From: Pirellulales bacterium
Lineage (GTDB): Bacteria > Planctomycetota > Planctomycetia > Pirellulales > UBA1268
DNA: 64,000 nt
NCBI GenBank assembly: GCA_017853835.1
Contig: JAFMIU010000002.1
Span: 44,755-108,754 of the forward strand
Direction of reading: 5' to 3'
A program made the position numbers and the translations under genes. Shown piece by piece: positions 1 to 64,000 of this stretch (position 1 is the first letter of the stretch; the number at the start of each line of letters is the position of its first letter). Under the pieces are notes generated by a model that worked only from the letters and a program-made list of their open reading frames with translations, did not search any database and was not told the DNA's origin.

Positions 1-336
1 CTCCGGCAGCACCAGCAGCTGTTCATCGAGTCGGACGAGCACGTCGTGCTGGCGGAATCCTGCCTCGGCAGCCCACGAGCCCTCATGCACCCCATCCACC
101 ACGAGCCCGGCGCCTCGTTCCAGGCCAAGCTGCTGCCGAAGCACCGTCGAGGCTCGCGAGAGATCGAGGCCGGACCCGGCGGGGGGCGGAGGAGAAGCCG
201 CTGCCATGCCTGCCGGCTCGAGGTGCGAGCGGAGAATGTCGGCTGCGACTCCGATGGTCGCGCCGGCCCCCGAGGTGATGACAGAAAGAATCGCGCCAAC
301 GACCAATCGACGGCTCGACAGCAGGGCTCGGTCCAT
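1..336 (-). CDS. PDZ domain-containing exported protein, N-terminal 112 codons (gene continues past window start)
   Basis: Absent from the ORF track because no stop lies in the window. The reverse complement from the ATG (plus-strand cat 334-336) reads MDRALLSSRRLVVGAILSVITSGAGATIGVAA (signal/anchor-like). It continues ...LGLERGAGLVVDGVHEGSWAAEAGFRQHDVLVRLDEQLLVLPE, a classic PDZ pattern (G-hydrophobic loop, GS.AA.AG, DV.V..). Confidence 0.6.
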   Translation of the reverse strand, partial: MDRALLSSRRLVVGAILSVITSGAGATIGVAADILRSHLEPAGMAAASPPPPAGSGLDLSRASTVLRQQLGLERGAGLVVDGVHEGSWAAEAGFRQHDVLVRLDEQLLVLPE

Positions 337-631
337 GATGGATTCCCGGTCCAAGGAGTGATCCGCGCAGCACATCTCCGCGGCGGACGAGCGGTATGTG
401 ACGATTCAGCCGTCACCACACCAGATCGATCGATGGATGCCCGGAGGATGACTGGGCAAACGACGTCGTCCTGGCAAGCTTTTTCGTGAACTGGGTCGAC
501 TGGGATGGCCACGCAACTGACACGCGATCCAACCGGCAAGGTCTGCTCCTGGTGATCGCGTCCCACCGGCTGGCCGATATGTGCGGAGCGGGAAGCCGCC
601 CGATCTCCGTCATCATCCGAGGACCGTTGCC

Positions 632-1681
632 ATGTCGCGCATCGCCACCACATCGTTCACCAGCCGCGTCCTGATCGTCGCAGGATGCGTGGCGGGAGGC
701 CTGGTGGCCGTGGCGACCGCCGCCGCCCCTCGCCCAGCCCAGCCCGCCGCCGTCAAGGCTCCGGAGCCGAAGAAGCCCGTGCTGGTGCCCGGGACGGGCT
801 CGCTTGTGAAAAACGTGGTCGATGACTTCGAAGATGAGAAGTGGACCTGGAAATACAACCACCCGAAGAGCTCTGAGGAGCAGGACAAGCGGATGCGCGG
901 TCCGCTTGGCAAGAGCACCAACGGCCGCTGGTTTGAGGGACCCAAGCGCGGCACCCCCGACGTCGTGAAGCGAGTCGACCTCCCGGCACCCGGCCTCGAG
1001 GGGAGCGAGCACGGGCTGCTCGTCGCCACGCTGCACGGCGGCATCCCCAACCGTGTCACCTATCAGATGCAGCAGGATGACCTCATCTACAACCTCTCGA
1101 AGTTCACCGGTAGGAGCATGTCGGTGGCCGACAGCCCGAGCTTCACCGTCCGTGTCTACATGCCACCGTTCGAACAGTGGGAAAACCGCAGCGGCCCGAG
1201 CTTTGGATTCCGCACCGGGTGCTTCACCCACGCCATCATCACCGGAGACGACCATCCCGATGAGGGAAAGTTCGGGCTCGAGGAATACTGGCCCGGGATG
1301 TTCATCTGCTTCGAGAGCAGTCACGACGGACGCTACAAGGAAGATGCCGCATACATCCGCGTTCGCAGCGGTCGTCGTGGCGGTGAGATTCGCGGGCCCT
1401 CGATCAAGGAACTCGGCTGGTGGACCCTCGGCCTCTCATTCTCACCCGACGGCATGGTTCACTATTTCGCGAGCCCCGGCGTCGATGAACTGACGATGGA
1501 CGACCACATCACCTCGCAAAACCCGTATGGCTACCGAACAGAACTGGTGAAGACGTTTTTCTTCAACGTCTGCTCCCACGACGACGGCCGCACGTGGAGC
1601 ACCCCGTGGGTGATCGACGACCCGAAGGTCTACTTCGTCAAGCGACCCCAGATGGCCACGTCGAAGGCGACGCGCCGCTGA
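632..1681 (+). CDS. hypothetical signal-anchored/exported protein
   Basis: ORF 581..1681. The ATG at 632 gives MSRIATTSFTSRVLIVAGCVAGGLVAVATAAA, then a Pro/Ala linker and a ~290-aa globular region (WTWKYNHPKSS, GWWTLGLSFSPDGMVHYF). No family recognised by eye. Confidence 0.7.
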   Translation: MSRIATTSFTSRVLIVAGCVAGGLVAVATAAAPRPAQPAAVKAPEPKKPVLVPGTGSLVKNVVDDFEDEKWTWKYNHPKSSEEQDKRMRGPLGKSTNGRWFEGPKRGTPDVVKRVDLPAPGLEGSEHGLLVATLHGGIPNRVTYQMQQDDLIYNLSKFTGRSMSVADSPSFTVRVYMPPFEQWENRSGPSFGFRTGCFTHAIITGDDHPDEGKFGLEEYWPGMFICFESSHDGRYKEDAAYIRVRSGRRGGEIRGPSIKELGWWTLGLSFSPDGMVHYFASPGVDELTMDDHITSQNPYGYRTELVKTFFFNVCSHDDGRTWSTPWVIDDPKVYFVKRPQMATSKATRR

Positions 1682-1682
1682 T

Positions 1683-2612
1683 TCACGGCCGCAGACGCCA
1701 CCACCCGGCCAGCCCGCTGCCGATCACCGAGTGCACAACGCTCGAGATCGCGCAGGGAACGGCGGTGAGCGGCTCGGCTGGAAAATGCCGCTGGGCGAGC
1801 ACGACCCCAAGCCCAGAGTTCTGCATCCCGGTTTCGATCGACACGGTGCGGGCGACCATCCGGTCGTAGCGGAAGCCGCGGGCGAACAGATACCCGACGC
1901 CAAATCCAATGGCGTGAAGCGCAACCACGGCGAACAGCAGCGTGGCTCCGCTCGACGCGATCGCGGCGGCGTTCTGGCCGATGATGCTCGCACAGACCAG
2001 CGCGATGGCCAGCACGCTCACCAGGGGCGCCACGGGCAGGACCGTCGTGGCGAGCCGCGGCATGAGCCGGTTGATCACCACCCCGGCCGCGACAGGCAGC
2101 ACCACCACCTGCAGGGTTGAGATGAAGAGCCCTGACGCATCAACATCGACGATCCGACCGGCCAGGGCCTTGGTGAGCAGCGGGGTGAGAATCACCGCCC
2201 CCAGCGTGGAACAGGTCGTCATCACCACCGAGAGAGCGACATCGGCTCGGGCGATGTAGGTGACCACGTTCGACGCGGTTCCGCCCGGACAACAGGCGAC
2301 GAGGATCAGCCCGACGGCAAAGGGCGGATCAAGGCCGAGGACCGTCGCCACGCTCCATCCCGCGACGGGCATGATGAGAAACTGCGCGACGAACCCCGTG
2401 ATGACAGCCAACGGACGCGTGGTCACACCGCGAAAGTCGTCGACCGACAGGGTGATGCCCATCCCGAGCATGATCACCGCCAGCGCCCATACGATCGCCG
2501 ACCCGCGAAACCATGTAAACCATTCCGGCTGCACGAGCGCCACGCCGCACGCCATGACCACCCAGACGGGAAACGCGTTGGCTGCCAGGTCGAGCAGTCG
2601 CCGGATTCCCAT
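1683..2612 (-). CDS. bile acid:Na+ symporter (BASS/SBF-like) family transporter
   Basis: ORF 1683..2693, with the likely ATG at 2612 (MGIRRLLDLAANAFPVWV). Polytopic membrane protein with family-typical stretches LGMGITLSVDDF, ACCPGGTASNVVTYIARADVALSV and SIETGMQNSGLGVVLA. Confidence 0.85.
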   Translation of the reverse strand: MGIRRLLDLAANAFPVWVVMACGVALVQPEWFTWFRGSAIVWALAVIMLGMGITLSVDDFRGVTTRPLAVITGFVAQFLIMPVAGWSVATVLGLDPPFAVGLILVACCPGGTASNVVTYIARADVALSVVMTTCSTLGAVILTPLLTKALAGRIVDVDASGLFISTLQVVVLPVAAGVVINRLMPRLATTVLPVAPLVSVLAIALVCASIIGQNAAAIASSGATLLFAVVALHAIGFGVGYLFARGFRYDRMVARTVSIETGMQNSGLGVVLAQRHFPAEPLTAVPCAISSVVHSVIGSGLAGWWRLRP

Positions 2613-2616
2613 CACG

Positions 2617-3747
2617 TCACTGACCGACGCGGATGAAGTCACACACCGGCACGAGCGCCTCGGCAAATCCCGAGGACTCACCGCGAACGGCAATCTCGCC
2701 GGCGTTCAACCGCGACACGGTGCACTCGGAAAAGCGACCGGCATCGCCACCTCGTCCTTCCACCCGCACCCGCCAGGCCTTGCCGTCGCGCGTCCACGTT
2801 CCCTCGGCAAACCGTCCCTCCGACGTGAAAAGCCACGAACGCACCAGGCGCGCTTCGGGATCCCAGCCGATGATCTCGGTCACCTCACGGGACACTGCGT
2901 CGTCGGCTGGCAGCAATCCCGGGATTCCCTCCTCGGCCGAAACCTGCCGAGGCTCATCACGATCTTCAGCCACGGCGTGGGACCGAATCAGAAAACCCCG
3001 CCCCGCACTCCAGAAGCAGGTCGTGGTGGCGGCAATGCCAGGACCGAGGTCCTGCCACGTCCCCACGAGCCATTCCAACTGGTCGAGCGGCCGCTCCGTC
3101 GCCTCGAGATCGGCACGGGCCGACTCCCGAACGGTCTCGAGCACCCAACGGCCTTCCTTCCTCACGACAACGGCTGAAAACCGGCTCCCGGCTCGATCGC
3201 CGTCGCCGAAATCCACGGTGGTGGTGCCGTCGACGACGGCCACGTCGTGACGCACGGGATGAATCGCCTCGACCTCGAGTTTCATCGCGGCATCGGGATC
3301 GTCCGCGAAGAGGGCCGAAAAAACCCCTTCCACGGCATCACGCCCCCGCGTCACGTCTCCCGTGACGAGGTCGACATTCTCACCGTCCTCACTCCAATGG
3401 GCCGCCACGGCGGCGACATCGTGACGATTGAAGTCGTCGAGGTAGGTCGCGAGCATGCCGGCGATCTCGGTTTCCGCAGCTGCCGTGGCGATCGGAGCAC
3501 CACCGCCAACGGCCAATCGGCGAGGTTCCCCACGGTGGGCCACGGGACGGGGCGTATCGCGTGAGAAGGCTCGGGGGCCTGCAATCACCACCGGCACCAG
3601 GACAGCCACCGGCGAACGCCCTGCACGAGCGACGAGTTCCGGCTCAACCCTGGCCGAATGGAACCCGCGGTCGTCCCAGCCCGACGAACATCCGACCGCC
3701 GTCGCAACCATCATGGCCGCCACAGAACACCACCATGTTCGCTGCAT
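2617..3747 (-). CDS. lipoprotein with NTF2-like (SnoaL/DUF4440-type) domains
   Basis: ORF 2617..3852. The ATG at 3747 gives MQRTWWCSVAAMMVATAVGCSSG, a lipobox-like A-V-G-C. Two NTF2-fold-like segments follow: YLDDFNRHDVAAVAAHWSEDGENVD...VVVRKEGRWVLETVRE, and LEWLVGTWQD...GTWTRDGKAWRVRVEG. Confidence 0.7.
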   Translation of the reverse strand: MQRTWWCSVAAMMVATAVGCSSGWDDRGFHSARVEPELVARAGRSPVAVLVPVVIAGPRAFSRDTPRPVAHRGEPRRLAVGGGAPIATAAAETEIAGMLATYLDDFNRHDVAAVAAHWSEDGENVDLVTGDVTRGRDAVEGVFSALFADDPDAAMKLEVEAIHPVRHDVAVVDGTTTVDFGDGDRAGSRFSAVVVRKEGRWVLETVRESARADLEATERPLDQLEWLVGTWQDLGPGIAATTTCFWSAGRGFLIRSHAVAEDRDEPRQVSAEEGIPGLLPADDAVSREVTEIIGWDPEARLVRSWLFTSEGRFAEGTWTRDGKAWRVRVEGRGGDAGRFSECTVSRLNAGEIAVRGESSGFAEALVPVCDFIRVGQ

Positions 3748-3861
3748 CACCGCATGCCCTCCCTGCGTCCGAACCCTGTGATCCGCATTCGGCACTCGGG
3801 CGACAAAAGACCATCGTGCCCCTGAGCCGTCAGCGTAGCGTTTTCCCGCCAAATCGGACAG

Positions 3862-5424
3862 TCACTTCGCGTCAGCCGTCGCGCCTGGAAAGTCGTCGGT
3901 GCGAAACGGCGTGAGCGGCAGTCCCGCCGACGAATACATGTTGCACACAGGGTTGTCGGCCCATGCATACCGCACCGCGGCGGGCTCGGCCACGGCGTCG
4001 CTCCACACCTCGATCCGGCCATCGTCACGAATCCGTGCGGAGGCCGGCACAAACCTTCGGTCACTTCCGGCGATGGTGAACCCAATCGGCTCCTTCACGT
4101 CAAACGGCCGCCAGCCACCGCGGCCGCCGGCGACATGGTCGAACGTCAGCACGATCTTCGGCCCCTGCCGTTCCATTCCCGCGTACATCGGACTGCGGCA
4201 CACGATTCCCGGCACGTGATAGGTTTCGGCCAGCGCCCAGCGGGCCAACCGCTTGGCGACATCCTGCTTGTTGGTCGGATGGATGTCCTTGCCTTCGCCG
4301 AGGTTAATGATCACGGCCTCGCCGGTATTGGGAACCGCCTTCATCGTCATGGTCTGCGCCTCGCGGAGTTCCGCCCAGTCGCTCTCGCCAGGCTCTGGCT
4401 TCTCGTCCTTAAAGTCGGCCAGTTGCACCCAGTAGAACGGGAAGTCGCCAAGCCCCCATTCCTCGCGCCACGACGAAATCAGGAAGGGAAACAGCTCGCG
4501 ATACTGATACGCCCGACTCGCGTTCGACTCGCCCTGATACCAGATCACACCCCGCAGGCCGTAGCCGATCGACGGCGTCAGCACCCCGGCATGGATGTTG
4601 CCGGGACGGGCGTTGCCCTTCAGTTTTCCTGCGGGATCATCCGGCTTCTTCGGCTCGGGCTTTCCCTCAGCCTTCGCCGTCTCGGCGGCCTTCTTCCATT
4701 CGGCCATCTTCCGGGCGAACTCGTCGCGGCTCGTCTCCGCGTCCTGCTCGATCTTCACCCAGCGGTCGTGGATCGGCATGAGCCTCGGATGGGCCGCGAT
4801 CTTGTCGCGGCGCACCCATGCCTCGGCGGCACTTCCTCCCCACGCGTTGTCGATCAGCCCGACCGGTACCCCGAGTGTTTCGTGAAGCTGCCGCCCGAAG
4901 AAGTAACCGACCGCCGAGAAGTCGCCGACGGTGGCGGGCGAGCAGACCTGCCAGGCGCCTTTGAAGTTCCACTGCGGCTCCTGCGTGCCCACCTGAGGAA
5001 CCGACACGAATCGAATCCCCGGATGCGTGGCGGCTGCCTTCTCGAGGTCGGCGTCGTTCGCCTGGTTCACCGACCATTGCATGTTGGACTGTCCTGAGCA
5101 AAGCCACACCTCGCCCACGAGTACGTCGTGGAAGACGATGTCGTTCTTCCCCTTCACGGCGAGGGTGTGAGGGCCTCCATACTCGACAACGGGGTCGAGC
5201 TTCACCTCCCACGATCCATCGACGGCGGCAACCGTTTTCTTTGACTGCCCGGCGAAGGCCACCGTGACCTGTTCACCGGGATCGGCCTTCCCCCACACCC
5301 GATTGGCGATGCCCTGCTGAAGCACCATGTGGTCACCGAACATGTTGTTGATCGCAACATCACCACGAACACTCGTCATGGTGACCACAACGACGGCAGC
5401 GAGCATCAGGCAACGGCGTGGCAT
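3862..5424 (-). CDS. sialate O-acetylesterase-like SGNH hydrolase, exported
   Basis: ORF 3862..5652, with the likely ATG at 5424 (MPRRCLMLAAVVVVTMTSVRG signal). Family hallmarks: FGDHMVLQQG..VWGKA.PGE.VTV, GEVWLCSGQSNMQW, IDNAWGGSAAEAW and GVIWYQGESN. Confidence 0.85.
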   Translation of the reverse strand: MPRRCLMLAAVVVVTMTSVRGDVAINNMFGDHMVLQQGIANRVWGKADPGEQVTVAFAGQSKKTVAAVDGSWEVKLDPVVEYGGPHTLAVKGKNDIVFHDVLVGEVWLCSGQSNMQWSVNQANDADLEKAAATHPGIRFVSVPQVGTQEPQWNFKGAWQVCSPATVGDFSAVGYFFGRQLHETLGVPVGLIDNAWGGSAAEAWVRRDKIAAHPRLMPIHDRWVKIEQDAETSRDEFARKMAEWKKAAETAKAEGKPEPKKPDDPAGKLKGNARPGNIHAGVLTPSIGYGLRGVIWYQGESNASRAYQYRELFPFLISSWREEWGLGDFPFYWVQLADFKDEKPEPGESDWAELREAQTMTMKAVPNTGEAVIINLGEGKDIHPTNKQDVAKRLARWALAETYHVPGIVCRSPMYAGMERQGPKIVLTFDHVAGGRGGWRPFDVKEPIGFTIAGSDRRFVPASARIRDDGRIEVWSDAVAEPAAVRYAWADNPVCNMYSSAGLPLTPFRTDDFPGATADAK

Positions 5425-5604
5425 GAATTCTCTCCGAATGGCACGGTGAAGGCACGGACCTGTGAAAACCCCAGCGTGAGCGTAGCGGCCCCCCGCGGCC
5501 ACGCAAAGCCGCCGCATCCCGCCGTGGTTTCTCGCATCGCCGCATCCGCGACGGTATCGTGAGAGCCTACGGCACCGTGAGGCCGGAGCACCGGAGACCA
5601 GGCG

Positions 5605-6903
5605 ATGGCGGACGAACACGGCCACGACGACCACCACCACGACCGCGACCACGACGCGGAGAACGCGACCCAGCAGACGAGCGGTGAGCGATCCGCCGCC
5701 TCGGCGGTGGCGGTTCCGATCATCGCGCTCGGGCTGCTCGCGGCGGCGGTGTGGCTTGGGTCGATGCCCGGCCCGCTGCCTCCGGCGGAAGTCGCCACCA
5801 CCACGCCGGCCGTTCCATCACACTCCGCTGGCGACCCGCTGCCCTCATGGAACGACGGCCCATCCAAAAAGGCGATCCTCGAGTTCGTCACGGCTGTCAC
5901 CGACCCCAACGCCGCAACATTCGTTCCACCAGCCGAGCGGGTGGCTGTGTTCGATCACGACGGGACCCTTGTCTGTGAACAGCCCATCCTCCACGGGCTG
6001 TTTCTCGTGGATCGTGCCAAGGACGTCGTCGAGCGCCGACCCGAACTGGCCCAGGAAGAGCCTTTCGCGACGCTCCTCACGGGAGATCTCGACTTTGTGC
6101 GACGGCTGGGAAAGAAGTTTGTGCTCGATGTCACCTTTGCCGCGATCGCCGGCATGTCGGAGGATGACCTCGAGCAGGCAGCCCGTGACTTCCTTGATCG
6201 GGCGCAGCATCCGGTGTTCGATGCGCCACTGGGCGATGTGGCCTACCAGCCGATGTCGGAACTCCTCGATCTGCTCAAGGCTCGCGGATTCGATGTCTGG
6301 ATCTGTTCGGGAAGCGGCATCCACTTCCTGAGGCCCGTGGCCGAGCGCTGGCATGGCATCCCCCCGGATCACGTGATCGGTTCCCAGCCTCGAACCGAAC
6401 TGAGAGAAACCGCCACGCCGTTGGACGAGGGAAAGGAAGCGTCCCCGCAGCTCGACCTCGTCATCCTGCCCGAGGTCCTGATCCTCAACGATGCCGATCA
6501 AAAGCCCGCGAGCATCAGTGCCGCGATCGGCCGGCGGCCCATTCTGGCCGTTGGCAATGTCGGGACGGCGGGCGACGTCGCAATGCTCACGTGGTCACAA
6601 TCGGACCGGCGCCCAAGCCTGCAACTCCTCCTGGTTCACGATGATGCCGAGCGGGAGATGGCCTATGACGAGCCCTCGCATGCCTCCCTCGACGCCGCCG
6701 CGAAACACGGCTGGCAGGTGGTGCGGATATCCCGTGATTGGAACAAGGTTTTTGCCCGTTCCCTGGCCCGTCGCGGATCCCGGGCGGGCGGGCTGGATGA
6801 GCCAACGCCCCCTTCCGAACCCTCCGAAGCCGTGGCGTCGCCCGCGTTCGACGCACCTCGGCCGGAAGTGTCCGAGACGGGTTCATCCGAATCTGCGGAA
6901 TAA
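5605..6903 (+). CDS. HAD-superfamily hydrolase (phosphatase-like), membrane-anchored, His-rich N-terminus
   Basis: GGAGA lies 8 nt upstream of the ATG at 5605. N-terminus MADEHGHDDHHHDRDHD, then a TM segment (AVAVPIIALGLLAAAVWLG). HAD motif I is VAVFDHDGTLV. A later ILAVGNVGTAGDVAML resembles motif IV. Acidic/Pro-rich C-terminal tail. Confidence 0.8.
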   Translation: MADEHGHDDHHHDRDHDAENATQQTSGERSAASAVAVPIIALGLLAAAVWLGSMPGPLPPAEVATTTPAVPSHSAGDPLPSWNDGPSKKAILEFVTAVTDPNAATFVPPAERVAVFDHDGTLVCEQPILHGLFLVDRAKDVVERRPELAQEEPFATLLTGDLDFVRRLGKKFVLDVTFAAIAGMSEDDLEQAARDFLDRAQHPVFDAPLGDVAYQPMSELLDLLKARGFDVWICSGSGIHFLRPVAERWHGIPPDHVIGSQPRTELRETATPLDEGKEASPQLDLVILPEVLILNDADQKPASISAAIGRRPILAVGNVGTAGDVAMLTWSQSDRRPSLQLLLVHDDAEREMAYDEPSHASLDAAAKHGWQVVRISRDWNKVFARSLARRGSRAGGLDEPTPPSEPSEAVASPAFDAPRPEVSETGSSESAE

Positions 6904-7219
6904 ACCGCTTCCCTGCGAACGCCGTTTTCTGCCGTTTTCAGCCTTCTTTTGGCCTCGAAACGCCCTCTTGGTCGGGGCCACCCTGGCGGGAGTGGAGACC
7001 CCCTAACGCCTAGAATCCGCCCGCGCTCGTCTCGTTCAAAAATACGGGCAACTAACGCTTGAAAGCCGGATAAGTCTACGTAACCTATCTATCTTACCAG
7101 GCGGCCGAGTGGTTCGGTCGTCGGAAGAGATGGGCCTCTTCAAACGACCGACGTTCGGGCGTGTTCGAGACAAGCCTGCTCGTTTTTCACCTGTGTTCCT
7201 TTTTCTTTTGGAGGTTTGC

Positions 7220-8914
7220 GTGATTCGCAAAATTCTGACCTGCCTCCTGCCGGCAGTTGCCGTCGTCGCCCTGTGCTCCAGCACATGGGCTGCCGACTGC
7301 GCCTGCGGCAGTGGCGAAGGCACCGTTGTCAGCAACGGTGCGTGTGGTAACTGTGCCGGTTCGTGCGGCACCAAGACGGTGTACCAGCGGCAGTATGTGA
7401 CCGAGATGAAGACGGTCACCTGCACCGAGTACAAGAATGAAACACGTGAACGGACCTACACGGTCACCAAGCGTGTTCCGCGGACCGAGGAGCGGACTCG
7501 CACCGTCACCGTGTGCGTGCCCGAAACCCGGACCAAGACCGTGAACTACACGGTCAACAAGAACGTCACGGAGACCAAGACGGCCGAATACACCGTCCAG
7601 GTCCCCTACACCGAAGAGGTCGAGCAGACCTACACGGTCATGGTGCCCGTCTCGGAAGAGAAGACCGCCACCTACACGGTGATGGTCCCCTACACCGAGG
7701 AAGTGGAGCAGTCCTACACGGTCATGGTGCCCGTCTCGGAAGAGAAGACCGCCACCTACACGGTGAAGGTCCCCTACACCGAGCAGGTCGAGCAGGCCTA
7801 CACGGTCATGGTGCCCGTCTCGGAAGAGAAGACCGCCACCTACACGGTGATGGTCCCCTACACCGAGGAGAAGACGCAGACCTACACGGTGAAGGTTCCC
7901 TACACCGAGCAGGTCGAGCAGAAGTACATGGTCAACGTCCCCTACACCGAGCAGGTCACCTCGACCCGCAAGGTGCAGAAGCGCGTTGCGGTCCAGGGCA
8001 CCAAGACGGTGCAGGTCCGTGGTGGCCACTGGGAGACGCAGCAGGTCGAGGTCGCCGGCGGCACCGACGCCTGCGGCTGCCCCTGCCCCCCGAAGACCTG
8101 CTGCAAGCGGGTCTGGGTGCCCACGTGTGAGACGAAGGAAGTTCCCGTCACCACCTACGAGTGCGTGACCGAGGAAGTTCCCTGCACCCACACGGTCACC
8201 AAGTGCCGTCAGGAAGAGCGGACCCGCACGGTGTGCGTGCAGAAGTGCCGTGATGAGGAGCGGACCCGCACCTACACGGTGTCGAAGTGCCGTCCCGAAG
8301 AGCGGACCCGCACCTACACCGTCACCAAGTGCGTGCCGGAGCAGCGGACCCGCAAGGTCTGCGTGCAGAAGTGCCGTGACGAGGAGCGGACCCGCACCTA
8401 CACGGTGACGAAGATGGTGAACGAGACCAAGACCCGCAAGGTCGCGGTCACGAAGTGCCGTCCCGAAGAGCGGACCCGCACCTACACCGTCACCAAGTGC
8501 GTGCCGGAGCAGCGGACTCGCAAGGTCAGCGTGCAGAAGTGCAAGACCGAGACTCGCACCCGCGAGTATCAGGTCACCAAGTGCGTGCCGGAAGCGATGA
8601 CGAAGGAAGTTTCCTACACGGTCATGGTTCCGCAGCAGAAGGAAGAGAAGTACACCGTGACGGTGTGCGACTGCGTGCCCGAGACCAAGACGCAGACCTA
8701 CACGGTTCGCGTGCCGGTCCAGGTCACGAAGGAAGTGCCCGTCAAGAAGTGCGTGCGGGTCGCCGTCGAGGTGCCCTGCGGCGGTTGCGGTGAGGCTTCG
8801 GCCTGCGGCAGCTGCGGTGATGCCTCGGCTTGCGGTTGCGAGTCGGGCGACGCCTGCAACTCGTGCGGAAGCCGCCGCCGTGGCTGTGGCTGCCGCCGTG
8901 GCTGTGGCTGCTGA
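7220..8914 (+). CDS. exported YTV-repeat, cysteine-rich repetitive protein
   Basis: ORF 7109..8914. GGAGG lies 6 nt upstream of an in-frame GTG at 7220, giving (M)IRKILTCLLPAVAVVALCSSTWA|ADCACG (signal peptide). The body is built of ~14-aa units with a YTV core (TYTVMVPYTEEVEQ / TYTVMVPVSEEKTA, then KCRPEERTRTYTVT KCVPEQRTRKVCVQ). Both termini are Cys/Gly-rich; the C-terminus is CGGCGEASACGSCGDASACGCESGDACNSCGSRRRGCGCRRGCGC. Confidence 0.85.
   Translation: MIRKILTCLLPAVAVVALCSSTWAADCACGSGEGTVVSNGACGNCAGSCGTKTVYQRQYVTEMKTVTCTEYKNETRERTYTVTKRVPRTEERTRTVTVCVPETRTKTVNYTVNKNVTETKTAEYTVQVPYTEEVEQTYTVMVPVSEEKTATYTVMVPYTEEVEQSYTVMVPVSEEKTATYTVKVPYTEQVEQAYTVMVPVSEEKTATYTVMVPYTEEKTQTYTVKVPYTEQVEQKYMVNVPYTEQVTSTRKVQKRVAVQGTKTVQVRGGHWETQQVEVAGGTDACGCPCPPKTCCKRVWVPTCETKEVPVTTYECVTEEVPCTHTVTKCRQEERTRTVCVQKCRDEERTRTYTVSKCRPEERTRTYTVTKCVPEQRTRKVCVQKCRDEERTRTYTVTKMVNETKTRKVAVTKCRPEERTRTYTVTKCVPEQRTRKVSVQKCKTETRTREYQVTKCVPEAMTKEVSYTVMVPQQKEEKYTVTVCDCVPETKTQTYTVRVPVQVTKEVPVKKCVRVAVEVPCGGCGEASACGSCGDASACGCESGDACNSCGSRRRGCGCRRGCGC
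7589..7962 (+). repeat. coding tandem repeat, 42-nt unit organised as 84-nt higher-order unit (~4.5 copies)
   Basis: The string tacacggtcatggtgcccgtctcggaagagaagaccgccacctacacggtga recurs at 7631, 7715 and 7799 (period 84 nt). It encodes alternating YTVMVPVSEEKTAT / YTVMVPYTEEVEQx units. Confidence 0.9.
8190..8600 (+). repeat. coding tandem repeat, 42-nt Cys-containing unit with 126/168-nt higher-order copies
   Basis: gaagtgccgtcccgaagagcggacccgcacctacaccgtcaccaagtgcgtgccggagcagcggac occurs at 8284 and again at 8452 (offset 168). gcgtgcagaagtgccgtga(t/c)gaggagcggacccgcacctacacggtg occurs at ~8235 and ~8361 (offset 126). Boundaries are approximate. Confidence 0.85.
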
Positions 8915-8954
8915 GCACTGACCGAGACGGGCCCAGCCCGTTTCACGCCGTGCC

Positions 8955-8998
8955 CAAAAAAGGGGGCCGGCCGCTTCGGCGGCCGGCCCCTGTCTTTT
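8955..8998. terminator. bidirectional rho-independent terminator between convergent genes
   Basis: aaaaaag-GGGGCCGGCCGC-ttcg-GCGGCCGGCCCC-tgtctttt. This is a perfect 12-bp GC stem (8963-8974 / 8979-8990) with a 4-nt loop. An A-run lies on the left and a T-rich tract on the right, so it can serve both the YTV gene (+) and the beta-barrel gene (-). Confidence 0.65.
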
Positions 8999-9063
8999 GG
9001 AGGTGCGACGCGCTTCCCTCGCGTCGTCGCCGACGATCCGAAGGAGGCTGAATCACCGTTCAA

Positions 9064-10287
9064 CTACCAGCGGGACTCGAGACCGAGGTTCGCCCCGTGC
9101 AGGAACATACCGCCGGCGCCGCGAACCCCCGTGCCACTGGTGCCGGTGTCGGTGAAATCAAACTGGTTGGGCGCGAGTGCCACCCCCGATAGCCACGCGA
9201 GGTTGTAGCCGATCCTCAGGCCCCAGGTTTCGCTGAAGCGGTAGGCGAGCGTGAGATTCATCGTCGAGAGAAATCCCATGCCAGTGTCGATGGCCGAGCG
9301 ACCTGGGCGATATTCGTGGCTGCCGCCGTAGATGCTCGTAATCGGGGGAGACGACTGCTCGAGCCATGCGCCCCCAAGACCGGCTTTGAGGAAGCCCTCG
9401 AGCGATAATCGATCCCAGGTGCGTCGGCCACGCACGCCAAGCTGCGCCCCGAAGAGGTTCGAACTTGTCGTCACCTGGTAGCGATCGGCCGGGCCGCCTG
9501 AAAATGGATTCACCAACAGGGCTGCCTGCTCATCGAGTCCGGCCCAGAAGAGTCCGCCGATCCAGTCCAGTTCCGTGTCGTGGCGGCATCGTCGCTGGGG
9601 CCACGGCGAGCACGGCTCGCAGCCGCTCGAGAAGTCGCTCGACAGAAGGTTCAGCTCCGCAACGTTCAGGCTCGACCACCATGCTCCGCGGATCGTGTCG
9701 GCAGAGCTCCACCGGGGCACGCCTTTCCCGAGGTTGCCCGGCACGGCGAGTCCGTTTGCCGCATCGGCACGGGCATCGCCATACCAACCGTACACGCCCC
9801 AGTAGCCGACCTCCCACCCCAGTCCGTCGCACCCGTGACGCCCGGCAAACAGCCTGACGCCGGGCGCCGTTGTGGGCGTCATGCTTCGTGTCGTGAGCAC
9901 GGTGGCCCCGGGCCGTGAACCGTTGGGGTTCTCAACGGCGATGGGCTGGTTGTTCGTGGCGTTGTCACGATCGAGAAAGAGCACATCGAAGACGACGTAG
10001 TCGCGATCCACCACGCGTGATCGACCGCATGACGTGCACCCTGGTCGACATCCCTCGTGAGCCATCATCTCGGGGGCCGGCGACTCGCCCATGGCCATCG
10101 GCTCGTCGATAACGATCGACGCATCGCCTCCAGACGACTCCGGCACCCCGTCGACCGACGTCGGATCCGATGCGGCCAGCGTCGGCTCAGCCGCACCGAT
10201 CACAAGCGGTTCACCGACGAACTCCTGGGCGGCAGCGGCAGCCATCGCCACCGCCACCATCGCCACACCAAGGCCCACTCGCTTCAT
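9064..10287 (-). CDS. outer-membrane beta-barrel protein, BBP7-like
   Basis: ORF 9064..10341, with the likely ATG at 10287 (MKRVGLGVAMVAVAMAAAAAQE signal). Features: an acidic/Pro-rich N-terminal region, alternating amphipathic strands rich in G/W/Y (GWEVGYWGVYGWYG, LTLAYRFSETWGLRIGYNLAWL), and a C-terminal aromatic residue (...LGLESRW). The family name is recalled from PGAP-style annotation and was not searched. Confidence 0.65.
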   Translation of the reverse strand: MKRVGLGVAMVAVAMAAAAAQEFVGEPLVIGAAEPTLAASDPTSVDGVPESSGGDASIVIDEPMAMGESPAPEMMAHEGCRPGCTSCGRSRVVDRDYVVFDVLFLDRDNATNNQPIAVENPNGSRPGATVLTTRSMTPTTAPGVRLFAGRHGCDGLGWEVGYWGVYGWYGDARADAANGLAVPGNLGKGVPRWSSADTIRGAWWSSLNVAELNLLSSDFSSGCEPCSPWPQRRCRHDTELDWIGGLFWAGLDEQAALLVNPFSGGPADRYQVTTSSNLFGAQLGVRGRRTWDRLSLEGFLKAGLGGAWLEQSSPPITSIYGGSHEYRPGRSAIDTGMGFLSTMNLTLAYRFSETWGLRIGYNLAWLSGVALAPNQFDFTDTGTSGTGVRGAGGMFLHGANLGLESRW

Positions 10288-10554
10288 CTGCACGGCCCCC
10301 CGGCCCTCGAGCCCCCAACCCGTGGAAGGCGATCCTTCCACCCCGGAGGGAGCGATCGGTTTTTTTCGTCACGAGCATGAGAATCGTTGCATCCCGCACA
10401 AACGGCTCCGGAGCACGGGTAAAGTGCGTCGACTCTGCGGCCTTCGCCCGCGTGTCGCCCGCTGGTGGCGGGATGCCTCCCAAAACGCTAGGCTCTCATC
10501 CTCGGCAGCCGTTTTTATTTGCGCCGTTTCACCCTCTTGCCAGAGCGAGTTTCC

Positions 10555-10911
10555 ATGGACCAGTTCCGCCGCATCCAAACCGGAAAGAAGGGCGACATCC
10601 ACCTCGTGCTCTTCAAGGACAAAAAAATTCTCGACGACACGGTCCTCGACGAGATCCGCACGGAAATCACCCAGCTCATCGGCAAGGCTTCGGGGCCGGA
10701 CGTGCTTCTCGACTTCTCGAACGTCGAGTTCATGTCGAGTGCCATGCTGGGCCTCCTCGGCCAGCTTCACCGCAAGATCTCGACGGGCCACGGCCGCTTG
10801 AAGATGTGTGGCATCCGCCCGGAAATCCTCACCGTTTTCAAGATCACCAACCTCGACAAGCTCTTCAGCATCCACAAGGATGCCCCCACGGCGCTGGCGA
10901 CCTTCACCTGA
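10555..10911 (+). CDS. STAS-domain anti-sigma-factor antagonist (SpoIIAA/RsbV-like)
   Basis: ORF 10519..10911, ATG at 10555. Typical STAS layout: IHLVLFKDKKILDD...VLLDFSNVEFMSSAMLGLLGQL...RLKMCGIRPEILTVFKITNLDKLFSI. A serine is retained at the position equivalent to the phospho-Ser of SpoIIAA (FMDSSG vs FMSSAM). Confidence 0.85.
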   Translation: MDQFRRIQTGKKGDIHLVLFKDKKILDDTVLDEIRTEITQLIGKASGPDVLLDFSNVEFMSSAMLGLLGQLHRKISTGHGRLKMCGIRPEILTVFKITNLDKLFSIHKDAPTALATFT

Positions 10912-10925
10912 CGGCGGAGCCGGTC

Positions 10926-12347
10926 GTGGCTGCACCATCCTCCGCACCATCTCCTGCCGCGACCGCGGGCGTCGATGTCGTCATCGCGGAAGACAGCCGC
11001 ATCCAGGCGAGGATGCTGCAGAAGCGGCTGACCGAAGCCGGCCATACGGTGCGCTGGGGTGAAAACGGCGCCCTCGCCCTCGCCCTTGTCAAGGAGCGAC
11101 GGCCCGACGTCATCATCTCCGACATCGAGATGCCGGAAATGACCGGCTACGAGTTCTGCAAGGCGGTGAAGACCGACGCCGCCCTGAAGACCATCCCATT
11201 GATCCTGCTGTCGACGCTCTCCGACCCCATCGACATCATCCGGGGGCTCGACGCCGGAGCCGACAACTACGTCACCAAGCCCTACGACCCTGACTACCTC
11301 CTCGGCCGAATGGCCTCGCTCCTGGCCACGCCGATCGACAGCGGCGATGACGTCGGATCGCTGCTCGAGGTCACCCTCGCGGGTCAGACCTTCCGCGTCA
11401 AGGCGGGGCGGCAGCAGGTGCTGAACCTGCTCGTCTCGACATTCGAAAACGCCGTCGCCAAAAACCAGGAACTCGTCGTCGCCAACCAGGAGCTCTCGGT
11501 CGCCCGCGACGACCTTCAAAAGTCCAACGATGAGCTCACCTCGCTCAACGCGGAGGTCACTCGGATCAACGCCCAGATGGTTCGAGACCTCAAGGCCGCC
11601 GCCAAGGTGCAACGGTCGCTGCTCCCGGCCGACGATGTGACGATCCCGGGATCGAACGTCGCCTGGCGGTACGTGCCCTGCCATAATCTCGCGGGCGACT
11701 TTCTCAACATCTTCCCGCTCGATGACGAGCATGCCGGCCTGTTTGTTGTCGACGTGAGCGGTCATGGCGTTCCGTCGTCGCTCATGGCCGTCACGGTGGG
11801 GCGTTTTTTGACGCCGAAGGTTTCTGACTCGTCGATCCTCGTGCGGCAGGGTGCCGACGGCCGTGTCGTGGTCACAAGGCCGGCCGAGGTCGCCACGCAG
11901 CTCAACCGGATCTTCCAGGCCGACGAGTTTTCGGGTCTCTATTTCACACTGCTCTACGGCGTGCTCCACCTCCCTACAGGTCGGTTTGATTACTGCTCCG
12001 GCGGCCATCCACCGCTGGTTCGCATTCCGGCGACAGGAGGGGCCGTGGAGTTTCATCCGATGGAGAGTTTCCCGATCGCCTTCGTGCCGGAGGTGGAATA
12101 CGAGCAGCGATCGCTTCAGCTCGCTCCGGGCGATCGCCTCGTGCTCTACTCCGACGGTGTTCCCGAGGCCATGAACCAGGAACGGAATCCGTATGGCGAC
12201 GAGGCCATGGCCGCCTGCCTGGATCGATCGCGCGGTGCCCCGCTCGATGTATGTGTCGGAGGGCTCCTCGAGGCTGTCGAGGCGTGGTGCGTGCCCAATG
12301 GCCCACTCGACGACGTGTCGATCCTCAGCCTGGAGTGGCGCCCGTAG
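10926..12347 (+). CDS. response regulator fused to PP2C (SpoIIE/RsbU-type) serine phosphatase
   Basis: The real gene is the 3' two-thirds of ORF 10170..12347. An in-frame GTG at 10926 lies 15 nt after the STAS stop. REC domain: VVIAEDSRIQ...RPDVIISDIEMPEMTGYEF...LILLSTLSD...NYVTKPYD (Asp present). A coiled-coil linker follows. PP2C motifs: LAGDFLNIF, LFVVDVSGHGVPSSL, LVLYSDGVPEA, DDVSILSLEW. Confidence 0.85.
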   Translation: MAAPSSAPSPAATAGVDVVIAEDSRIQARMLQKRLTEAGHTVRWGENGALALALVKERRPDVIISDIEMPEMTGYEFCKAVKTDAALKTIPLILLSTLSDPIDIIRGLDAGADNYVTKPYDPDYLLGRMASLLATPIDSGDDVGSLLEVTLAGQTFRVKAGRQQVLNLLVSTFENAVAKNQELVVANQELSVARDDLQKSNDELTSLNAEVTRINAQMVRDLKAAAKVQRSLLPADDVTIPGSNVAWRYVPCHNLAGDFLNIFPLDDEHAGLFVVDVSGHGVPSSLMAVTVGRFLTPKVSDSSILVRQGADGRVVVTRPAEVATQLNRIFQADEFSGLYFTLLYGVLHLPTGRFDYCSGGHPPLVRIPATGGAVEFHPMESFPIAFVPEVEYEQRSLQLAPGDRLVLYSDGVPEAMNQERNPYGDEAMAACLDRSRGAPLDVCVGGLLEAVEAWCVPNGPLDDVSILSLEWRP

Positions 12348-12357
12348 GGCGATTCGC

Positions 12358-13188
12358 TCACCGTCGTGGCTTCGGCACGTAGTAGCTGCAGCCGTGCGTC
12401 ACAACGCGATCCCACCCCCCGTCGTCGATCCCGATCATCGTCTCGGCCCCGCCCAGAAAGAGCGCGCCGTCCGGTCGGAGAATCCGCCGCACCCTTCCGA
12501 CGAGAGCCGCTCGTGTCGGCACGTCGAAATAGAGCATCACGTTGCGAAGAAACACCACGTCGACGATCGGCATCATCGGCCAGGTGCCGTTGAGATTCAT
12601 GGTTCGAAACTCGACGAGCTGTCGGCACTCCTGCACGATGCTCCACCGCCCCTGGAGCGGTCGAAAGAATCGGCGGAGCACGGCAGGGGCGATCCCGCGG
12701 TTCGTCTCGAGCTCGCTGTAAATGCCTTCACGAGCCCGCGCCAGAATCGGGTCTGAGTAGTCGGTGGCGATGATTCGAATCCGCCACGTGGCCAACACAT
12801 CACGAAAATGCTCGGCCAGGGTCATGGCGATGCTAAAAGGCTCCTGCCCGGTGGAGCACGCCGCCGACCAAAACGTCAACTGGCGTTCCGCGGACCGACG
12901 TTCTATGAGCCCGCCGATCACTTCGCGGAGCGCTTCAAACGGCGCCCGATCGCGGAAGAACGACGTCTCGTGCGTCATCATCGCGCAGAGCACATCCTTT
13001 TCGAGCGTCGGATCGACCCCCTGCCGCACCCGGTCGATCAGGGTTTCGAGGCTCGGAATCTTTCGCTGCCTCACGATCGGCATGAGCCGGGCGACCACCA
13101 GATACTGCTTGCTTTCGTCGATGCACACGCCGGTGCGGCGCCGCAGCAGGCCGCAGAGATACTCGTACTGCGGATCTGCGACCTTCAT
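12358..13188 (-). CDS. cheR: chemotaxis protein methyltransferase CheR
   Basis: 276-aa ORF. N-terminal helical CheR domain (YLVVARLMPIVRQ) plus a SAM-dependent methyltransferase domain (THETSFFRD, FWSAACSTGQEPFSIAM, DVVFLRNVMLYFD). Confidence 0.92.
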   Translation of the reverse strand: MKVADPQYEYLCGLLRRRTGVCIDESKQYLVVARLMPIVRQRKIPSLETLIDRVRQGVDPTLEKDVLCAMMTHETSFFRDRAPFEALREVIGGLIERRSAERQLTFWSAACSTGQEPFSIAMTLAEHFRDVLATWRIRIIATDYSDPILARAREGIYSELETNRGIAPAVLRRFFRPLQGRWSIVQECRQLVEFRTMNLNGTWPMMPIVDVVFLRNVMLYFDVPTRAALVGRVRRILRPDGALFLGGAETMIGIDDGGWDRVVTHGCSYYVPKPRR

Positions 13189-13211
13189 GGATCGTCCGTG
13201 TCGACGCGGCC

Positions 13212-14717
13212 TCAGCCGCCCCGCCTCTGGAGTCGCAGGCCAATCTCCACGCCGATCTGCGACAGCGGCAGCACGGCATCGGCCAGGCCCGCCCGCACGA
13301 CTTCGCCTGGCATGCCCCAGACGACACTCGAAAACTCATCCTGGGCGATCACGCTTCCTCCGGCGGCCACGATCGCCTTGGCGCCGGCAAGACCGTCGCG
13401 TCCCATGCCGGTGAGCACCACGCCCAACGTCGCCCCGCCCCACACCCGAACCGCCGAGCGAAACAGCACGTCGGCTGCCGGACGGCATGAGTTTTCGGGA
13501 GGTGCGTCGGTGAGCCGAACCCTGGGCTGCGCCGCGTCACCCGCCACCTCGAAATGCCGGCCGCCTGGCGCCAGCAGCACCGACCCCGCCTGGAGCGGTG
13601 CTCCGTCGACGGCCTCCGACACCGGTAGTCCAAACGATTTCGCGAGCCGCTCGGCGAGGTGTGCGGTGAAGAACGCCGGCATGTGCTGCACGACGAGCAC
13701 CGGCACACGGGCCTCGGGGACGAATGCGGGAAGCACCTCGGCGAGGGCCGTCGGCCCTCCCGTCGACACCGCGACGACCACGGCCTGAATGCGCTCCTGA
13801 CGAACCGCCGTGCGGGCAAGGGGTGCCGCGCCGGCCGCGCGAGGATCCGCCGAGCGGGACAGCCGTGGGTGGCCGACCGTGCCGCGGGGCACGAGCGACT
13901 TGATCCGTCCGATCACGTCGGTGCGAATTCGTTCGGCCACCTCGCTGGCATCGAGTCCGGCCGGCTTGGCCACGTAATCGTTGGCCCCGGCCAAAAGCGC
14001 CTCGACCGTGGCCTTCGCCCCGCGTTCCGTGAGGCTCGAAAACATCATGACGGGCAGTTTGCCGAAACGACGGCGAATCTCCTTGAGCGCCGTGAGGCCG
14101 TCCATCACGGGCATCTCGACGTCGAGTAGCACGAGATCGGGTGCCGTCGCAGCAATCGCGTCGAGGCAGGCCGATCCGTTGATCGCCGTGCCCACCACCT
14201 TGATGTCGGGATCAGCAGCGAGCGTCGCCGAAAGGATGCCTCGAATGGTGGCTGAGTCATCGCAGATGAGCACCCCGATCGGTCCACGGCCACCCAGGGC
14301 CACCTGGCCGTCGTCGAGCACGCCCAGGTCGACGAGCTTCCGGGCGAGGGCGGAGGCGGTGAAGGGCTTGGCGAGGTACTCGTTGATCCCGGCCTGTCGC
14401 GCCAGCGCAATTCGATCCTGCTCATGCTCCGTCGAGATCATCAGGATCGGCAGGGAACGGTAGCCCGGGTGTTGGCGGAGCCGTCGCACCAGTTCGATCC
14501 CGTCCATCACCGGCATGTGCCAGTTCACGGTGATCACGTCGGGACGCTCGGTGGCCAGGGCCTCGAGCGCCTCGGCGCCGTTCGCCGCCTCGGTGCACGC
14601 AAAACTCAGCTCCTGCAGCGCCCGGGCGACGATGCTTCTGGCCGGTTTCGAGTCGTCAACGACGAGCGCCCGCACGATCGGGATCCTCCTTGCCCTCACC
14701 AGCCAAATGGCCGGCAT
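13212..14717 (-). CDS. cheB: protein-glutamate methylesterase CheB with two N-terminal receiver domains (first is a pseudo-receiver)
   Basis: 501-aa ORF starting 9 nt after the MCP stop. REC1 is ALVVDDSKP...PDVITVNWHMPVMDG...ILMISTE...EYLAKPF, with Asn (codon 14523-14525) where the phospho-Asp is expected. REC2 is VLICDDSATIR...DLVLLDVEMPVMDG...DYVAKP (canonical). The CheB methylesterase domain shows VVVAVSTGGPTAL, VLVVQHMPAFFT and VLTGMGRDG. Confidence 0.9.
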   Translation of the reverse strand: MPAIWLVRARRIPIVRALVVDDSKPARSIVARALQELSFACTEAANGAEALEALATERPDVITVNWHMPVMDGIELVRRLRQHPGYRSLPILMISTEHEQDRIALARQAGINEYLAKPFTASALARKLVDLGVLDDGQVALGGRGPIGVLICDDSATIRGILSATLAADPDIKVVGTAINGSACLDAIAATAPDLVLLDVEMPVMDGLTALKEIRRRFGKLPVMMFSSLTERGAKATVEALLAGANDYVAKPAGLDASEVAERIRTDVIGRIKSLVPRGTVGHPRLSRSADPRAAGAAPLARTAVRQERIQAVVVAVSTGGPTALAEVLPAFVPEARVPVLVVQHMPAFFTAHLAERLAKSFGLPVSEAVDGAPLQAGSVLLAPGGRHFEVAGDAAQPRVRLTDAPPENSCRPAADVLFRSAVRVWGGATLGVVLTGMGRDGLAGAKAIVAAGGSVIAQDEFSSVVWGMPGEVVRAGLADAVLPLSQIGVEIGLRLQRRGG

Positions 14718-14726
14718 TCATGCAGC

Positions 14727-16868
14727 CTAACTCTTCTTGTATTCCTCCACGAGGCGCTGCAGTGCCTGGGCCATCCGCGAGAGTTCCTGCGACGACATCT
14801 GCGTGTTGGCAGCCCCCTCGGCCGTGCTCTGGGCCGCCTGAGCGACCTGCACGATGTTCTCCGCAATCTCCGAGGAGCCGGTGGTGGCCTCTCCAATGTT
14901 GCGGCTGATCTCGCCGGTCGTCACCGACTGCTCCTCGACGGCGGCGGCGATCTTCGTCTGGAGACTGTCGATCTGCTCGATCACCTTGCCGATTTCAGCG
15001 ATGGCGTCGACGGCCCGCTTTGTATCGGCCTGCATCGACTCGATCCTGCCGCCGATCTCCTCGGTGGCCTTCGCCGTGTCGCGGGCGAGCTCCTTGACCT
15101 CGCTCGCCACCACCGCGAAGCCCTTCCCCGCTTCTCCGGCACGGGCGGCCTCGATCGTGGCATTGAGCGCCAGGAGATTCGTCTGTTCGGCGATCGAGGT
15201 GATCACCTTGATCACCGCACCGATCTCATTGCTCGACCGGCCGAGCGCGTCCATCGTGGACGACGTCGCCGACGCCATGTCCACGGCCCGACGGGCGGTC
15301 GTGGCGGCGTCCTGGGAACTCCTCGCGATTTCATGGATGCTGGCCACGAGGTTGTCGATGGAGCCAGACACCGTTCGGGCGTTGCCGCTCACCTGTTCCG
15401 CCGCGGCCGACACGAGGTTGGCCTGGGCGGTCGTCTGCTCGGCGGCGGCGCTCATCTGCTGACTGACGCTGGTGAGTTCCTCCGAGGCGCTTGCGAGGGC
15501 ATGGGTATTGTCGACGATGCCACCGACGAGCGTGGCCTGCCGTTGGGCTTCACGGGTCAGCCGTCGGGCGATCAGCGTCGAGACCACGAGCACCGCAGCG
15601 GCGGTGAGGCCGAACACCGTCAGCCCCACCCGAAGCAGACGATGCACGGGCGCAAACACCTCCGCGGTGTCGATTTCGGAGATCAGCGCCCATCGAATGT
15701 CCGGATGACTTCCGGATGGGTCGTGGAACACGGTGACCGGACGCCACGCCACCAGCGACTGCCGGCCCTGGTAGTCCTTCATCTCGGCGACCCCGGCCTT
15801 GCCATCGTCGAGGGCGCTCCGGACGGCCTCGGTGTCGACCTTCAGATCGGAGTTGATGATCGTGGTTTTGACGCCGAGTTCCTTGACGAATCGCGAGTTG
15901 CTTCGGAACAGACGGTCGGGACCGATGGCGTAGGTCTCGCCGGTGTCGCCCATGCCGGTCGTTTCGCCGATGATGTCGTCGGCCTTGTCGATGGGAACCT
16001 GGAAGACGACCACGCCGATCACCCGACGCCCGTCGAACATGGGCGCCGCGATGAAGCTGGCCGGCTCGTTGTACGACGGCAGGTACCTCGCAAAGGGGCC
16101 GTAGCCCATGGCGTCACGTCGTCCGGCGGCCACAGCCTGATGGAAGGCGAGCCCGAGGCTCGACGACGCCAACGGTCCCTCACGGAGCGAGGCCCCCAGG
16201 TCGGCCTCCTTGCACACGCTATACACCACCGCCCCACTCTGTGCGTCGACGAGGAAGGCGTCGTAGAGCCCGTATTTCTCGACCAGGCTTCGGAAAAAGG
16301 GGTGGAAGGTCGCGTGGGCCTTCGTGTAGGCCGAGGCATCGTCCGCCGCGTCGAGCGCCGCCTTCGTGCCAAGCGGGTTGTCGTTGCGACGGATGTAGAG
16401 GTATTGGAGATAGGCCGCGTCATCATCGAGGGAGTCGCAGAGCACCTTCACATCGCCTACGTCACCCGAGCGACGGCGAAACTCCGCCGAAAACTCGCCG
16501 GTATAAAACGTCTCGAGGTCACGCCGGGCGTCGGCCAACCTCTGGTCATTCACCCCGTCGTCGGTTCGAATCGACTGAAGTCCCGTGCGGAGCTTGTCGA
16601 GTGCCTCGCGGGCGACGCGACCCTCGGCCAGCACCGCCAGTTCCTGACGGAGCGTTCGAAAATAACGCTCCACCGACTTTGCCGTCACGGCGTTGACCGT
16701 GTCGAGTTGCTTGAGTGCCTGCTCGCGGATCGCCGATGACGAGGCGCGGTAGCTCGTCGTGCCCATGAAGGCCATCGGCACGAGCGACACCCCGAGGAGG
16801 GCAAGGAGGAGCGGATTGGTGAGAAACGAACGCCAGCCGGCACCGGCCGTGTGATCACGATCAGCCAT
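14727..16868 (-). CDS. methyl-accepting chemotaxis protein with large periplasmic Cache-like sensor
   Basis: 713 aa. TM1 is [20 protein letters not shown]. It is followed by a ~370-aa extracytoplasmic region with Cache-like strands ([37 protein letters not shown]), then TM2. The MCP signalling hairpin is [35 protein letters not shown]. The start overlaps the cheW stop by 8 nt. Confidence 0.9.
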
Positions 16869-17367
16869 GATGAACTCCCTGCCTCTCGGAAAATGGCGGC
16901 CGTGGCCGCACGAGTGAATGAATCATGCGTTGGGGATCGAGCAGGTGCACGAGCCGGTCGGGCGCCGCAAAAACACCTGCCAGAGCCTCCCCGGAGCCCT
17001 CAGAAAGCGATGATGTCGAGGGATCGATGTGGTCTTCCGAAATCTCGACGACGTCGAGCATCTCGTCGATCAGGAGCCCGTACCAGTCGTCCTGAAGAGC
17101 GATCACCAGGTGCGTGGCCCGGTCCCTCGCTCCACTGGCAAGGCCCAGTCGCACTCCGGGATCGATGACGGGAACGATGCGTCCACGGAGGTGCAGCAGC
17201 CCGAGCACCCCCTCTGGCGCCAGAGGCACGGTCGTGAGCCGTCCGCCGCGAAGCACCTCGACGACGCCGTCCGCCGGAACGGCGAAACACGCATCCCCCA
17301 GGCGGAAGGCGCAGTATCGATGGGCAACGGGAGTCGGTGCAGGAGCTCGACGATCCGTGACGTTCAT
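16861..17367 (-). CDS. cheW: chemotaxis coupling protein CheW
   Basis: 168 aa. CheW fold pattern: [22 protein letters not shown]...[23 protein letters not shown]...[28 protein letters not shown] overlap with the cheA stop. Confidence 0.9.
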
Positions 17368-19682
17368 CGGTGCCCCTCGACAATGGCATGGTTTCGCATG
17401 GCACCGAGGTCGACCACTTCCGTCGCCATCCCCCCGAGCGCGAGCATGCCCGCCAGGCCTGCCATGCCGGCAGGCTGCAGCGGTGACTCAGCAACCAGCA
17501 CGTCGAGGATGCTGTCGACCGCAAGTCCAAGGCAGCCACTGTCGGCCGACACCACCACCACGTTCACGTTCGTGGGCAAGGTCACCGACGGGCTGCCAAG
17601 CATCGCATCGATGTCGGCCAGCGGGGTAAAGGCGTCGCCACGCCGAACGACCCGCCGGCGACCGACCTCTTGCACGTCCTGCCGCGCATAACGCTCCAGC
17701 CGCACGACGTCGGCCAGCGGAACGGCGACCCGTCTGCCCGCCGGCGTGCCGCACACGAGGTAGCGATCGGCGAGTTCGGCAGTAGGCACCGCCGGCGCAT
17801 CGGGTTCGTGATCAACGGGAGGAAGCTTGGCCAGCCGCTGGAGTCCACGGAGATCGAGAATCAGCACCACGCCTCCGTCGCCCAGCACCGTTGCTCCCGA
17901 ATAGAGGCCGAGCCCGGCCAGCAACGCTCCGATCGGTTTGACGACGATGGTCGACAGGCTGGCGGAATCAAGGAGTTCACGGCACCGCAGGTGACCACCG
18001 GCTGATCGCATCCCATCGACGACGAGGCCAAACTCACGATCGTCGACCCTCACCAGCACCACGGTGCCGTCCTCGCGGCAGGCGGTCTGGTCCCGTACAC
18101 CAAGAAACTGATCGAGGAACACGATCGGCACCAGGCGGCCACGAACCCGCATCACGGGGGCGTCGTGTAGCCCTTCGATCCGTGGACCGGATCGATCCTT
18201 GGCCAGCGGAACGAGCTCCCCCACGGCCGACTGAGGAATCGCGAACCGTTCCGTGCCGCAGCGCACGACGAGCGCCGGCATGATGGCCAGCGTGAGCGGC
18301 ACGTGCACGCAGACCGTGGTGCCAGCCCCGGGAGCGCTGTGGATGTCGACGGTTCCCCCGATCGCCTCGATGTTGGTGCGCACGACGTCCATCCCCACGC
18401 CACGCCCCGACACACTCGTCACCTGGGCGGCCGTCGAGAACCCCGGCTCAAAGATGAACTGCAAGACGCGATCGGGGGGCATCGATGCCGCGTCGGCCGC
18501 TGAGACGAGGCCTCGCGTCACGGCCTTCTCCCGAACCTTTTCGAACGCGATGCCGGCCCCATCGTCCGACACCTCGATCGTCACCCGGCCGCTTTCGTTG
18601 AACGCACGGAGCGACAGCCGCCCGGCGCGGGGTTTGCCCTTGGCCACGCGCTCAGCCGGTGGTTCGATGCCGTGGTCAACCGCGTTGCGAAGCAGGTGCG
18701 TGAGCGGGTCACGGATGCTCTCGATGAGCGATCGGTCAAGCTCGGTGTCGGCCCCGTCGATGACGAGCTGCACCTCCTTCCCGCACGACACGGCCAGGTC
18801 TCGGACCGTGCGCGGAAACCGGCTGAAGACGTGCTCCACCGGCTGGAGTCGCGTTTTGACCGCGGTTTCCTGCAGGGCGTTGGTGACGGCGTTGATCCGT
18901 TGGCTGCAGGCCTGCACGGCCGGATCATCGCTATCGATGCTTCGCAGCTGGTTTCGGGCAAGCACGAGTTCGCCCACCAGATCGAGAATCGACGCGAGGA
19001 GATCCACGTCGACTCTCACGCTCGACTCCGCCGCCGTCACGCCCGCTGCCGCCACTCCCGTCGTGGCAACGGAGGAAACTGGTTCGGGGGAGGGCGTCGC
19101 GGGGGTCGCAGTCACCGCCGCCGCAGGAGTCGGCCCATCCTCAGGCTTTTCACCGGCGGCTGGGATGCCCGTGCTCGGCGTCGACTCCGTCGTCGATGGC
19201 GATGGTGCTGGCGCCGGGGCGGCGTTCGCGGCCACCGGACTTGCCTGTGTCGCCTTCGACTCGTCGGGCCCAACCGCACCAGGCAGCGTCGATTCCGCCT
19301 GTTCGGCAGCTGCGGTCAGCGACCTGGAGAGCTCCCGGTAGTCCTGATCACCCTCGCCACCGGTCGCTTCGATGGAGCGGAGAATCGCACGAACGGCATC
19401 GACCATCGTGTAGAGCGTGCCGGCGATCCGGTCGTCCAGCCGTAGCCGGCCGTCACGAAGCTTCCCAAGCAGGTGCTCACCACTGTGGGCGAGCGCCCCA
19501 AGCTTCGAAAAGCCAAAGAAGCCGCTGTTGCCCTTGATCGTATGAACCGTGCGGAAAACACTCGCCAGTCGCGGCGCATCCGCGGGATCCGCCTCGAGCG
19601 CAAGAAGGTCCTTGTCGAGCTGATCGAGGTTTTCACTCGACTCGACAAGAAACTCTTCGATGAACTCGCGGTTGTCAGACAT
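17364..19682 (-). CDS. cheA: chemotaxis histidine kinase CheA with two C-terminal CheW-like domains
   Basis: ORF 17364..19808, with the likely ATG at 19682 (MSDNREFIEEFLVESSENLDQL). HPt domain with FRTVHTIKGNSGFFG. Pro/Ala-rich linker and dimerisation region. HATPase motifs: HLLRNAVDHGIE, DDGAGI, GRGVGMDVV. Two consecutive CheW-like segments follow (ALVVRCGTERFAIPQSAV... and RYLVCGTPAGRRVAVPLADVV...). Confidence 0.9.
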   Translation of the reverse strand: MSDNREFIEEFLVESSENLDQLDKDLLALEADPADAPRLASVFRTVHTIKGNSGFFGFSKLGALAHSGEHLLGKLRDGRLRLDDRIAGTLYTMVDAVRAILRSIEATGGEGDQDYRELSRSLTAAAEQAESTLPGAVGPDESKATQASPVAANAAPAPAPSPSTTESTPSTGIPAAGEKPEDGPTPAAAVTATPATPSPEPVSSVATTGVAAAGVTAAESSVRVDVDLLASILDLVGELVLARNQLRSIDSDDPAVQACSQRINAVTNALQETAVKTRLQPVEHVFSRFPRTVRDLAVSCGKEVQLVIDGADTELDRSLIESIRDPLTHLLRNAVDHGIEPPAERVAKGKPRAGRLSLRAFNESGRVTIEVSDDGAGIAFEKVREKAVTRGLVSAADAASMPPDRVLQFIFEPGFSTAAQVTSVSGRGVGMDVVRTNIEAIGGTVDIHSAPGAGTTVCVHVPLTLAIMPALVVRCGTERFAIPQSAVGELVPLAKDRSGPRIEGLHDAPVMRVRGRLVPIVFLDQFLGVRDQTACREDGTVVLVRVDDREFGLVVDGMRSAGGHLRCRELLDSASLSTIVVKPIGALLAGLGLYSGATVLGDGGVVLILDLRGLQRLAKLPPVDHEPDAPAVPTAELADRYLVCGTPAGRRVAVPLADVVRLERYARQDVQEVGRRRVVRRGDAFTPLADIDAMLGSPSVTLPTNVNVVVVSADSGCLGLAVDSILDVLVAESPLQPAGMAGLAGMLALGGMATEVVDLGAMRNHAIVEGHR

Positions 19683-19889
19683 CCGGAAATCGAACCAGAT
19701 CAGGCCCGAGGAAAGATGAGGGGCTGGGCGAAAGGATTCCGACTGCGCAAGGTTTGCCGGCAGCCTTGCGGTAAGCATACCCCGTGAAATGCGGCCGATC
19801 TCGGGCATGGAACGACGGCCCTTTCGACCCTCACAGGCCGTACAGCCGGCCCCCAGATCGCCCCAGGCCCTTCGATCGGGACGGCTCGC

Positions 19890-21134
19890 TCAGGATGCGG
19901 TCGACGCCCGTTGGTCGATGGCGTCGTCCATGAGGGGCCAGAGCGCGTCGATATCGCCCTTGAAGATGTCGCCGATCAGGATGTCCGTGATCAGCGGTTT
20001 GGCATCGCCGTGTCGTCGCACGAGCTGGCCGAAGTTGAGGCCGTCATAAAACCCGCACACGAGCTTCCGCATCCGGTCGAGACCAGCCGTGTAGCCGGGT
20101 CCCCACGAACCCAGCCTCGCCTCCGAGGTGTCGTGGCAGTCGAGCCCCTCGGCGATCGCGTCCGCGGCCAGCGCCCCGCTCTTGAGCGCGAGAAGAATCC
20201 CCGAGGAATAGAGCGGGTCGAGGAATCCAAAGGCATCGCCCACGAGCACCCAACCATCGCCCGCCACCTGAGAAGCCCGGTAGGAATACTCCTTTGCGGC
20301 GCGGTAGGGAGCCACGCGTTCCGCCGACGTCAGGCGGGGCTGCACGCCCGGACATCGTGCCATTTCATCGCGATAAATCGCCTCGAGATCCTTTGAATCG
20401 CGGTTCTTGAAAAGATGGTCGAACGGCGCCACGACACCGACGCTGACGAGATCATCCTGGAGCGGGATGTACCAGAACCATCCCACCTTGCCCTGCGTTT
20501 GCATCACGAGCGTGGCGCCGGCGTCGAGACCGGGCTCCCGTTGCCCCCCCTTCCAGTAGGTCCAGATGGCGGCCTTCTTGAGCACGGGGTCCCACTGCCT
20601 GAGCCCCAGACGATCGAGAATGATCCCGCTCTGCCCTGCCGCATCGACGACGACGTCGCATCGCACCTCGCTCTCCACGCCATCTTCATCCAGGGTGCGA
20701 ACTCCGACCGCCCGCCGTCCCTCGAACAGCACGTCGAGCACGCGCACGCCCTCTCTGACATCAACGCCGTGCGACCGGGCGTTGTCGAGCATCATCTGAT
20801 CGAACTCCTGGCGGGTGACCTGCCAGGTGCGAGAACTCTCGTGCGGTTTGTAATCCGCAAAGTAAAACGGCTCGGAAACACGCCCCTGCTCCGACACGAA
20901 CTGCACGCTGTGCTTCTCGACGAACGGCCCCCCCCGAAGCCTCGGGAGCATTCCAAGCCGCTCCAGCACCCAGAACGTTTCTGGAATCAGCGACTCCCCG
21001 ACGTGGTAGCGAGGAAAACGGTCCCGCTCGAACAGCCGGACGGTCCGACCGTGCTGGGCGACAAGGGTGGCGGTTGTCGCGCCGGCGGGCCCACCCCCGA
21101 TCACGACCACTTCTGGATTTCCAGCGTCCACCAT
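19890..21134 (-). CDS. FAD-dependent oxidoreductase with flavin-dependent-halogenase signature motifs
   Basis: 414 aa. The N-terminal VVVIGGGPAGATTA is a GxGxxG dinucleotide fold. HVGESLIPE follows, and KVGWFWYIPL matches the WxWxIP motif of flavin-dependent halogenases. The C-terminal GDAFGFLDPLYSSGI is an FAD-binding GD motif. Confidence 0.8.
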   Translation of the reverse strand: MVDAGNPEVVVIGGGPAGATTATLVAQHGRTVRLFERDRFPRYHVGESLIPETFWVLERLGMLPRLRGGPFVEKHSVQFVSEQGRVSEPFYFADYKPHESSRTWQVTRQEFDQMMLDNARSHGVDVREGVRVLDVLFEGRRAVGVRTLDEDGVESEVRCDVVVDAAGQSGIILDRLGLRQWDPVLKKAAIWTYWKGGQREPGLDAGATLVMQTQGKVGWFWYIPLQDDLVSVGVVAPFDHLFKNRDSKDLEAIYRDEMARCPGVQPRLTSAERVAPYRAAKEYSYRASQVAGDGWVLVGDAFGFLDPLYSSGILLALKSGALAADAIAEGLDCHDTSEARLGSWGPGYTAGLDRMRKLVCGFYDGLNFGQLVRRHGDAKPLITDILIGDIFKGDIDALWPLMDDAIDQRASTAS

Positions 21135-21246
21135 CGGGCACCTCGCACTCCCTGGCCACGGGGGCGCCCCGCGGAAGACTGATCCACGAGGGAAACCCCT
21201 TGAAGGATAGTCGGCCGGACCGGGGCGGCCACCGCCGGGACGAGAT

Positions 21247-21642
21247 CTACTCGAACTGCCGGAGAGCCTCGATTGCGGCCAGTGCCCGATCCAGGCCTCC
21301 CAACCGGCTCACCGCCTTTTTCGCGGCGACCAGGTCTTCCACCGAAATCCGCGACTTTGACTTTCCGCCCTTGGCGGCACTCTTGGTGGCAGCAGCGGCG
21401 GCAGCAGCGAGATTGATCGACTTCCTGCGCTTGCGCGGCCGGAACCCCATCCGCTTGAGCACCATGCTCACCTGCGGCGAGGAAACCTCGATGCCCTGCT
21501 TTTGCAACACGGCAATGATCGCCACAGGACGCGGCTTTTCACCCTTCGCCTTCATGGCCGAGGCGACCTTGCGAATCTCGGCCGACTTGTTGACATCCTT
21601 GGGCGACTTCTTGTCGGCTGCTTTTTCGGCTTTTTCTGACAT
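21247..21642 (-). CDS. small Lys/Ala-rich basic protein, unknown function
   Basis: ORF 21247..21714, with the likely ATG at 21642 (MSEKAEKAADKKSPKDVNKSAEIRKV...). 131 aa. Contains an RPRKRRK basic patch, an AAAAAAA run and a C-terminal helical ISVEDLVAAKKAVSRLGGLDRALAAIEALRQFE. No family recognised. Confidence 0.6.
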   Translation of the reverse strand: MSEKAEKAADKKSPKDVNKSAEIRKVASAMKAKGEKPRPVAIIAVLQKQGIEVSSPQVSMVLKRMGFRPRKRRKSINLAAAAAAATKSAAKGGKSKSRISVEDLVAAKKAVSRLGGLDRALAAIEALRQFE

Positions 21643-21877
21643 GGGAACTCCGGGGCGGGATACGGTTGAAGGCACATGGTCATGGAATGACATCACGCAT
21701 CTGTCACCATACAAAACGTGTTATCAGATGATGATGCCAGGAACTATACCATGATGACGCGCGATGTACATTCTGCGCACCGCCGAATCCCCACGGCACG
21801 AAAAAAACCGATCACAGCCACGACCGCGGCACCACGACCCCCTCGCCAGAGTTGGTCACGGCGTCCTGACGGTCATT

Positions 21878-21917
21878 CCTGCAGATCAGTCCTTCAGCCT
21901 GCAGATCAGTCCTTCAG
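21878..21917. repeat. perfect 20-bp tandem duplication spanning the hemA stop codon
   Basis: cctgcagatcagtccttcag (21878-21897) is immediately repeated at 21898-21917. On the minus strand each copy reads CTG AAG GAC TGA tctgcagg. The upstream copy supplies the hemA C-terminus ...LKD*. Confidence 0.95.
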
Positions 21918-23180
21918 ATTGAACAGCCGCTTCAGGGCATCGAGCAGTCCGTGCGGCGGGCCGGCATGGCTCTCGCTTCGCAGCGAGGCCAGGGGCGGAT
22001 GGAGCATCTTTGCGGCGTACCGGTCAAACGACTGACGGATCTCGTCGCGATCGCGGTCGTCGAGGTGGGGAAGGCGTCGAAACAGCCGCTCCAGTTCCGC
22101 CTCGCCGGTTTCCGACCAGCCCGCCCGCAGCTGCTCGATGACCGGCGCCGTCGAGCGATGGTGCATATCGCCCATGAACCGGCTCGTCTCCTCGTCGACG
22201 ATGGCCAACGCCCTCGGAAGCTCCCGCTGACGGCTGCGACGATTGGCATCACAGGCCTCGGCCAGATCATCGACACACGAAAGCCAGACCCCGGGCCGTT
22301 CACCAACGCGTGGATCGAAGTCGCGCGGGACGGCGAGATCGAGCACCACGAGCGGCCGCCCTTCGCGATGAGCCTCGGCTCGATCGAAGAGATCGAGTGA
22401 AACGACCGGTTCGCTCGATCCTGTCGTGCTCACCACGAGATCGGCTGCGGCAAGTTCTCGCTCCAGTTCATCAAAGGACGCCGGCTTCGCACCGAGCCGA
22501 GCAGCCAGGTCATCCGCCCGCGACGCGGTGCGGTTGACGATCACCACGTCACGGCCACCAGCGGCCCGGAGATAGCGAAGCGTCTCGGCCGCCATCTTGC
22601 CGGCCCCGATGAGCAGAATCCGCTTGTCGTCGAATCGCTCGAACACGCTGCTGGCAAACTCCGCCACCGCCACGCTCGGGATCGACACCCGCTCCCGGCC
22701 CAGAGCCGTTTCCGTGGCCACACGCTTGGCGGTGCGGAGAGCCGCCTGAAACATTCCTGCCGTGAGCGGCCCCGCCGTGCGGTTGTCCTGCGCGATCGTC
22801 CACGCCTGCTTCACCTGCGAAAGGATCTGGGGCTCCCCGAGCACCATGCTGTCGAGCCCGGCGGCCACCGAGAAGAGATGCCGCACCACCGCTTCGTCGT
22901 GTTCTCTGGAGAGCACGGGCGCCAGCGCCGCTGCCTCGAGCCCACGACACTCGGCCAGAAACGAGAGCAGTTCCTCAACCGGCGGAGCGGCCACCTCGGC
23001 CTCCCCCGCTGCGTAGAACTCAACCCGGTTGCAGGTCGACAGCAGAACCCCCTCCCGCCCGGGAAAGCGGTCGCGAAACCGTGCGAGCGCGTCGGCAGCC
23101 TGTTCGGCGGTGAAGGCGAGCCGTTCGCGGAGCGCCAGTGGCACCGTGCGATGGGTGGCACCCACGAGCGCGAGCATCAT
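21906..23180 (-). CDS. hemA: glutamyl-tRNA reductase
   Basis: 424 aa. MMLALVGATHRTVPLALRERLAF...LLSTCNRVEFY contains the catalytic Cys motif TCNR. NADPH-binding ILLIGAGKMAE. The start overlaps the upstream gene stop (ATGA). Confidence 0.93.
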   Translation of the reverse strand: MMLALVGATHRTVPLALRERLAFTAEQAADALARFRDRFPGREGVLLSTCNRVEFYAAGEAEVAAPPVEELLSFLAECRGLEAAALAPVLSREHDEAVVRHLFSVAAGLDSMVLGEPQILSQVKQAWTIAQDNRTAGPLTAGMFQAALRTAKRVATETALGRERVSIPSVAVAEFASSVFERFDDKRILLIGAGKMAAETLRYLRAAGGRDVVIVNRTASRADDLAARLGAKPASFDELERELAAADLVVSTTGSSEPVVSLDLFDRAEAHREGRPLVVLDLAVPRDFDPRVGERPGVWLSCVDDLAEACDANRRSRQRELPRALAIVDEETSRFMGDMHHRSTAPVIEQLRAGWSETGEAELERLFRRLPHLDDRDRDEIRQSFDRYAAKMLHPPLASLRSESHAGPPHGLLDALKRLFNLKD

Positions 23181-24073
23181 CGCACGACCTCCGCATCGGC
23201 CACACCCAACGGTGACTCAGCCGGCCTGCCATGCCGCGTCGTTCCGGCAAGGCCCCACGCGATCGACCCCGCCATCACCACGAGGCTCGCGAGCGACAGC
23301 CACGCCATCACGCGACCACCCCCGGGCCGCCTCCTCGCCATCGCGGCCCACTGCGACGCCACGATGAGCCAGGCCACCACGAGTCCCATCCGCATGACAA
23401 CCGGATCGGTCCAGGGCACGGTCTCCATCAAGCCTCGTCGATGATTGACCGCGTTGAGAATGAGCCCCGACGCGAAGCCGGCGGTGGCGGCCCAGGCGGC
23501 GATCGCCGGTGTGCGCGAGGTGACATGTTCGAGCCGCTCGAGGCTCGGCAGTCGCAACCCACCGGCCGATGACGACTTGACCGTCAGTCGCCAAGCCTGC
23601 AGCAGCCACATCGATCCGGCGATCGCACCGAGCACCACGCTGACGCTCCACACCAGATGAAAGGCCCCGTGAACGCGGCCCCAAAACAACGAGGCGGCGT
23701 CGTGGAGAAAAGGCTCACGGCTTGCGACCGTCGCCGCCCCCACGAGGCCGAGAATGACCGGGAGGAGAAACAGGCCGATCGGTGTCTTTGGATTGGCCAG
23801 CGCGAGCCAAAGGTAGGCGACCGCGAGGACCCATGCGGCAAGGAGATACCAGTCAAAGGGACTCGACAGGGGCAGCGTGCCCGACGCCGCCGCGCGCCAT
23901 CCGAGAAACAACGTGTGGGCGACCAGACCGGCCGCCGCAAAAAACACCATCACCGCCCCACGCACGCCGGAGCGAAACACCAGCCGAGAGGCCTCGCACG
24001 CCAACGCGACGCCATAACTCGCTGCGAAACAGACGATCGAGATGCCGGAAAGGAAGGCGGCCATGCGGTGCAT
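23177..24073 (-). CDS. cytochrome c assembly (CcsA/HemX-like) family membrane protein
   Basis: Only the 3' 298 codons of ORF 23177..24469 look real, with ATG at 24073 (MHRMAAFLSGISIVCFAASYG). Polytopic. LQAWRLTVKSS..LRLPSLERLEHVTSR..AAWAATAGFASGLILN resembles the CcsA/HemX core. Translationally coupled to hemA. Confidence 0.7.
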   Translation of the reverse strand: MHRMAAFLSGISIVCFAASYGVALACEASRLVFRSGVRGAVMVFFAAAGLVAHTLFLGWRAAASGTLPLSSPFDWYLLAAWVLAVAYLWLALANPKTPIGLFLLPVILGLVGAATVASREPFLHDAASLFWGRVHGAFHLVWSVSVVLGAIAGSMWLLQAWRLTVKSSSAGGLRLPSLERLEHVTSRTPAIAAWAATAGFASGLILNAVNHRRGLMETVPWTDPVVMRMGLVVAWLIVASQWAAMARRRPGGGRVMAWLSLASLVVMAGSIAWGLAGTTRHGRPAESPLGVADAEVVR

Positions 24074-24151
24074 CGGGGGTGTCGGAAGTTCTGCATTGTA
24101 GTTGCCAAATCCCGCCTGCCGACCGCCCACAATCCGCCTATACTCCTCGAG

Positions 24152-25201
24152 ATGCCCATCACCAGCCCGCCGTCGCCCCGTTCCACCGACCCCCTGTTCC
24201 TGAGGGCCTGCCGCCTGGAACCGGTGGAACGGACTCCCGTGTGGCTCATGCGCCAGGCCGGCCGCTACCTCCCGGAATACCGGGCGGTGCGCGACAAGGT
24301 GGGCTTTATGGAGCTCTGCAAGACCCCCCGATTGTCGGCGGAAGTGATGATCGCCACGGTCGAGCGGCTCGGCGTCGATGCCGCGATCATCTTCAGCGAT
24401 CTGCTTCCCATCCTCGAGCCGATGGGGCTCGATCTGGAGTTTGCAGCCGGTGAGGGTCCGGTGATTCACAACCCGGTCCGCTCACCCGACGATGTCGGCC
24501 GGGTGCGTGAGCTCGACGATATCGACCGCCTTGGCTTCGTGATGGACACCGTTCGGGCGACGCGGGCCGGCCTCGACCCGTCGATTCCCGTGATCGGCTT
24601 TGCGGGAGCCCCGTTCACGCTCGCCGGCTATTGCATCGAAGGGGGCACGAGTCGTGCCTGGCTTCACACCAAGTCGCTGATGTACCGGCATGAATCAGCG
24701 TGGCATGACCTCATGGCCCGAGTGGCGAGGGCCGTGAGCCGCTACCTCGTCGCTCAGATCGATGCCGGCGCCCAGGTAGTGCAGGTGTTCGACAGCTGGG
24801 TTGGCTGCCTGTCGCCCGACGACTACCGTCGGTATGTGCTTCCGCATTCGCGGACCGCCATGGCCGAGGCCGTGAAACGGGTTCCCACCATCCATTTCGC
24901 CACCGGCAATCCGGCCCTGCTGCCGCTCCTTCGCGAAGCCGGAGGCCAGGTCATCGGCATCGACTGGCGGATCGACCTCGATGAGGCGTGGAAAACAGTC
25001 GGCTACGATCGGGCCGTGCAGGGCAACCTCGATCCGGCGATCCTTCTGGCCGACCGTGACACGATCCGTGCTCGCACACGGGACATCCTCGCCCGCGCCG
25101 CGGGCCGCTCCGGCCATATTTTCAACCTCGGCCACGGCATCCTTCCGAACACCCCGGTCGAAAACGTTCTCGAACTGATCGCCACCGTGAAGCACGGCTG
25201 A
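24152..25201 (+). CDS. hemE: uroporphyrinogen decarboxylase
   Basis: The real gene is the 3' part of ORF 23657..25201, with an in-frame ATG at 24152 (MPITSPPSPRSTDPLFLRACRLEPVERTPVWLMRQAGRYLPEYR). Other hallmarks: IIFSDLL, FAGAPFTLA, VQVFDSW and NLGHGI. Confidence 0.93.
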   Translation: MPITSPPSPRSTDPLFLRACRLEPVERTPVWLMRQAGRYLPEYRAVRDKVGFMELCKTPRLSAEVMIATVERLGVDAAIIFSDLLPILEPMGLDLEFAAGEGPVIHNPVRSPDDVGRVRELDDIDRLGFVMDTVRATRAGLDPSIPVIGFAGAPFTLAGYCIEGGTSRAWLHTKSLMYRHESAWHDLMARVARAVSRYLVAQIDAGAQVVQVFDSWVGCLSPDDYRRYVLPHSRTAMAEAVKRVPTIHFATGNPALLPLLREAGGQVIGIDWRIDLDEAWKTVGYDRAVQGNLDPAILLADRDTIRARTRDILARAAGRSGHIFNLGHGILPNTPVENVLELIATVKHG

Positions 25202-25336
25202 TGGTCGCGAATCCAAGGGTGCGAGCACCGGGCCTCGTCACGAAAGGGCCCGGCGAGGTACAACATCGTGCTGCGCCTGATCGGACCTGCTGAGCTCCGG
25301 ATCGCCGCAGAGCCCCAGCACCTTCGAATCGGCAGC

Positions 25337-28300
25337 ATGAAGACTCTCGAGCAGCGGCTCTTTCACCTTTTTCCTCCGGCCGACGTCGCCAAGGCCCGTT
25401 CCCTGACCCCCGCCTCGGTCGCCTGCCCCAGGGTGGGCCATGTCCGGGCGACGGTGATCGGCGACGACGGGGAAGAGCACGAGGTTGAACTCGAACTCTC
25501 AGCCCACCGTCGCGGTGGCATGACCCTGGAAACCCGCTGTTCCACTCCGGCTGGCCGCGCGGGCAGGCCGTGCGCCGTGCTCGCATCGGTGCTCCTCGAG
25601 ATCGATCGCCGGCGGCTCCTCTCGGGCATTCGCGATCAGACTCCGGTCACACTCGACATCGTCGCCGAGGAGCCTGACGAGGCGACGGCCTACGAGGAAG
25701 AGCCCGTGGAGGAGGATTCCTCCGGGCAGGAACCGGATGCCGAGGCTGAGCCCTCTGGCTGGACTCCACCGGCATCGGTTCGGCGACCGAGCCAGCGGCT
25801 TCCAGCCTGGGCCTCGGAACTCGAGGAACGGCGCCGGCTCGTCGAGCCGGCCGTGCGGTCACATGGCATTTCGATCCCCGATCAGCGACGCACCGGTGGC
25901 GCGCTCGTGTTTCTCCTCGACCTCACCGCATCGTCCGACGCGCGCGCTGCCGTGATCGTGCCGGCACGCATGCAACTCGATGTCGCCGGGAATGCGACAG
26001 GCCGTCCAAGGCCCATCACGATCGGGCCAGAGGAGGTGGAGTTTTCCCACCTCGATGCCCAGGAGCGTTCGCTTGTCGAGCGGCTCGTCGGGGCGTCGGC
26101 CGCCGGCGCCACCATGCTGCCTGAGCCGGTCGATCGCCGCACGATCGCGCGGATCGTGGTCAGCCCGAGGTCGGCCGCCACGCACCTCGCCCACCTCTGC
26201 GAAACCGGAAGGCTCGTCGTCCAGCCGGAACCCCGGCGTGATCCCGAACGCGTGATTCCCCTGACCTGGGATAGCGGACAGCCGTGGGAGTTTGCATTTG
26301 TCGTCGAGCCTGACGACGACGACCTCCGACCGTCGCGTGGCGGAGACGACGACGCCCCTCCTGCCAAGCCGGCCAAGGCCACGCTCCGCGGCATGCTCGT
26401 TCGAGGCAGCCAGCGGAAAGACCTGAGCGAACCACGGGCAATTCTCCGAGCGGGCCTGGTCGTGTTTGCCGATCGAATCGCCCGCCTGAAGGATGCGGGC
26501 GCCGATGGAACGGCAGCCGTATCGTCAGCGTGGCTCGAGCAGTTCGAACGACGGGGGCCCATCGAAGTTGCATCGAGCCAGATCGACGGCCTCGTGGAGC
26601 GTCTCGCCCTGCTTGCCGACGTGCCTCGGCTCGTCCTGCCGGCGTGGACTGGCTGGCGGATCGAGTCGGGAGCTCCTTCCCCCAAGCTCGTGCTCGACGA
26701 TTCACCCGCCGTATCGCTCGACGCCGACGGGTCGGGCAGCCGGAAGCGACAGCCGAAGGTGCAGCTCGCGGGCAAGGTGTGGTTCGACTATGCGGGGATC
26801 GTGATCGCCGCCGACGATCCCGCCGGCGGTGCGGCCGACTCGTCGCGGCGGGTTTTCGTGCGGCGTGACCGAGCGATCGAACAGGAGGCGCTCGCCCTCC
26901 TTCCCAAACACGGCGCCCTCGCCGCCCGGGGGCTGGCCCTCGACGGAAGCGCCGCCACACACCATGTCGAAATCGCCCGCAACCGGCTCGACAGTTCGGT
27001 GTCGCAGCTGGCATCGGTGGGCTGGTTCGTCGAGGTGGCCGGACGTCGGTATCGCCCGGCAGGGAGCGTGGCGTGGAACGTCACCAGCGGCATCGACTGG
27101 TTCGAACTGTCGGCGGCGATCGACTTCGGCGGCGTCACCGCAGAACTCCCGGCGCTCCTCGAGGCCATCGCACGCGGCGGCCGCGCCGTCGAGCTTTCCG
27201 ATGGATCGATCGGCATCCTTCCCGACAGTTTTGCCCGCGACCTCGAACCGATGATGGCCCTGGCCCAGAAGCACGACGGCAAGCTCCGCTACGGCCGCAT
27301 CCAGATGGCCTTGCTCGACGCCTTGCTCGCAGGGCAGCCGCAGTCGGCGGTCGACGAGGCCTTCGAGCGGCTTCGTGAGCAGCTCGCCGCCGGCGAGCAG
27401 CCCGAGGCCGAGCCCGAGCCCCAGGGATTCCACGGAACCCTCCGTCACTATCAGCGCGAAGGCCTCGGATGGCTCGTCTTTCTCGAGCGATGCGGCCTCG
27501 GCGGCTGCCTCGCCGACGACATGGGTCTCGGCAAGACGATCCAGGTGCTCGCCCTCCTCGCCCGGCGCCAGGCCGAGATCAAGGCGGCAGGCATCCCCCA
27601 CCGCCCATCGCTCGTGATCGTGCCGCGGAGCCTCGTCTTCAACTGGCTCGACGAGGCACGGAAGTTTGCGCCGCAACTGAGGGTGGTGAATCACACGGGC
27701 ACGACGCGCGCCGACGAAACGGGCTCGATCAGCGACTGGGATATTGTCGTCACCACCTACGGAACGCTGCGTCGCGACATCATGACGCACCGTGAGACGG
27801 AGTTTGACTACGTCGTTCTCGACGAGGCCCAGTCGATCAAAAACGCAGCCAGCCAGGCGGCGAAGGCCTGCCGGCTGCTTCGCGCCCGCCATCGGCTTGC
27901 CCTCACCGGGACGCCGGTCGAAAACCACATCGGTGAGCTCTGGAGCATCTTCGAGTTTCTCAATCCGGGTCAGCTCGGCAGCGCCTCGCGGCTCAGGAAG
28001 TTTCTGGCCGATGGCCGGGGCAGCGCCGAGATCGTCGCCCGAGCCGTCCGGCCCTACCTGCTTCGTCGCACAAAGTCGCAGGTGCTCTCCGATCTTCCGG
28101 AAAAGACCGAGCAGACGCTGTTTGTGGAGCTCGGCGAGACGCAGCGCAAGGCCTACGACGAACTTCGCGAGCACTTCCGCGCCGAACTCGCCGGCCGCAT
28201 CGGTCGGATGGGCATCGGGCGATCGAGGATCGCGGTGCTCGAGGCGCTCCTCCGCCTTCGGCAGACCGCCTGCCATGCCGGGCTCGTGGATCACTCCCGT

Positions 28301-28819
28301 GTCGATGAGTCGTGCGCCAAGCTCGACACGCTGCTCGAACAGCTCGAGGAGGTGCTCGCCGAGGGCCACAAGGCCCTGGTCTTCAGCCAGTTCACGAGCT
28401 TCCTTTCCATTCTCCGACGACGGCTCGACGAGAAGGGGACGGTCTACGAGTACCTCGACGGCCGCACCACCGACCGCCAGGCGAGGGTGGCACGTTTCCA
28501 GGAGGATGCCGACTGCAAGCTCTTCCTCGTCAGTCTCAAGGCAGGTGGACAGGGCCTCAACCTCACCGCGGCCGACTACATCTACATCCTCGACCCGTGG
28601 TGGAATCCCGCCGTCGAGGCACAGGCCGTCGACCGCGCCCACCGCATCGGCCAGACCAGGCCGGTGTTTGCCTACCGCCTCATCGCCCGCGATACGGTGG
28701 AGGAGAAGATCGTGGCCCTTCAAGACCGCAAGCGCGATCTCGCCGAGTCGATCGTACGGGCCGACGAGAGCATGATTGCGAGCCTGACGCCGGAAGACGT
28801 CGAGCTGCTGTTGTCGTGA
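25337..28819 (+). CDS. SNF2-family (Swi2/Snf2) helicase-like ATPase with long uncharacterised N-terminal region
   Basis: ORF 25268 (GTG)..28819, with the first ATG at 25337 (MKTLEQRL). The C-terminal ~500 aa carry the SNF2 motifs: LRHYQREGLGWL, LADDMGLGKTIQ, VVLDEAQSIKN, LTGTPVENHIGELWS, SLKAGGQGLNLTAADYIYILDPWWNPAVEAQAVDRAHRIGQ. The start choice is uncertain. Confidence 0.88.
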   Translation: MKTLEQRLFHLFPPADVAKARSLTPASVACPRVGHVRATVIGDDGEEHEVELELSAHRRGGMTLETRCSTPAGRAGRPCAVLASVLLEIDRRRLLSGIRDQTPVTLDIVAEEPDEATAYEEEPVEEDSSGQEPDAEAEPSGWTPPASVRRPSQRLPAWASELEERRRLVEPAVRSHGISIPDQRRTGGALVFLLDLTASSDARAAVIVPARMQLDVAGNATGRPRPITIGPEEVEFSHLDAQERSLVERLVGASAAGATMLPEPVDRRTIARIVVSPRSAATHLAHLCETGRLVVQPEPRRDPERVIPLTWDSGQPWEFAFVVEPDDDDLRPSRGGDDDAPPAKPAKATLRGMLVRGSQRKDLSEPRAILRAGLVVFADRIARLKDAGADGTAAVSSAWLEQFERRGPIEVASSQIDGLVERLALLADVPRLVLPAWTGWRIESGAPSPKLVLDDSPAVSLDADGSGSRKRQPKVQLAGKVWFDYAGIVIAADDPAGGAADSSRRVFVRRDRAIEQEALALLPKHGALAARGLALDGSAATHHVEIARNRLDSSVSQLASVGWFVEVAGRRYRPAGSVAWNVTSGIDWFELSAAIDFGGVTAELPALLEAIARGGRAVELSDGSIGILPDSFARDLEPMMALAQKHDGKLRYGRIQMALLDALLAGQPQSAVDEAFERLREQLAAGEQPEAEPEPQGFHGTLRHYQREGLGWLVFLERCGLGGCLADDMGLGKTIQVLALLARRQAEIKAAGIPHRPSLVIVPRSLVFNWLDEARKFAPQLRVVNHTGTTRADETGSISDWDIVVTTYGTLRRDIMTHRETEFDYVVLDEAQSIKNAASQAAKACRLLRARHRLALTGTPVENHIGELWSIFEFLNPGQLGSASRLRKFLADGRGSAEIVARAVRPYLLRRTKSQVLSDLPEKTEQTLFVELGETQRKAYDELREHFRAELAGRIGRMGIGRSRIAVLEALLRLRQTACHAGLVDHSRVDESCAKLDTLLEQLEEVLAEGHKALVFSQFTSFLSILRRRLDEKGTVYEYLDGRTTDRQARVARFQEDADCKLFLVSLKAGGQGLNLTAADYIYILDPWWNPAVEAQAVDRAHRIGQTRPVFAYRLIARDTVEEKIVALQDRKRDLAESIVRADESMIASLTPEDVELLLS

Positions 28820-28898
28820 CCCCGAACGGGGGCGGTTGCCCGTGAGGCCGCCGCCTCACACAATCCTCATGTTCGGATCGGAAACTTCTGTCCGAATC

Positions 28899-29663
28899 AT
28901 GCCCACGACGTCCCTGATCCTGTCCTGCGCGGAGCCTTACCCCGTGCCCACGAAAACCCGCGGGCCCCAGGAGCCCATCCGTCCGAGGGTCCTCGTTGTC
29001 GACGACGAGGAGGATCTCCTCGAACTCGTCCGCTACAACCTCACGAAGGACGGCTACGACGTCGAGTGCGTCGGCACCGGCGAGCAGGCACTCGCCAGCG
29101 CACGGGCAAATCCGCCCGACCTCATCGTGCTCGACCTGATGCTTCCCGCCGTCGATGGGCTCGAGGTCTGCCGTCGTCTCAAGGCCGACCCAAAAACTCG
29201 TGACATTCTGATCGTGATGCTCACCGCGAAGAGCGAGGAGCGCGACATGATCACCGGACTCGAACGTGGCGCCGACGACTACATCGCCAAGCCCTTCAGC
29301 CCTCGCATCCTTTCGGCTCGCGTGAAGGCGATGCTGCGTCGGGAGGAGGCCCATCGCCGCGACGAACAGGAAACCACGATCGACGTGCATGAGTTGTCGA
29401 TCCACCCCGGCCGCCACGAGGTGATGCTGGCAGGCGAGCCGGTTGACCTGACCTACACGGAGTTTGCCCTGCTCCATTTCCTGGCCAAGCGGCCAGGCTG
29501 GGCCTACACCCGCACCCAGATCGTCGATGCGGTCAAAGGTTCGGACTACCCCGTGACCGAGCGATCCGTCGACGTGCAGGTGGCCGGACTCCGCCGCAAA
29601 CTCGGCGACTTTGGCCACTACGTCGAAACCGTTCGGGGCGTTGGCTACCGCCTCCGCAAGTGA
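28899..29663 (+). CDS. OmpR/PhoB-family response regulator
   Basis: ORF 28836..29663, with three candidate ATGs (28836, 28869, 28899). REC domain: RVLVVDDEEDL...DLIVLDLMLPAVDG...IVMLTAKSEE...DYIAKPF. Winged-helix domain: LTYTEFALLHFLAKRPG...VDVQVAGLRRKL...VETVRGVGYRL. Confidence 0.9.
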   Translation: MPTTSLILSCAEPYPVPTKTRGPQEPIRPRVLVVDDEEDLLELVRYNLTKDGYDVECVGTGEQALASARANPPDLIVLDLMLPAVDGLEVCRRLKADPKTRDILIVMLTAKSEERDMITGLERGADDYIAKPFSPRILSARVKAMLRREEAHRRDEQETTIDVHELSIHPGRHEVMLAGEPVDLTYTEFALLHFLAKRPGWAYTRTQIVDAVKGSDYPVTERSVDVQVAGLRRKLGDFGHYVETVRGVGYRLRK

Positions 29664-29794
29664 ACGGCGGCGCTTTGCCGCAACGCGGCCAACGTGCGAC
29701 ACTCACGTCGATCCCGCGGGAGGTCCCCATCCACGTCGATGCGTGGTGAGTCGATCTGTCCGGGAGCTCCATCATCCTCCCGCTGTCGCCCGCC

Positions 29795-31534
29795 ATGGCC
29801 CGATCCCGTCTCGTGTGGCATGTGTTCGCCGGCATGGTCGGGCTCGCTCTCGCGGTTACGATCGCGTGCTTCGGCGTGGCCAGTGTTCAACTGGCGAGCC
29901 TCTCGGACGCAGCACTGGCCGCACGGATCACCGACGCCGCTCGATCACTTGCCACCGGCGCCATGCACGACGGTACGATCGATCGCGCAACCCTCGACCA
30001 GTCCGCCAAACGGCTCCGCGAGTCGACCAGAATCCGATGCCGGCTGATCACCCCCCATGATGAAGCCCCTTCGGTGGACGAGGATCTCGTGGATCGCGCA
30101 CGAGGCGGGAAGGTGTCGAGCCGAAGCCGTTACGACGTGGAGTCGGGGCGTCGCGTGCTGGAAGTGGCGGTGCCGATCGGCAGGGGCCAGCCATTCGAGG
30201 CTGTGATTCTCGCCGACGGCGACATGACCGAATCCGATCGAGCCCTCGCCGCGTGGCAGGCTCGGCTTCTCGCTGGGTGTGCCGTCTCGCTGGGATTCCT
30301 CACCGTCGTGTGCTACGTGCTCGCCCGCCGACTGACCAGACCGGTGGGAGAACTGCTGCGTGCGGCGGATCGACTCGCCAGCGGTGACACGTCCGTCGCC
30401 ATCCCGGCTGCCGAGACAGCCGACCTGGCCGCCCTCGCCGGAGCACTTGGCCGGATCCGGGAGCAGCTCGTCGAGCGAGGTCTGACGATCGGCCGGCAGG
30501 GATCCCAGCAGGAAGCGGTTCTCGGCAGCATGATCGAGGGCGTGCTGGCAGTCGACGCCCGCCAGAGGCTGCTTGGCTTCAATCGCGCCGCCGCCGAACT
30601 CCTCGGCGTGCCCGCTGAGCAGGCGGCAGGGCGGCCTCTTCAGGAGGTGATTCGCAATCCCGACCTCCGGCGTTTCGTGCTCACCGCAATCGACTGCCGC
30701 GCCCCCGTCGAGGATGACCTCGTGCTTCACGGGCCGCGTGACCGCACCATCCGGCTCCGTGGTTCGGCGCTGCGTGACGCCTCGGGCGAAGGGGGAGCGG
30801 TCGTGGTGCTCAACGACGTCACCGACATGCAGCGGCTGGAAAACGTCCGCCGAGACTTCGTCGCCAACGTGTCGCACGAACTCAAAACTCCGATCGCATC
30901 CATCAAAGGATTCGTTGAGACCCTTCTCGACGGGGCGATCGACAATCCCGACGACTCGCGACGGTTTCTCGAGATCATCGCACGCCAATCGGATCGTCTT
31001 GCCTCCATCATCGAGGACCTGCTGGCCCTCTCGCGAATCGAGCAGAGCGAAGGGGCGGGAAATCTCCCGCGTGAATCGGTGGTCGTCGCCGATCTCCTCG
31101 CCGCCGTCACCGATGACTGCGGCGTACGATCCGACGAGCGGTCGATTCGGATCGCCACCGACTGTGCCCCTTCTCTCACGGCCAACCTGAATGCACCGCT
31201 CGTGGAGCAGGCACTCATCAATCTCGTCGACAACGCGGTGAAGTACAGCGACCCGGGGCGAACGGTCTGGCTCTCCGCCGAGACCGACCCGCAGGACGCC
31301 GGGAGCCTGATCCTGCAGGTCCGCGACGAAGGCTGCGGCATCGCGGCCGAGCACGTCCCCCGGCTCTTCGAGCGGTTCTACCGAGTCGACAAGGCCCGCA
31401 GTCGCGTCCTCGGAGGCACCGGGCTGGGCCTTTCGATCGTGAAACACATCGTGCAGGCCCACGGCGGCACGGTGGCGGTCGAAAGCACTCCAGGGATCGG
31501 CTCGACCTTCACGCTGCGGCTCCCGAAGACCTGA
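29795..31534 (+). CDS. sensor histidine kinase, PhoR-like (TM-sensor-HAMP-PAS-HisKA-HATPase)
   Basis: 579 aa. TM1 is VWHVFAGMVGLALAVTIACFGV, with a second TM near residue 170. A PAS-like segment (EAVLGSMIEGVLAVD) follows. H-box: FVANVSHELKTPIASIKGF. N/G boxes: LINLVDNAVKYS, DEGCGI, GGTGLGLSIVKH. Confidence 0.9.
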   Translation: MARSRLVWHVFAGMVGLALAVTIACFGVASVQLASLSDAALAARITDAARSLATGAMHDGTIDRATLDQSAKRLRESTRIRCRLITPHDEAPSVDEDLVDRARGGKVSSRSRYDVESGRRVLEVAVPIGRGQPFEAVILADGDMTESDRALAAWQARLLAGCAVSLGFLTVVCYVLARRLTRPVGELLRAADRLASGDTSVAIPAAETADLAALAGALGRIREQLVERGLTIGRQGSQQEAVLGSMIEGVLAVDARQRLLGFNRAAAELLGVPAEQAAGRPLQEVIRNPDLRRFVLTAIDCRAPVEDDLVLHGPRDRTIRLRGSALRDASGEGGAVVVLNDVTDMQRLENVRRDFVANVSHELKTPIASIKGFVETLLDGAIDNPDDSRRFLEIIARQSDRLASIIEDLLALSRIEQSEGAGNLPRESVVVADLLAAVTDDCGVRSDERSIRIATDCAPSLTANLNAPLVEQALINLVDNAVKYSDPGRTVWLSAETDPQDAGSLILQVRDEGCGIAAEHVPRLFERFYRVDKARSRVLGGTGLGLSIVKHIVQAHGGTVAVESTPGIGSTFTLRLPKT

Positions 31535-32473
31535 TCACCCGGGCGACCGGTGCCGGAAGTCAAGGATCTGCTGCCAGGCGTCTTCGGGCGTCTCCGCATA
31601 TGAGAACAGTTCGAGGTGTCGATCGCTGATCACACCGGCATCGGCGAGAAACTTGAAATCGATCACTTTCGACCAGTAATCACGGCCGTAGAGAATGATC
31701 GGCACGGGCTGCATGCGGTGGGTCTGTCGGAGCGTGAGCGTTTCAAACATCTCGTCGAGGGTTCCGAACCCGCCCGGAAACAGCACGACCGCAGCCGCTC
31801 GAAGGATGAAGTGAAACTTTCGCAGCGCGAAATATTTGAACTGAAAGCAGAGCTCGGGCGTGATGAAGGGGTTGGGCTGCTGCTCCGCAGGGAGCTTGAT
31901 GTTGAGCCCGATCGATTTGCACCCCACGTCGAAGGCACCGCGGTTGGCGGCCTCCATGATCCCGGGCCCGCCGCCGGTGATGACCACGTAATCCCGCTCG
32001 TCTTCGCACTGATTGTCGATCGAGACGATTCGGGCAAACTTCCGGGCGTCGTCGTAATAACGGCACATGGCCAGGAGGTGCTCGGTTCGCTCGACCTCCC
32101 GCGCAAGCCGTTGGTCATCGGGTGCCGCACGGGCGGCCCGGCGGGCCTCCGAAAGCCGACGCTCGGCCGCCGTCCTTTCGACGATCTGAGTTCCGCCAAA
32201 CACGATCACCGTCGACTTGATGTTGTCGGCCTGCAGCGCGATCTCGGGCTTCCCGAGTTCCAGCAGCATCCGCACCCCTCGCATCTCCTCGCGGGCGAGA
32301 AGATCGGGATCGTTTTGGGCCAGGGCGTAGCTCGGCGACCCAAGAATTCGCTCCATGTTCTCGGCGACAAGAGCCACGTCGTCGCCGAGAACCGTATCGG
32401 GAAGGATGTGGCAGGCCTTGCCGACCGGCTCTTCGAAACCGGATGGGGCATCCTTCGGTTGATTGCTGCTCAT
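31535..32473 (-). CDS. LOG-family (TIGR00730-type) Rossmann-fold nucleotide-binding protein with N-terminal extension
   Basis: ORF 31535..32620, ATG at 32473 (MSSNQPKDAP). Core motifs: VIVFGGTQI, VVITGGGPGIMEAANRGA, FPGGFGTLDEMFE (the PGGxGTxxE LOG signature). Its stop abuts the kinase stop (tga/tca adjacent). Confidence 0.85.
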   Translation of the reverse strand: MSSNQPKDAPSGFEEPVGKACHILPDTVLGDDVALVAENMERILGSPSYALAQNDPDLLAREEMRGVRMLLELGKPEIALQADNIKSTVIVFGGTQIVERTAAERRLSEARRAARAAPDDQRLAREVERTEHLLAMCRYYDDARKFARIVSIDNQCEDERDYVVITGGGPGIMEAANRGAFDVGCKSIGLNIKLPAEQQPNPFITPELCFQFKYFALRKFHFILRAAAVVLFPGGFGTLDEMFETLTLRQTHRMQPVPIILYGRDYWSKVIDFKFLADAGVISDRHLELFSYAETPEDAWQQILDFRHRSPG

Positions 32474-32555
32474 GGAAATGCTCTCCGTCGTCGTGGGTCT
32501 GACCACCTGTTGCCCTTGGACGTGGCAGCGGTTCGCCGCACACCACGCGATTTGC

Positions 32556-33947
32556 TCACACGAGCTCCACACGGTCACCGATGGCTGGAATATGCACGCT
32601 CCAGCCGCGCCGGGCCACAAGAAACTCCGACATGGCTGCCGCGGCGGCCGGCTCGCCGTGCACTAAGAACGTGCGCCGCGGCGGGGGAATCCCATCGAGC
32701 CAGCGATCCAGTTCGTGCCGGTCGGCATGCCCGGAGAGCGCGTCGACCTTTCGCACCGCCGCCCGAACAGGCACGTCACGGCCATGGATCCGCAGAAACT
32801 CCGCCCCGTCGATCAACTGCCGGCCACGGGTGCCCTTCGCCTGGTAACCCGCGACGAGCACGGTCGTTTTCGGGTCGGGGAGCCGGCGGGCAAGGTGATG
32901 GAGGATTCGACCGCCGTTCATCATGCCGCTCGAGGCGATCACGATACCCGCGCCACGATGGTTGTTGATGGCCTTCGACTCGTCGGCGGTTCGAGCCATG
33001 TGCACGAACGGACTGACGATCTTCTCGGCCACGCCCTGTTCCCTCGCCTCGCTCAAGTCATGCTCGGCGGAATGCCTGCGAAACACCTCCATCGCATCGA
33101 CGGCCATGGGGGAGTCGACCCAGATGGGAGTTTCGGGAACACGACCGGCGGCCATCAGCGTGCGGAGCAGATAGACCAGTTGCTGGGCACGACCGATCGC
33201 GAAGGAGGCCACCAGAATCATGCCGCCCCGCGCCAACGAGGCGTTGATGACTTCCTCCAGTTCGTCGAGGGGCCGTGACGGGGGATGATCGCGATCGCCA
33301 TACGTGCTTTCACACACCAGGTAATCGCACGCGGGTGGTGAGATCGGGTCACGATAGAGCGGGGCGTTGAAGCGGCCGACATCGCCCGAGAAGACGACTC
33401 GAACCGGAGAGGAGGCGGTTGACGATGAAATCTCCATCTCGATGAATGAACTGCCGAGCATGTGGCCTGCCTCGTGGTACCGAAAGCGAAAGCCCGAAGC
33501 CGGCGTGCACCACTCCTCACGGTCCACCCCCTGCACGAGACGCAGCGTCCGATCGACATCCTTGTCTTCGTACAGCGGAAGCGCCGGATGGTGCTTCGAA
33601 TAGCCCTTGCGGTTCGCGTAGGCCGCATCTTCGGCCTGCATCTTCGCGGAGTCGTAGAGCAGGAGCCCCAGCAGGTCGGAGGTGGCGCGGGTGGCGAAGA
33701 TGGGCCCCGCGAAACCCTCGCGTGTCAGTCGGGGAAGGTAGCCCGTATGGTCGATATGCCCATGCGTCAGAACAACCGCGTCGATCGTGTCGGCCGGCAC
33801 GGGGAACCGATCCCAGTTGCGTTCACGGAGATTCTTTTCCCCCTGAAAGAGCCCGCAGTCGATGAGGACTCGCCGGCCCTCCGACTCCACGAGGTGCCGC
33901 GACCCCGAGACCACTCCAGCTGCTCCGAGAAACGTCAGCGTTGCCAT
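32556..33947 (-). CDS. MBL-fold metallo-hydrolase, beta-CASP (RNA-metabolising-type) family
   Basis: ORF 32556..34079, ATG at 33947 (MATLTFLGAAGVVSGSRHL). Hallmarks: VLIDCGLFQG, the HxHxDH motif LTHGHIDHTG, the beta-CASP segment LVCESTYGDRDH, and the C-terminal SGHADRHEL...TFLVHGE. Confidence 0.88.
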   Translation of the reverse strand: MATLTFLGAAGVVSGSRHLVESEGRRVLIDCGLFQGEKNLRERNWDRFPVPADTIDAVVLTHGHIDHTGYLPRLTREGFAGPIFATRATSDLLGLLLYDSAKMQAEDAAYANRKGYSKHHPALPLYEDKDVDRTLRLVQGVDREEWCTPASGFRFRYHEAGHMLGSSFIEMEISSSTASSPVRVVFSGDVGRFNAPLYRDPISPPACDYLVCESTYGDRDHPPSRPLDELEEVINASLARGGMILVASFAIGRAQQLVYLLRTLMAAGRVPETPIWVDSPMAVDAMEVFRRHSAEHDLSEAREQGVAEKIVSPFVHMARTADESKAINNHRGAGIVIASSGMMNGGRILHHLARRLPDPKTTVLVAGYQAKGTRGRQLIDGAEFLRIHGRDVPVRAAVRKVDALSGHADRHELDRWLDGIPPPRRTFLVHGEPAAAAAMSEFLVARRGWSVHIPAIGDRVELV

Positions 33948-33979
33948 GTTGGGTTTCCGTAGTGCCTTCCCACGCCTTG

Positions 33980-34750
33980 TCAGGGTGACGATGACGTCGC
34001 CATCAGGGGCGGCCTTCCCGGTCGCGTATGACCTGCCACGGCAAGCCCCCCGTCGGTGATCGCCAGCGACTCGAGCCAATGCGTCATGCCGCCCGATTCG
34101 TGCGTCGAAGGAATATAGACCACGAGCACGCTGCGGCCGTCCAGTCGGCGGATGCTCGTCACCATGCCGAGTCGATCGAATCGCTGGCGAATCTCACCCA
34201 GAATCAAGCCGTATGGAAGCCGCAGGCTTCCAATCCGCGCCTCCACGACGGTGATGCCGAGTTGGTTGGGATCGCGCAGCTCCACCTCGGCCGCCACCAC
34301 GGCCACCAACGAAAAAACACCCCGGCCGATCCTTACCCCACCCTGCACCTGCCGCGGCGACAGCCGGACCCGTGGCTCCGACAGGATGTCGGGGAGCAGC
34401 CGACGGTGGTTCCGCGGCAGATCGACGGCAAGCCAGGCATTGATGTCGTCTTCGGTGAAGGCGGCCTCCCAGGCTCCTTCCCGAATGAAGGCGGCGTGGA
34501 GTGCCGACACATCGCTTACGAGCCTTCGCGCGGCCTGCTCGACCGCCGGCGTCGGGGCGCCGAGCGCGGACGTGCGTTCACGATAGAAGTCGGGCACGCG
34601 CCGCGCCACCGCCAGCACCGCCACGGCCATCAGGAGCAGTCCGATGCTCGTGACGGCGAGCACGCGCCACCCGCGACGCTTTTGAGAGGCGGGGCTCGGC
34701 GGCCCCGCCTCCGCAGAGATCAGCTGCCGATCGGCAGTGGAAACAGTCAT
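33980..34750 (-). CDS. hypothetical single-pass membrane protein
   Basis: ORF 33980..34840, ATG at 34750 (MTVSTADRQL). TM segment VLAVTSIGLLLMAVAVLAVA, followed by a ~200-aa extracytoplasmic domain. No family recognised. Confidence 0.6.
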   Translation of the reverse strand: MTVSTADRQLISAEAGPPSPASQKRRGWRVLAVTSIGLLLMAVAVLAVARRVPDFYRERTSALGAPTPAVEQAARRLVSDVSALHAAFIREGAWEAAFTEDDINAWLAVDLPRNHRRLLPDILSEPRVRLSPRQVQGGVRIGRGVFSLVAVVAAEVELRDPNQLGITVVEARIGSLRLPYGLILGEIRQRFDRLGMVTSIRRLDGRSVLVVYIPSTHESGGMTHWLESLAITDGGLAVAGHTRPGRPPLMATSSSP

Positions 34751-34870
34751 GGCCCGATTCTCACACGCCCGCGGGTTTCCCCACAACCGAGCCTCATGAT
34801 CACCGCCGGGGCCGCGGCGTCGCAGCCCCGGCGGCAACACATGAAATGGGTGGAGTCGTGGGCAGATTCG

Positions 34871-35092
34871 TCAGCCTGCGTACCGCACGAGGTGGCCGAT
34901 CGGCAGTTCGGCCGAGCCCTCGAGCGTCACGGTGCCGATCGCGATGTCTTCGAGCTCGTCTCGCATCACCCGCACGTTGGGCGGAGCCTCGATGCCGATT
35001 CGAACCTTGTCACCACTGACCCGAACGATGGTCACCACGACCGACTCACCGACCCGAATCCGTTCATTTTGTTTGCGTGACAGCACCAGCAT
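34871..35092 (-). CDS. csrA: carbon storage regulator CsrA (RNA-binding translational regulator)
   Basis: Internal ATG of ORF 34871..35317, preceded by GGAGG (cggaggatctcgATG). The sequence MLVLSRKQNERIRVGESVVVTIVRVSGDKVRIGIEAPPNVRVMRDEL matches the CsrA core. 73 aa with a ~25-aa C-terminal extension. Confidence 0.9.
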   Translation of the reverse strand: MLVLSRKQNERIRVGESVVVTIVRVSGDKVRIGIEAPPNVRVMRDELEDIAIGTVTLEGSAELPIGHLVRYAG

Positions 35093-35134
35093 CGAGATCC
35101 TCCGTGTGTTAACGCCCGTGAAGAATGATGACCA

Positions 35135-35163
35135 GATGTAGCAGGATAGTGTACAGATGTCAA
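35135..35163 (-). promoter_or_regulatory. putative sigma70-type promoter for csrA
   Basis: The minus strand reads TTGACA (35163-35158), a 17-nt spacer, then TACATC (35140-35135), about 40 nt upstream of the csrA ATG. The -35 is perfect and the -10 is weak. Planctomycete promoter rules are poorly known. Confidence 0.25.
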
Positions 35164-35369
35164 CTGACCGGCCGCCCTGACGATCGGCGAGCGACATCCA
35201 CCGTCCCGCCACTGACATTGGCACCTCGCCACCCGCCGCCCAAGTCGACGGGTTAGGAAAGATGTGAGGCAGAGGAAGTATCGTCCGGTCCGGAAGACTT
35301 TCTTGCCGGCGTGTCAAACACCTCCGCGCATGCCGATCATGACGGCAGCGCCCCTCGATCTCCCAGGGT

Positions 35370-36221
35370 TCACGGACCCTTCTTCACAAGCCGAGACGGC
35401 TCCGGCTCACGGTCGATGAACGCGGCCAAGTCGATGGCCTCCGCGGCGGCGACGTGCGCCTTCGCGTTTTCAATGCGGTCGAGATCTTCCGCCAACAATC
35501 GCGGATGCACGCGATGCACGCACCGCATCTTCTCCGGCCGTCCTCCCAACGGGGAGAGTCGGCTTTCCACTTCGAGGGTCACCTCGCGGGGAATCGCCTG
35601 CGCATCATTGAGTCTTCGGTTGACCGCCAGACGCGGAAACGGCGGGATGCCGCCCGGCTGCATCAGCGCTTTGAGCAGGATGGCCGTGTCGGCAAACCGT
35701 CGATACTGCTCAGCCGCCTCCGCACACGGTGCCTCGTCGTAGGCGACCGCGTAACGCACCCGCGGGCCGACGAGTTCCATGCGATCGTCGTCTTCCGTGA
35801 AACCGGAGGCGAAATCTGGGCCGCCTGCCCAACGCACCAGGCGGTCATCGTTGCTTCGGGCCCACTTCGCCAGGGAAACGCTCAGCCTCTCGAGACGAAT
35901 CAGGTCAACCTGCGTCTTCACTCGCCGCTCGGGGTCGATCACAACGACTCGTTCGCGGGCCGGGTCGTGCAGGACGATCTCGGCAACCGCCGAATCCACG
36001 TTCGCTGCCTTGGGGGCATCGAGAAAATCCCACGCCAGTCCGTCATGAAAGAGCGTGAGGCTTCGCGCGACCGGTTCGGCGGCGCCGGCAAACAGTTCGC
36101 TTTCGACACGCAACTCGCAGGGACGGCCTTCCTCCAACGACTCGGCGGCAGCCGTCGCCAGGAAAAACGAAACCGCGAGCATCGCCGCCGTATGGAATCT
36201 GATCATCGTGTCGACGGTCAT
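35370..36221 (-). CDS. hypothetical exported protein
   Basis: 283-aa ORF. N-terminal MTVDTMIRFHTAAMLAVSFFLATAAAE signal peptide. Coding-like composition. No family recognised. Confidence 0.6.
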   Translation of the reverse strand: MTVDTMIRFHTAAMLAVSFFLATAAAESLEEGRPCELRVESELFAGAAEPVARSLTLFHDGLAWDFLDAPKAANVDSAVAEIVLHDPARERVVVIDPERRVKTQVDLIRLERLSVSLAKWARSNDDRLVRWAGGPDFASGFTEDDDRMELVGPRVRYAVAYDEAPCAEAAEQYRRFADTAILLKALMQPGGIPPFPRLAVNRRLNDAQAIPREVTLEVESRLSPLGGRPEKMRCVHRVHPRLLAEDLDRIENAKAHVAAAEAIDLAAFIDREPEPSRLVKKGP

Positions 36222-36345
36222 GGTCTGCCCTCCGGGTCGAAGACGGTAGCAAACCCGGCAGCCCCGCCCAAGACGTGCTCACGGCCGAAAACCGGCGTTC
36301 TTCCCTACACTGACGCTGTCATCCGCCACTCCCTCGCTCCCCGTC

Positions 36346-38058
36346 ATGTTTCTCACCGATCTCGTCATCGTCTTCGCCGTGGCCGCGGCGGTCGTCTTCG
36401 CCTTCGGTCGCCTCAGGCTGCCGAGCGTGGTCGGCCTGCTCGTGTCCGGCGTGCTCGTCGGCCCTTACGGCCTGTCGATGGTGTCCGATGTGCATGCCGT
36501 CGAAATACTCGCCGAGATCGGCGTGGTGGTTCTCCTGTTCACGGTGGGACTCGAGTTTTCCCTCTCCCGCGTGATCGTCTTGCTGCCAACAATGGTCGCC
36601 GTGGGCGTGCCTCAGATCCTCGGCACGACGGCGATCGTGGCCATCGCCACCTGGTGGCATCTCGGATCGCTGCCGCAGGCCGTGTTCGCCGGGCTTCTCG
36701 TCGCGATGTCGAGCACCGCGATCGCACTGAAGGTCTTGGCCGATCGCGGCGAAACAGCGGCCCCCCATGGCCGTGTCGCCGTGGCGGTGCTCCTGCTCCA
36801 GGATCTCGTGGTGGTGGCGGCGATGCTCGCCATTCCACTGCTGGCGGCCGCCGCCGGATCCTCTTCCGCCGTGCCCTCCGCTCCTGCAGCCTCGCCGATC
36901 GCCTCCGTGGCCCTGGGTCTCACGGTCATCGCCGCCGTGATCGTGCTGGGGCGACTGGTGGTGCCCCGGGTGCTCCACCACGTCGTTCGCTTGCGAAACC
37001 GCGAACTCTTCCTCATGACGATCGTCCTGGCCTGCCTGGGCACCGCGGCGATCACCGCCCAGGTTGGCCTTTCCCTCGCGCTCGGAGCCTTTCTCGCCGG
37101 CCTGCTCCTGTCCGAGAGCGAATATGGTCACCAGGCCTTCGCCGAGGTGCTTCCTTTTCGCGACACCCTCGCCAGCCTTTTTTTCGTGTCGGTGGGGATG
37201 CTCCTCGACCTCGAGTTCCTCGTGCACCACATCGGCCTGATCACGCTCGCCGTCATCGCAATCGTGGCTGGCAAGACGATCGTCACGGCCGTACCGTCCA
37301 TCATGTCTGGCTACCCGCCACGCACGAGCCTGCTTGCCGGCGCGGCGATTGCGCAGGTGGGTGAGTTTTCCTTCGTGCTCGGCTCACGCGGAGAAGACGC
37401 CGGCCTCCTCCGCGGCGATGACTACCAAACCTTTCTGGCGGCCGCCGTGATCACCATGGCCGTCACGCCCCTCATCTCGACGGTTCTGCCGGGATGGCTC
37501 CAACGACTCGCCCTGACACGGCTCTGTCGACAGTGGCTCGGTGAGTCACGACCCCATGACGGCACCCATGCCCTCTCGGATCACGTGGTGATCGCAGGCT
37601 TCGGCATCAATGGCCGCAACCTCGCCGCAGCCCTGACGGAGTTTGGGGTGCCTCACGTGATTCTCGAACTCAATCCGGAAACGGTGCGGCGGGAACGGGC
37701 AGCCGGCCGCGACATCCACTTCGGCGACTGCACCCGCACCGCGGTGCTCGAACTCGTCGGCCTTCCCCGGGCGCGGGCCTACGTCGTCGCCATCTCCGAC
37801 CCCGCGAGCAGTCGCCGGAGCATCAGCATCGCCCGAGAACTCTCCCCTTCTCTTCGCATCATCGCCCGCACCGAATACCTGGTCGAGGTCGATGAACTGC
37901 GGGCCCTCGGTGCGAACGACGTGATCCCCGCCGAGTTTGAAACGTCGCTCGCCCTGTTTGATCGCGTCCTCACCATCTACGGCGTGCCCGATGAGACGAT
38001 CAACGAACGCATCGACCGGCTGCGTCTGGAAAACTACGGCCTTCTTCGGTCACGCTGA
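36346..38058 (+). CDS. monovalent cation:proton antiporter-2 (CPA2, Kef-type) with C-terminal RCK/TrkA-N domain
   Basis: 570 aa. The N-terminal ~390 aa are polytopic (LLVSGVLVGPYGL, LLFTVGLEFS, GAFLAGLLLSESEY). The Rossmann motif HVVIAGFGINGRN follows, with ARAYVVAISD. Confidence 0.88.
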   Translation: MFLTDLVIVFAVAAAVVFAFGRLRLPSVVGLLVSGVLVGPYGLSMVSDVHAVEILAEIGVVVLLFTVGLEFSLSRVIVLLPTMVAVGVPQILGTTAIVAIATWWHLGSLPQAVFAGLLVAMSSTAIALKVLADRGETAAPHGRVAVAVLLLQDLVVVAAMLAIPLLAAAAGSSSAVPSAPAASPIASVALGLTVIAAVIVLGRLVVPRVLHHVVRLRNRELFLMTIVLACLGTAAITAQVGLSLALGAFLAGLLLSESEYGHQAFAEVLPFRDTLASLFFVSVGMLLDLEFLVHHIGLITLAVIAIVAGKTIVTAVPSIMSGYPPRTSLLAGAAIAQVGEFSFVLGSRGEDAGLLRGDDYQTFLAAAVITMAVTPLISTVLPGWLQRLALTRLCRQWLGESRPHDGTHALSDHVVIAGFGINGRNLAAALTEFGVPHVILELNPETVRRERAAGRDIHFGDCTRTAVLELVGLPRARAYVVAISDPASSRRSISIARELSPSLRIIARTEYLVEVDELRALGANDVIPAEFETSLALFDRVLTIYGVPDETINERIDRLRLENYGLLRSR

Positions 38059-38135
38059 CCAGTTTGATGCGGCCGGCCAGCGGCTCGTCTCATGCCGCGG
38101 CCGTCCGACCTCGCCTGCCGTGGCGACACGGCCGG

Positions 38136-38717
38136 TCAGAGTTCTCCCTTGACCGCAAGGTCGTGGAAGTAGTGCGTCACCTTCGATTGATTGGCCAGCA
38201 GCCAGTCGATCGAGGGCTCATACCTCATCGCCTTCCCGATGGCCTTGGCCGTGGCCTCGCGGTTGGTGCGAAACAGGATTTCCGGATCGTACTCCGCGTC
38301 GATGATCGACGGATCGAGCCACACCGACACGATGATGCCAAGATCGTTGGCCTTGCGCTTCGGGAGGTCCCCGGCTCGAACCGCGTCGAGCACTCCATGA
38401 GCAATCGCCGCCTGCACCGTGCCCATGAGGATGTTGGTGTATTTCTCGTTCTTGACGGTGACCTTGCTCACCATCAGCGTGGCCGGCCGCACCTGGACAT
38501 CGGAGTTGAGAATGGCGAACACCCGTGAATGGCCCTTCGTCTGATCCCCGAGAAGGTTGGCCATCGCGTAGCCCACGGGGCCGTCCAGTTCCCCGATGAC
38601 AACCTCGGGCTCGGCCGCGCTCCAGCCGGCCTCGTCCTCGACGAGCGCCTCGCCAGTCCGCATCACGATTCTTCCACCCGACACCGGGCGACGAGCCGGC
38701 TTCTTCTTCGCCATCAT
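38136..38717 (-). CDS. fae: formaldehyde-activating enzyme (Fae/Fae-like)
   Basis: ORF 38136..38795. AAGGAGA lies upstream of the ATGATG at 38717/38714. The core aligns by eye to Fae: [30 protein letters not shown]...[27 protein letters not shown]...[21 protein letters not shown]...[11 protein letters not shown]. There is an 18-aa Lys/Arg-rich N-terminal extension. Confidence 0.8.
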
Positions 38718-38827
38718 GGTCTCCTTCACGCGACAGGCTTGCGGCGGCGTGCTCCCGCCGCCCGGGCTACACTTTATCAGACCGTCGCCGGCCACCCATC
38801 CGCCGAAGAACGTCGCGGAGGCTCCAC

Positions 38828-39157
38828 ATGCACTGGCTCTATCTCACCGTCGCGATCATCGCCGAGGTCGTGGCGACGAGTTTTCTCAAAAAGGCCTCGG
38901 GCTTCACGCGGCCTGGCCCGACGCTGCTGGTGCTCGCCGGCTACGGCGTGGCGTTTTGGTTTCTTTCGCTCACGCTCGAACGGATCCCGGTCGGCGTGGG
39001 GTATGCGATCTGGTCCGGGGTGGGCGTGACCCTGATCGCCGCCATCGGCTGGCTTGTCTACGGCGAACGGCTCGACGCGGCAGCCATCGTCGGCATGGGC
39101 CTCATCGTGGCGGGTGTGGTCGTGCTCAATCTTTTCTCGAAGGTGGCGGCGCACTGA
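38828..39157 (+). CDS. small multidrug resistance (SMR/EmrE-type) efflux transporter
   Basis: 109 aa with four TM helices. The conserved TM1 Glu is in [13 protein letters not shown], and the sequence includes [18 protein letters not shown] lies upstream of the ATG. Confidence 0.9.
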
Positions 39158-39245
39158 CCGCGCCGGCTCCCGGGGCCGCCGCGGCCCACGGCGACGAGAC
39201 GTTGGCCGTGCCCGAGCCGGCCGATCCGCAGAACCCAGATGCGGT

Positions 39246-40007
39246 CTAAAAAAGCAGTTTCAGGCTGGCGATTCCCAGCACCACAGCCATGAGCAGCCGC
39301 AGGCCGCGAAGCGGAATCGCAAAGGCCCCGAGCGATGAGCCGATCGCCCCGCCAACGGCCACCGCCCCGACGAGTTCCATGCCCGGCGTCGGGATTGCGC
39401 GGCCAGCCATCGCCCCCCCCAGAAGTCCCGCCAGCGAGTTGACGAGAATGAAGGCCGCCGACACCGCGGCGACCGTACGGAGGCGGGCGACACCTGCAGC
39501 CAGGAGCACCGGTGTCAGAAACACGCCGCCCCCGACACCCGTCAGGCCCGAGAGGAATCCGACGATCGCCCCAAGGCCGGCAAACGCCGCGTGCCGTCGC
39601 CACGGCCGCGTTGGCTCCCAGACGACCGGTTCGTCATCGAGGGCGGAGTCGGGCTCGGCAAACGTGTCGCGCACGAGCCGAAACGACGAATACCCGAGCA
39701 TCATCCCCAGCGCCGCCTCGAACGCAAAGGTCGGCAGGGCCAGCCATCCGCCAAGGGCCGCCGCCGGCACGCTGGCGACCGCCAGCGACGCAAACAGCTT
39801 CCAGTCGAAATGACCGGCGCGGACAAACTGCACGGTGCCGATGGCGGCAACGACCACATTGAGCATCAGCGCCGTGGGACGAATGAACTCGGGGGGCAAG
39901 CCCCAGAGACTCATCACCGCGATGTAGCCGGTGGCGCCGGCATGGCCCACCGAGGCATAGATCGCCGCGATCACGGCAAGAACGATGGCAAGCGGCCACG
40001 TGGTCAT
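39246..40007 (-). CDS. TauE/SafE (TSUP) family anion exporter
   Basis: Only the 3' 253 codons of ORF 39246..41093 are real, with ATG at 40007 (MTTWPLAIVLAVIAAIYASVGHAGATGY). An internal repeat carries GFLSGLTGVGGGVFLTP. The start overlaps the upstream DUF2237 stop (ATGA). Confidence 0.85.
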   Translation of the reverse strand: MTTWPLAIVLAVIAAIYASVGHAGATGYIAVMSLWGLPPEFIRPTALMLNVVVAAIGTVQFVRAGHFDWKLFASLAVASVPAAALGGWLALPTFAFEAALGMMLGYSSFRLVRDTFAEPDSALDDEPVVWEPTRPWRRHAAFAGLGAIVGFLSGLTGVGGGVFLTPVLLAAGVARLRTVAAVSAAFILVNSLAGLLGGAMAGRAIPTPGMELVGAVAVGGAIGSSLGAFAIPLRGLRLLMAVVLGIASLKLLF

Positions 40008-40411
40008 GGGAGTGGGGCTGCGTGTCGCCGCAGCAGATCGAGAGGGACGATCGCAAGCGTTTTTTCGTGAGTGGCCTCGAGCACGACCGGCGGCGCCTGG
40101 CCGGCCTCCGCCGCCTCCAGCCATCGGGAGGCACAGAGGCACCAGCGGTCGCCCGCCACGAGGCCCGGGAAATCCCACTGCGGCTGCGGCGTCACCAGGT
40201 CGTTGCCGGCCTTCACGGTGAAGGCAAGAAACTCCCGCGTCATCACCGCACACACCGTGTGCACACCGGCATCGTCCTCGCGCGTGCGACAGCACCCGTC
40301 CCGGAAAAACCCGGTAAGCGGCTGGCGGGAGCAAGCCACCAGCGGTCCGCCGAGGACGTTTCGCTCGCTGCCGGCTCGGTGGCTGTCCTGCGGATGGTCG
40401 AAGGCGATCAT
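40004..40411 (-). CDS. DUF2237-family small Cys-rich protein
   Basis: 135 aa. NVLGGPLVACSRQPLTGFFRDGCCRTREDDAGVHTVCAVMTREFLAFT...GNDLVTP...FPGLVAGDRWCLCASRW matches the DUF2237 pattern as I recall it. Confidence 0.8.
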   Translation of the reverse strand: MIAFDHPQDSHRAGSERNVLGGPLVACSRQPLTGFFRDGCCRTREDDAGVHTVCAVMTREFLAFTVKAGNDLVTPQPQWDFPGLVAGDRWCLCASRWLEAAEAGQAPPVVLEATHEKTLAIVPLDLLRRHAAPLP

Positions 40412-40523
40412 CCATCGCTCCCGTCGAAAAGAAGGTCATGTTCCCGGGATCGGTATGATGCCAACGGTTTCGTCCCCGGGCAACGGCGACGAACACTGAC
40501 CGCCCCCTGTCCGGATTCACCCG

Positions 40524-41099
40524 ATGCTGAGCCTTCAGTCCACGACCCCCCCCCGCTGGCTCGCCCAGGTCGATGCCGCCCTGCACGACGTGATCATCGA
40601 CCACGCCCACTGCGAGAAAAAAGCGGCCGGGGTGGCGATGAACCTGCTGTTTTCCTACGTGGATCACGTCGACCTGGCTCGCTCGATGACGGAGATCGTC
40701 AACGAGGAACTCGAGCACTTTCGACTCGTGCTCGACATCCTCGAACGGAGGGGCGTCCCGTTCCGGAAGCTGAAGCCGAGTTCCTACGGCGCCAGGCTCC
40801 ATGAACTCATCCGCAAGGATGAGCCAGGCCGGGCCGTCGATCGGCTGCTCGTCGCAGGCCTGATCGAGGCACGAAGCTGCGAGCGTTTTTCGGTGCTCGC
40901 GGACCATGTCGCCGACGCCGACCTCGCCGACTTCTATCGAAGCCTGTTCGAGTCGGAGGCACGGCATCACTCGACCTACGTGAGACTGGCCTGCACCTTT
41001 CAGCCCGAGGAGGAGGTGCGACGTCGGCTCCACGAACTCGCTGCGGCTGAAGCGACGATCATCGGTGAGGGTGACCCGTTTGCCAGGATGCACAGCTGA
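40524..41099 (+). CDS. miaE: MiaE-like ferritin-fold diiron protein (tRNA-(ms2io6A)-hydroxylase family)
   Basis: 191 aa. Four-helix-bundle diiron ligand pattern: [32 protein letters not shown] (two ExxH). Overall similarity to MiaE (WL..VD..L...++DHA.CE.KAA). Confidence 0.8.
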
Positions 41100-41110
41100 G
41101 GAGTGCCCCG

Positions 41111-43060
41111 ATGACGACGACCACCGGCTCTGCCACGACGGGCCGATCTCCGTTCCCGGTCAATGAAACGATCGCCATCGGTGCGATCGTGGCACTGGCT
41201 GCCTGGGCGGTGCTGACCGGATTGGGCATCGGCGGCCAAACTGTGTCGCTCGGCCCGATCGATCCGTCCCGATGGTTTCCCGATCGCGGACTCACCGTCG
41301 CCGAGATTCCTCTCGTGATCGCGCTGCTCTTGGGGGGCATTCCGCTGGTGGGCGACCTGATCGGAAAACTTCTCGCCGGCACGTTCGGATCGGACCTTCT
41401 GGCGGGCATCTCGATCATCACCAGCATTCTGCTTGGCGAGTATCTCGCAGGTGTGCTCGTGGTGCTGATGCTGTCGGGAGGGGAGGCGCTCGAGTCGCGT
41501 GCGGTGAGCCGCGCCGGTGACGTGCTGGCGGCGCTGGCCCGCCGCATGCCCACCGTCGCCCACCGGAAGACCGCAGCGGGCATCACCGACGTGAGTCTGG
41601 GCGACGTGAGTCTGGGCGACGTGATCGTGGTGCTCCCCCACGAGATCTGCCCGGTGGACGGCAGCGTGCTGTCGGGCCGGGGCGCGATGGACGAAAGCTA
41701 TCTCACCGGCGAGCCCTACCGCATGGCCAAGGCTCCCGGATCGGCGGTGCTGTCGGGCAGCATCAATGGGGAGGCGGCGCTCGAGATCCGCACGGAAAAA
41801 GTCGCGGGCGACAGCCGCTATGCCAAGATCATGGAGGTGTTGCAAACGAGCGAGCAGCGGCGGCCCCGGCTTCGCCGCCTGGCCGACACGCTCGGCGGGT
41901 TTTACACGCCTCTCGCGGTCGCCATCGCGGCGGCCGCCTGGTGGTTCAGCGGCTCGGCAACACGGTTCCTCGCCGTGCTCGTGGTGGCCACTCCATGCCC
42001 CCTGCTCATCGCGATTCCCGTGGCGATCATCGGGGCCGTTTCGCTGGCGGCGAAGCGGGGCATCGTGATCCGCGATCCGGCGATCCTCGAACGGCTCGAC
42101 ACCTGCCGCACCGCGATCTTCGACAAGACCGGCACACTGACCTACGGCGAGCCCCAGCTGACAGAGGTTGTGGCGCTTTCGGCGCTCGCCGAGAACGACG
42201 TCCTGGCGCTCGCCGCCAGCCTCGAAGCCTATTCGAAGCATCCACTCGCCACCGCGGTCACGTCGGCGGCCGCCGATCGCGGGCTTCGCCTCGCCGAGGT
42301 GGACCAGCTCGCCGAGAAGCCGGGCCAGGGCCTGGTCGGATTCGTGCGACGCATGAGCGGCCATGCCGAGCCGCATGAAGTGGCGATCACGAGCCGGCAA
42401 AAACTCACCGCCGCCGATCCCCAGTCCGCCCTGCCGCCGGCGGCCGGCGGCCTGGAATGCGTCGTGGTGGTCGACGGGAAGGCCGCGGCCCTGCTCCGCT
42501 TCCGCGACGCGCCCCGGGCCGACGGCCGGTCGTTCGTGGAGCACCTCGGCCCTGCCCATCGCCTCGACCGGGTGATGCTCGTCTCCGGAGATCGCGAGAG
42601 CGAAGTGCGATGGCTGGCAGAGGCGGTCGGGATCAAGGAGGTGCACGCCGGGATCCAGCCCGAGGGAAAGCTGAAACTCGTCGAGGAGGCTGTTCGGGTG
42701 TCACCGGTGGTGTTCGTCGGCGACGGGATCAACGACGCGCCAGCCCTGGCGGCCGCCACCGTCGGCGTAGCCATGGGCACGGCCAGCGACGTGACCAGCG
42801 AGGCGGCGGGTGCCGTGGTGATGGATTCGTCGCTCGAACGTGTGGATGAGCTTTTTCACATCGCCTCGCGGATGCGCTCGATCGCGATTCAAAGCGCCGT
42901 CGGAGGCATGGTGGCGAGCCTCGCCGGCATGGGCTTCGCCGCCGCGGGGTTTCTGCCACCGGCTGCCGGCGCGCTCCTTCAGGAGGCGATCGACGTCGTC
43001 GCGGTGCTCAATGCCCTTCGGGTGTCATGGAACCGCGGGTCGCTCTCGGATTATTCGTGA
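41111..43060 (+). CDS. heavy-metal P1B-type ATPase with TPCP transmembrane motif (P1B-5-like), no metal-binding domain
   Basis: GAGGAG lies 7 nt upstream of the ATG, 12 nt after the miaE stop. Motifs: actuator TGEP; TM motif [13 protein letters not shown] (T-P-C-P instead of CPC); DKTGTLT; SKHP; [11 protein letters not shown]. There is no N-terminal HMA/CxxC domain and no C-terminal extension. Confidence 0.88.
41588..41624 (+). repeat. in-frame 15-nt tandem duplication (2.5 copies) inside the ATPase gene
   Basis: gacgtgagtctgggc gacgtgagtctgggc gacgtga. It encodes [12 protein letters not shown] in the actuator-domain segment ...[27 protein letters not shown]. Confidence 0.95.
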
Positions 43061-43768
43061 CGCAACGGCGGCACCGGCCATCCACAGGGTGGCACCCGCC
43101 ATCGCGCCACCGGCCATCCCGATCGGCCCCGACGGCGTGGCGGCCACCGCGCACGCCAGGCTCGTTGCCGTGAGCCCGGCCGACTCCCCCACGCGGCGAC
43201 TGGCCTGCTGACTGGCCCCGCGCTGGTGGGCGGTCCATTCCGCCGCCAGCGCCGCCGCCTCGCCGATGAGGGTTGCCGGAAGCATCGTGGCGAGGCCGAG
43301 GCGAACCGACGTGCCGATCGCGGTGCGAACCACCACGCGCGGCGCCGTGCCGGCCGCCAGCCGCGCCGAAACCGCAGCCGCCGCTCTCGATGCCGCCGCC
43401 GCCACACGTCCCAGCACGATGTCGACCTGTCGACTGGCACGCCTTCCCGTGGCGCACCACGTGGCGAAGTGTTCGCAGTTGTCGATCACCGGGTCATACC
43501 CCTCGCGACCAACATGGGCGAGAGCCCTCGCGACGACCTCGTCGGGGGGAAACGATGCGGGCGGATCATTCCGAATCCGCACCCCCCGCCCATCGGCAAA
43601 CTCAGCGACACTGGTCCTCACGACGTGCCCGCCGCCGAATGGGTTACGAAACTGCCGCGGTCGGGCATGCACCACGGTGCCGTCCCCAACGTCCACCCCG
43701 TGGTGGAGATACGTGACGGTCGACCCGACGATGCGATGCTCAACCTCGAGACGGTCTCCTCGCGCCAT
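43025..43768 (-). CDS. LRAT/NlpC-P60-superfamily (H-box / NCEHF) protein with hydrophobic C-terminal region
   Basis: ORF 43025..43807, ATG at 43768 ([14 protein letters not shown]). [16 protein letters not shown] provides the His, and [18 protein letters not shown] provides the catalytic Cys, as in LRAT-like acyltransferases/peptidases. The C-terminal ~120 aa are Ala/Gly-rich and hydrophobic. The 3' end overlaps the ATPase 3' end by 36 nt. Confidence 0.75.
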
Positions 43769-43941
43769 GGCGACACCTTCCTCCTGTCGTCCGTACGCGG
43801 CCCGCACCCGGCAGGTTCGGCCGCAGGATTTTCGGATTTGCCGACGGCCTCAGGCTACGTCCTTGTGTGTGGGTGTCCTACCACCTAAGGTTGAAACGCC
43901 TCGTTTCGGGGTGAAATCGCGTCCGCCGGAAGGAAACGACC

Positions 43942-45495
<1,554 letters not shown>

Positions 45496-45504
45496 CGATG
45501 CCGG

Positions 45505-46737
45505 TCACGGCATGATCACCCCGGCGATCGCCGCCGACAGGGCGTTGGCCAGCGTGCTGATCACGAGCATCTTCACCCCGAGCTGAGCGAGGTCGCCACG
45601 CCGTTGGGGCACGAGGGCTCCGATGCCTCCCAGCTGGATCCCGACGCTCGAAATGTTGGCGAAGCTGCACATCGCGATCGTCGCGAGCGAGTAAGCCTTC
45701 GGGGAGATCGTGTCTTTCATCGTTCCGAGCTCGAAGTAGGCGATCATCTCGTTGAGCACCGTGCGGGTGCCGAGCAGGCCGCCGATGGCCCCGCAGTCCT
45801 GCGTGGGTACGCCGAGGAGCCAGGCAAACGGAGCGAACACGAGCGACAGCAGCCGCTGGAGCGAGAGTTCGGGCCAGCCTCCGAGGCCGCCGAGCCAGGC
45901 GAGGAGGAGGTTGACGAGCGACACCATCGCGATGAAGGAGATCAGGATGGCACCGACATTCACCGCGAGCATGAGTCCCTCGCGGGTGCCTCTGGCCGCC
46001 GCGTCGAGCACATTCGAATCGAGACGGTCGTCGGCCACCTTGAGTGTCCCGAGCGTTTCGGGGTCACCCATCTCGGGAACGAACATCTTGGTGAGATAGA
46101 TCGTTGCCGGAAAACTCATCAGGATGGCCGTGAGCAGGTCGCGGAGGTCGCACCCTGCCGCCGCATACGCCCCGAGAATCCCGCCCGAGACGAGGCCCAT
46201 GCCGCTCACCATCACCACCGCGAGCTCGGAACGTGTGAGCCGTGGCAGGTAGGGGCGAATCACGAGGGGTGCCTCGGTCTGACCGAGGAAGATCGAGGCG
46301 GCGGCATTGAGGGTTTCGGCGCCGCTCGAACCGAGGATCTTCGAGGTCACCCAGGCAAACGCCCGCACCACCAGCTGCATGATGCCGAGGTGGTACAGCA
46401 CGGCGAACAGCGCCGCCACGAACACGATCGTCGGCAGCACGCGAAAGGCAAAGACGAAGCCGGTGGGCCCTGCGGGATCGACGAGCTTGTCGCCGAAGAC
46501 GAACCGGGCTCCCGACTCGGAGCAGGCCAGCACGGTATCGACCCACTTCGCGGCGTGCTCGAGCGCCGACTGCCCGAGCTGCGACCGCAGGAGCACGAAT
46601 CCAAAGACCACCTGCATCGCCAGGCCGCCGAGCACCATGCGCGGCGAGATCGCTCGACGGTTCTCCGAGAAGAACCAGCCGGCCCCCAGGATCGCGGCCA
46701 CGCCCAACAACCCACGGTAGCGGTCGAGATCGTCCAT
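45505..46737 (-). CDS. nupC: concentrative nucleoside transporter (NupC/CNT family)
   Basis: ORF 45505..46758, ATG at 46737 (MDDLDRYRGLLG). Hallmarks: FVFAFRVLPTIVFVAALFAVLYHLGIMQ, IFLGQTEAPLVIRPYL, FANISSVGIQLGGIGAL. Confidence 0.88.
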   Translation of the reverse strand: MDDLDRYRGLLGVAAILGAGWFFSENRRAISPRMVLGGLAMQVVFGFVLLRSQLGQSALEHAAKWVDTVLACSESGARFVFGDKLVDPAGPTGFVFAFRVLPTIVFVAALFAVLYHLGIMQLVVRAFAWVTSKILGSSGAETLNAAASIFLGQTEAPLVIRPYLPRLTRSELAVVMVSGMGLVSGGILGAYAAAGCDLRDLLTAILMSFPATIYLTKMFVPEMGDPETLGTLKVADDRLDSNVLDAAARGTREGLMLAVNVGAILISFIAMVSLVNLLLAWLGGLGGWPELSLQRLLSLVFAPFAWLLGVPTQDCGAIGGLLGTRTVLNEMIAYFELGTMKDTISPKAYSLATIAMCSFANISSVGIQLGGIGALVPQRRGDLAQLGVKMLVISTLANALSAAIAGVIMP

Positions 46738-46763
46738 CGTCGTGCCTCCTGGCAACAAGGTGA

Positions 46764-48074
46764 TCAGAGCCGTTCAAGAATGAGCGAGCGGGTCGCCGGC
46801 GGGCTGTCGGCGATGGTGGTGGCCGCCGCCAGCATTCGCTGCGTTTCGGGGAGCGAGGCCGCATGGGAAGGATTCACGTGGATTTCAGCAATCACGTCTC
46901 CTTCGCGAACCTCGTCGCCAACGGTCTTCGCAAACACGATGCCCGCGGCCGGATCGATCGCGGAATCAACCCTCGCCCGCCCGGCACCAAGCAGCATCGA
47001 TGCCTGGCCGACGGGCCACGCCTTGATCGATTCGATGAACCCCGATCCCGCGGCCCGGAAGGGCTCCACCTGGGCGGCCTTCGGAAGCACGCCACGGGGA
47101 TCGTCGCAGACCCGCGGGTCGCCCCCCTGGGCCGCCACCACCCGCCGGAATCGCTCGAGCGCCGATCCGTCGTCGATCGAACGACGGCACGCCTCGAGCG
47201 CCGCCTCGTGATCCTCGGCCACGCCACCGAGCAGAAGCATCTCCGCGGCGAGTTCGAGCGAAACCTCCATCAGGTCGGCGGGGCCGTTTCCCTTGAGGCA
47301 CTCGATCGACTCCCACACTTCGAGTGCATTGCCCACCGCCCGGCCCAGCGGCGCATCCATGCTGGTGATCAGCGCCTGCACCGGTTTGCCGAGTTCGCGG
47401 CCGATGCGAGTCATGCTCTCGGCAAGCGCCCTCGCGTCTTCCCGCTTCGCCATGAAGGCGCCGTCGCCCGTCTTCACATCGAGGACGAGGGCATCGATCC
47501 CCTCGGCCAGTTTTTTCGAGAGGATCGACGCCGTGATCAGGGGGATGCTTTCAACCGTCGCGGTGGCATCACGAAGGGCATACAGCACGCGATCGGCCGG
47601 CGCGATCTCGGCGGTCTGGCCGATCAGCACCATCCCGCACTCCCGGGCCACGCGGCGATACGACGCCAGGTCGAGGTCGACGCGAAACCCGGGGATGCTC
47701 TCCAGTTTGTCGAGCGTGCCGCCGGTATGCCCGAGGCCGCGGCCGGAGACCATGGGCACGGTCACGCCACAGGCGGCTGCAATCGGGGCGAGAATCAGGC
47801 TGGTCTTGTCGCCCACGCCCCCCGTGGAGTGCTTGTCGACCTTCGGCCCAGGGATATCCGACAGGTCGAGCACCGTGCCCGAATGCAGCATCGCCTCGAC
47901 GAGGGCGGCCGTTTCGTGCGGGGTCATGCCCCGCCAGAGGATCGCCATGGTGAGGGCAGACCACTGGTAGTTGGGCACTTCTCCCGAGGCGATCCCGCCG
48001 ACGAGAAACCAGATCTCGTCGCACGAGAGTTCGCCCCCGTCTCGCTTCTTTCGGATCAGATCGACGGCTCGCAT
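46764..48074 (-). CDS. deoA: thymidine / pyrimidine-nucleoside phosphorylase
   Basis: 436 aa. IRKKRDGGELS, VDKHSTGGVGDKTSL, SGRGLGHTGGTLDKLESIPGF. This is the canonical family-2 glycosyltransferase fold of TP/PyNP. The two enzymes cannot be distinguished by eye. Confidence 0.9.
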   Translation of the reverse strand: MRAVDLIRKKRDGGELSCDEIWFLVGGIASGEVPNYQWSALTMAILWRGMTPHETAALVEAMLHSGTVLDLSDIPGPKVDKHSTGGVGDKTSLILAPIAAACGVTVPMVSGRGLGHTGGTLDKLESIPGFRVDLDLASYRRVARECGMVLIGQTAEIAPADRVLYALRDATATVESIPLITASILSKKLAEGIDALVLDVKTGDGAFMAKREDARALAESMTRIGRELGKPVQALITSMDAPLGRAVGNALEVWESIECLKGNGPADLMEVSLELAAEMLLLGGVAEDHEAALEACRRSIDDGSALERFRRVVAAQGGDPRVCDDPRGVLPKAAQVEPFRAAGSGFIESIKAWPVGQASMLLGAGRARVDSAIDPAAGIVFAKTVGDEVREGDVIAEIHVNPSHAASLPETQRMLAAATTIADSPPATRSLILERL

Positions 48075-48092
48075 CCGCTCGCCTCCGAAGGT

Positions 48093-48728
48093 TCAGTGCC
48101 CGGCCGACGTTCCAAACTGTCGGTCCCCAGCATCACCAAGGCCAGGAACGATGAATCCCACGCTGTTGAGTCCGTCGTCGAGGGCTGCCACATGGATCGC
48201 CACGTCGGGCATCGCCTCGGAGAGTCGCTCGACCCCTTCGGGCGCCGCGATCAGCGCGAGAAAGATGATCCGTGGGATGCCGGCGGCGTGGAGGATCTCG
48301 CACGTTCGGATGGCCGAACCACCGGTGGCGAGCATCGGATCGACCACGATGGCCATGCTCGCACCACAGTTGGCGGGAAGTTTGTTGTAGTACTCCTGTG
48401 GACGGAGCGTCGCCTCGTCTCGATAGAGCCCGATGTGCCAGACCTCGGCATCGGGAATCAGTTCGAGCAGTCCCTCCGCCATGCCGAGCCCGGCACGGAG
48501 GATCGGCACGATCGCGATTCGCTCGGCGATGCGTCGCCCGCGTGCTTCGCCAAGCGGGGTGGGGACGCGCACATCCTTGGTCGGCACGCCCACCGTGGCC
48601 TCAACCGCGAGGAGCCGGGTGATCTGCCCGACGGCCCGGCGGAACTCCGGAGGACGCGTCACCGGATCTCGGAGCACCGCGACATGGTGCGCGACGAGAG
48701 GATGAGATGAGACCTGAACTCGCGACAT
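48093..48728 (-). CDS. upp: uracil phosphoribosyltransferase
   Basis: ORF 48093..48911, ATG at 48728 (MSRVQVSSHPLVAHHVAVLRD). ILRAGLGM, the PRPP motif VVDPMLATGGSA, and YIVPGLGDAGDR-like FIVPGLGDAGDRQFG. Confidence 0.9.
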   Translation of the reverse strand: MSRVQVSSHPLVAHHVAVLRDPVTRPPEFRRAVGQITRLLAVEATVGVPTKDVRVPTPLGEARGRRIAERIAIVPILRAGLGMAEGLLELIPDAEVWHIGLYRDEATLRPQEYYNKLPANCGASMAIVVDPMLATGGSAIRTCEILHAAGIPRIIFLALIAAPEGVERLSEAMPDVAIHVAALDDGLNSVGFIVPGLGDAGDRQFGTSAGH

Positions 48729-48876
48729 GCGGCACTTTCTCCGATTTTCCCTGCCCGACCACACCGCATGATCATACGGCCGGTGCGGCCGGTGTCGAAG
48801 GCGGATTCCCGGAACGGGACGGTAGACTTTCGTTTCGGCTTCTTTCCTTCGCCATCTCGAGATCACGAGGTTCCTC

Positions 48877-49314
48877 ATGTCGTCCTCATCGACGATCCCT
48901 TCCGACGACACCCTTCTTGCCGCCGCCCGGGCCGTTGGAGCCCACGCCCACTCACCCTATTCAGGCTGGAGGGTGGGATCGGCCGCGGTGTTCGCCGAGA
49001 CGGGCGACACCATCTTTCGGGGAGCCAACGTCGAGAACGGCTCCTACGGTCTCACCATCTGCGGAGAACGATCGGCAATTTTTTCCGGAGTGGCGGGGGG
49101 CGGTCGAAGGCTCGTTCGAATCGCCCTGACCTGCACCGATTCGTCGGGAACCCTGATCGCCAAGATCGCGCCATGCGGCGCCTGCCTCCAGGTGATCGCC
49201 GAGTTTGGAACAGCCGACACGGCGATCGTGATCGACGGTCGCGGTGTGTTTCGACTCGCCGACTTCCTGCCTCGTCCCTTCGGCGCCGACTCGCTCAAGG
49301 CCCACGACGACTGA
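48877..49314 (+). CDS. cdd: cytidine deaminase (homotetrameric type), with CGE instead of CAE at the catalytic motif
   Basis: 145 aa, with GAGG upstream. AHSPYSGWRVGSA, ENGSYGLTICGERSAIF (zinc Cys + catalytic Glu), and PCGACLQV (second zinc pair). Confidence 0.88.
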   Translation: MSSSSTIPSDDTLLAAARAVGAHAHSPYSGWRVGSAAVFAETGDTIFRGANVENGSYGLTICGERSAIFSGVAGGGRRLVRIALTCTDSSGTLIAKIAPCGACLQVIAEFGTADTAIVIDGRGVFRLADFLPRPFGADSLKAHDD

Positions 49315-49364
49315 TCCTGCGGACGTCGGTCGGGTCGTGCCGGTGATGCTGACAAGAACCACGT

Positions 49365-49388
49365 GTCAGATCGGCCGGCCGATCTGAC
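49365..49388. repeat. 24-bp perfect palindrome in the cdd / peptidase intergenic region
   Basis: GTCAGATCGGCC|GGCCGATCTGAC, with no mismatch. It lies 51 nt after the cdd stop. It could fold as a 10-bp hairpin with a CCGG loop or serve as a dimeric operator. Confidence 0.9.
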
Positions 49389-49551
49389 CGTGACGATCGG
49401 GCGGGTTCTCCTGCCTCGACATGCGATTTTTTGGATGAAGCGGGCGGGTTTTTTTGCCCGGCCCCTGAACGTGTTCCATAATCGCGGGCGGTCAGATGGA
49501 GCGACCGCAGGCAGCCGCGCCCCCCGCGGACCTCTGCGAACGGAAGTCCTC

Positions 49552-51267
49552 GTGCCAGTGTCCTGCCCCCCGACGTCGCGCGGCCTCCTCCGGCTCTTGC
49601 TGGCCGGCGCGTGGATCGCTCAGGCGGTCATGGGCTGGGGCAGTGCCTTCGCAGCCGATGTCGGGTCGTGGGGTCCCGCGCCCGAGCCCCCTGTCGCCGT
49701 CACGGCGGTTTCCTCGCACCTCGATGATCTCGCGGCGCGGACCACCGCCCTCGCCGACGAAGGACGCTGGGCGGACGTCGTTGGCATCTGCGAGACGGCC
49801 GCCCGCAAGGGGACGCTCGCCCCGTCGCTTCGGCATCAATACGATCTCGCCAAACTCCATTGCGACATCGCCCGGCGGCACACCGAGCCGGCGTATCGCG
49901 GACAGCTCGCGTCCCTGAGCGAAACCGACGCCCGACGGGCCTACGGCGAGGTGCTTTCCCGCATCGGAAGCCACCATGTCGAGTCGCCCGATTTCACGCG
50001 CCTCGTGAACCGTGGCGTGCGTGCCATCGACGTCGCCATCGACGAGCCGGCCTTCGCCGCCACACATGCCCGCCAAGCCACTCCGGAGCGACGAAAGCTC
50101 TACCGTGAGCAGGTCGGTCAGATCGTGGCGAGCCGGGACGTGGCCACGGCCGCCGACGCCGAAACACTGGCCGCCTGGGTCTCCCGTGCCGCCCATTCGA
50201 TCCTCGGGATTCCGCCGTCAGTCGCGCTGATGGAGATGACGGCCGCGGCCGTCGGTGGCCTCGACGAATACTCGGCCTTTCTCACGACCGGCCAACTCGA
50301 CGATCTCTACTCGCAGATCGAGGGCAACTTCGTGGGCCTCGGGGTGGAACTCAAGTCGGCGGCCGATGGCCTGCTCGTGGTGCACGTGATTCCAGGAAGC
50401 CCGGCCCAACGGGCTGGCATCCGCGCCGGTGATCACCTGGTGGGGGTCGGTGGACGCTCCATCGCCGGCATGGGTGTCGATGAAGCGGCCCATCTCCTGC
50501 AGGGCCCTGAAGGCTCCCTCGTGACACTCGCCATCCTGCGGGCACCCGCCCCGGCCCGCGCGATCAGTGTGCGTCGCGAGCATGTCGACGTGCCAAGCAT
50601 CGAAGACGTCCGGATGATCGATCCCACTGCGGGCGTGGCCTATCTGAAGCTCACCTCGTTTCAGAAAACCACCGCCGCCGACCTCGAGTCGAACCTTCGT
50701 CGGCTCGATGCCTCCGGCATGCGATCCCTGGTGATCGATCTCCGTGGGAATCCGGGCGGGCTGCTCTCGGCCGCCGTCGATGTGGCCGACCTGTTTCTGG
50801 AACGTGGCCTCGTGGTGGCAACGCGTGGCCGCAGCCCCGACGAGGATTTCAACTACTCCGCCGGCCGGCCCGGCACGTGGCGGATGCCGCTCGTGGTGCT
50901 GATCGACGGCGACTCCGCGAGTTCGAGCGAGATCTTCGCCGGTGCAATCCGCGACCATCGCCGTGGCACGATCGTTGGCTCACGAAGCTACGGAAAGGGA
51001 TCGATCCAGGGCATCTTCCCGATCGATGCCGCCGGCGTGGGCATCCGGTTGACGACGGCCAAGTTCTTCTCGCCAAACGGCCACCCCTACAGCGGCGTGG
51101 GTGTCGAACCCGACGTCCAGGTCCATGCCGTCGCCCGCCCCTCGTCCGACGGAACGATGGCCCAGCAGGGATCCGACACCGCCCTGTCGGCCGCCCTCGA
51201 CGTCGCCCGCCGGTCGGTCGTTCGGCCGGCGACTCGCCCCCAGGCCCGGGCCACCGCCTCCCGGTAG
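49552..51267 (+). CDS. S41-family C-terminal processing peptidase with PDZ domain
   Basis: ORF 49363..51267. I prefer the in-frame GTG at 49552 (GGAAG 5 nt upstream) because it gives (M)PVSCPPTSRGLLRLLLAGAWIAQAVMGWGSAFA|AD, a signal peptide. ATG 49435 is the alternative. PDZ domain: GLGVELKSAADGLLVVHVIPGSPAQRAGIRAGDHLV. S41 core: LVIDLRGNPGGLL, LIDGDSASSSEIFAGA, SYGKGSIQ. Confidence 0.85.
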   Translation: MPVSCPPTSRGLLRLLLAGAWIAQAVMGWGSAFAADVGSWGPAPEPPVAVTAVSSHLDDLAARTTALADEGRWADVVGICETAARKGTLAPSLRHQYDLAKLHCDIARRHTEPAYRGQLASLSETDARRAYGEVLSRIGSHHVESPDFTRLVNRGVRAIDVAIDEPAFAATHARQATPERRKLYREQVGQIVASRDVATAADAETLAAWVSRAAHSILGIPPSVALMEMTAAAVGGLDEYSAFLTTGQLDDLYSQIEGNFVGLGVELKSAADGLLVVHVIPGSPAQRAGIRAGDHLVGVGGRSIAGMGVDEAAHLLQGPEGSLVTLAILRAPAPARAISVRREHVDVPSIEDVRMIDPTAGVAYLKLTSFQKTTAADLESNLRRLDASGMRSLVIDLRGNPGGLLSAAVDVADLFLERGLVVATRGRSPDEDFNYSAGRPGTWRMPLVVLIDGDSASSSEIFAGAIRDHRRGTIVGSRSYGKGSIQGIFPIDAAGVGIRLTTAKFFSPNGHPYSGVGVEPDVQVHAVARPSSDGTMAQQGSDTALSAALDVARRSVVRPATRPQARATASR

Positions 51268-51387
51268 CAAGGGGCGTGGGGCCGCTTGAACTGCCCCGGG
51301 ACCACGGCTACGCTTTTTGAGTCTCGTTTCAGAGGTCCGACGCTGATTTCTTCTTCTGGCTGCGACGGACCGCCCATGATCCTGAGG

Positions 51388-51413
51388 CCACACGTGTGAG
51401 CGGACACGTGTGG
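51388..51413. promoter_or_regulatory. 10-bp perfect inverted repeat with CACGTG cores upstream of glnN
   Basis: CCACACGTGT-gagcgg-ACACGTGTGG (51388-51397 / 51404-51413), 87 nt upstream of the glnN ATG in a 232-nt intergenic region. Each arm is itself centred on the palindrome CACGTG. Confidence 0.5.
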
Positions 51414-51499
51414 TTCGGTTCGTACGTTGGCCGGCTCTGCCAGACACGCAGCCGGAAGATGCCCTGCCCTCATTCCCCTTCCATAGGAACACCCTTCTC

Positions 51500-53674
51500 A
51501 TGACGAACGCCCGTGCAAGCGCCATCGCCGCCATCAACAACTATCAGTCCGCCGGACACTCCTGGAACTTCCGCGAAACTCCCACCAGTGAGATCTTCGG
51601 CGCGAATGTCTTTTCCGATTCGGTCATGAAGGACCGGCTCCCGAAAAGTGTCTACAAGGCGCTCCAGGCGACCATCAAGCAGGGCAAGCCGATCGATCCG
51701 AGCATCGCCGACGCGGTGGCGCTGGCCATGAAGGACTGGGCGATCGAAAAGGGTGCCACGCACTACGCCCATGTCTTCTATCCCCTTACCGGCCTCACCG
51801 CCGAGAAGCACGACAGTTTCCTCACGCCCACCGGTAACGGTGACGCCATCGCCGAGTTTTCCGGCAACGAACTCATCCAGGGCGAACCAGACGCCTCGAG
51901 TTTCCCTTCGGGCGGCCTCCGTGCGACGTTCGAGGCTCGTGGCTACACCGCGTGGGATCCCACCAGCCCGGCCTACATCCTCGACAACCCCAACGGCACC
52001 TTCCTCTGCATCCCCACGGCGTTCTGCTCGTGGACGGGCGAGGCGCTCGACAAGAAGACCCCGCTGCTTCGAAGCATGCAGGCCGTCGACAAGCAGGCCC
52101 GCCGGGTGCTTGCCCTCTTCGGCCATAAGGATGTCGGCCAGGTGTCGGCCTCTGCCGGCCCCGAGCAGGAGTACTTCCTGATCGACCGCAACTTCTTCTT
52201 CGCCCGTCCCGACCTCACGATGAGCGGTCGCACGCTCTTCGGCGCCAAGTCGCCAAAGGGGCAGGAGTTTGAAGACCAGTACTTCGGCGCGATCCCTGAG
52301 CGGGTGCTCGCCTTCATGATGGACTCGGAGCGTGAGCTCTACAAACTCGGCGTGCCGGTGAAGACGCGACACAACGAGGTGGCCCCGAGCCAGTATGAGA
52401 TCGCCCCGATCTACGAAAACGCCAACATCGCCACCGACCATCAGCAGGCGATCATGCAGACGCTCACCCGCGTCGCGCAGAAGCATGGCATGGCCTGCCT
52501 GCTGCACGAGAAGCCCTTCGCCGGCATCAACGGCTCCGGCAAGCACGTCAACTGGTCTCTCGGCTGCAAGCTCGGCAATCTGCTCGAACCGGGTGAAACG
52601 CCCCACGCGAACATGCAGTTCCTCGTGTTCTGCGCGGCCGTCATCCGAGCGGTGCACCTCCATGGCGACCTGCTGCGGGCCGTCGTCGCGTCGAGCGGCA
52701 ACGACCACCGTCTCGGTGCCAACGAGGCGCCTCCGGCGATCATTTCGATCTTCCTCGGCGAGCAGCTCGCCGACGTGTTCGAGCAGATCGAGAAGGGGAA
52801 GGCGACGAGTTCGAAGTCGTCGGGCACGCTGACCGTCGGCGTCGACACTCTGCCGCCGATCCCGAAGCATGCCGGCGACCGGAATCGCACGAGCCCGTTT
52901 GCCTTCACGGGCAACAAGTTCGAGTTCCGTGCGGTGGGTTCAAGCCAATCGATCGCGGGTCCACTCGTGGCCCTCAACACGATCATGGCGGAGAGCCTCG
53001 ATTTCATCGCCACGGAGCTCGAGAAGGCCACCGGCGGCGATCAGGCGAAGCTCGCCGGAGCGGTCGAGAAGCTGCTCCAGAAGATCATCGCCCAGCACAA
53101 GGCGGTGATCTTCAACGGCAACGGCTACTCGCAGGAGTGGCACGAAGAGGCCGGCAAGCGAGGCCTTCCGAACAACCGGGCAACCCCCGAGGCGCTCGAC
53201 CAGCTCGTCGCCCCGAAGAACCTCGAGATGTTCGAGAAGTATGGCGTGCTGTCAAAGCGGGAAATGCAGAGCCGTTATGAGATCTACATGGAGCGGTACT
53301 GCAAGGACATCAACACCGAAGCCCAGGCAGCCCTCCAGATGGCCAAAACGCTGATCCTCCCGGCCGGCTACCGGTATCAGGGGGAACTCGTCGATATCGC
53401 CACGAAGCTTCAGACGCTCGGCCAAAAGCCTCACATGGGCACGCTCGACAAGCTCACCACGCTCGTCGGCGAGTTCGAGGGTCGGATCGAGGCGCTGGAG
53501 AAGGCGCTTGGCCACCACGGTGGTGGTGATCTGCGGGCGGAAGTCAAGCACTTCTACGACGACGTCATCCCGGCGATGTCGGCGCTGCGGGAAACGGCTG
53601 ATCAGATGGAAGTCATTCTCCCCGACGATCTGTGGCCCCTGCCGACCTACCGCGAGATGCTGTTCATCAAGTGA
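51500..53674 (+). CDS. glnN: glutamine synthetase type III
   Basis: ORF 51410..53674, ATG at 51500 ([15 protein letters not shown]). 724 aa. GSIII hallmarks: [83 protein letters not shown]. Confidence 0.92.
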
Positions 53675-54345
53675 GCGACGACCTGACACGGGCGATCGCG
53701 GCGGAGTGCGATCGCCTTGGGCTTGTCATCGCTCCGGAAGCCACGCCGAGGCTGGCCGCGTATGCGGCCAGCCTCTGGTCGTGGAACGAGCGGCTCAACC
53801 TCACCCGCCACACCGACGTCGAGCGGTTCGTCTCCCGCGATGTCGGCGATGCGGCCGCCATTGCACCCCACCTGGCTCGTGGCGAGCGGGTGCTCGACGT
53901 GGGCACTGGCGGTGGTGTTCCAGGGGTGCTTCTCGCCATCCTGCGCCCCGATCTTCGGGTGGAGCTTTCCGACAGCGTCGCCAAGAAGGCCCGCGCGGTC
54001 GAGGCGATCGTGCGGGAGTCGAACCTCACCGTGCCGGTCCATGCCGGAGCGGCCCAGGCGATCGTGGCAGCGCGGCCCGCCGGCGCCGGACGCTTCGACA
54101 CGCTGGTCGTGCGGGCCGTCGCCCCGCTTGCCAAACTGCTCGGCTGGTTCGAACCGCTCGGCGACTCCTTCGGCCGGATGCTCGTCGTGAAAGGGCCAAA
54201 ATGGGAGGAGGAGCGCGACGATGCCCGGATGCGTGGCCTCACTCGACGCATGACGATCCGACGCATCGCCTCATGGCCCATCCGTGGTGGCGATACCGAG
54301 AGCGTGCTGCTCGAGATCAAGCCGCGACTCGAGAGCGACCGCTGA
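53671..54345 (+). CDS. rsmG: 16S rRNA (guanine527-N7)-methyltransferase RsmG
   Basis: ORF 53632..54345. The in-frame GTG at 53671 overlaps the glnN stop (GTGA). Hallmarks: [12 protein letters not shown] motif [26 protein letters not shown]. Confidence 0.85.
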
Positions 54346-54371
54346 ACCGAACCACACGCAAGCCGCGTGGT

Positions 54372-54863
54372 CTACAGATTCATGCCGAGGTATCCGCCGG
54401 CGGCATCGCTGGCCGCCTGCTCACGGGCGAGCCGTTCCAACGCACGCAACAAGTCACCGGCCGCGATGTACCGGTCAAACTCGACCTCGACGGCCTGCTT
54501 CACGGCGCCGCGGAGCCATTCCACCGCCGGCTGGGTGAGCCAGTCGCAGGTTTCCTGGTCGATCGCCACCTCCAGATCGCTCCCGATCGTGCGGGCATCG
54601 GGGTCGTCGGTGAGCACCGTGCCCTCGAACGTGAACCGAACCCATCCGATGTCTGGGTCGTTGGTGAAGCGAAACGTGCACCGTCCCTCGGTAAGGTAAT
54701 AGCTGTTGCGGGTGCCGTGGCTCGCCACGGCCTTCTGCATCCTGGCCATTCTCGCCCGATAGACGGGCGAGGCGTCGATCGGGATGTCGAACCTCGGCAC
54801 GCTCCGAAGCGGCGTGCACTCAAACGTGATGGCAACGGCGGGCAATGAAGATGGAGCAGTCAT
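54372..54863 (-). CDS. hypothetical cytoplasmic protein
   Basis: 3' 163 codons of ORF 54372..55082, ATG at 54863 (MTAPSSLPAVAITFECTPL...). Mixed beta/alpha-looking sequence (CTFRFTNDPDIGWVRFTFEGTVLTDD; C-terminal helix AGDLLRALERLAREQ). No family recognised. Confidence 0.55.
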   Translation of the reverse strand: MTAPSSLPAVAITFECTPLRSVPRFDIPIDASPVYRARMARMQKAVASHGTRNSYYLTEGRCTFRFTNDPDIGWVRFTFEGTVLTDDPDARTIGSDLEVAIDQETCDWLTQPAVEWLRGAVKQAVEVEFDRYIAAGDLLRALERLAREQAASDAAGGYLGMNL

Positions 54864-55887
54864 GGCACCCGTAGTGTATCGCGTGGCCGTCGTGGTGACA
54901 CTGGTCTTGTCCTGCTGGTTCGGGTCCGTCCACCGAGCCGGCGCGGCGGATGCCGTGCGTGTCAGCGAGACCCGTCCGCTCATGGGCGTTGAATGGACGC
55001 TCACGGTGCACGCGCCGACTGCTCCAGCAGGACGGCAGGCCATCGACGCCGGTTTCGACGAGGCGGTCCGTCTCGAACGCATTCTTTCCGATTACGACCC
55101 CGGGAGTGAACTGAGCCGGCTTTCCGCTTCGTCATCGGCTCAAACCCCCGTGCCTTTGGGCGACGACCTGTGGCATGTGCTGGTTCGATCGAAGGAGATC
55201 TGTCGTCAATCCCATGGGGCGTTTGACATCACGGTGGGACCGTTGACGACCCTCTGGAGGCAGTCGCGTCGGTCGGGGCATCTTCCGAGGCCCGACAAGC
55301 TCAAACGAGCCATGGCCGCTGTCGGAGGCGACGGAATCATGCTCGACCCTGACCGCCGCACGGCCCAGCTCACAAAACCGGGCATGCGGCTCGATCTCGG
55401 TGGCATCGGCATGGGCTATGCCGCCGACCGGGTGCTCGCGACGCTGGAAGGACTGGGCATCCCATCCGCCATGGTCGATGCCTCCGGTGACATCGTGGTG
55501 TCGGGAGCGCCTCCTCATGCCGCCGGGTGGAGGATCCGGATTGCCGGCCTTGGGCCGAACGGTGGGAAACGGCACGAAACGATCATGCTGACGCATGCCG
55601 CCATCACCACGTCCGGGGACGCCAATCAGGCGGTGGAGATCGACGGCAAACGATACAGCCACATCGTCGATCCCCGTACCGGCCTCGGCGTGGCTGGGCC
55701 CGCGGCCGTCACGGTGATCGCACCGGATGGCGCGACGGCCGATGCCTTGGCGACGGCGGCGAGTGTCCTCGGCCCTGAGGCCGGGATGGAGGTGGTGGCA
55801 CAGTTTCCGGGATGCGCGGCCCGCTTCCTCTGGAAAGATGGAGAATCCGAAAAGGCCCGCATCACCGGCGGCTGGCCAAACCGGTGA
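54862..55887 (+). CDS. apbE: FAD:protein FMN transferase (ApbE family)
   Basis: ORF 54784..55887. The ATG at 54862 gives MAPVVYRVAVVVTLVLSCWFGSVHRAGA (signal). ApbE motifs: LMGVEWTLTV, AFDITVGPL, LDLGGIGMGYAAD, VDASGDI, ITTSGD, SHIVDPRTG. Confidence 0.88.
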   Translation: MAPVVYRVAVVVTLVLSCWFGSVHRAGAADAVRVSETRPLMGVEWTLTVHAPTAPAGRQAIDAGFDEAVRLERILSDYDPGSELSRLSASSSAQTPVPLGDDLWHVLVRSKEICRQSHGAFDITVGPLTTLWRQSRRSGHLPRPDKLKRAMAAVGGDGIMLDPDRRTAQLTKPGMRLDLGGIGMGYAADRVLATLEGLGIPSAMVDASGDIVVSGAPPHAAGWRIRIAGLGPNGGKRHETIMLTHAAITTSGDANQAVEIDGKRYSHIVDPRTGLGVAGPAAVTVIAPDGATADALATAASVLGPEAGMEVVAQFPGCAARFLWKDGESEKARITGGWPNR

Positions 55888-56132
55888 CGGCATGACCTCC
55901 CAAACATCCCAGACCCTCGTGGCGTCGGTCCGTCTGTAACGATTCGTGGAAGTTTGAGGGCTGGGTGGCCGATAGAAGACGTGCTGCCGCTGCGCCTTGG
56001 CGTACGCGGTGCGGGCACGGAGTCGGGGGGCGACGTGCCGGGACGATGCTGCCTTCACCGGCAGCTGAGCCCCCTCGGCGCAGCGGCGGCAGTTTGACTC
56101 CACGAGACGCCGGCTCAGCCGGCGGCCCCGCC

Positions 56133-58259
56133 GTGCCGCGAATCCTCCGACAGCTCTGGGTGGCCATCACGAGCCTCACGCTCGTGGCCGGCGGATGCGC
56201 GCCGCGGCAGCCGTTCTACTTCTTCGAGGATGGCGACCTTTCCCACTACGTGGGTGAAATCCAGAAGCTCGAATACCCAGACGGCGAACAGGAGCCTCTC
56301 GCCGAGGCGGCAGGCACGGTCGAACCGCTCACACTGGCGAATCCCAACTTCGACAACATCTGGGAGCTCTCGCTCGAAGAAGCCATCCGCACCGCGCTCG
56401 AAAACGGGAAGGTGCTCCGCAACCTCGGAGGCCGCTTCGGCAGCTTCGGTGGACCGAGGCCGCAGACGGGCGAGCCGCCGGTGTCGCTCCTCACCAACCC
56501 CAACGCCACACCGAGCATCTACGACCCGGCGATCGCCGAAACAGATCCCTTCCGCGGCGTCGAGAGCGCCCTGGCGCTCTTTGATGCCCAGCTGTCAAGT
56601 TCGCTCACCTGGGAACGCCAAAACCGTCCTCAGAACGTCGGCGGCATCGGTACCCAGATCTTCCAGCAGCAGCTCCTCGGCGACACCGGCAACTGGACGA
56701 CCGGCATCCAGAAGAAGACGGCCACTGGTGCCACGTTTGGATTCTCCAACTCGACGCTCTACGACAACAACAACTCGCCGATCAGGCAGCAGGGCGTTCC
56801 CTCGACTTGGACGACGAACTACGACTTCACGTTCAACCAGCCGCTGCTCCAGGGTGCCGGCGTCACCTACAACCGCATCGCCGGACCAGACTCCTTTGAA
56901 AACCTTTACGGCCGCCCCGTGTTTCGAGGCGTGCTGCTGGCCCGCGTGAATGCCGACATTTCCCTCGCGGAGTTCGAGGCGGGGGTCCGCAATCTCGTGA
57001 GCGACACGGAGCAGTCGTATTGGGAGCTCTATTTCGCCTTCCGCAACCTTGAGGCCCGGAAGGCCGGCCGCGACAGCGCCCTCGAGGCGTGGCGGAAGGT
57101 GCATGCCCTCTATGTCGAACAGTCACGGGGTGGCGAGGCCGACAAGGAGGCCCAGGCCCGCGAGCAGTACTTCTTCTTCCGCAGCGAAGTGGAGCAGGCC
57201 CTCACCGACGTCTACCGCTGTGAAAACCGCCTCCGCTACATGATGGGCATCTCGGCGAGCGATGGCCGGCTCATCCGCCCCTCCGACGAGCCAACCACGG
57301 CCCGCATCACCTTTGACTGGCAGCAGTCGCTCGTCGAGGCCCTCTCCCGCTCGGCCGAACTCCGCAAGCAGAAGTGGGTCGTCAAGCAGCGGGAGCTCGA
57401 ACTCACGGCCGCCAAGAACCTGATCCTGCCACGGCTCGACATGGTGGGCCGCTGGCGGTTTCTCGGCATGGGCCAGGAACTCGTAAACCAGGACTACCGC
57501 CCGTATGAAGCGAATGGTCTCGATCCGCTCGGGGGAACCGACGCCTACTCCACGCTCTTCTCGGGTCAGTTCCAGGAGTGGCAGGCCGGAGCCCAGTTCC
57601 TGATGCCGCTCGGCTTCCGCCGCGAACTGGCCACCGTCCGGCATCATCAGCTCCAGCTGGCACGGGAACGGGCGCGACTTCAGGACGAAGAACTCGAGGC
57701 CTCGCATGCCCTCGTCGAGGCGGTGCGGAGCGTCGATGCCAACTTCGCCCTCGCCCAAACGAACTTCAACCGTCGCGTCGCCGCTGAGCGACAGGTGGAA
57801 GCCGTGCAGGCTGCCTATGAAGCCAACACCGTCACCTTCGACCAGCTTCTCGATGCCCAGCGTCGGCGTGCCGACGCGGAAAGCGCCTACTACCGCTCGA
57901 TCGTCGACTACAGCCGATCCATCTCCCAGTTGCATTTCCGGAAGGGCTCGCTGCTCGAATACAACGGGATCTTCCTGGCCGAAGGCCCATGGCCCGGCAA
58001 GGCCTACTTCGACGCCCACCGACGGGCGCGGCAGCGGGATGCGAGCCTCTACCTCGACTACCGTCACTCCCGCCCGGGCGTGTTCAGCCGGGGTGCCATC
58101 TCGCAAAACTTCGCCGAACTTGGAGCCGATGCCCCGGCCACTCAGCTTCCTCCCCGCGATCCGGCCACTCGTGCGGAACCGGTGCCAGCCAGCCTGCCAT
58201 CGGCTCCGGGCGGCTCCTCGGCACCAGCGGTGGAACTTCTTCCCACGCCCGGCGGCTGA
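56133..58259 (+). CDS. TolC-family outer-membrane efflux protein, lipoprotein-type, unusually long
   Basis: ORF 55965..58259. The in-frame GTG at 56133 gives (M)PRILRQLWVAITSLTLVAGGC (lipobox); ATG 56046 is the alternative. Two TolC-like repeats follow (LSLEEAIRTALENGKVLRNL ... and SLVEALSRSAELRKQKWVVKQRELELTAAKNLILPRLDMVG ...), then a Pro-rich C-terminal tail. Confidence 0.75.
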   Translation: MPRILRQLWVAITSLTLVAGGCAPRQPFYFFEDGDLSHYVGEIQKLEYPDGEQEPLAEAAGTVEPLTLANPNFDNIWELSLEEAIRTALENGKVLRNLGGRFGSFGGPRPQTGEPPVSLLTNPNATPSIYDPAIAETDPFRGVESALALFDAQLSSSLTWERQNRPQNVGGIGTQIFQQQLLGDTGNWTTGIQKKTATGATFGFSNSTLYDNNNSPIRQQGVPSTWTTNYDFTFNQPLLQGAGVTYNRIAGPDSFENLYGRPVFRGVLLARVNADISLAEFEAGVRNLVSDTEQSYWELYFAFRNLEARKAGRDSALEAWRKVHALYVEQSRGGEADKEAQAREQYFFFRSEVEQALTDVYRCENRLRYMMGISASDGRLIRPSDEPTTARITFDWQQSLVEALSRSAELRKQKWVVKQRELELTAAKNLILPRLDMVGRWRFLGMGQELVNQDYRPYEANGLDPLGGTDAYSTLFSGQFQEWQAGAQFLMPLGFRRELATVRHHQLQLARERARLQDEELEASHALVEAVRSVDANFALAQTNFNRRVAAERQVEAVQAAYEANTVTFDQLLDAQRRRADAESAYYRSIVDYSRSISQLHFRKGSLLEYNGIFLAEGPWPGKAYFDAHRRARQRDASLYLDYRHSRPGVFSRGAISQNFAELGADAPATQLPPRDPATRAEPVPASLPSAPGGSSAPAVELLPTPGG

Positions 58260-58273
58260 AAACCTCGGGCCTG

Positions 58274-59269
58274 TCAGGGCGTTTCAAGAATGCCCTGCTG
58301 CTCGATCCAGGATCGCATCGACTTGCCCTGGTTCATCAGCACGGCGAGCGTCCGCCACTGCCGATCGCTGACCACCTCCTTGAACCGAGCCTGGTCACAT
58401 CCCGACAGCACCATGTAGATCAGGTTGGTCTGAAGGTGGGCGTTGTTCTGCTCCGGCGCCAGCTCGTCGAGCCGAAGGGCCGGCTCGTGGTCGATGAGCG
58501 CCCGCTCGATGACGTCGTGCTGATCCTGTGACAGGCCGAGCATGTCGTCCATCTTGGCGAGCGTCGATACCACCATGGCCCTCCACCGAAACGACCGTCG
58601 CGACCGTGTTTCCGCCTCCATGCTGGCGATCTGTGCGGGATCGAGGGTGGTGGGCAGCACCGCCGCAAAGAGCGAGCCCGAGGCAAAGAGCCCTCGAAGG
58701 GCCTGCCGGCACCGTTGCACATCCTGCTGAAACTGGTGCCATCGCTTCTGCCCCTCGGGATCGTTGAGGTTCACCGTGACCCCCACATACGTCGCGCGAA
58801 CGGCTTCGATGTCGGCCACAAATCGACGAATGTCCGACTCGATCGCAAACTCCAGCACCCGCCGCTGTCGGTCATCGATGTCGCAGGATTCCGCAACGCG
58901 GGCCATTCGCTTCTCGGCGATCGACCGCGCCCTGGCGGCACTCTGTGACTCTGGCGGCTGCTCGGCGAGGGCGGGCGCAGCGCCGGCGATGCCACCCTGG
59001 ATGATCATCCGACCGTTGCCGAGAAACACCTGCCGTTGAAGGCGAACGTTGACCTGATTTCGAAGCACCCAGCCATTGCCCTGTTGCTCGAAGAGATTCG
59101 CATCGAAGTTTGCTCCAAGATCGATGGCGGGCTGCTGTTCGGACTGCGGCGACACGGCCTCGGCCGGCTCGATAACGTGGTCGTCCTCCGCCCAGACGCC
59201 GAACCCCACCACGATGGTTGCGGCAACCCACAGCGGAATCACGACCGTTCGGATCACCTGGTCCACCAT
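58274..59269 (-). CDS. hypothetical signal-anchored protein with repeated L-S/D-x-x-Q helix motifs (operon gene 4)
   Basis: ORF 58274..59362. AGGAGG lies 4 nt upstream of the ATG at 59269 (MVDQVIRTVVIPLWVAATIVVGFGVWA). Motifs: IDDRQRRVLEFAI, LSQDQHDVIERAL, VSDRQWRTLAVLM. The start lies 16 nt inside the preceding gene. Confidence 0.65.
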   Translation of the reverse strand: MVDQVIRTVVIPLWVAATIVVGFGVWAEDDHVIEPAEAVSPQSEQQPAIDLGANFDANLFEQQGNGWVLRNQVNVRLQRQVFLGNGRMIIQGGIAGAAPALAEQPPESQSAARARSIAEKRMARVAESCDIDDRQRRVLEFAIESDIRRFVADIEAVRATYVGVTVNLNDPEGQKRWHQFQQDVQRCRQALRGLFASGSLFAAVLPTTLDPAQIASMEAETRSRRSFRWRAMVVSTLAKMDDMLGLSQDQHDVIERALIDHEPALRLDELAPEQNNAHLQTNLIYMVLSGCDQARFKEVVSDRQWRTLAVLMNQGKSMRSWIEQQGILETP

Positions 59270-60276
59270 GGATCCTCCTGATGGAGCCCTTGGCCGTCGA
59301 AGTTCCATCCGACGTGCATCCCCACGACCGCCACCCCGGCAGCCTTGCGCCACCGGTCCCATTCGCGACGCTGGCCGTCGCTCAGGTGGTGTTCGATGCA
59401 GGCGTTGGCGTAGTCGGGAGCCGGCCGCTCGTTGTTGATGATCATGCCGTTGTCGTCGAGCTCACGGAGCCATTCATCGCTCCAGTGATCGGCCAGGTCC
59501 TGCTCGATCGCGCTCCGCTGATCGCTGGAGAGTTCGAGTCGACGGTCGAGCTTCGCCACGATCGCCACACGGGCCGCCTCGGCACGCCTGGAAAGCCGCC
59601 TCGCCTGCTCCCGCTGATAGGCCGAAAACACGCCGGCCGCGACATGCGGCTCGATCGCCGTGGCGAGCGATTCCTGAATGGTCCGGTGGGCATCGAACGG
59701 CCGTTCCGGCCGGCCGCCGAGCATCTGCCGGGTGGCATACTCGAGCGCAGTCTTCGTCACGGCGGCACGACCGGCGGCAAAAACGTCGCGACGCACCTCG
59801 GGCGGCAGGCCAGGACATGCCTGGCGAATCATCTCGAGCTCGGTTCGAAGCACCGGCTGAAACAGCTGCTCGAGATGCCTCGCCTGGGCGCGGATCTGTT
59901 TCCGCTGCTGCCACAACTGCGCCTGCTGAGGATCCTTCGGCATCTCACCGTCGTCGGCTTCGTCGACAGGCGGCGGCGCCACCTGCGGCGGCGCGATGGC
60001 ATTGAGGACGGCTCGCACGCCAAATCCAAGCAGCCCCCCGCCGGGCAGCACGGGCGCCTGTTGGGCCGGGAGCGGTTCGAGCACCTCCACCGCCTCGACT
60101 GCGACCTCCACCGGCCCCTCGACCACTTGCTGAGGCTCTTCCTCGAGCCCATCCTCGATCACGACCACGTCGACGAACGACAACTCACCGGCCGCGTTGC
60201 GTGGCACGAGGGAGGCCGAGGCCGCCACCCATGCCATCACGCACACCATCGGAAGCAAGCCATTCATGCACTTCAT
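59254..60276 (-). CDS. hypothetical exported protein with L-S-x-x-Q motifs (operon gene 3)
   Basis: ORF 59254..60447. The ATG at 60276 (MKCMNGLLPMVCVMAWVAASASLVP signal) overlaps the upstream stop (ATGA). An acidic/Pro-rich linker is followed by a helical region with LSSDQRSAIEQDL and LSDGQRREWDRW. Confidence 0.65.
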   Translation of the reverse strand: MKCMNGLLPMVCVMAWVAASASLVPRNAAGELSFVDVVVIEDGLEEEPQQVVEGPVEVAVEAVEVLEPLPAQQAPVLPGGGLLGFGVRAVLNAIAPPQVAPPPVDEADDGEMPKDPQQAQLWQQRKQIRAQARHLEQLFQPVLRTELEMIRQACPGLPPEVRRDVFAAGRAAVTKTALEYATRQMLGGRPERPFDAHRTIQESLATAIEPHVAAGVFSAYQREQARRLSRRAEAARVAIVAKLDRRLELSSDQRSAIEQDLADHWSDEWLRELDDNGMIINNERPAPDYANACIEHHLSDGQRREWDRWRKAAGVAVVGMHVGWNFDGQGLHQEDPWWTR

Positions 60277-61358
60277 CGTTCGTACACCGGCAAAAACTTG
60301 TAGTTGACCGCAAGCGAGAGAAGGGCGAGCGACGTGTCGACCGTGCCCCCGAAGCCACCGCCTCGTCCAGCGAAACCGGCAAAGCTTCCGTCCTTCGCCT
60401 GCATGGTCTTCATCTCCTTCACGAGCCCGGAGTTCCACTTCTCCCACACCTCGACGTCGGCCTGAAACAAGGCCTGTGCCCGATAATACCGGGTGTAGGT
60501 GGGATACCCTTCGCCGCCAGACTGATCACTGAGCGATCGCGCCTTCAGATACGTGGCAGCCGTCGCAAACTGCGGGAGCGCCTTCTGCCGAGCAATCGCG
60601 AGCACCAGCACGCCGATGCTCGTGACGGCATCACTTCCACCACCGGGACCGCCCGAGTAGCCCAACTGACCGTTGGGACCGGTCATCGACACGTAGTATT
60701 TGATCGCCTTGTCGATCGTCTCGTCTGGCACTTCAATGCCGGCGTTTCTCGCACCGAGCAGGCCCATCAGCACCGCGCCGCTCACGGAGGTGTCGGCGTC
60801 CTTGGCGTCGGGTGAATACCGCCAGGCTCCCTGCGGATTGTTCGTGGCGCTTGTCACGGCACAGCGCACGGCCAGTTCGAGCGCCTGACCGATCGAACGC
60901 CCCTTCTGGCCGGAGGCGGCCGACTCCGTCCAGAGCGCGCGGTCATCGACGGTGCCATAGGCTTCCGAAAGCGCGAGCATGCCGAAGCCATGCTGATACA
61001 TGCTGTCGTGCCCCTGCCCTGACCCAAGGAATCCCGTGTCGGCGTTCTGGGCAACGATCATGTTCCGAAGCGCCTTGCGGATCGGCACGCGATACGGGCC
61101 GTGATTCGGATCCTCGCCCGATGCCAGCAACGCCATCACGGCCATGCCGGTCACACCAGGGCCGGCCTGTCCGTCCTTCCAGCCGCCACTGTCGTCTTGG
61201 GTCTTGATGAGATACCGCAGCCCCGCGTCGTACATCTCGCGCACATCGCGCGGCACAGGATCGCCATATCGCACAAGCGGCCCGTCACCATGCGCGACCA
61301 TCGCAAGGTGGACGACCAGCGCCGTGACCAGCCCGATCATGTTCCACTGATGGCCCAT
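60273..61358 (-). CDS. prenyltransferase/squalene-oxidase-repeat (alpha/alpha-toroid) exported protein (operon gene 2)
   Basis: ORF 60273..61361 (GTG 61361 or ATG 61358, MGHQWNMIGLVTALVVHLAMVAHG signal). Repeated terpenoid-cyclase/PFTB-like motifs: KTQDDSGGW, NNPQGAWRY, TGPNGQLGY, MQAKDGSFAG. The start overlaps the upstream stop. Confidence 0.75.
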   Translation of the reverse strand: MGHQWNMIGLVTALVVHLAMVAHGDGPLVRYGDPVPRDVREMYDAGLRYLIKTQDDSGGWKDGQAGPGVTGMAVMALLASGEDPNHGPYRVPIRKALRNMIVAQNADTGFLGSGQGHDSMYQHGFGMLALSEAYGTVDDRALWTESAASGQKGRSIGQALELAVRCAVTSATNNPQGAWRYSPDAKDADTSVSGAVLMGLLGARNAGIEVPDETIDKAIKYYVSMTGPNGQLGYSGGPGGGSDAVTSIGVLVLAIARQKALPQFATAATYLKARSLSDQSGGEGYPTYTRYYRAQALFQADVEVWEKWNSGLVKEMKTMQAKDGSFAGFAGRGGGFGGTVDTSLALLSLAVNYKFLPVYER

Positions 61359-64000
61359 CACCGACGCTCCTTTTCGAAGCGATTGAAATAGGCGTCGAGT
61401 CCCGCTCGAAACTCCTCGGGCAGCACACGGCCACTGGCACCGGTGGCCTGCTCCTGTTCGCCGCCCGCGCCGCCGCCGGTGCGATTGCCGCGCCCAACGA
61501 GTGCCAGGGCCGCACTCGACGCGATGCCCGTTCCGCCGCCACCGGCGGTGGTGCCCCCACCCCCGCCGCCACCGCCACCACCCGAGTTGCCAGCCGCAGC
61601 CTGAGCGGCAAGGAGCAGTTCGATTGCCTCGGTCTCGGCGCCAATCGCCTTGGGACCGGTGTCTGGGCTACCAAGAATGTCGGTCGCTTCGGCCATCACT
61701 TCTTCCACCTTCTCGAATAATCGGATCTCAGGCCCGAAGGTTCTCTCGCCATCGGTCTCCTCGAGGAGGCGCTCCACCACATCGACCACACGATCAGCCA
61801 GCGCGTCTTGACGATCGGCGAGTGCCTCGGCCTGCCCTGCAAAGTCAGCCGGATCGATGGCCGACTTGGCCTGTTGGGCAACCCGCGTTTCTTCCCTGAG
61901 ATTCACCTCGTCTTCGAGGATCTTCATCGCCTCGAGCACCACCTCCGGAGGCACGCTCTCACGGGGCGGCCCGCCACCCTCGCCCCCCCCGCCGCCCGGA
62001 GGCGGCACGAGGTCGTCCGCGAGCCGGTCGAACGTGTCAGACCAATACTCGGCCTGCGCGATCGACATGCCCGCCTCCTTCACCAGGTCGTCGGAAAGCT
62101 GGCGAAGACTCCCGAGGGTGTCGAGATCCTTCATCTCTTCGAGCACTGTGCGAAAGGCCGGCAGCTGTCGGCGGTCGAAGTAGGCCTGGAGATCGTCCAT
62201 CAGCGCCGACATCTTCTCGGTTTCTCGAGCCGAGGCTTCCTGCACATCACCAAGCGCCCGCTTGACCGGCTCCGGCTGCGCGGAGGCCTGACCAAACGCC
62301 TCGGCCGCCAGTCTTGCGATCCGGCTGCCGATCTCGCCTTGTTCCCGCGAGGCGAGTTTCAGCCGTTTAACGAACGTGCTCCCCTCCAGCCGAGCCATGA
62401 CCGCCGCCAGTTCGTCGGCCACTTTCGCAAACTCTGCGAGCAGCTCCTCCTGCGTGGCAATCGCCTCGTCGAGCGCCTCCTCGGTGGAGGGCTCGTCGTC
62501 GGGCTGCTTGCCTTGCGGCGGTGCCACCCCGGCCTGCGTCGAAGGCATCCCCAGCCGGCCAGGGCCGCCTGGTTTGCCACCCGGCTCATCATTGCCGGAC
62601 GGCTGCTGCGACGACTCCTTGTCGACCACCTGGGGCACGGCAGTGGTTTCGGGCGGCTTCTCTCCTGGCGAGGGAGCGGTTCCTTCGCTTCCGGATCGCT
62701 GCTCTCCAACACGCGGCGGCTCCTCACCCCCGGGAGGCGATGGTTCTGGCGGCGTGCTCGCCGTCTCGCCTGGCGTGGGCTCTTTGCCGGACTGGCCGTT
62801 TGGCATGCCTGGGTCGCCCTCGCGTGGCTTCCCCGACGCTTGCCGCGCCGCCGCAGCCTGAGCCAGCAGATCGGCCACGCTGGGCATCCGTGATTCGGCG
62901 ATGTCGGCGAGGGTTTGGATGTCTTCGGCGAGTTCCTCCAGCATGGCCGCCTCGAACTCGGGATTCTTGATCGCTTCACGAACGAGATCGGCACCCTCGT
63001 TGACGAGCCGCTCAAGGCGTCGCGCGTTGGCCTCCTCGGCAGCCGCCTGAGACTCGATCTTCGATCGCGTTTCGGGTGATCCAAGCTGTTCAGCCGGAAG
63101 CTGTCGGAGCTGCTTGTTGGTTGCCAGGAGCGTCATCTCACGATCCCGCACCTCGCTCGCCTGCTGACGAAACTGCTGGAGCCTCGCATTCAGCACGAGC
63201 GCATGCTCGCCACGATCGAGTATGTAGAGCACCAGCGGTGTCGAGACCGCACGAGCGCGTCCCGGATAGTAGTCTTCGGCATACCCGCGGATCGCGATCA
63301 ACTGCGGTCGGATGCCGAGCGCTTCCGGACAGAACGTGGCGGACGCATCGATCAGTTCCACGTCACCTCCGCCGGCCTGAAGCACGCGTCCACCCTTTTC
63401 GAGACTGGCGGCATCGGCCGGGCCGTTTCCGTAGCCGTCATCGAGCCCCTGCCATTCAAGACCAACTCTCCGAACCCCGTAGTCGTCTCGCGCGGCCACC
63501 TTGAACTTCAGCACATCGCTCTCCAGCAGGATGCCGCGGGTTTGCGGCACGTCGAGCATCGCCACCGAGGGCGGCTCGTCGGCTCGGGGAGCGACGGTGA
63601 GTTCGAGCGGTGCTGCTGCGTCGAGCCCATCGGCGTCTTTCCAACTCAAAACAATACGACGCTCTTCCTCGACCACCTCGGGCTCGGTGCGGATCACCGA
63701 GCCGTCGGGCTGACACGCAACACCGCCCACGCTGGCGGTCGCCAGTTCACGGTTCGCGGTGGCCACGATCGAAACCTTCGTCCCCTTGACCGGCGCGAGC
63801 ACGCCTCCGCGGATGTCCTGTCGCACGATGGCCGGCCGTTGCAGGTAGTCGGGGAGGTGGAGTTCCGCTTCGAGGCCCTCAAGTTCCGGGCGATGCACCG
63901 CCGCAACGCGCACCGACTGCCTGGCATCGCCAATGGCGATCACGAGCGGTCCATCCTCAACCTGGGGCGGCACCTCGAATGCGTAGCCATCGCCGTCGAG
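61358..64000 (-). CDS. large envelope-associated protein, C-terminal >=880 aa (operon gene 1; N-terminus beyond window end)
   Basis: The reading frame is open from 61358 to the window edge; the track lists 61358..63973. It contains beta-rich modules, then coiled-coil segments, then a Pro/Glu/Gly-rich disordered region. After an SGGGGGGGGGTTAGGGGTG run it ends with the tail LPEEFRAGLDAYFNRFEKERR. It resembles DUF4175-type proteins from MoxR/vWA neighbourhoods. That resemblance is recalled, not searched. Confidence 0.7.
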   Translation of the reverse strand, partial: LDGDGYAFEVPPQVEDGPLVIAIGDARQSVRVAAVHRPELEGLEAELHLPDYLQRPAIVRQDIRGGVLAPVKGTKVSIVATANRELATASVGGVACQPDGSVIRTEPEVVEEERRIVLSWKDADGLDAAAPLELTVAPRADEPPSVAMLDVPQTRGILLESDVLKFKVAARDDYGVRRVGLEWQGLDDGYGNGPADAASLEKGGRVLQAGGGDVELIDASATFCPEALGIRPQLIAIRGYAEDYYPGRARAVSTPLVLYILDRGEHALVLNARLQQFRQQASEVRDREMTLLATNKQLRQLPAEQLGSPETRSKIESQAAAEEANARRLERLVNEGADLVREAIKNPEFEAAMLEELAEDIQTLADIAESRMPSVADLLAQAAAARQASGKPREGDPGMPNGQSGKEPTPGETASTPPEPSPPGGEEPPRVGEQRSGSEGTAPSPGEKPPETTAVPQVVDKESSQQPSGNDEPGGKPGGPGRLGMPSTQAGVAPPQGKQPDDEPSTEEALDEAIATQEELLAEFAKVADELAAVMARLEGSTFVKRLKLASREQGEIGSRIARLAAEAFGQASAQPEPVKRALGDVQEASARETEKMSALMDDLQAYFDRRQLPAFRTVLEEMKDLDTLGSLRQLSDDLVKEAGMSIAQAEYWSDTFDRLADDLVPPPGGGGGEGGGPPRESVPPEVVLEAMKILEDEVNLREETRVAQQAKSAIDPADFAGQAEALADRQDALADRVVDVVERLLEETDGERTFGPEIRLFEKVEEVMAEATDILGSPDTGPKAIGAETEAIELLLAAQAAAGNSGGGGGGGGGGTTAGGGGTGIASSAALALVGRGNRTGGGAGGEQEQATGASGRVLPEEFRAGLDAYFNRFEKERR

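Follow-up and report, generated by a model that had tools for sequence, protein, structure and literature searches.

To what does a chemosensory operon signal when it carries no separate CheY and faces a phosphatase with a receiver domain? This question is raised by positions 10555-19682 of the 64,000-nt stretch of planctomycete DNA analysed here (the window), where a plus-strand STAS gene and a REC-PP2C gene converge on a minus-strand cheA-cheW-mcp-cheB-cheR operon. We favour the reading, with a probability of about 0.58, that the operon encodes a complete Che module whose output would be the adjacent REC-PP2C protein and its STAS partner, not a flagellar CheY. The features of the locus are as follows.

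9064-10341, minus strand: BBP7-like putative outer-membrane beta-barrel protein, divergent from STAS (Pfam BBP7, 27 bits; cut-off 26)
10342-10554: intergenic region between the BBP7-like gene and STAS, delimited from the sequence; presumed promoter region of STAS/REC-PP2C
10555-10911, plus strand: STAS protein (SpoIIAA/RsbV-like), single domain, 118 aa (Pfam STAS, E=1e-11)
10926-12347, plus strand: REC + SpoIIE/PP2C response-regulator phosphatase, 473 aa, GTG start (Pfam, E=4e-38 and 2e-24)
12358-13188, minus strand: cheR, receptor methyltransferase, 276 aa (Pfam CheR_N + CheR, E=6e-51)
13212-14675, longest ORF to 14717, minus strand: cheB, REC-REC-CheB (Pfam 2x Response_reg + CheB_methylest, E=5e-59)
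14727-16868, minus strand: dCache-MCP transmembrane chemoreceptor, 713 aa (Pfam MCPsignal, E=2e-34; dCache_1, 47.5 bits, cut-off 45)
16861-17367, minus strand: cheW, coupling protein, 168 aa (Pfam CheW, E=3e-27)
17364-19682, minus strand: cheA, 772 aa (Pfam Hpt, H-kinase_dim, HATPase_c, CheW x2)
19683-19889: 207-nt intergenic region 5' of cheA, delimited likewise; presumed che operon promoter region
19890-21134: FAD-dependent halogenase-like enzyme, gene upstream of cheA

The coordinates and Pfam domains agreed with the original prediction that the two units stand tail-to-tail, with 10 nt between the PP2C and cheR stops. The orientation is convergent, and che and STAS/REC-PP2C therefore form separate transcripts. 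STAS lies upstream of PP2C across a 14-nt gap. The tight junctions claimed for the che operon were found at cheA/cheW (4-nt ATGA overlap) and cheW/mcp (8-nt overlap), and cheB and cheR are 23 nt apart; the claimed 9-nt mcp-cheB gap did not hold. An AAGGAGG motif is located 9 nt upstream of GTG 14675, and this start agrees with a 487-aa cheB gene call on an identical contig and with the MRAL... starts of orthologues. Translation of cheB thus most likely begins at GTG 14675 and not at ATG 14717, which would widen the gap to 51 nt. The cheA ATG at 19682 gives a typical MSDNREF... N-terminus. A BBP7-like gene occupies the same position in L002, L006, L011, L012, L015-L017, L024 and L027 (29-65% identity); it is a conserved neighbour whose membership of the system is putative.

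All Pfam matches of the Che core (CheA Hpt, dimerisation, HATPase and P5 domains, CheW, and the MCP signalling domain) were above the curated cut-offs. CheA consists of an Hpt/P1 domain with His47 in an HTIKG motif, a low-complexity Ala/Pro/Thr linker replacing P2, the P3, P4 and P5 domains, and a second, C-terminal CheW-like domain; Pfam detected no P2, and Pfam and a REC HMM scan detected no receiver domain. The chemoreceptor has two TM segments and a periplasmic dCache_1 domain and lacks HAMP. Alignments to Tsr, Tar and TM1143 revealed a conserved 12-residue hairpin tip with Glu579, and three EE/EQ motifs (SEEL, AAEQ and VEEQ) are predicted methylation-type sites. Its signalling arms of 142/134 residues fit the 36H-38H lengths and exclude 40H/44H. 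Measured by similarity to E. coli proteins, a proxy for the Wuichet-Zhulin class-specific HMMs, which are not part of Pfam (PMC6943060), the window Che proteins resemble E. coli F7 proteins no more than they resemble other systems.

CheB keeps the invariant methylesterase motifs STGGP, QHMP and GMGRDG, and its second receiver (REC2) retains the acceptor Asp (LLDVEMP). The first receiver (REC1) has Asn at the phospho-Asp position (TVNWHMP). When REC1 was compared with the PDB, the top 49 matches were all CheY (E~3e-21); the Asn replaces CheY D57 (NWHMP vs DWNMP) and is invariant in all Asn-clade orthologues seen. Judged by these residues, REC1 is a CheY-derived pseudo-receiver that cannot be phosphorylated, and the evidence supports a che cluster devoid of a phosphorylatable CheY. 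We speculate that this domain is probably a docking or regulatory module for the P2-less CheA.

Pfam scans of the ~55 window ORFs found no stand-alone CheY, no CheZ, CheC, CheX or CheD and no flagellar gene, as the original prediction had stated for the 64 kb, and a six-frame REC HMM search likewise revealed no stand-alone CheY; the prediction had, however, overlooked the CheY-derived domain fused to CheB. The six-frame search over the window returned only four receiver domains, namely two in CheB, one in REC-PP2C and one in an OmpR-type regulator (28788-29660), which belongs to a pair 9 kb from cheA and is the only receiver besides the Che and PP2C ones. The features of a flagellar-type pathway (a phosphorylatable stand-alone CheY, CheZ/C/X or CheV, and flagellar genes) are accordingly absent from the 64 kb examined. 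The predicted lack of an RsbW/SpoIIAB-like switch kinase was confirmed by the Pfam scans, which found no HATPase_c_2 (RsbW-like) kinase and no sigma factor among the same ~55 ORFs. The annotated surroundings of L002 and L086 were likewise free of HATPase_c_2 proteins and sigma factors, and none of the loci examined has an adjacent RsbW-like kinase. The window absences apply to 64 kb of the genome, and an orphan CheY may lie outside it.

The STAS protein carries Ser62 (FMSSAMLG) opposite the phospho-Ser of SpoIIAA in an alignment to 1th8_B, and all 25 orthologues compared keep the MSS motif that includes this candidate phospho-site. No protein of the locus is better conserved than STAS, whose identity is 81-97% where that of PP2C is 74-83%. 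REC-PP2C comprises a receiver (Pfam Response_reg, 18-127) and a SpoIIE domain (267-472, matching profile positions 2-192 of 192), stops after the PP2C domain (residue 473), and has no HATPase domain detectable by Pfam. The receiver residues D23/D66/T97/K118, of which Asp66 is the acceptor, and the PP2C Asp motifs DVSGHG, SDG and DDV (D276, D410, D462, D463) are invariant in 13 homologues. The Ser at the candidate phospho-site and the metal-binding Asp motifs, both read from the sequence in the original prediction, are retained in these orthologues and homologues. Between the two domains lies a long helical linker of ~70 residues, for which a low-confidence AF2 model predicts a helix at 162-232. 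The best solved homologue of REC-PP2C is P. aeruginosa RssB (3eq2/3f7a, E=6e-33). The metal-binding Asp residues of the phosphatase and the conserved Ser of STAS are features of the RsbU/RsbV type, and the corresponding activity is predicted for the pair.

Orthologous REC-PP2C genes (54-83% identity) were collected from 31 species-level loci, all in Planctomycetota, seven of which were cut too short to judge. Che genes lie beside REC-PP2C in 20 of the 24 informative loci; in the remaining four (L009, L015, L016, L031), the 5-10 kb around REC-PP2C are free of che genes. The linkage persists across three gene orders, being convergent in the window type and co-directional in two ways. L029 has the order cheA-W-mcp-B-R-RECPP2C with a 4-nt cheR/PP2C overlap, and L034 has cheW-PAS mcp-cheR-cheA-x-cheY-cheB-RECPP2C with 4-nt overlaps, including that with cheB; L086 repeats the latter order and adds cheD, seen there only, before cheY. 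The orthologous phosphatase accompanies two different Che system types. In a reverse scan with CheB, REC-PP2C was present in three of four informative loci with Asn-type CheB clusters and in none of 17 with Asp-type CheY-CheB clusters, indicating that Asn in place of Asp in the CheY-like domain goes together with linkage to the phosphatase. One che operon of the window type (L090) has no PP2C/STAS within -5/+9 kb. In a Phycisphaerae MAG (L039), a 29%-identical REC-PP2C faces cheR-cheB-mcp-cheW-cheA; this operon begins with an Hpt-STAS fusion and encodes a CheA-REC hybrid that has two CheW-like domains, as the window CheA does.

The adjacency of che and REC-PP2C is not due to chance, because it is kept in 20/24 informative species-level loci. 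Comparative genomics thereby lends good support to a coupling of Che to REC-PP2C, and supports the view that the Che operon and REC-PP2C are a conserved functional unit. The conservation expected by the original prediction was found with these four exceptions for che, and for STAS within narrower limits: in the window-type clade REC-PP2C is without exception immediately preceded by STAS, but STAS is missing within 10 kb in eight more distant orthologous loci, che-linked or stand-alone (L029-L036).

A pathway can be proposed in which all support comes from gene neighbourhood and residue conservation. A periplasmic ligand would bind the dCache receptor, whose domain is recognisable in the sequence, and the receptor would control CheA via CheW, as in other members of these families. 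CheR and CheB, which carry the catalytic motifs, are predicted to adapt the receptor by methylation. CheA-P1~P would donate its phosphate to Asp199 of CheB REC2 (numbered from ATG 14717) for adaptation, and to Asp66 of REC-PP2C as the signalling output; we infer these two acceptors because the linkage is conserved and no other acceptor is present. The long helical linker would relay receiver phosphorylation to the PP2C domain and so alter its activity, in analogy to dimers of the RsbU/RssB type (PMC12143880). The PP2C domain would dephosphorylate STAS Ser62, as suggested by the invariant Ser, the invariant catalytic Asp and co-transcription. Unphosphorylated STAS may then bind a partner whose gene lies elsewhere, be it an RsbW-like kinase/anti-sigma factor or a different effector, and this binding would change gene expression or lifestyle. 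Three elements of this scheme are postulated: the transfer of phosphate from CheA directly to REC, a kinase for STAS, and the end target. In its favour, the REC-PP2C receiver keeps D23/D66/T97/K118 while CheB REC1 has Asn. Counting against it are the convergent units, the four orthologous loci that lack che and the window-type operon that lacks PP2C/STAS (L090), as well as the eight distant loci without a nearby STAS and the lack of an adjacent RsbW-like kinase.

The design resembles Aer2-type F7 (stage 1/2) systems, exemplified by V. cholerae cluster III, V. vulnificus che2, P. aeruginosa Che2 and S. oneidensis Che1 with CrsR/CrsA (PMC7184735, PMC10107281, PMC9855816). As in the definition of PMC7184735, the che cluster of the window is physically linked to a STAS anti-sigma-antagonist and a receiver serine phosphatase, and a non-motility or stress-related role is presumed for the output in both. 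The Pirellulaceae relatives L034 and L086 are F7-like in composition, having a PAS receptor, CheY and CheB followed by the orthologous REC-PP2C; a receptor C-arm of 36H length was measured in L086, which alone has CheD. In contrast, the window cluster has neither cheY nor cheD. Where Aer2 is a soluble PAS-HAMP protein, the window receptor is a dCache/TM protein without HAMP; the window CheA has no P2 and two CheW-like domains, and CheB bears the CheY-derived pseudo-receiver. The Che proteins of the L086 type also come closer to the F7 proteins of E. coli than the window ones do. The three-domain regulators CrsR and HsbR, unlike the window REC-PP2C, both have a kinase (HATPase) domain. In the P. 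aeruginosa HptB-HsbR-HsbA system, an Hpt protein phosphorylates a receiver-PP2C that controls the STAS phospho-state (PMC5085249, PMC6482189), and the CheA-REC hybrid and Hpt-STAS fusion of L039 resemble such a relay attached to a Che array. HsbR-type inputs are hybrid sensor kinases, whereas the only Hpt of the window is CheA P1, and STAS is a separate protein. The B. cereus RsbK-RsbY-RsbV system likewise includes a REC-PP2C (RsbY) that has a dedicated activating kinase and targets a STAS protein, with a CheR-like methyltransferase, RsbM, tuning the kinase (PMC4574943); it differs in using a hybrid sensor kinase instead of a receptor-CheW-CheA array, in encoding RsbW and SigB alongside, and in lacking CheB and MCP. 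Wsp-type (ACF) systems use a Che array to drive a receiver-effector protein other than a flagellar CheY, as is proposed for the window, and KEGG-style annotation of related freshwater MAGs names such genes WspE/WspF (PMC6461901), but the proposed window output is PP2C/STAS in place of GGDEF and its CheA lacks the C-terminal receiver typical of WspE.

The two units could instead be independent neighbours, with che serving ordinary taxis through an orphan CheY elsewhere, STAS/REC-PP2C being fed by another histidine kinase, and the adjacency reflecting inherited synteny. Flagellated swarmer cells occur in many Pirellulales, as do motility genes scattered over the genome, and the separate convergent transcripts, the four genomes that part REC-PP2C from che, the operon without PP2C and the 64-kb extent of the inspection would all suit this explanation. 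So would a two-hybrid test in V. vulnificus, which gave no CheA2-RsbU interaction (PMC10107281, data not shown there). We nevertheless consider it unlikely, since the linkage recurs in three arrangements, including start/stop overlaps with cheR or cheB, spans two Che system types and reaches a second class, Phycisphaerae; moreover, the CheY-like domain is non-phosphorylatable and CheA lacks P2. A close relative (L010) is a Vodnikaceae MAG, and for Vodnikaceae no flagellar apparatus was reported, flagellar genes being described only for other groups (PMC6461901).

Two further explanations keep REC-PP2C connected to Che and give it a different role. In the first, Che does feed REC-PP2C, but in the manner of RssB/RssC, which is characterised by delivery of a sigma factor to ClpXP, REC-PP2C and STAS might form a proteolytic adaptor that governs how stable a sigma factor or some other regulator is, and would not work through an RsbW-type switch. 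The receiver-helical linker-PP2C architecture without a kinase domain, the active-type phosphatase, the RssB match and the rsbV-like STAS gene in the same operon, as for rssC (PMC12143880), speak for this, as does the lack of an RsbW-like kinase in the window or any related locus. The invariant catalytic Asp and STAS Ser62 argue for a maintained phosphorylation cycle, however, and identity to RssB is low and limited to the generic REC and PP2C cores. RssB is not beside a che operon and is known as an adaptor for RpoS degradation, and the window protein has a longer linker (473 aa vs 394 aa overall) and the STAS gene first. We give an adaptor role a low probability. Still less probable is the second, in which REC-PP2C is no output: it would either draw off phosphate from CheA~P as a sink or act back on the Che array as a phosphatase, and STAS would modulate the receptor or the kinase. 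Systems without CheZ are known to employ receivers as phosphate sinks, and no downstream target is visible near any locus; an effect of STAS on chemoreceptor conformation has been speculated for STAS proteins beside chemoreceptors in Campylobacterota (PMC9239204). Nevertheless, a pure sink needs neither a PP2C conserved at 75-83% with intact catalytic residues nor a STAS conserved at up to 97%, and the locus offers no Ser/Thr kinase for Che proteins.

The REC-PP2C/STAS pair is thus most likely the output of this planctomycete CheY-less che operon. The original prediction regarded such a pathway as essentially uncharacterised in Planctomycetota. A Che-linked STAS and receiver phosphatase is not new in kind, because in Shewanella, Vibrio and Pseudomonas homologues of CrsR/CrsA and RsbU/RsbV lie within che clusters of the F7 (Aer2-type) class (PMC7184735, PMC9855816, PMC10107281); the planctomycete cluster differs in having no cheY or cheD and a pseudo-receiver CheB. 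If true, the pathway would be a planctomycete form of a coupling with precedents in Vibrio, Pseudomonas and Shewanella.

The STAS gene and the REC-PP2C gene, which encodes a receiver joined to a SpoIIE/PP2C phosphatase, lie on the plus strand and converge with a minus-strand cheA-cheW-mcp-cheB-cheR operon, in a window whose G+C content is ~65% over its entire length. Pfam returned for every gene the identity named in the original prediction.

Genes of the convergent STAS/REC-PP2C and che cluster (window coordinates, strand, product)
10555-10911, +, STAS protein, 118 aa
10926-12347, +, receiver + SpoIIE/PP2C protein (REC-PP2C), 473 aa, GTG start after GGAG
12358-13188, -, cheR
13212-14717, -, cheB, longest ORF, beginning at ATG 14717
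14727-16868, -, dCache chemoreceptor (mcp)
16861-17367, -, cheW
17364-19682, -, cheA

The spacing from STAS to REC-PP2C is 14 nt. The junctions in the che operon include an ATGA overlap and an 8-nt overlap, and the convergent stop codons of REC-PP2C and the operon are 10 nt apart, all as originally described. The 9-nt gap that had been placed between mcp and cheB needs revision. A GTG at 14675 has a Shine-Dalgarno sequence (AAGGAGG) 9 nt upstream, and it agrees with both a 487-aa cheB gene call on an identical contig and the cheB orthologues, which start MRAL. This GTG is very probably the cheB start, which would make the mcp-cheB gap 51 nt; the automated "longest ORF" coordinates from ATG 14717 make CheB 14 residues too long.

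A Pfam scan of some 55 plausible ORFs from the whole 64 kb, together with a six-frame receiver-domain HMM search, bore out the lack of stand-alone CheY, CheZ, CheC, CheX, CheD, flagellar genes and an RsbW-like (HATPase_c_2) kinase; CheV was also missing among the scanned ORFs. The HMM search of the whole window found four receivers only: CheB holds two, the phosphatase one, and the fourth belongs to an OmpR-type response regulator, which forms an ordinary two-component pair with a HAMP-PAS histidine kinase (28836-31534). The scanned ORFs comprised housekeeping and transport genes (hemA, hemE, SNF2 helicase, glutamine synthetase III, Fae and others). The formaldehyde-activating enzyme (Fae) gene (38136-38795, minus strand) fits the C1-transfer genes that Planctomycetota are known to carry. 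No Pfam match was obtained for a row of large ORFs at 58274-63973 (minus strand; 362, 397, 362 and 871 aa) or for the ORFs at 33980-36221.

CheA contains P1 (with His47), P3, P4, P5 and, at the C-terminus, a second CheW-like domain; an Ala/Pro/Thr-rich linker of roughly 100 residues occupies the P2 position, and the protein lacks a receiver domain. The chemoreceptor lacks HAMP; it has two transmembrane segments and, in the periplasm, a dCache_1 domain. The arms of its signalling hairpin (142 and 134 residues around Glu579) fit class 36H-38H and not 40H or 44H, a class given by arm length, with non-symmetric 7-residue indels placed by MAFFT. CheB carries two receivers. The inner one (REC2) has a normal acceptor (LLDVEMP; Asp199 when counted from ATG 14717). 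The N-terminal one (REC1) had chemotaxis CheY proteins as its top 49 PDB matches (E~3e-21), with NWHMP aligned to DWNMP, so that Asn (N65) takes the place of the acceptor Asp; the DD, Thr and Lys positions have not changed. The Asn occurs in every orthologue of the clade (14 genomes and seven further metagenome loci; column N51, alignment A2). The cluster is thus not free of CheY ancestry, since it holds a CheY-derived pseudo-receiver, and we speculate that this domain may tether or regulate CheB at the P2-less CheA. The CheY(Asp-to-Asn)-CheB fusion is unreported and clade-defining.

In the phosphatase, receiver residues D23, D66, T97 and K118 and the PP2C motifs DVSGHG, SDG and DDV were invariant in 13 homologues (74-100% identity), in line with the retained metal-binding Asp motifs read from the sequence earlier. 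A homologue search gave more than 1,600 sequences. The closest solved protein was P. aeruginosa RssB (3eq2/3f7a; E=6e-33), a receiver-linker-PP2C protein encoded alongside an rsbV-like gene, rssC (PMC12143880). An AlphaFold2 model built from the 13-sequence alignment was poor (mean pLDDT 58.8, pTM 0.39) and was used, with caution, for secondary structure only; it predicted one long helix (residues 162-232) between receiver and PP2C. The serine proposed as the STAS phospho-site is Ser62, which aligns with the phospho-Ser of SpoIIAA within an MSS motif invariant in 25 orthologues. Among the proteins of the locus, conservation is highest in STAS, with 97% identity versus 83% for PP2C and 71% for CheW. 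In one related locus (L022:9007-9867), two STAS genes stand in tandem upstream of REC-PP2C; these paralogues are 44% and 61% identical to the STAS of the window.

Conservation of the neighbourhood was examined by a forward scan, in which full-length phosphatase orthologues were collected from one genome per species and the window proteins were mapped onto the resulting loci. All 31 loci (54-83% identity) came from Planctomycetota MAGs. The che genes were present at 20 of these, four (L009, L015, L016 and L031) had none within 5-10 kb and unrelated genes after the phosphatase, and the contig was too short to tell in seven. A cultured strain, Novipirellula artificiosorum, also has an orthologue (P0216). 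The linkage also persisted through changes in gene order. In a Rubripirellula MAG (L029), cheA-cheW-mcp-cheB-cheR-RECPP2C lies on a single strand, with a 4-nt overlap between cheR and the phosphatase. Locus L034 has the order cheW, PAS-PAS-HAMP mcp, cheR, cheA (with P2), an unknown gene, cheY, cheB and REC-PP2C, the last three linked through 4-nt overlaps, and L086, on a 7.5-Mb contig, repeats this order with an added cheD. The gene between cheA and cheD/cheY is conserved (L086:7333-7974 and L034:7231-7941; ~213-236 aa) and has no Pfam match. As judged from sequence, the L034/L086 cluster type is F7-like in three respects: its receptor is Aer2-like; in L086 the C-arm of this receptor measures exactly 126 residues, matching the 36H length; and Che proteins of L086 lie nearer to those of E. 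coli than to those of the window by pairwise identity in a small panel, which is a proxy for class only. One orthologous phosphatase is therefore linked to two different Che systems.

The convergent layout recurs in a Phycisphaerae MAG (L039; DATKKX010000161.1) with a phosphatase just 29% identical. The CheA of this MAG, a CheA-receiver hybrid, shares the doubled CheW-like domain of the window protein. The first gene of its cheA(REC hybrid)-cheW-mcp-cheB-cheR operon (9150-9953 of that locus, minus strand), opposite the convergent REC-PP2C, encodes a 267-aa Hpt-STAS_2 fusion whose STAS part has no obvious phospho-Ser. The arrangement resembles an HptB-HsbR-HsbA-style relay incorporated in a Che cluster, and the fusion within a Che operon links proteins of the STAS type with Che phosphorelays in another class of the phylum. 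At another locus (L036:9400-11402), cheB and REC-PP2C each matched as two HSPs in different frames, which suggests frameshifts through assembly error or pseudogenisation. A Bacillota locus (L037) considered as a distant che-linked relative was rejected; it is a Wsp-like system whose matching protein is a receiver with a histidine-kinase-type ATPase, not PP2C. Upstream of STAS, the positions of a YTV-repeat protein gene (7109-8914, plus strand) and a BBP7-like putative outer-membrane barrel gene (9064-10341, minus strand) are kept in many relatives, down to 29-42% identity; these neighbours may reflect preserved synteny or be a regulated target. Synteny of the FAD-dependent halogenase-like gene upstream of cheA was limited to close relatives, and the gene was not counted as a member of the system.

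A reverse scan searched metagenome contigs with the CheB alignment, a query blind to the phosphatase. CheY-CheB fusions proved common. About 30 distant loci (36-47% identity) retained canonical DWNMP in cheA-cheW-cheYB-cheR clusters, and an orthologous phosphatase or STAS was found in 0 of the 17 with at least 2.5 kb beyond cheR. In the close CheB clade (at least 55% identity), which has Asn at the acceptor and a dCache mcp, the convergent phosphatase was present in three of four informative loci, the exception being L090. The Asp-to-Asn change therefore co-occurs with phosphatase linkage. In the DWNMP-type clusters L093-L146 (e.g. L097, L116, L137), cheW and cheB are not separated by a receptor gene, and no stand-alone cheY lies within the visible stretch. 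A PP2C-domain gene 1.5 kb downstream of cheR in one Asp-type cluster (L100:5060-5710) was rejected as an orthologue, with 27% identity over the PP2C part only and no matching receiver; it may be an independent Che-phosphatase association.

These comparisons strongly support coupling between the Che operon and REC-PP2C, the part of the original interpretation that stands. Its novelty was overstated: CrsR/CrsA and HsbR/HsbA had been cited as partner-switching precedents, but linkage of che genes to such pairs is already published. STAS genes and a serine phosphatase define ancestral "stage 1/2" F7 clusters in gammaproteobacteria (Ortega et al.; PMC7184735), crsR and crsA lie in the Shewanella che1 locus (PMC9855816), and RsbU and RsbV are encoded in the che2 cluster of V. 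vulnificus, where a CheA2-RsbU two-hybrid test was negative (PMC10107281). The window system is thus a variant of a kind already described. Unlike the gammaproteobacterial F7 clusters, it belongs to a different phylum, lacks cheY and cheD, has a dCache receptor without HAMP and a CheA without P2 but with a doubled CheW-like domain, and carries a CheY pseudo-receiver on CheB; its phosphatase, in contrast to CrsR, has no kinase domain. Full-text literature searches found no paper on such a system in Planctomycetota.

In the best-supported reading, the kinase of the chemoreceptor array would feed two receivers, CheB as the adaptation branch and REC-PP2C as the output, which would set the phospho-state of STAS Ser62; STAS would then engage a partner encoded elsewhere. 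Phosphorylation of Asp66 could plausibly act through the helical linker, by analogy with the model for receiver-controlled PPM phosphatases (PMC12143880). We infer phosphotransfer, its sign, the substrate and all downstream steps from the observed domains, residues and conserved linkage. A rival reading makes the operon and the phosphatase pair independent neighbours, with an orphan CheY; the four loci without che genes favour it, and the linkage that recurs at 20 loci counts against it. The output might instead resemble the proteolytic adaptor of RssB/RssC, given RssB as the closest solved protein, a reading against which the invariant catalytic Asp residues count, or REC-PP2C might serve as a sink or in feedback.

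We give a probability of about 0.4 to the fullest form of the two-receiver reading: a lineage-wide, CheY-less pathway in freshwater and marine Planctomycetota that for the most part have no flagella, in which CheA would signal directly, and to CheB and REC-PP2C only, and convert a periplasmic chemical cue, with methylation-based adaptation, into the phospho-state of STAS, and in which an ancestral CheY-CheB fusion would have become a non-phosphorylatable docking or regulatory domain through the invariant Asp-to-Asn change, simultaneously with recruitment of the phosphatase as output. Locus L010 is ZE-3NOV15-plancto5, placed in Vodnikaceae by Andrei et al. (supplement; PMC6461901). According to their text, only Nemodlikiaceae and three other MAGs had a flagellar apparatus, and all groups had "WspE-WspRF" (PMC6461901). 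This context, drawn from incomplete MAGs and from a relative in place of the window's own genome, fits a non-flagellar role.

Aer2/F7-type che clusters with linked RsbU/RsbV-like genes occur in Vibrio, Pseudomonas and Shewanella. Because they also hold a CheY, signal flow from CheA to the phosphatase is ambiguous there. The planctomycetal variant removes this ambiguity: its only CheY-like domain is non-phosphorylatable and its CheA lacks P2, leaving CheB and REC-PP2C as the sole receivers in the neighbourhood. That makes it a clean setting for testing direct array drive of a partner-switch-type phosphatase, and the cleanest natural case for asking whether CheA directly drives one. The Asp-to-Asn CheY-CheB fusion is also a natural example of conversion of a receiver to a pseudo-receiver. 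If the proposed pathway is correct, a stress or lifestyle regulator would gain the sensitivity and adaptation of chemotaxis signalling, and a role would be assigned to che genes in planktonic Planctomycetota reported to be without flagella.
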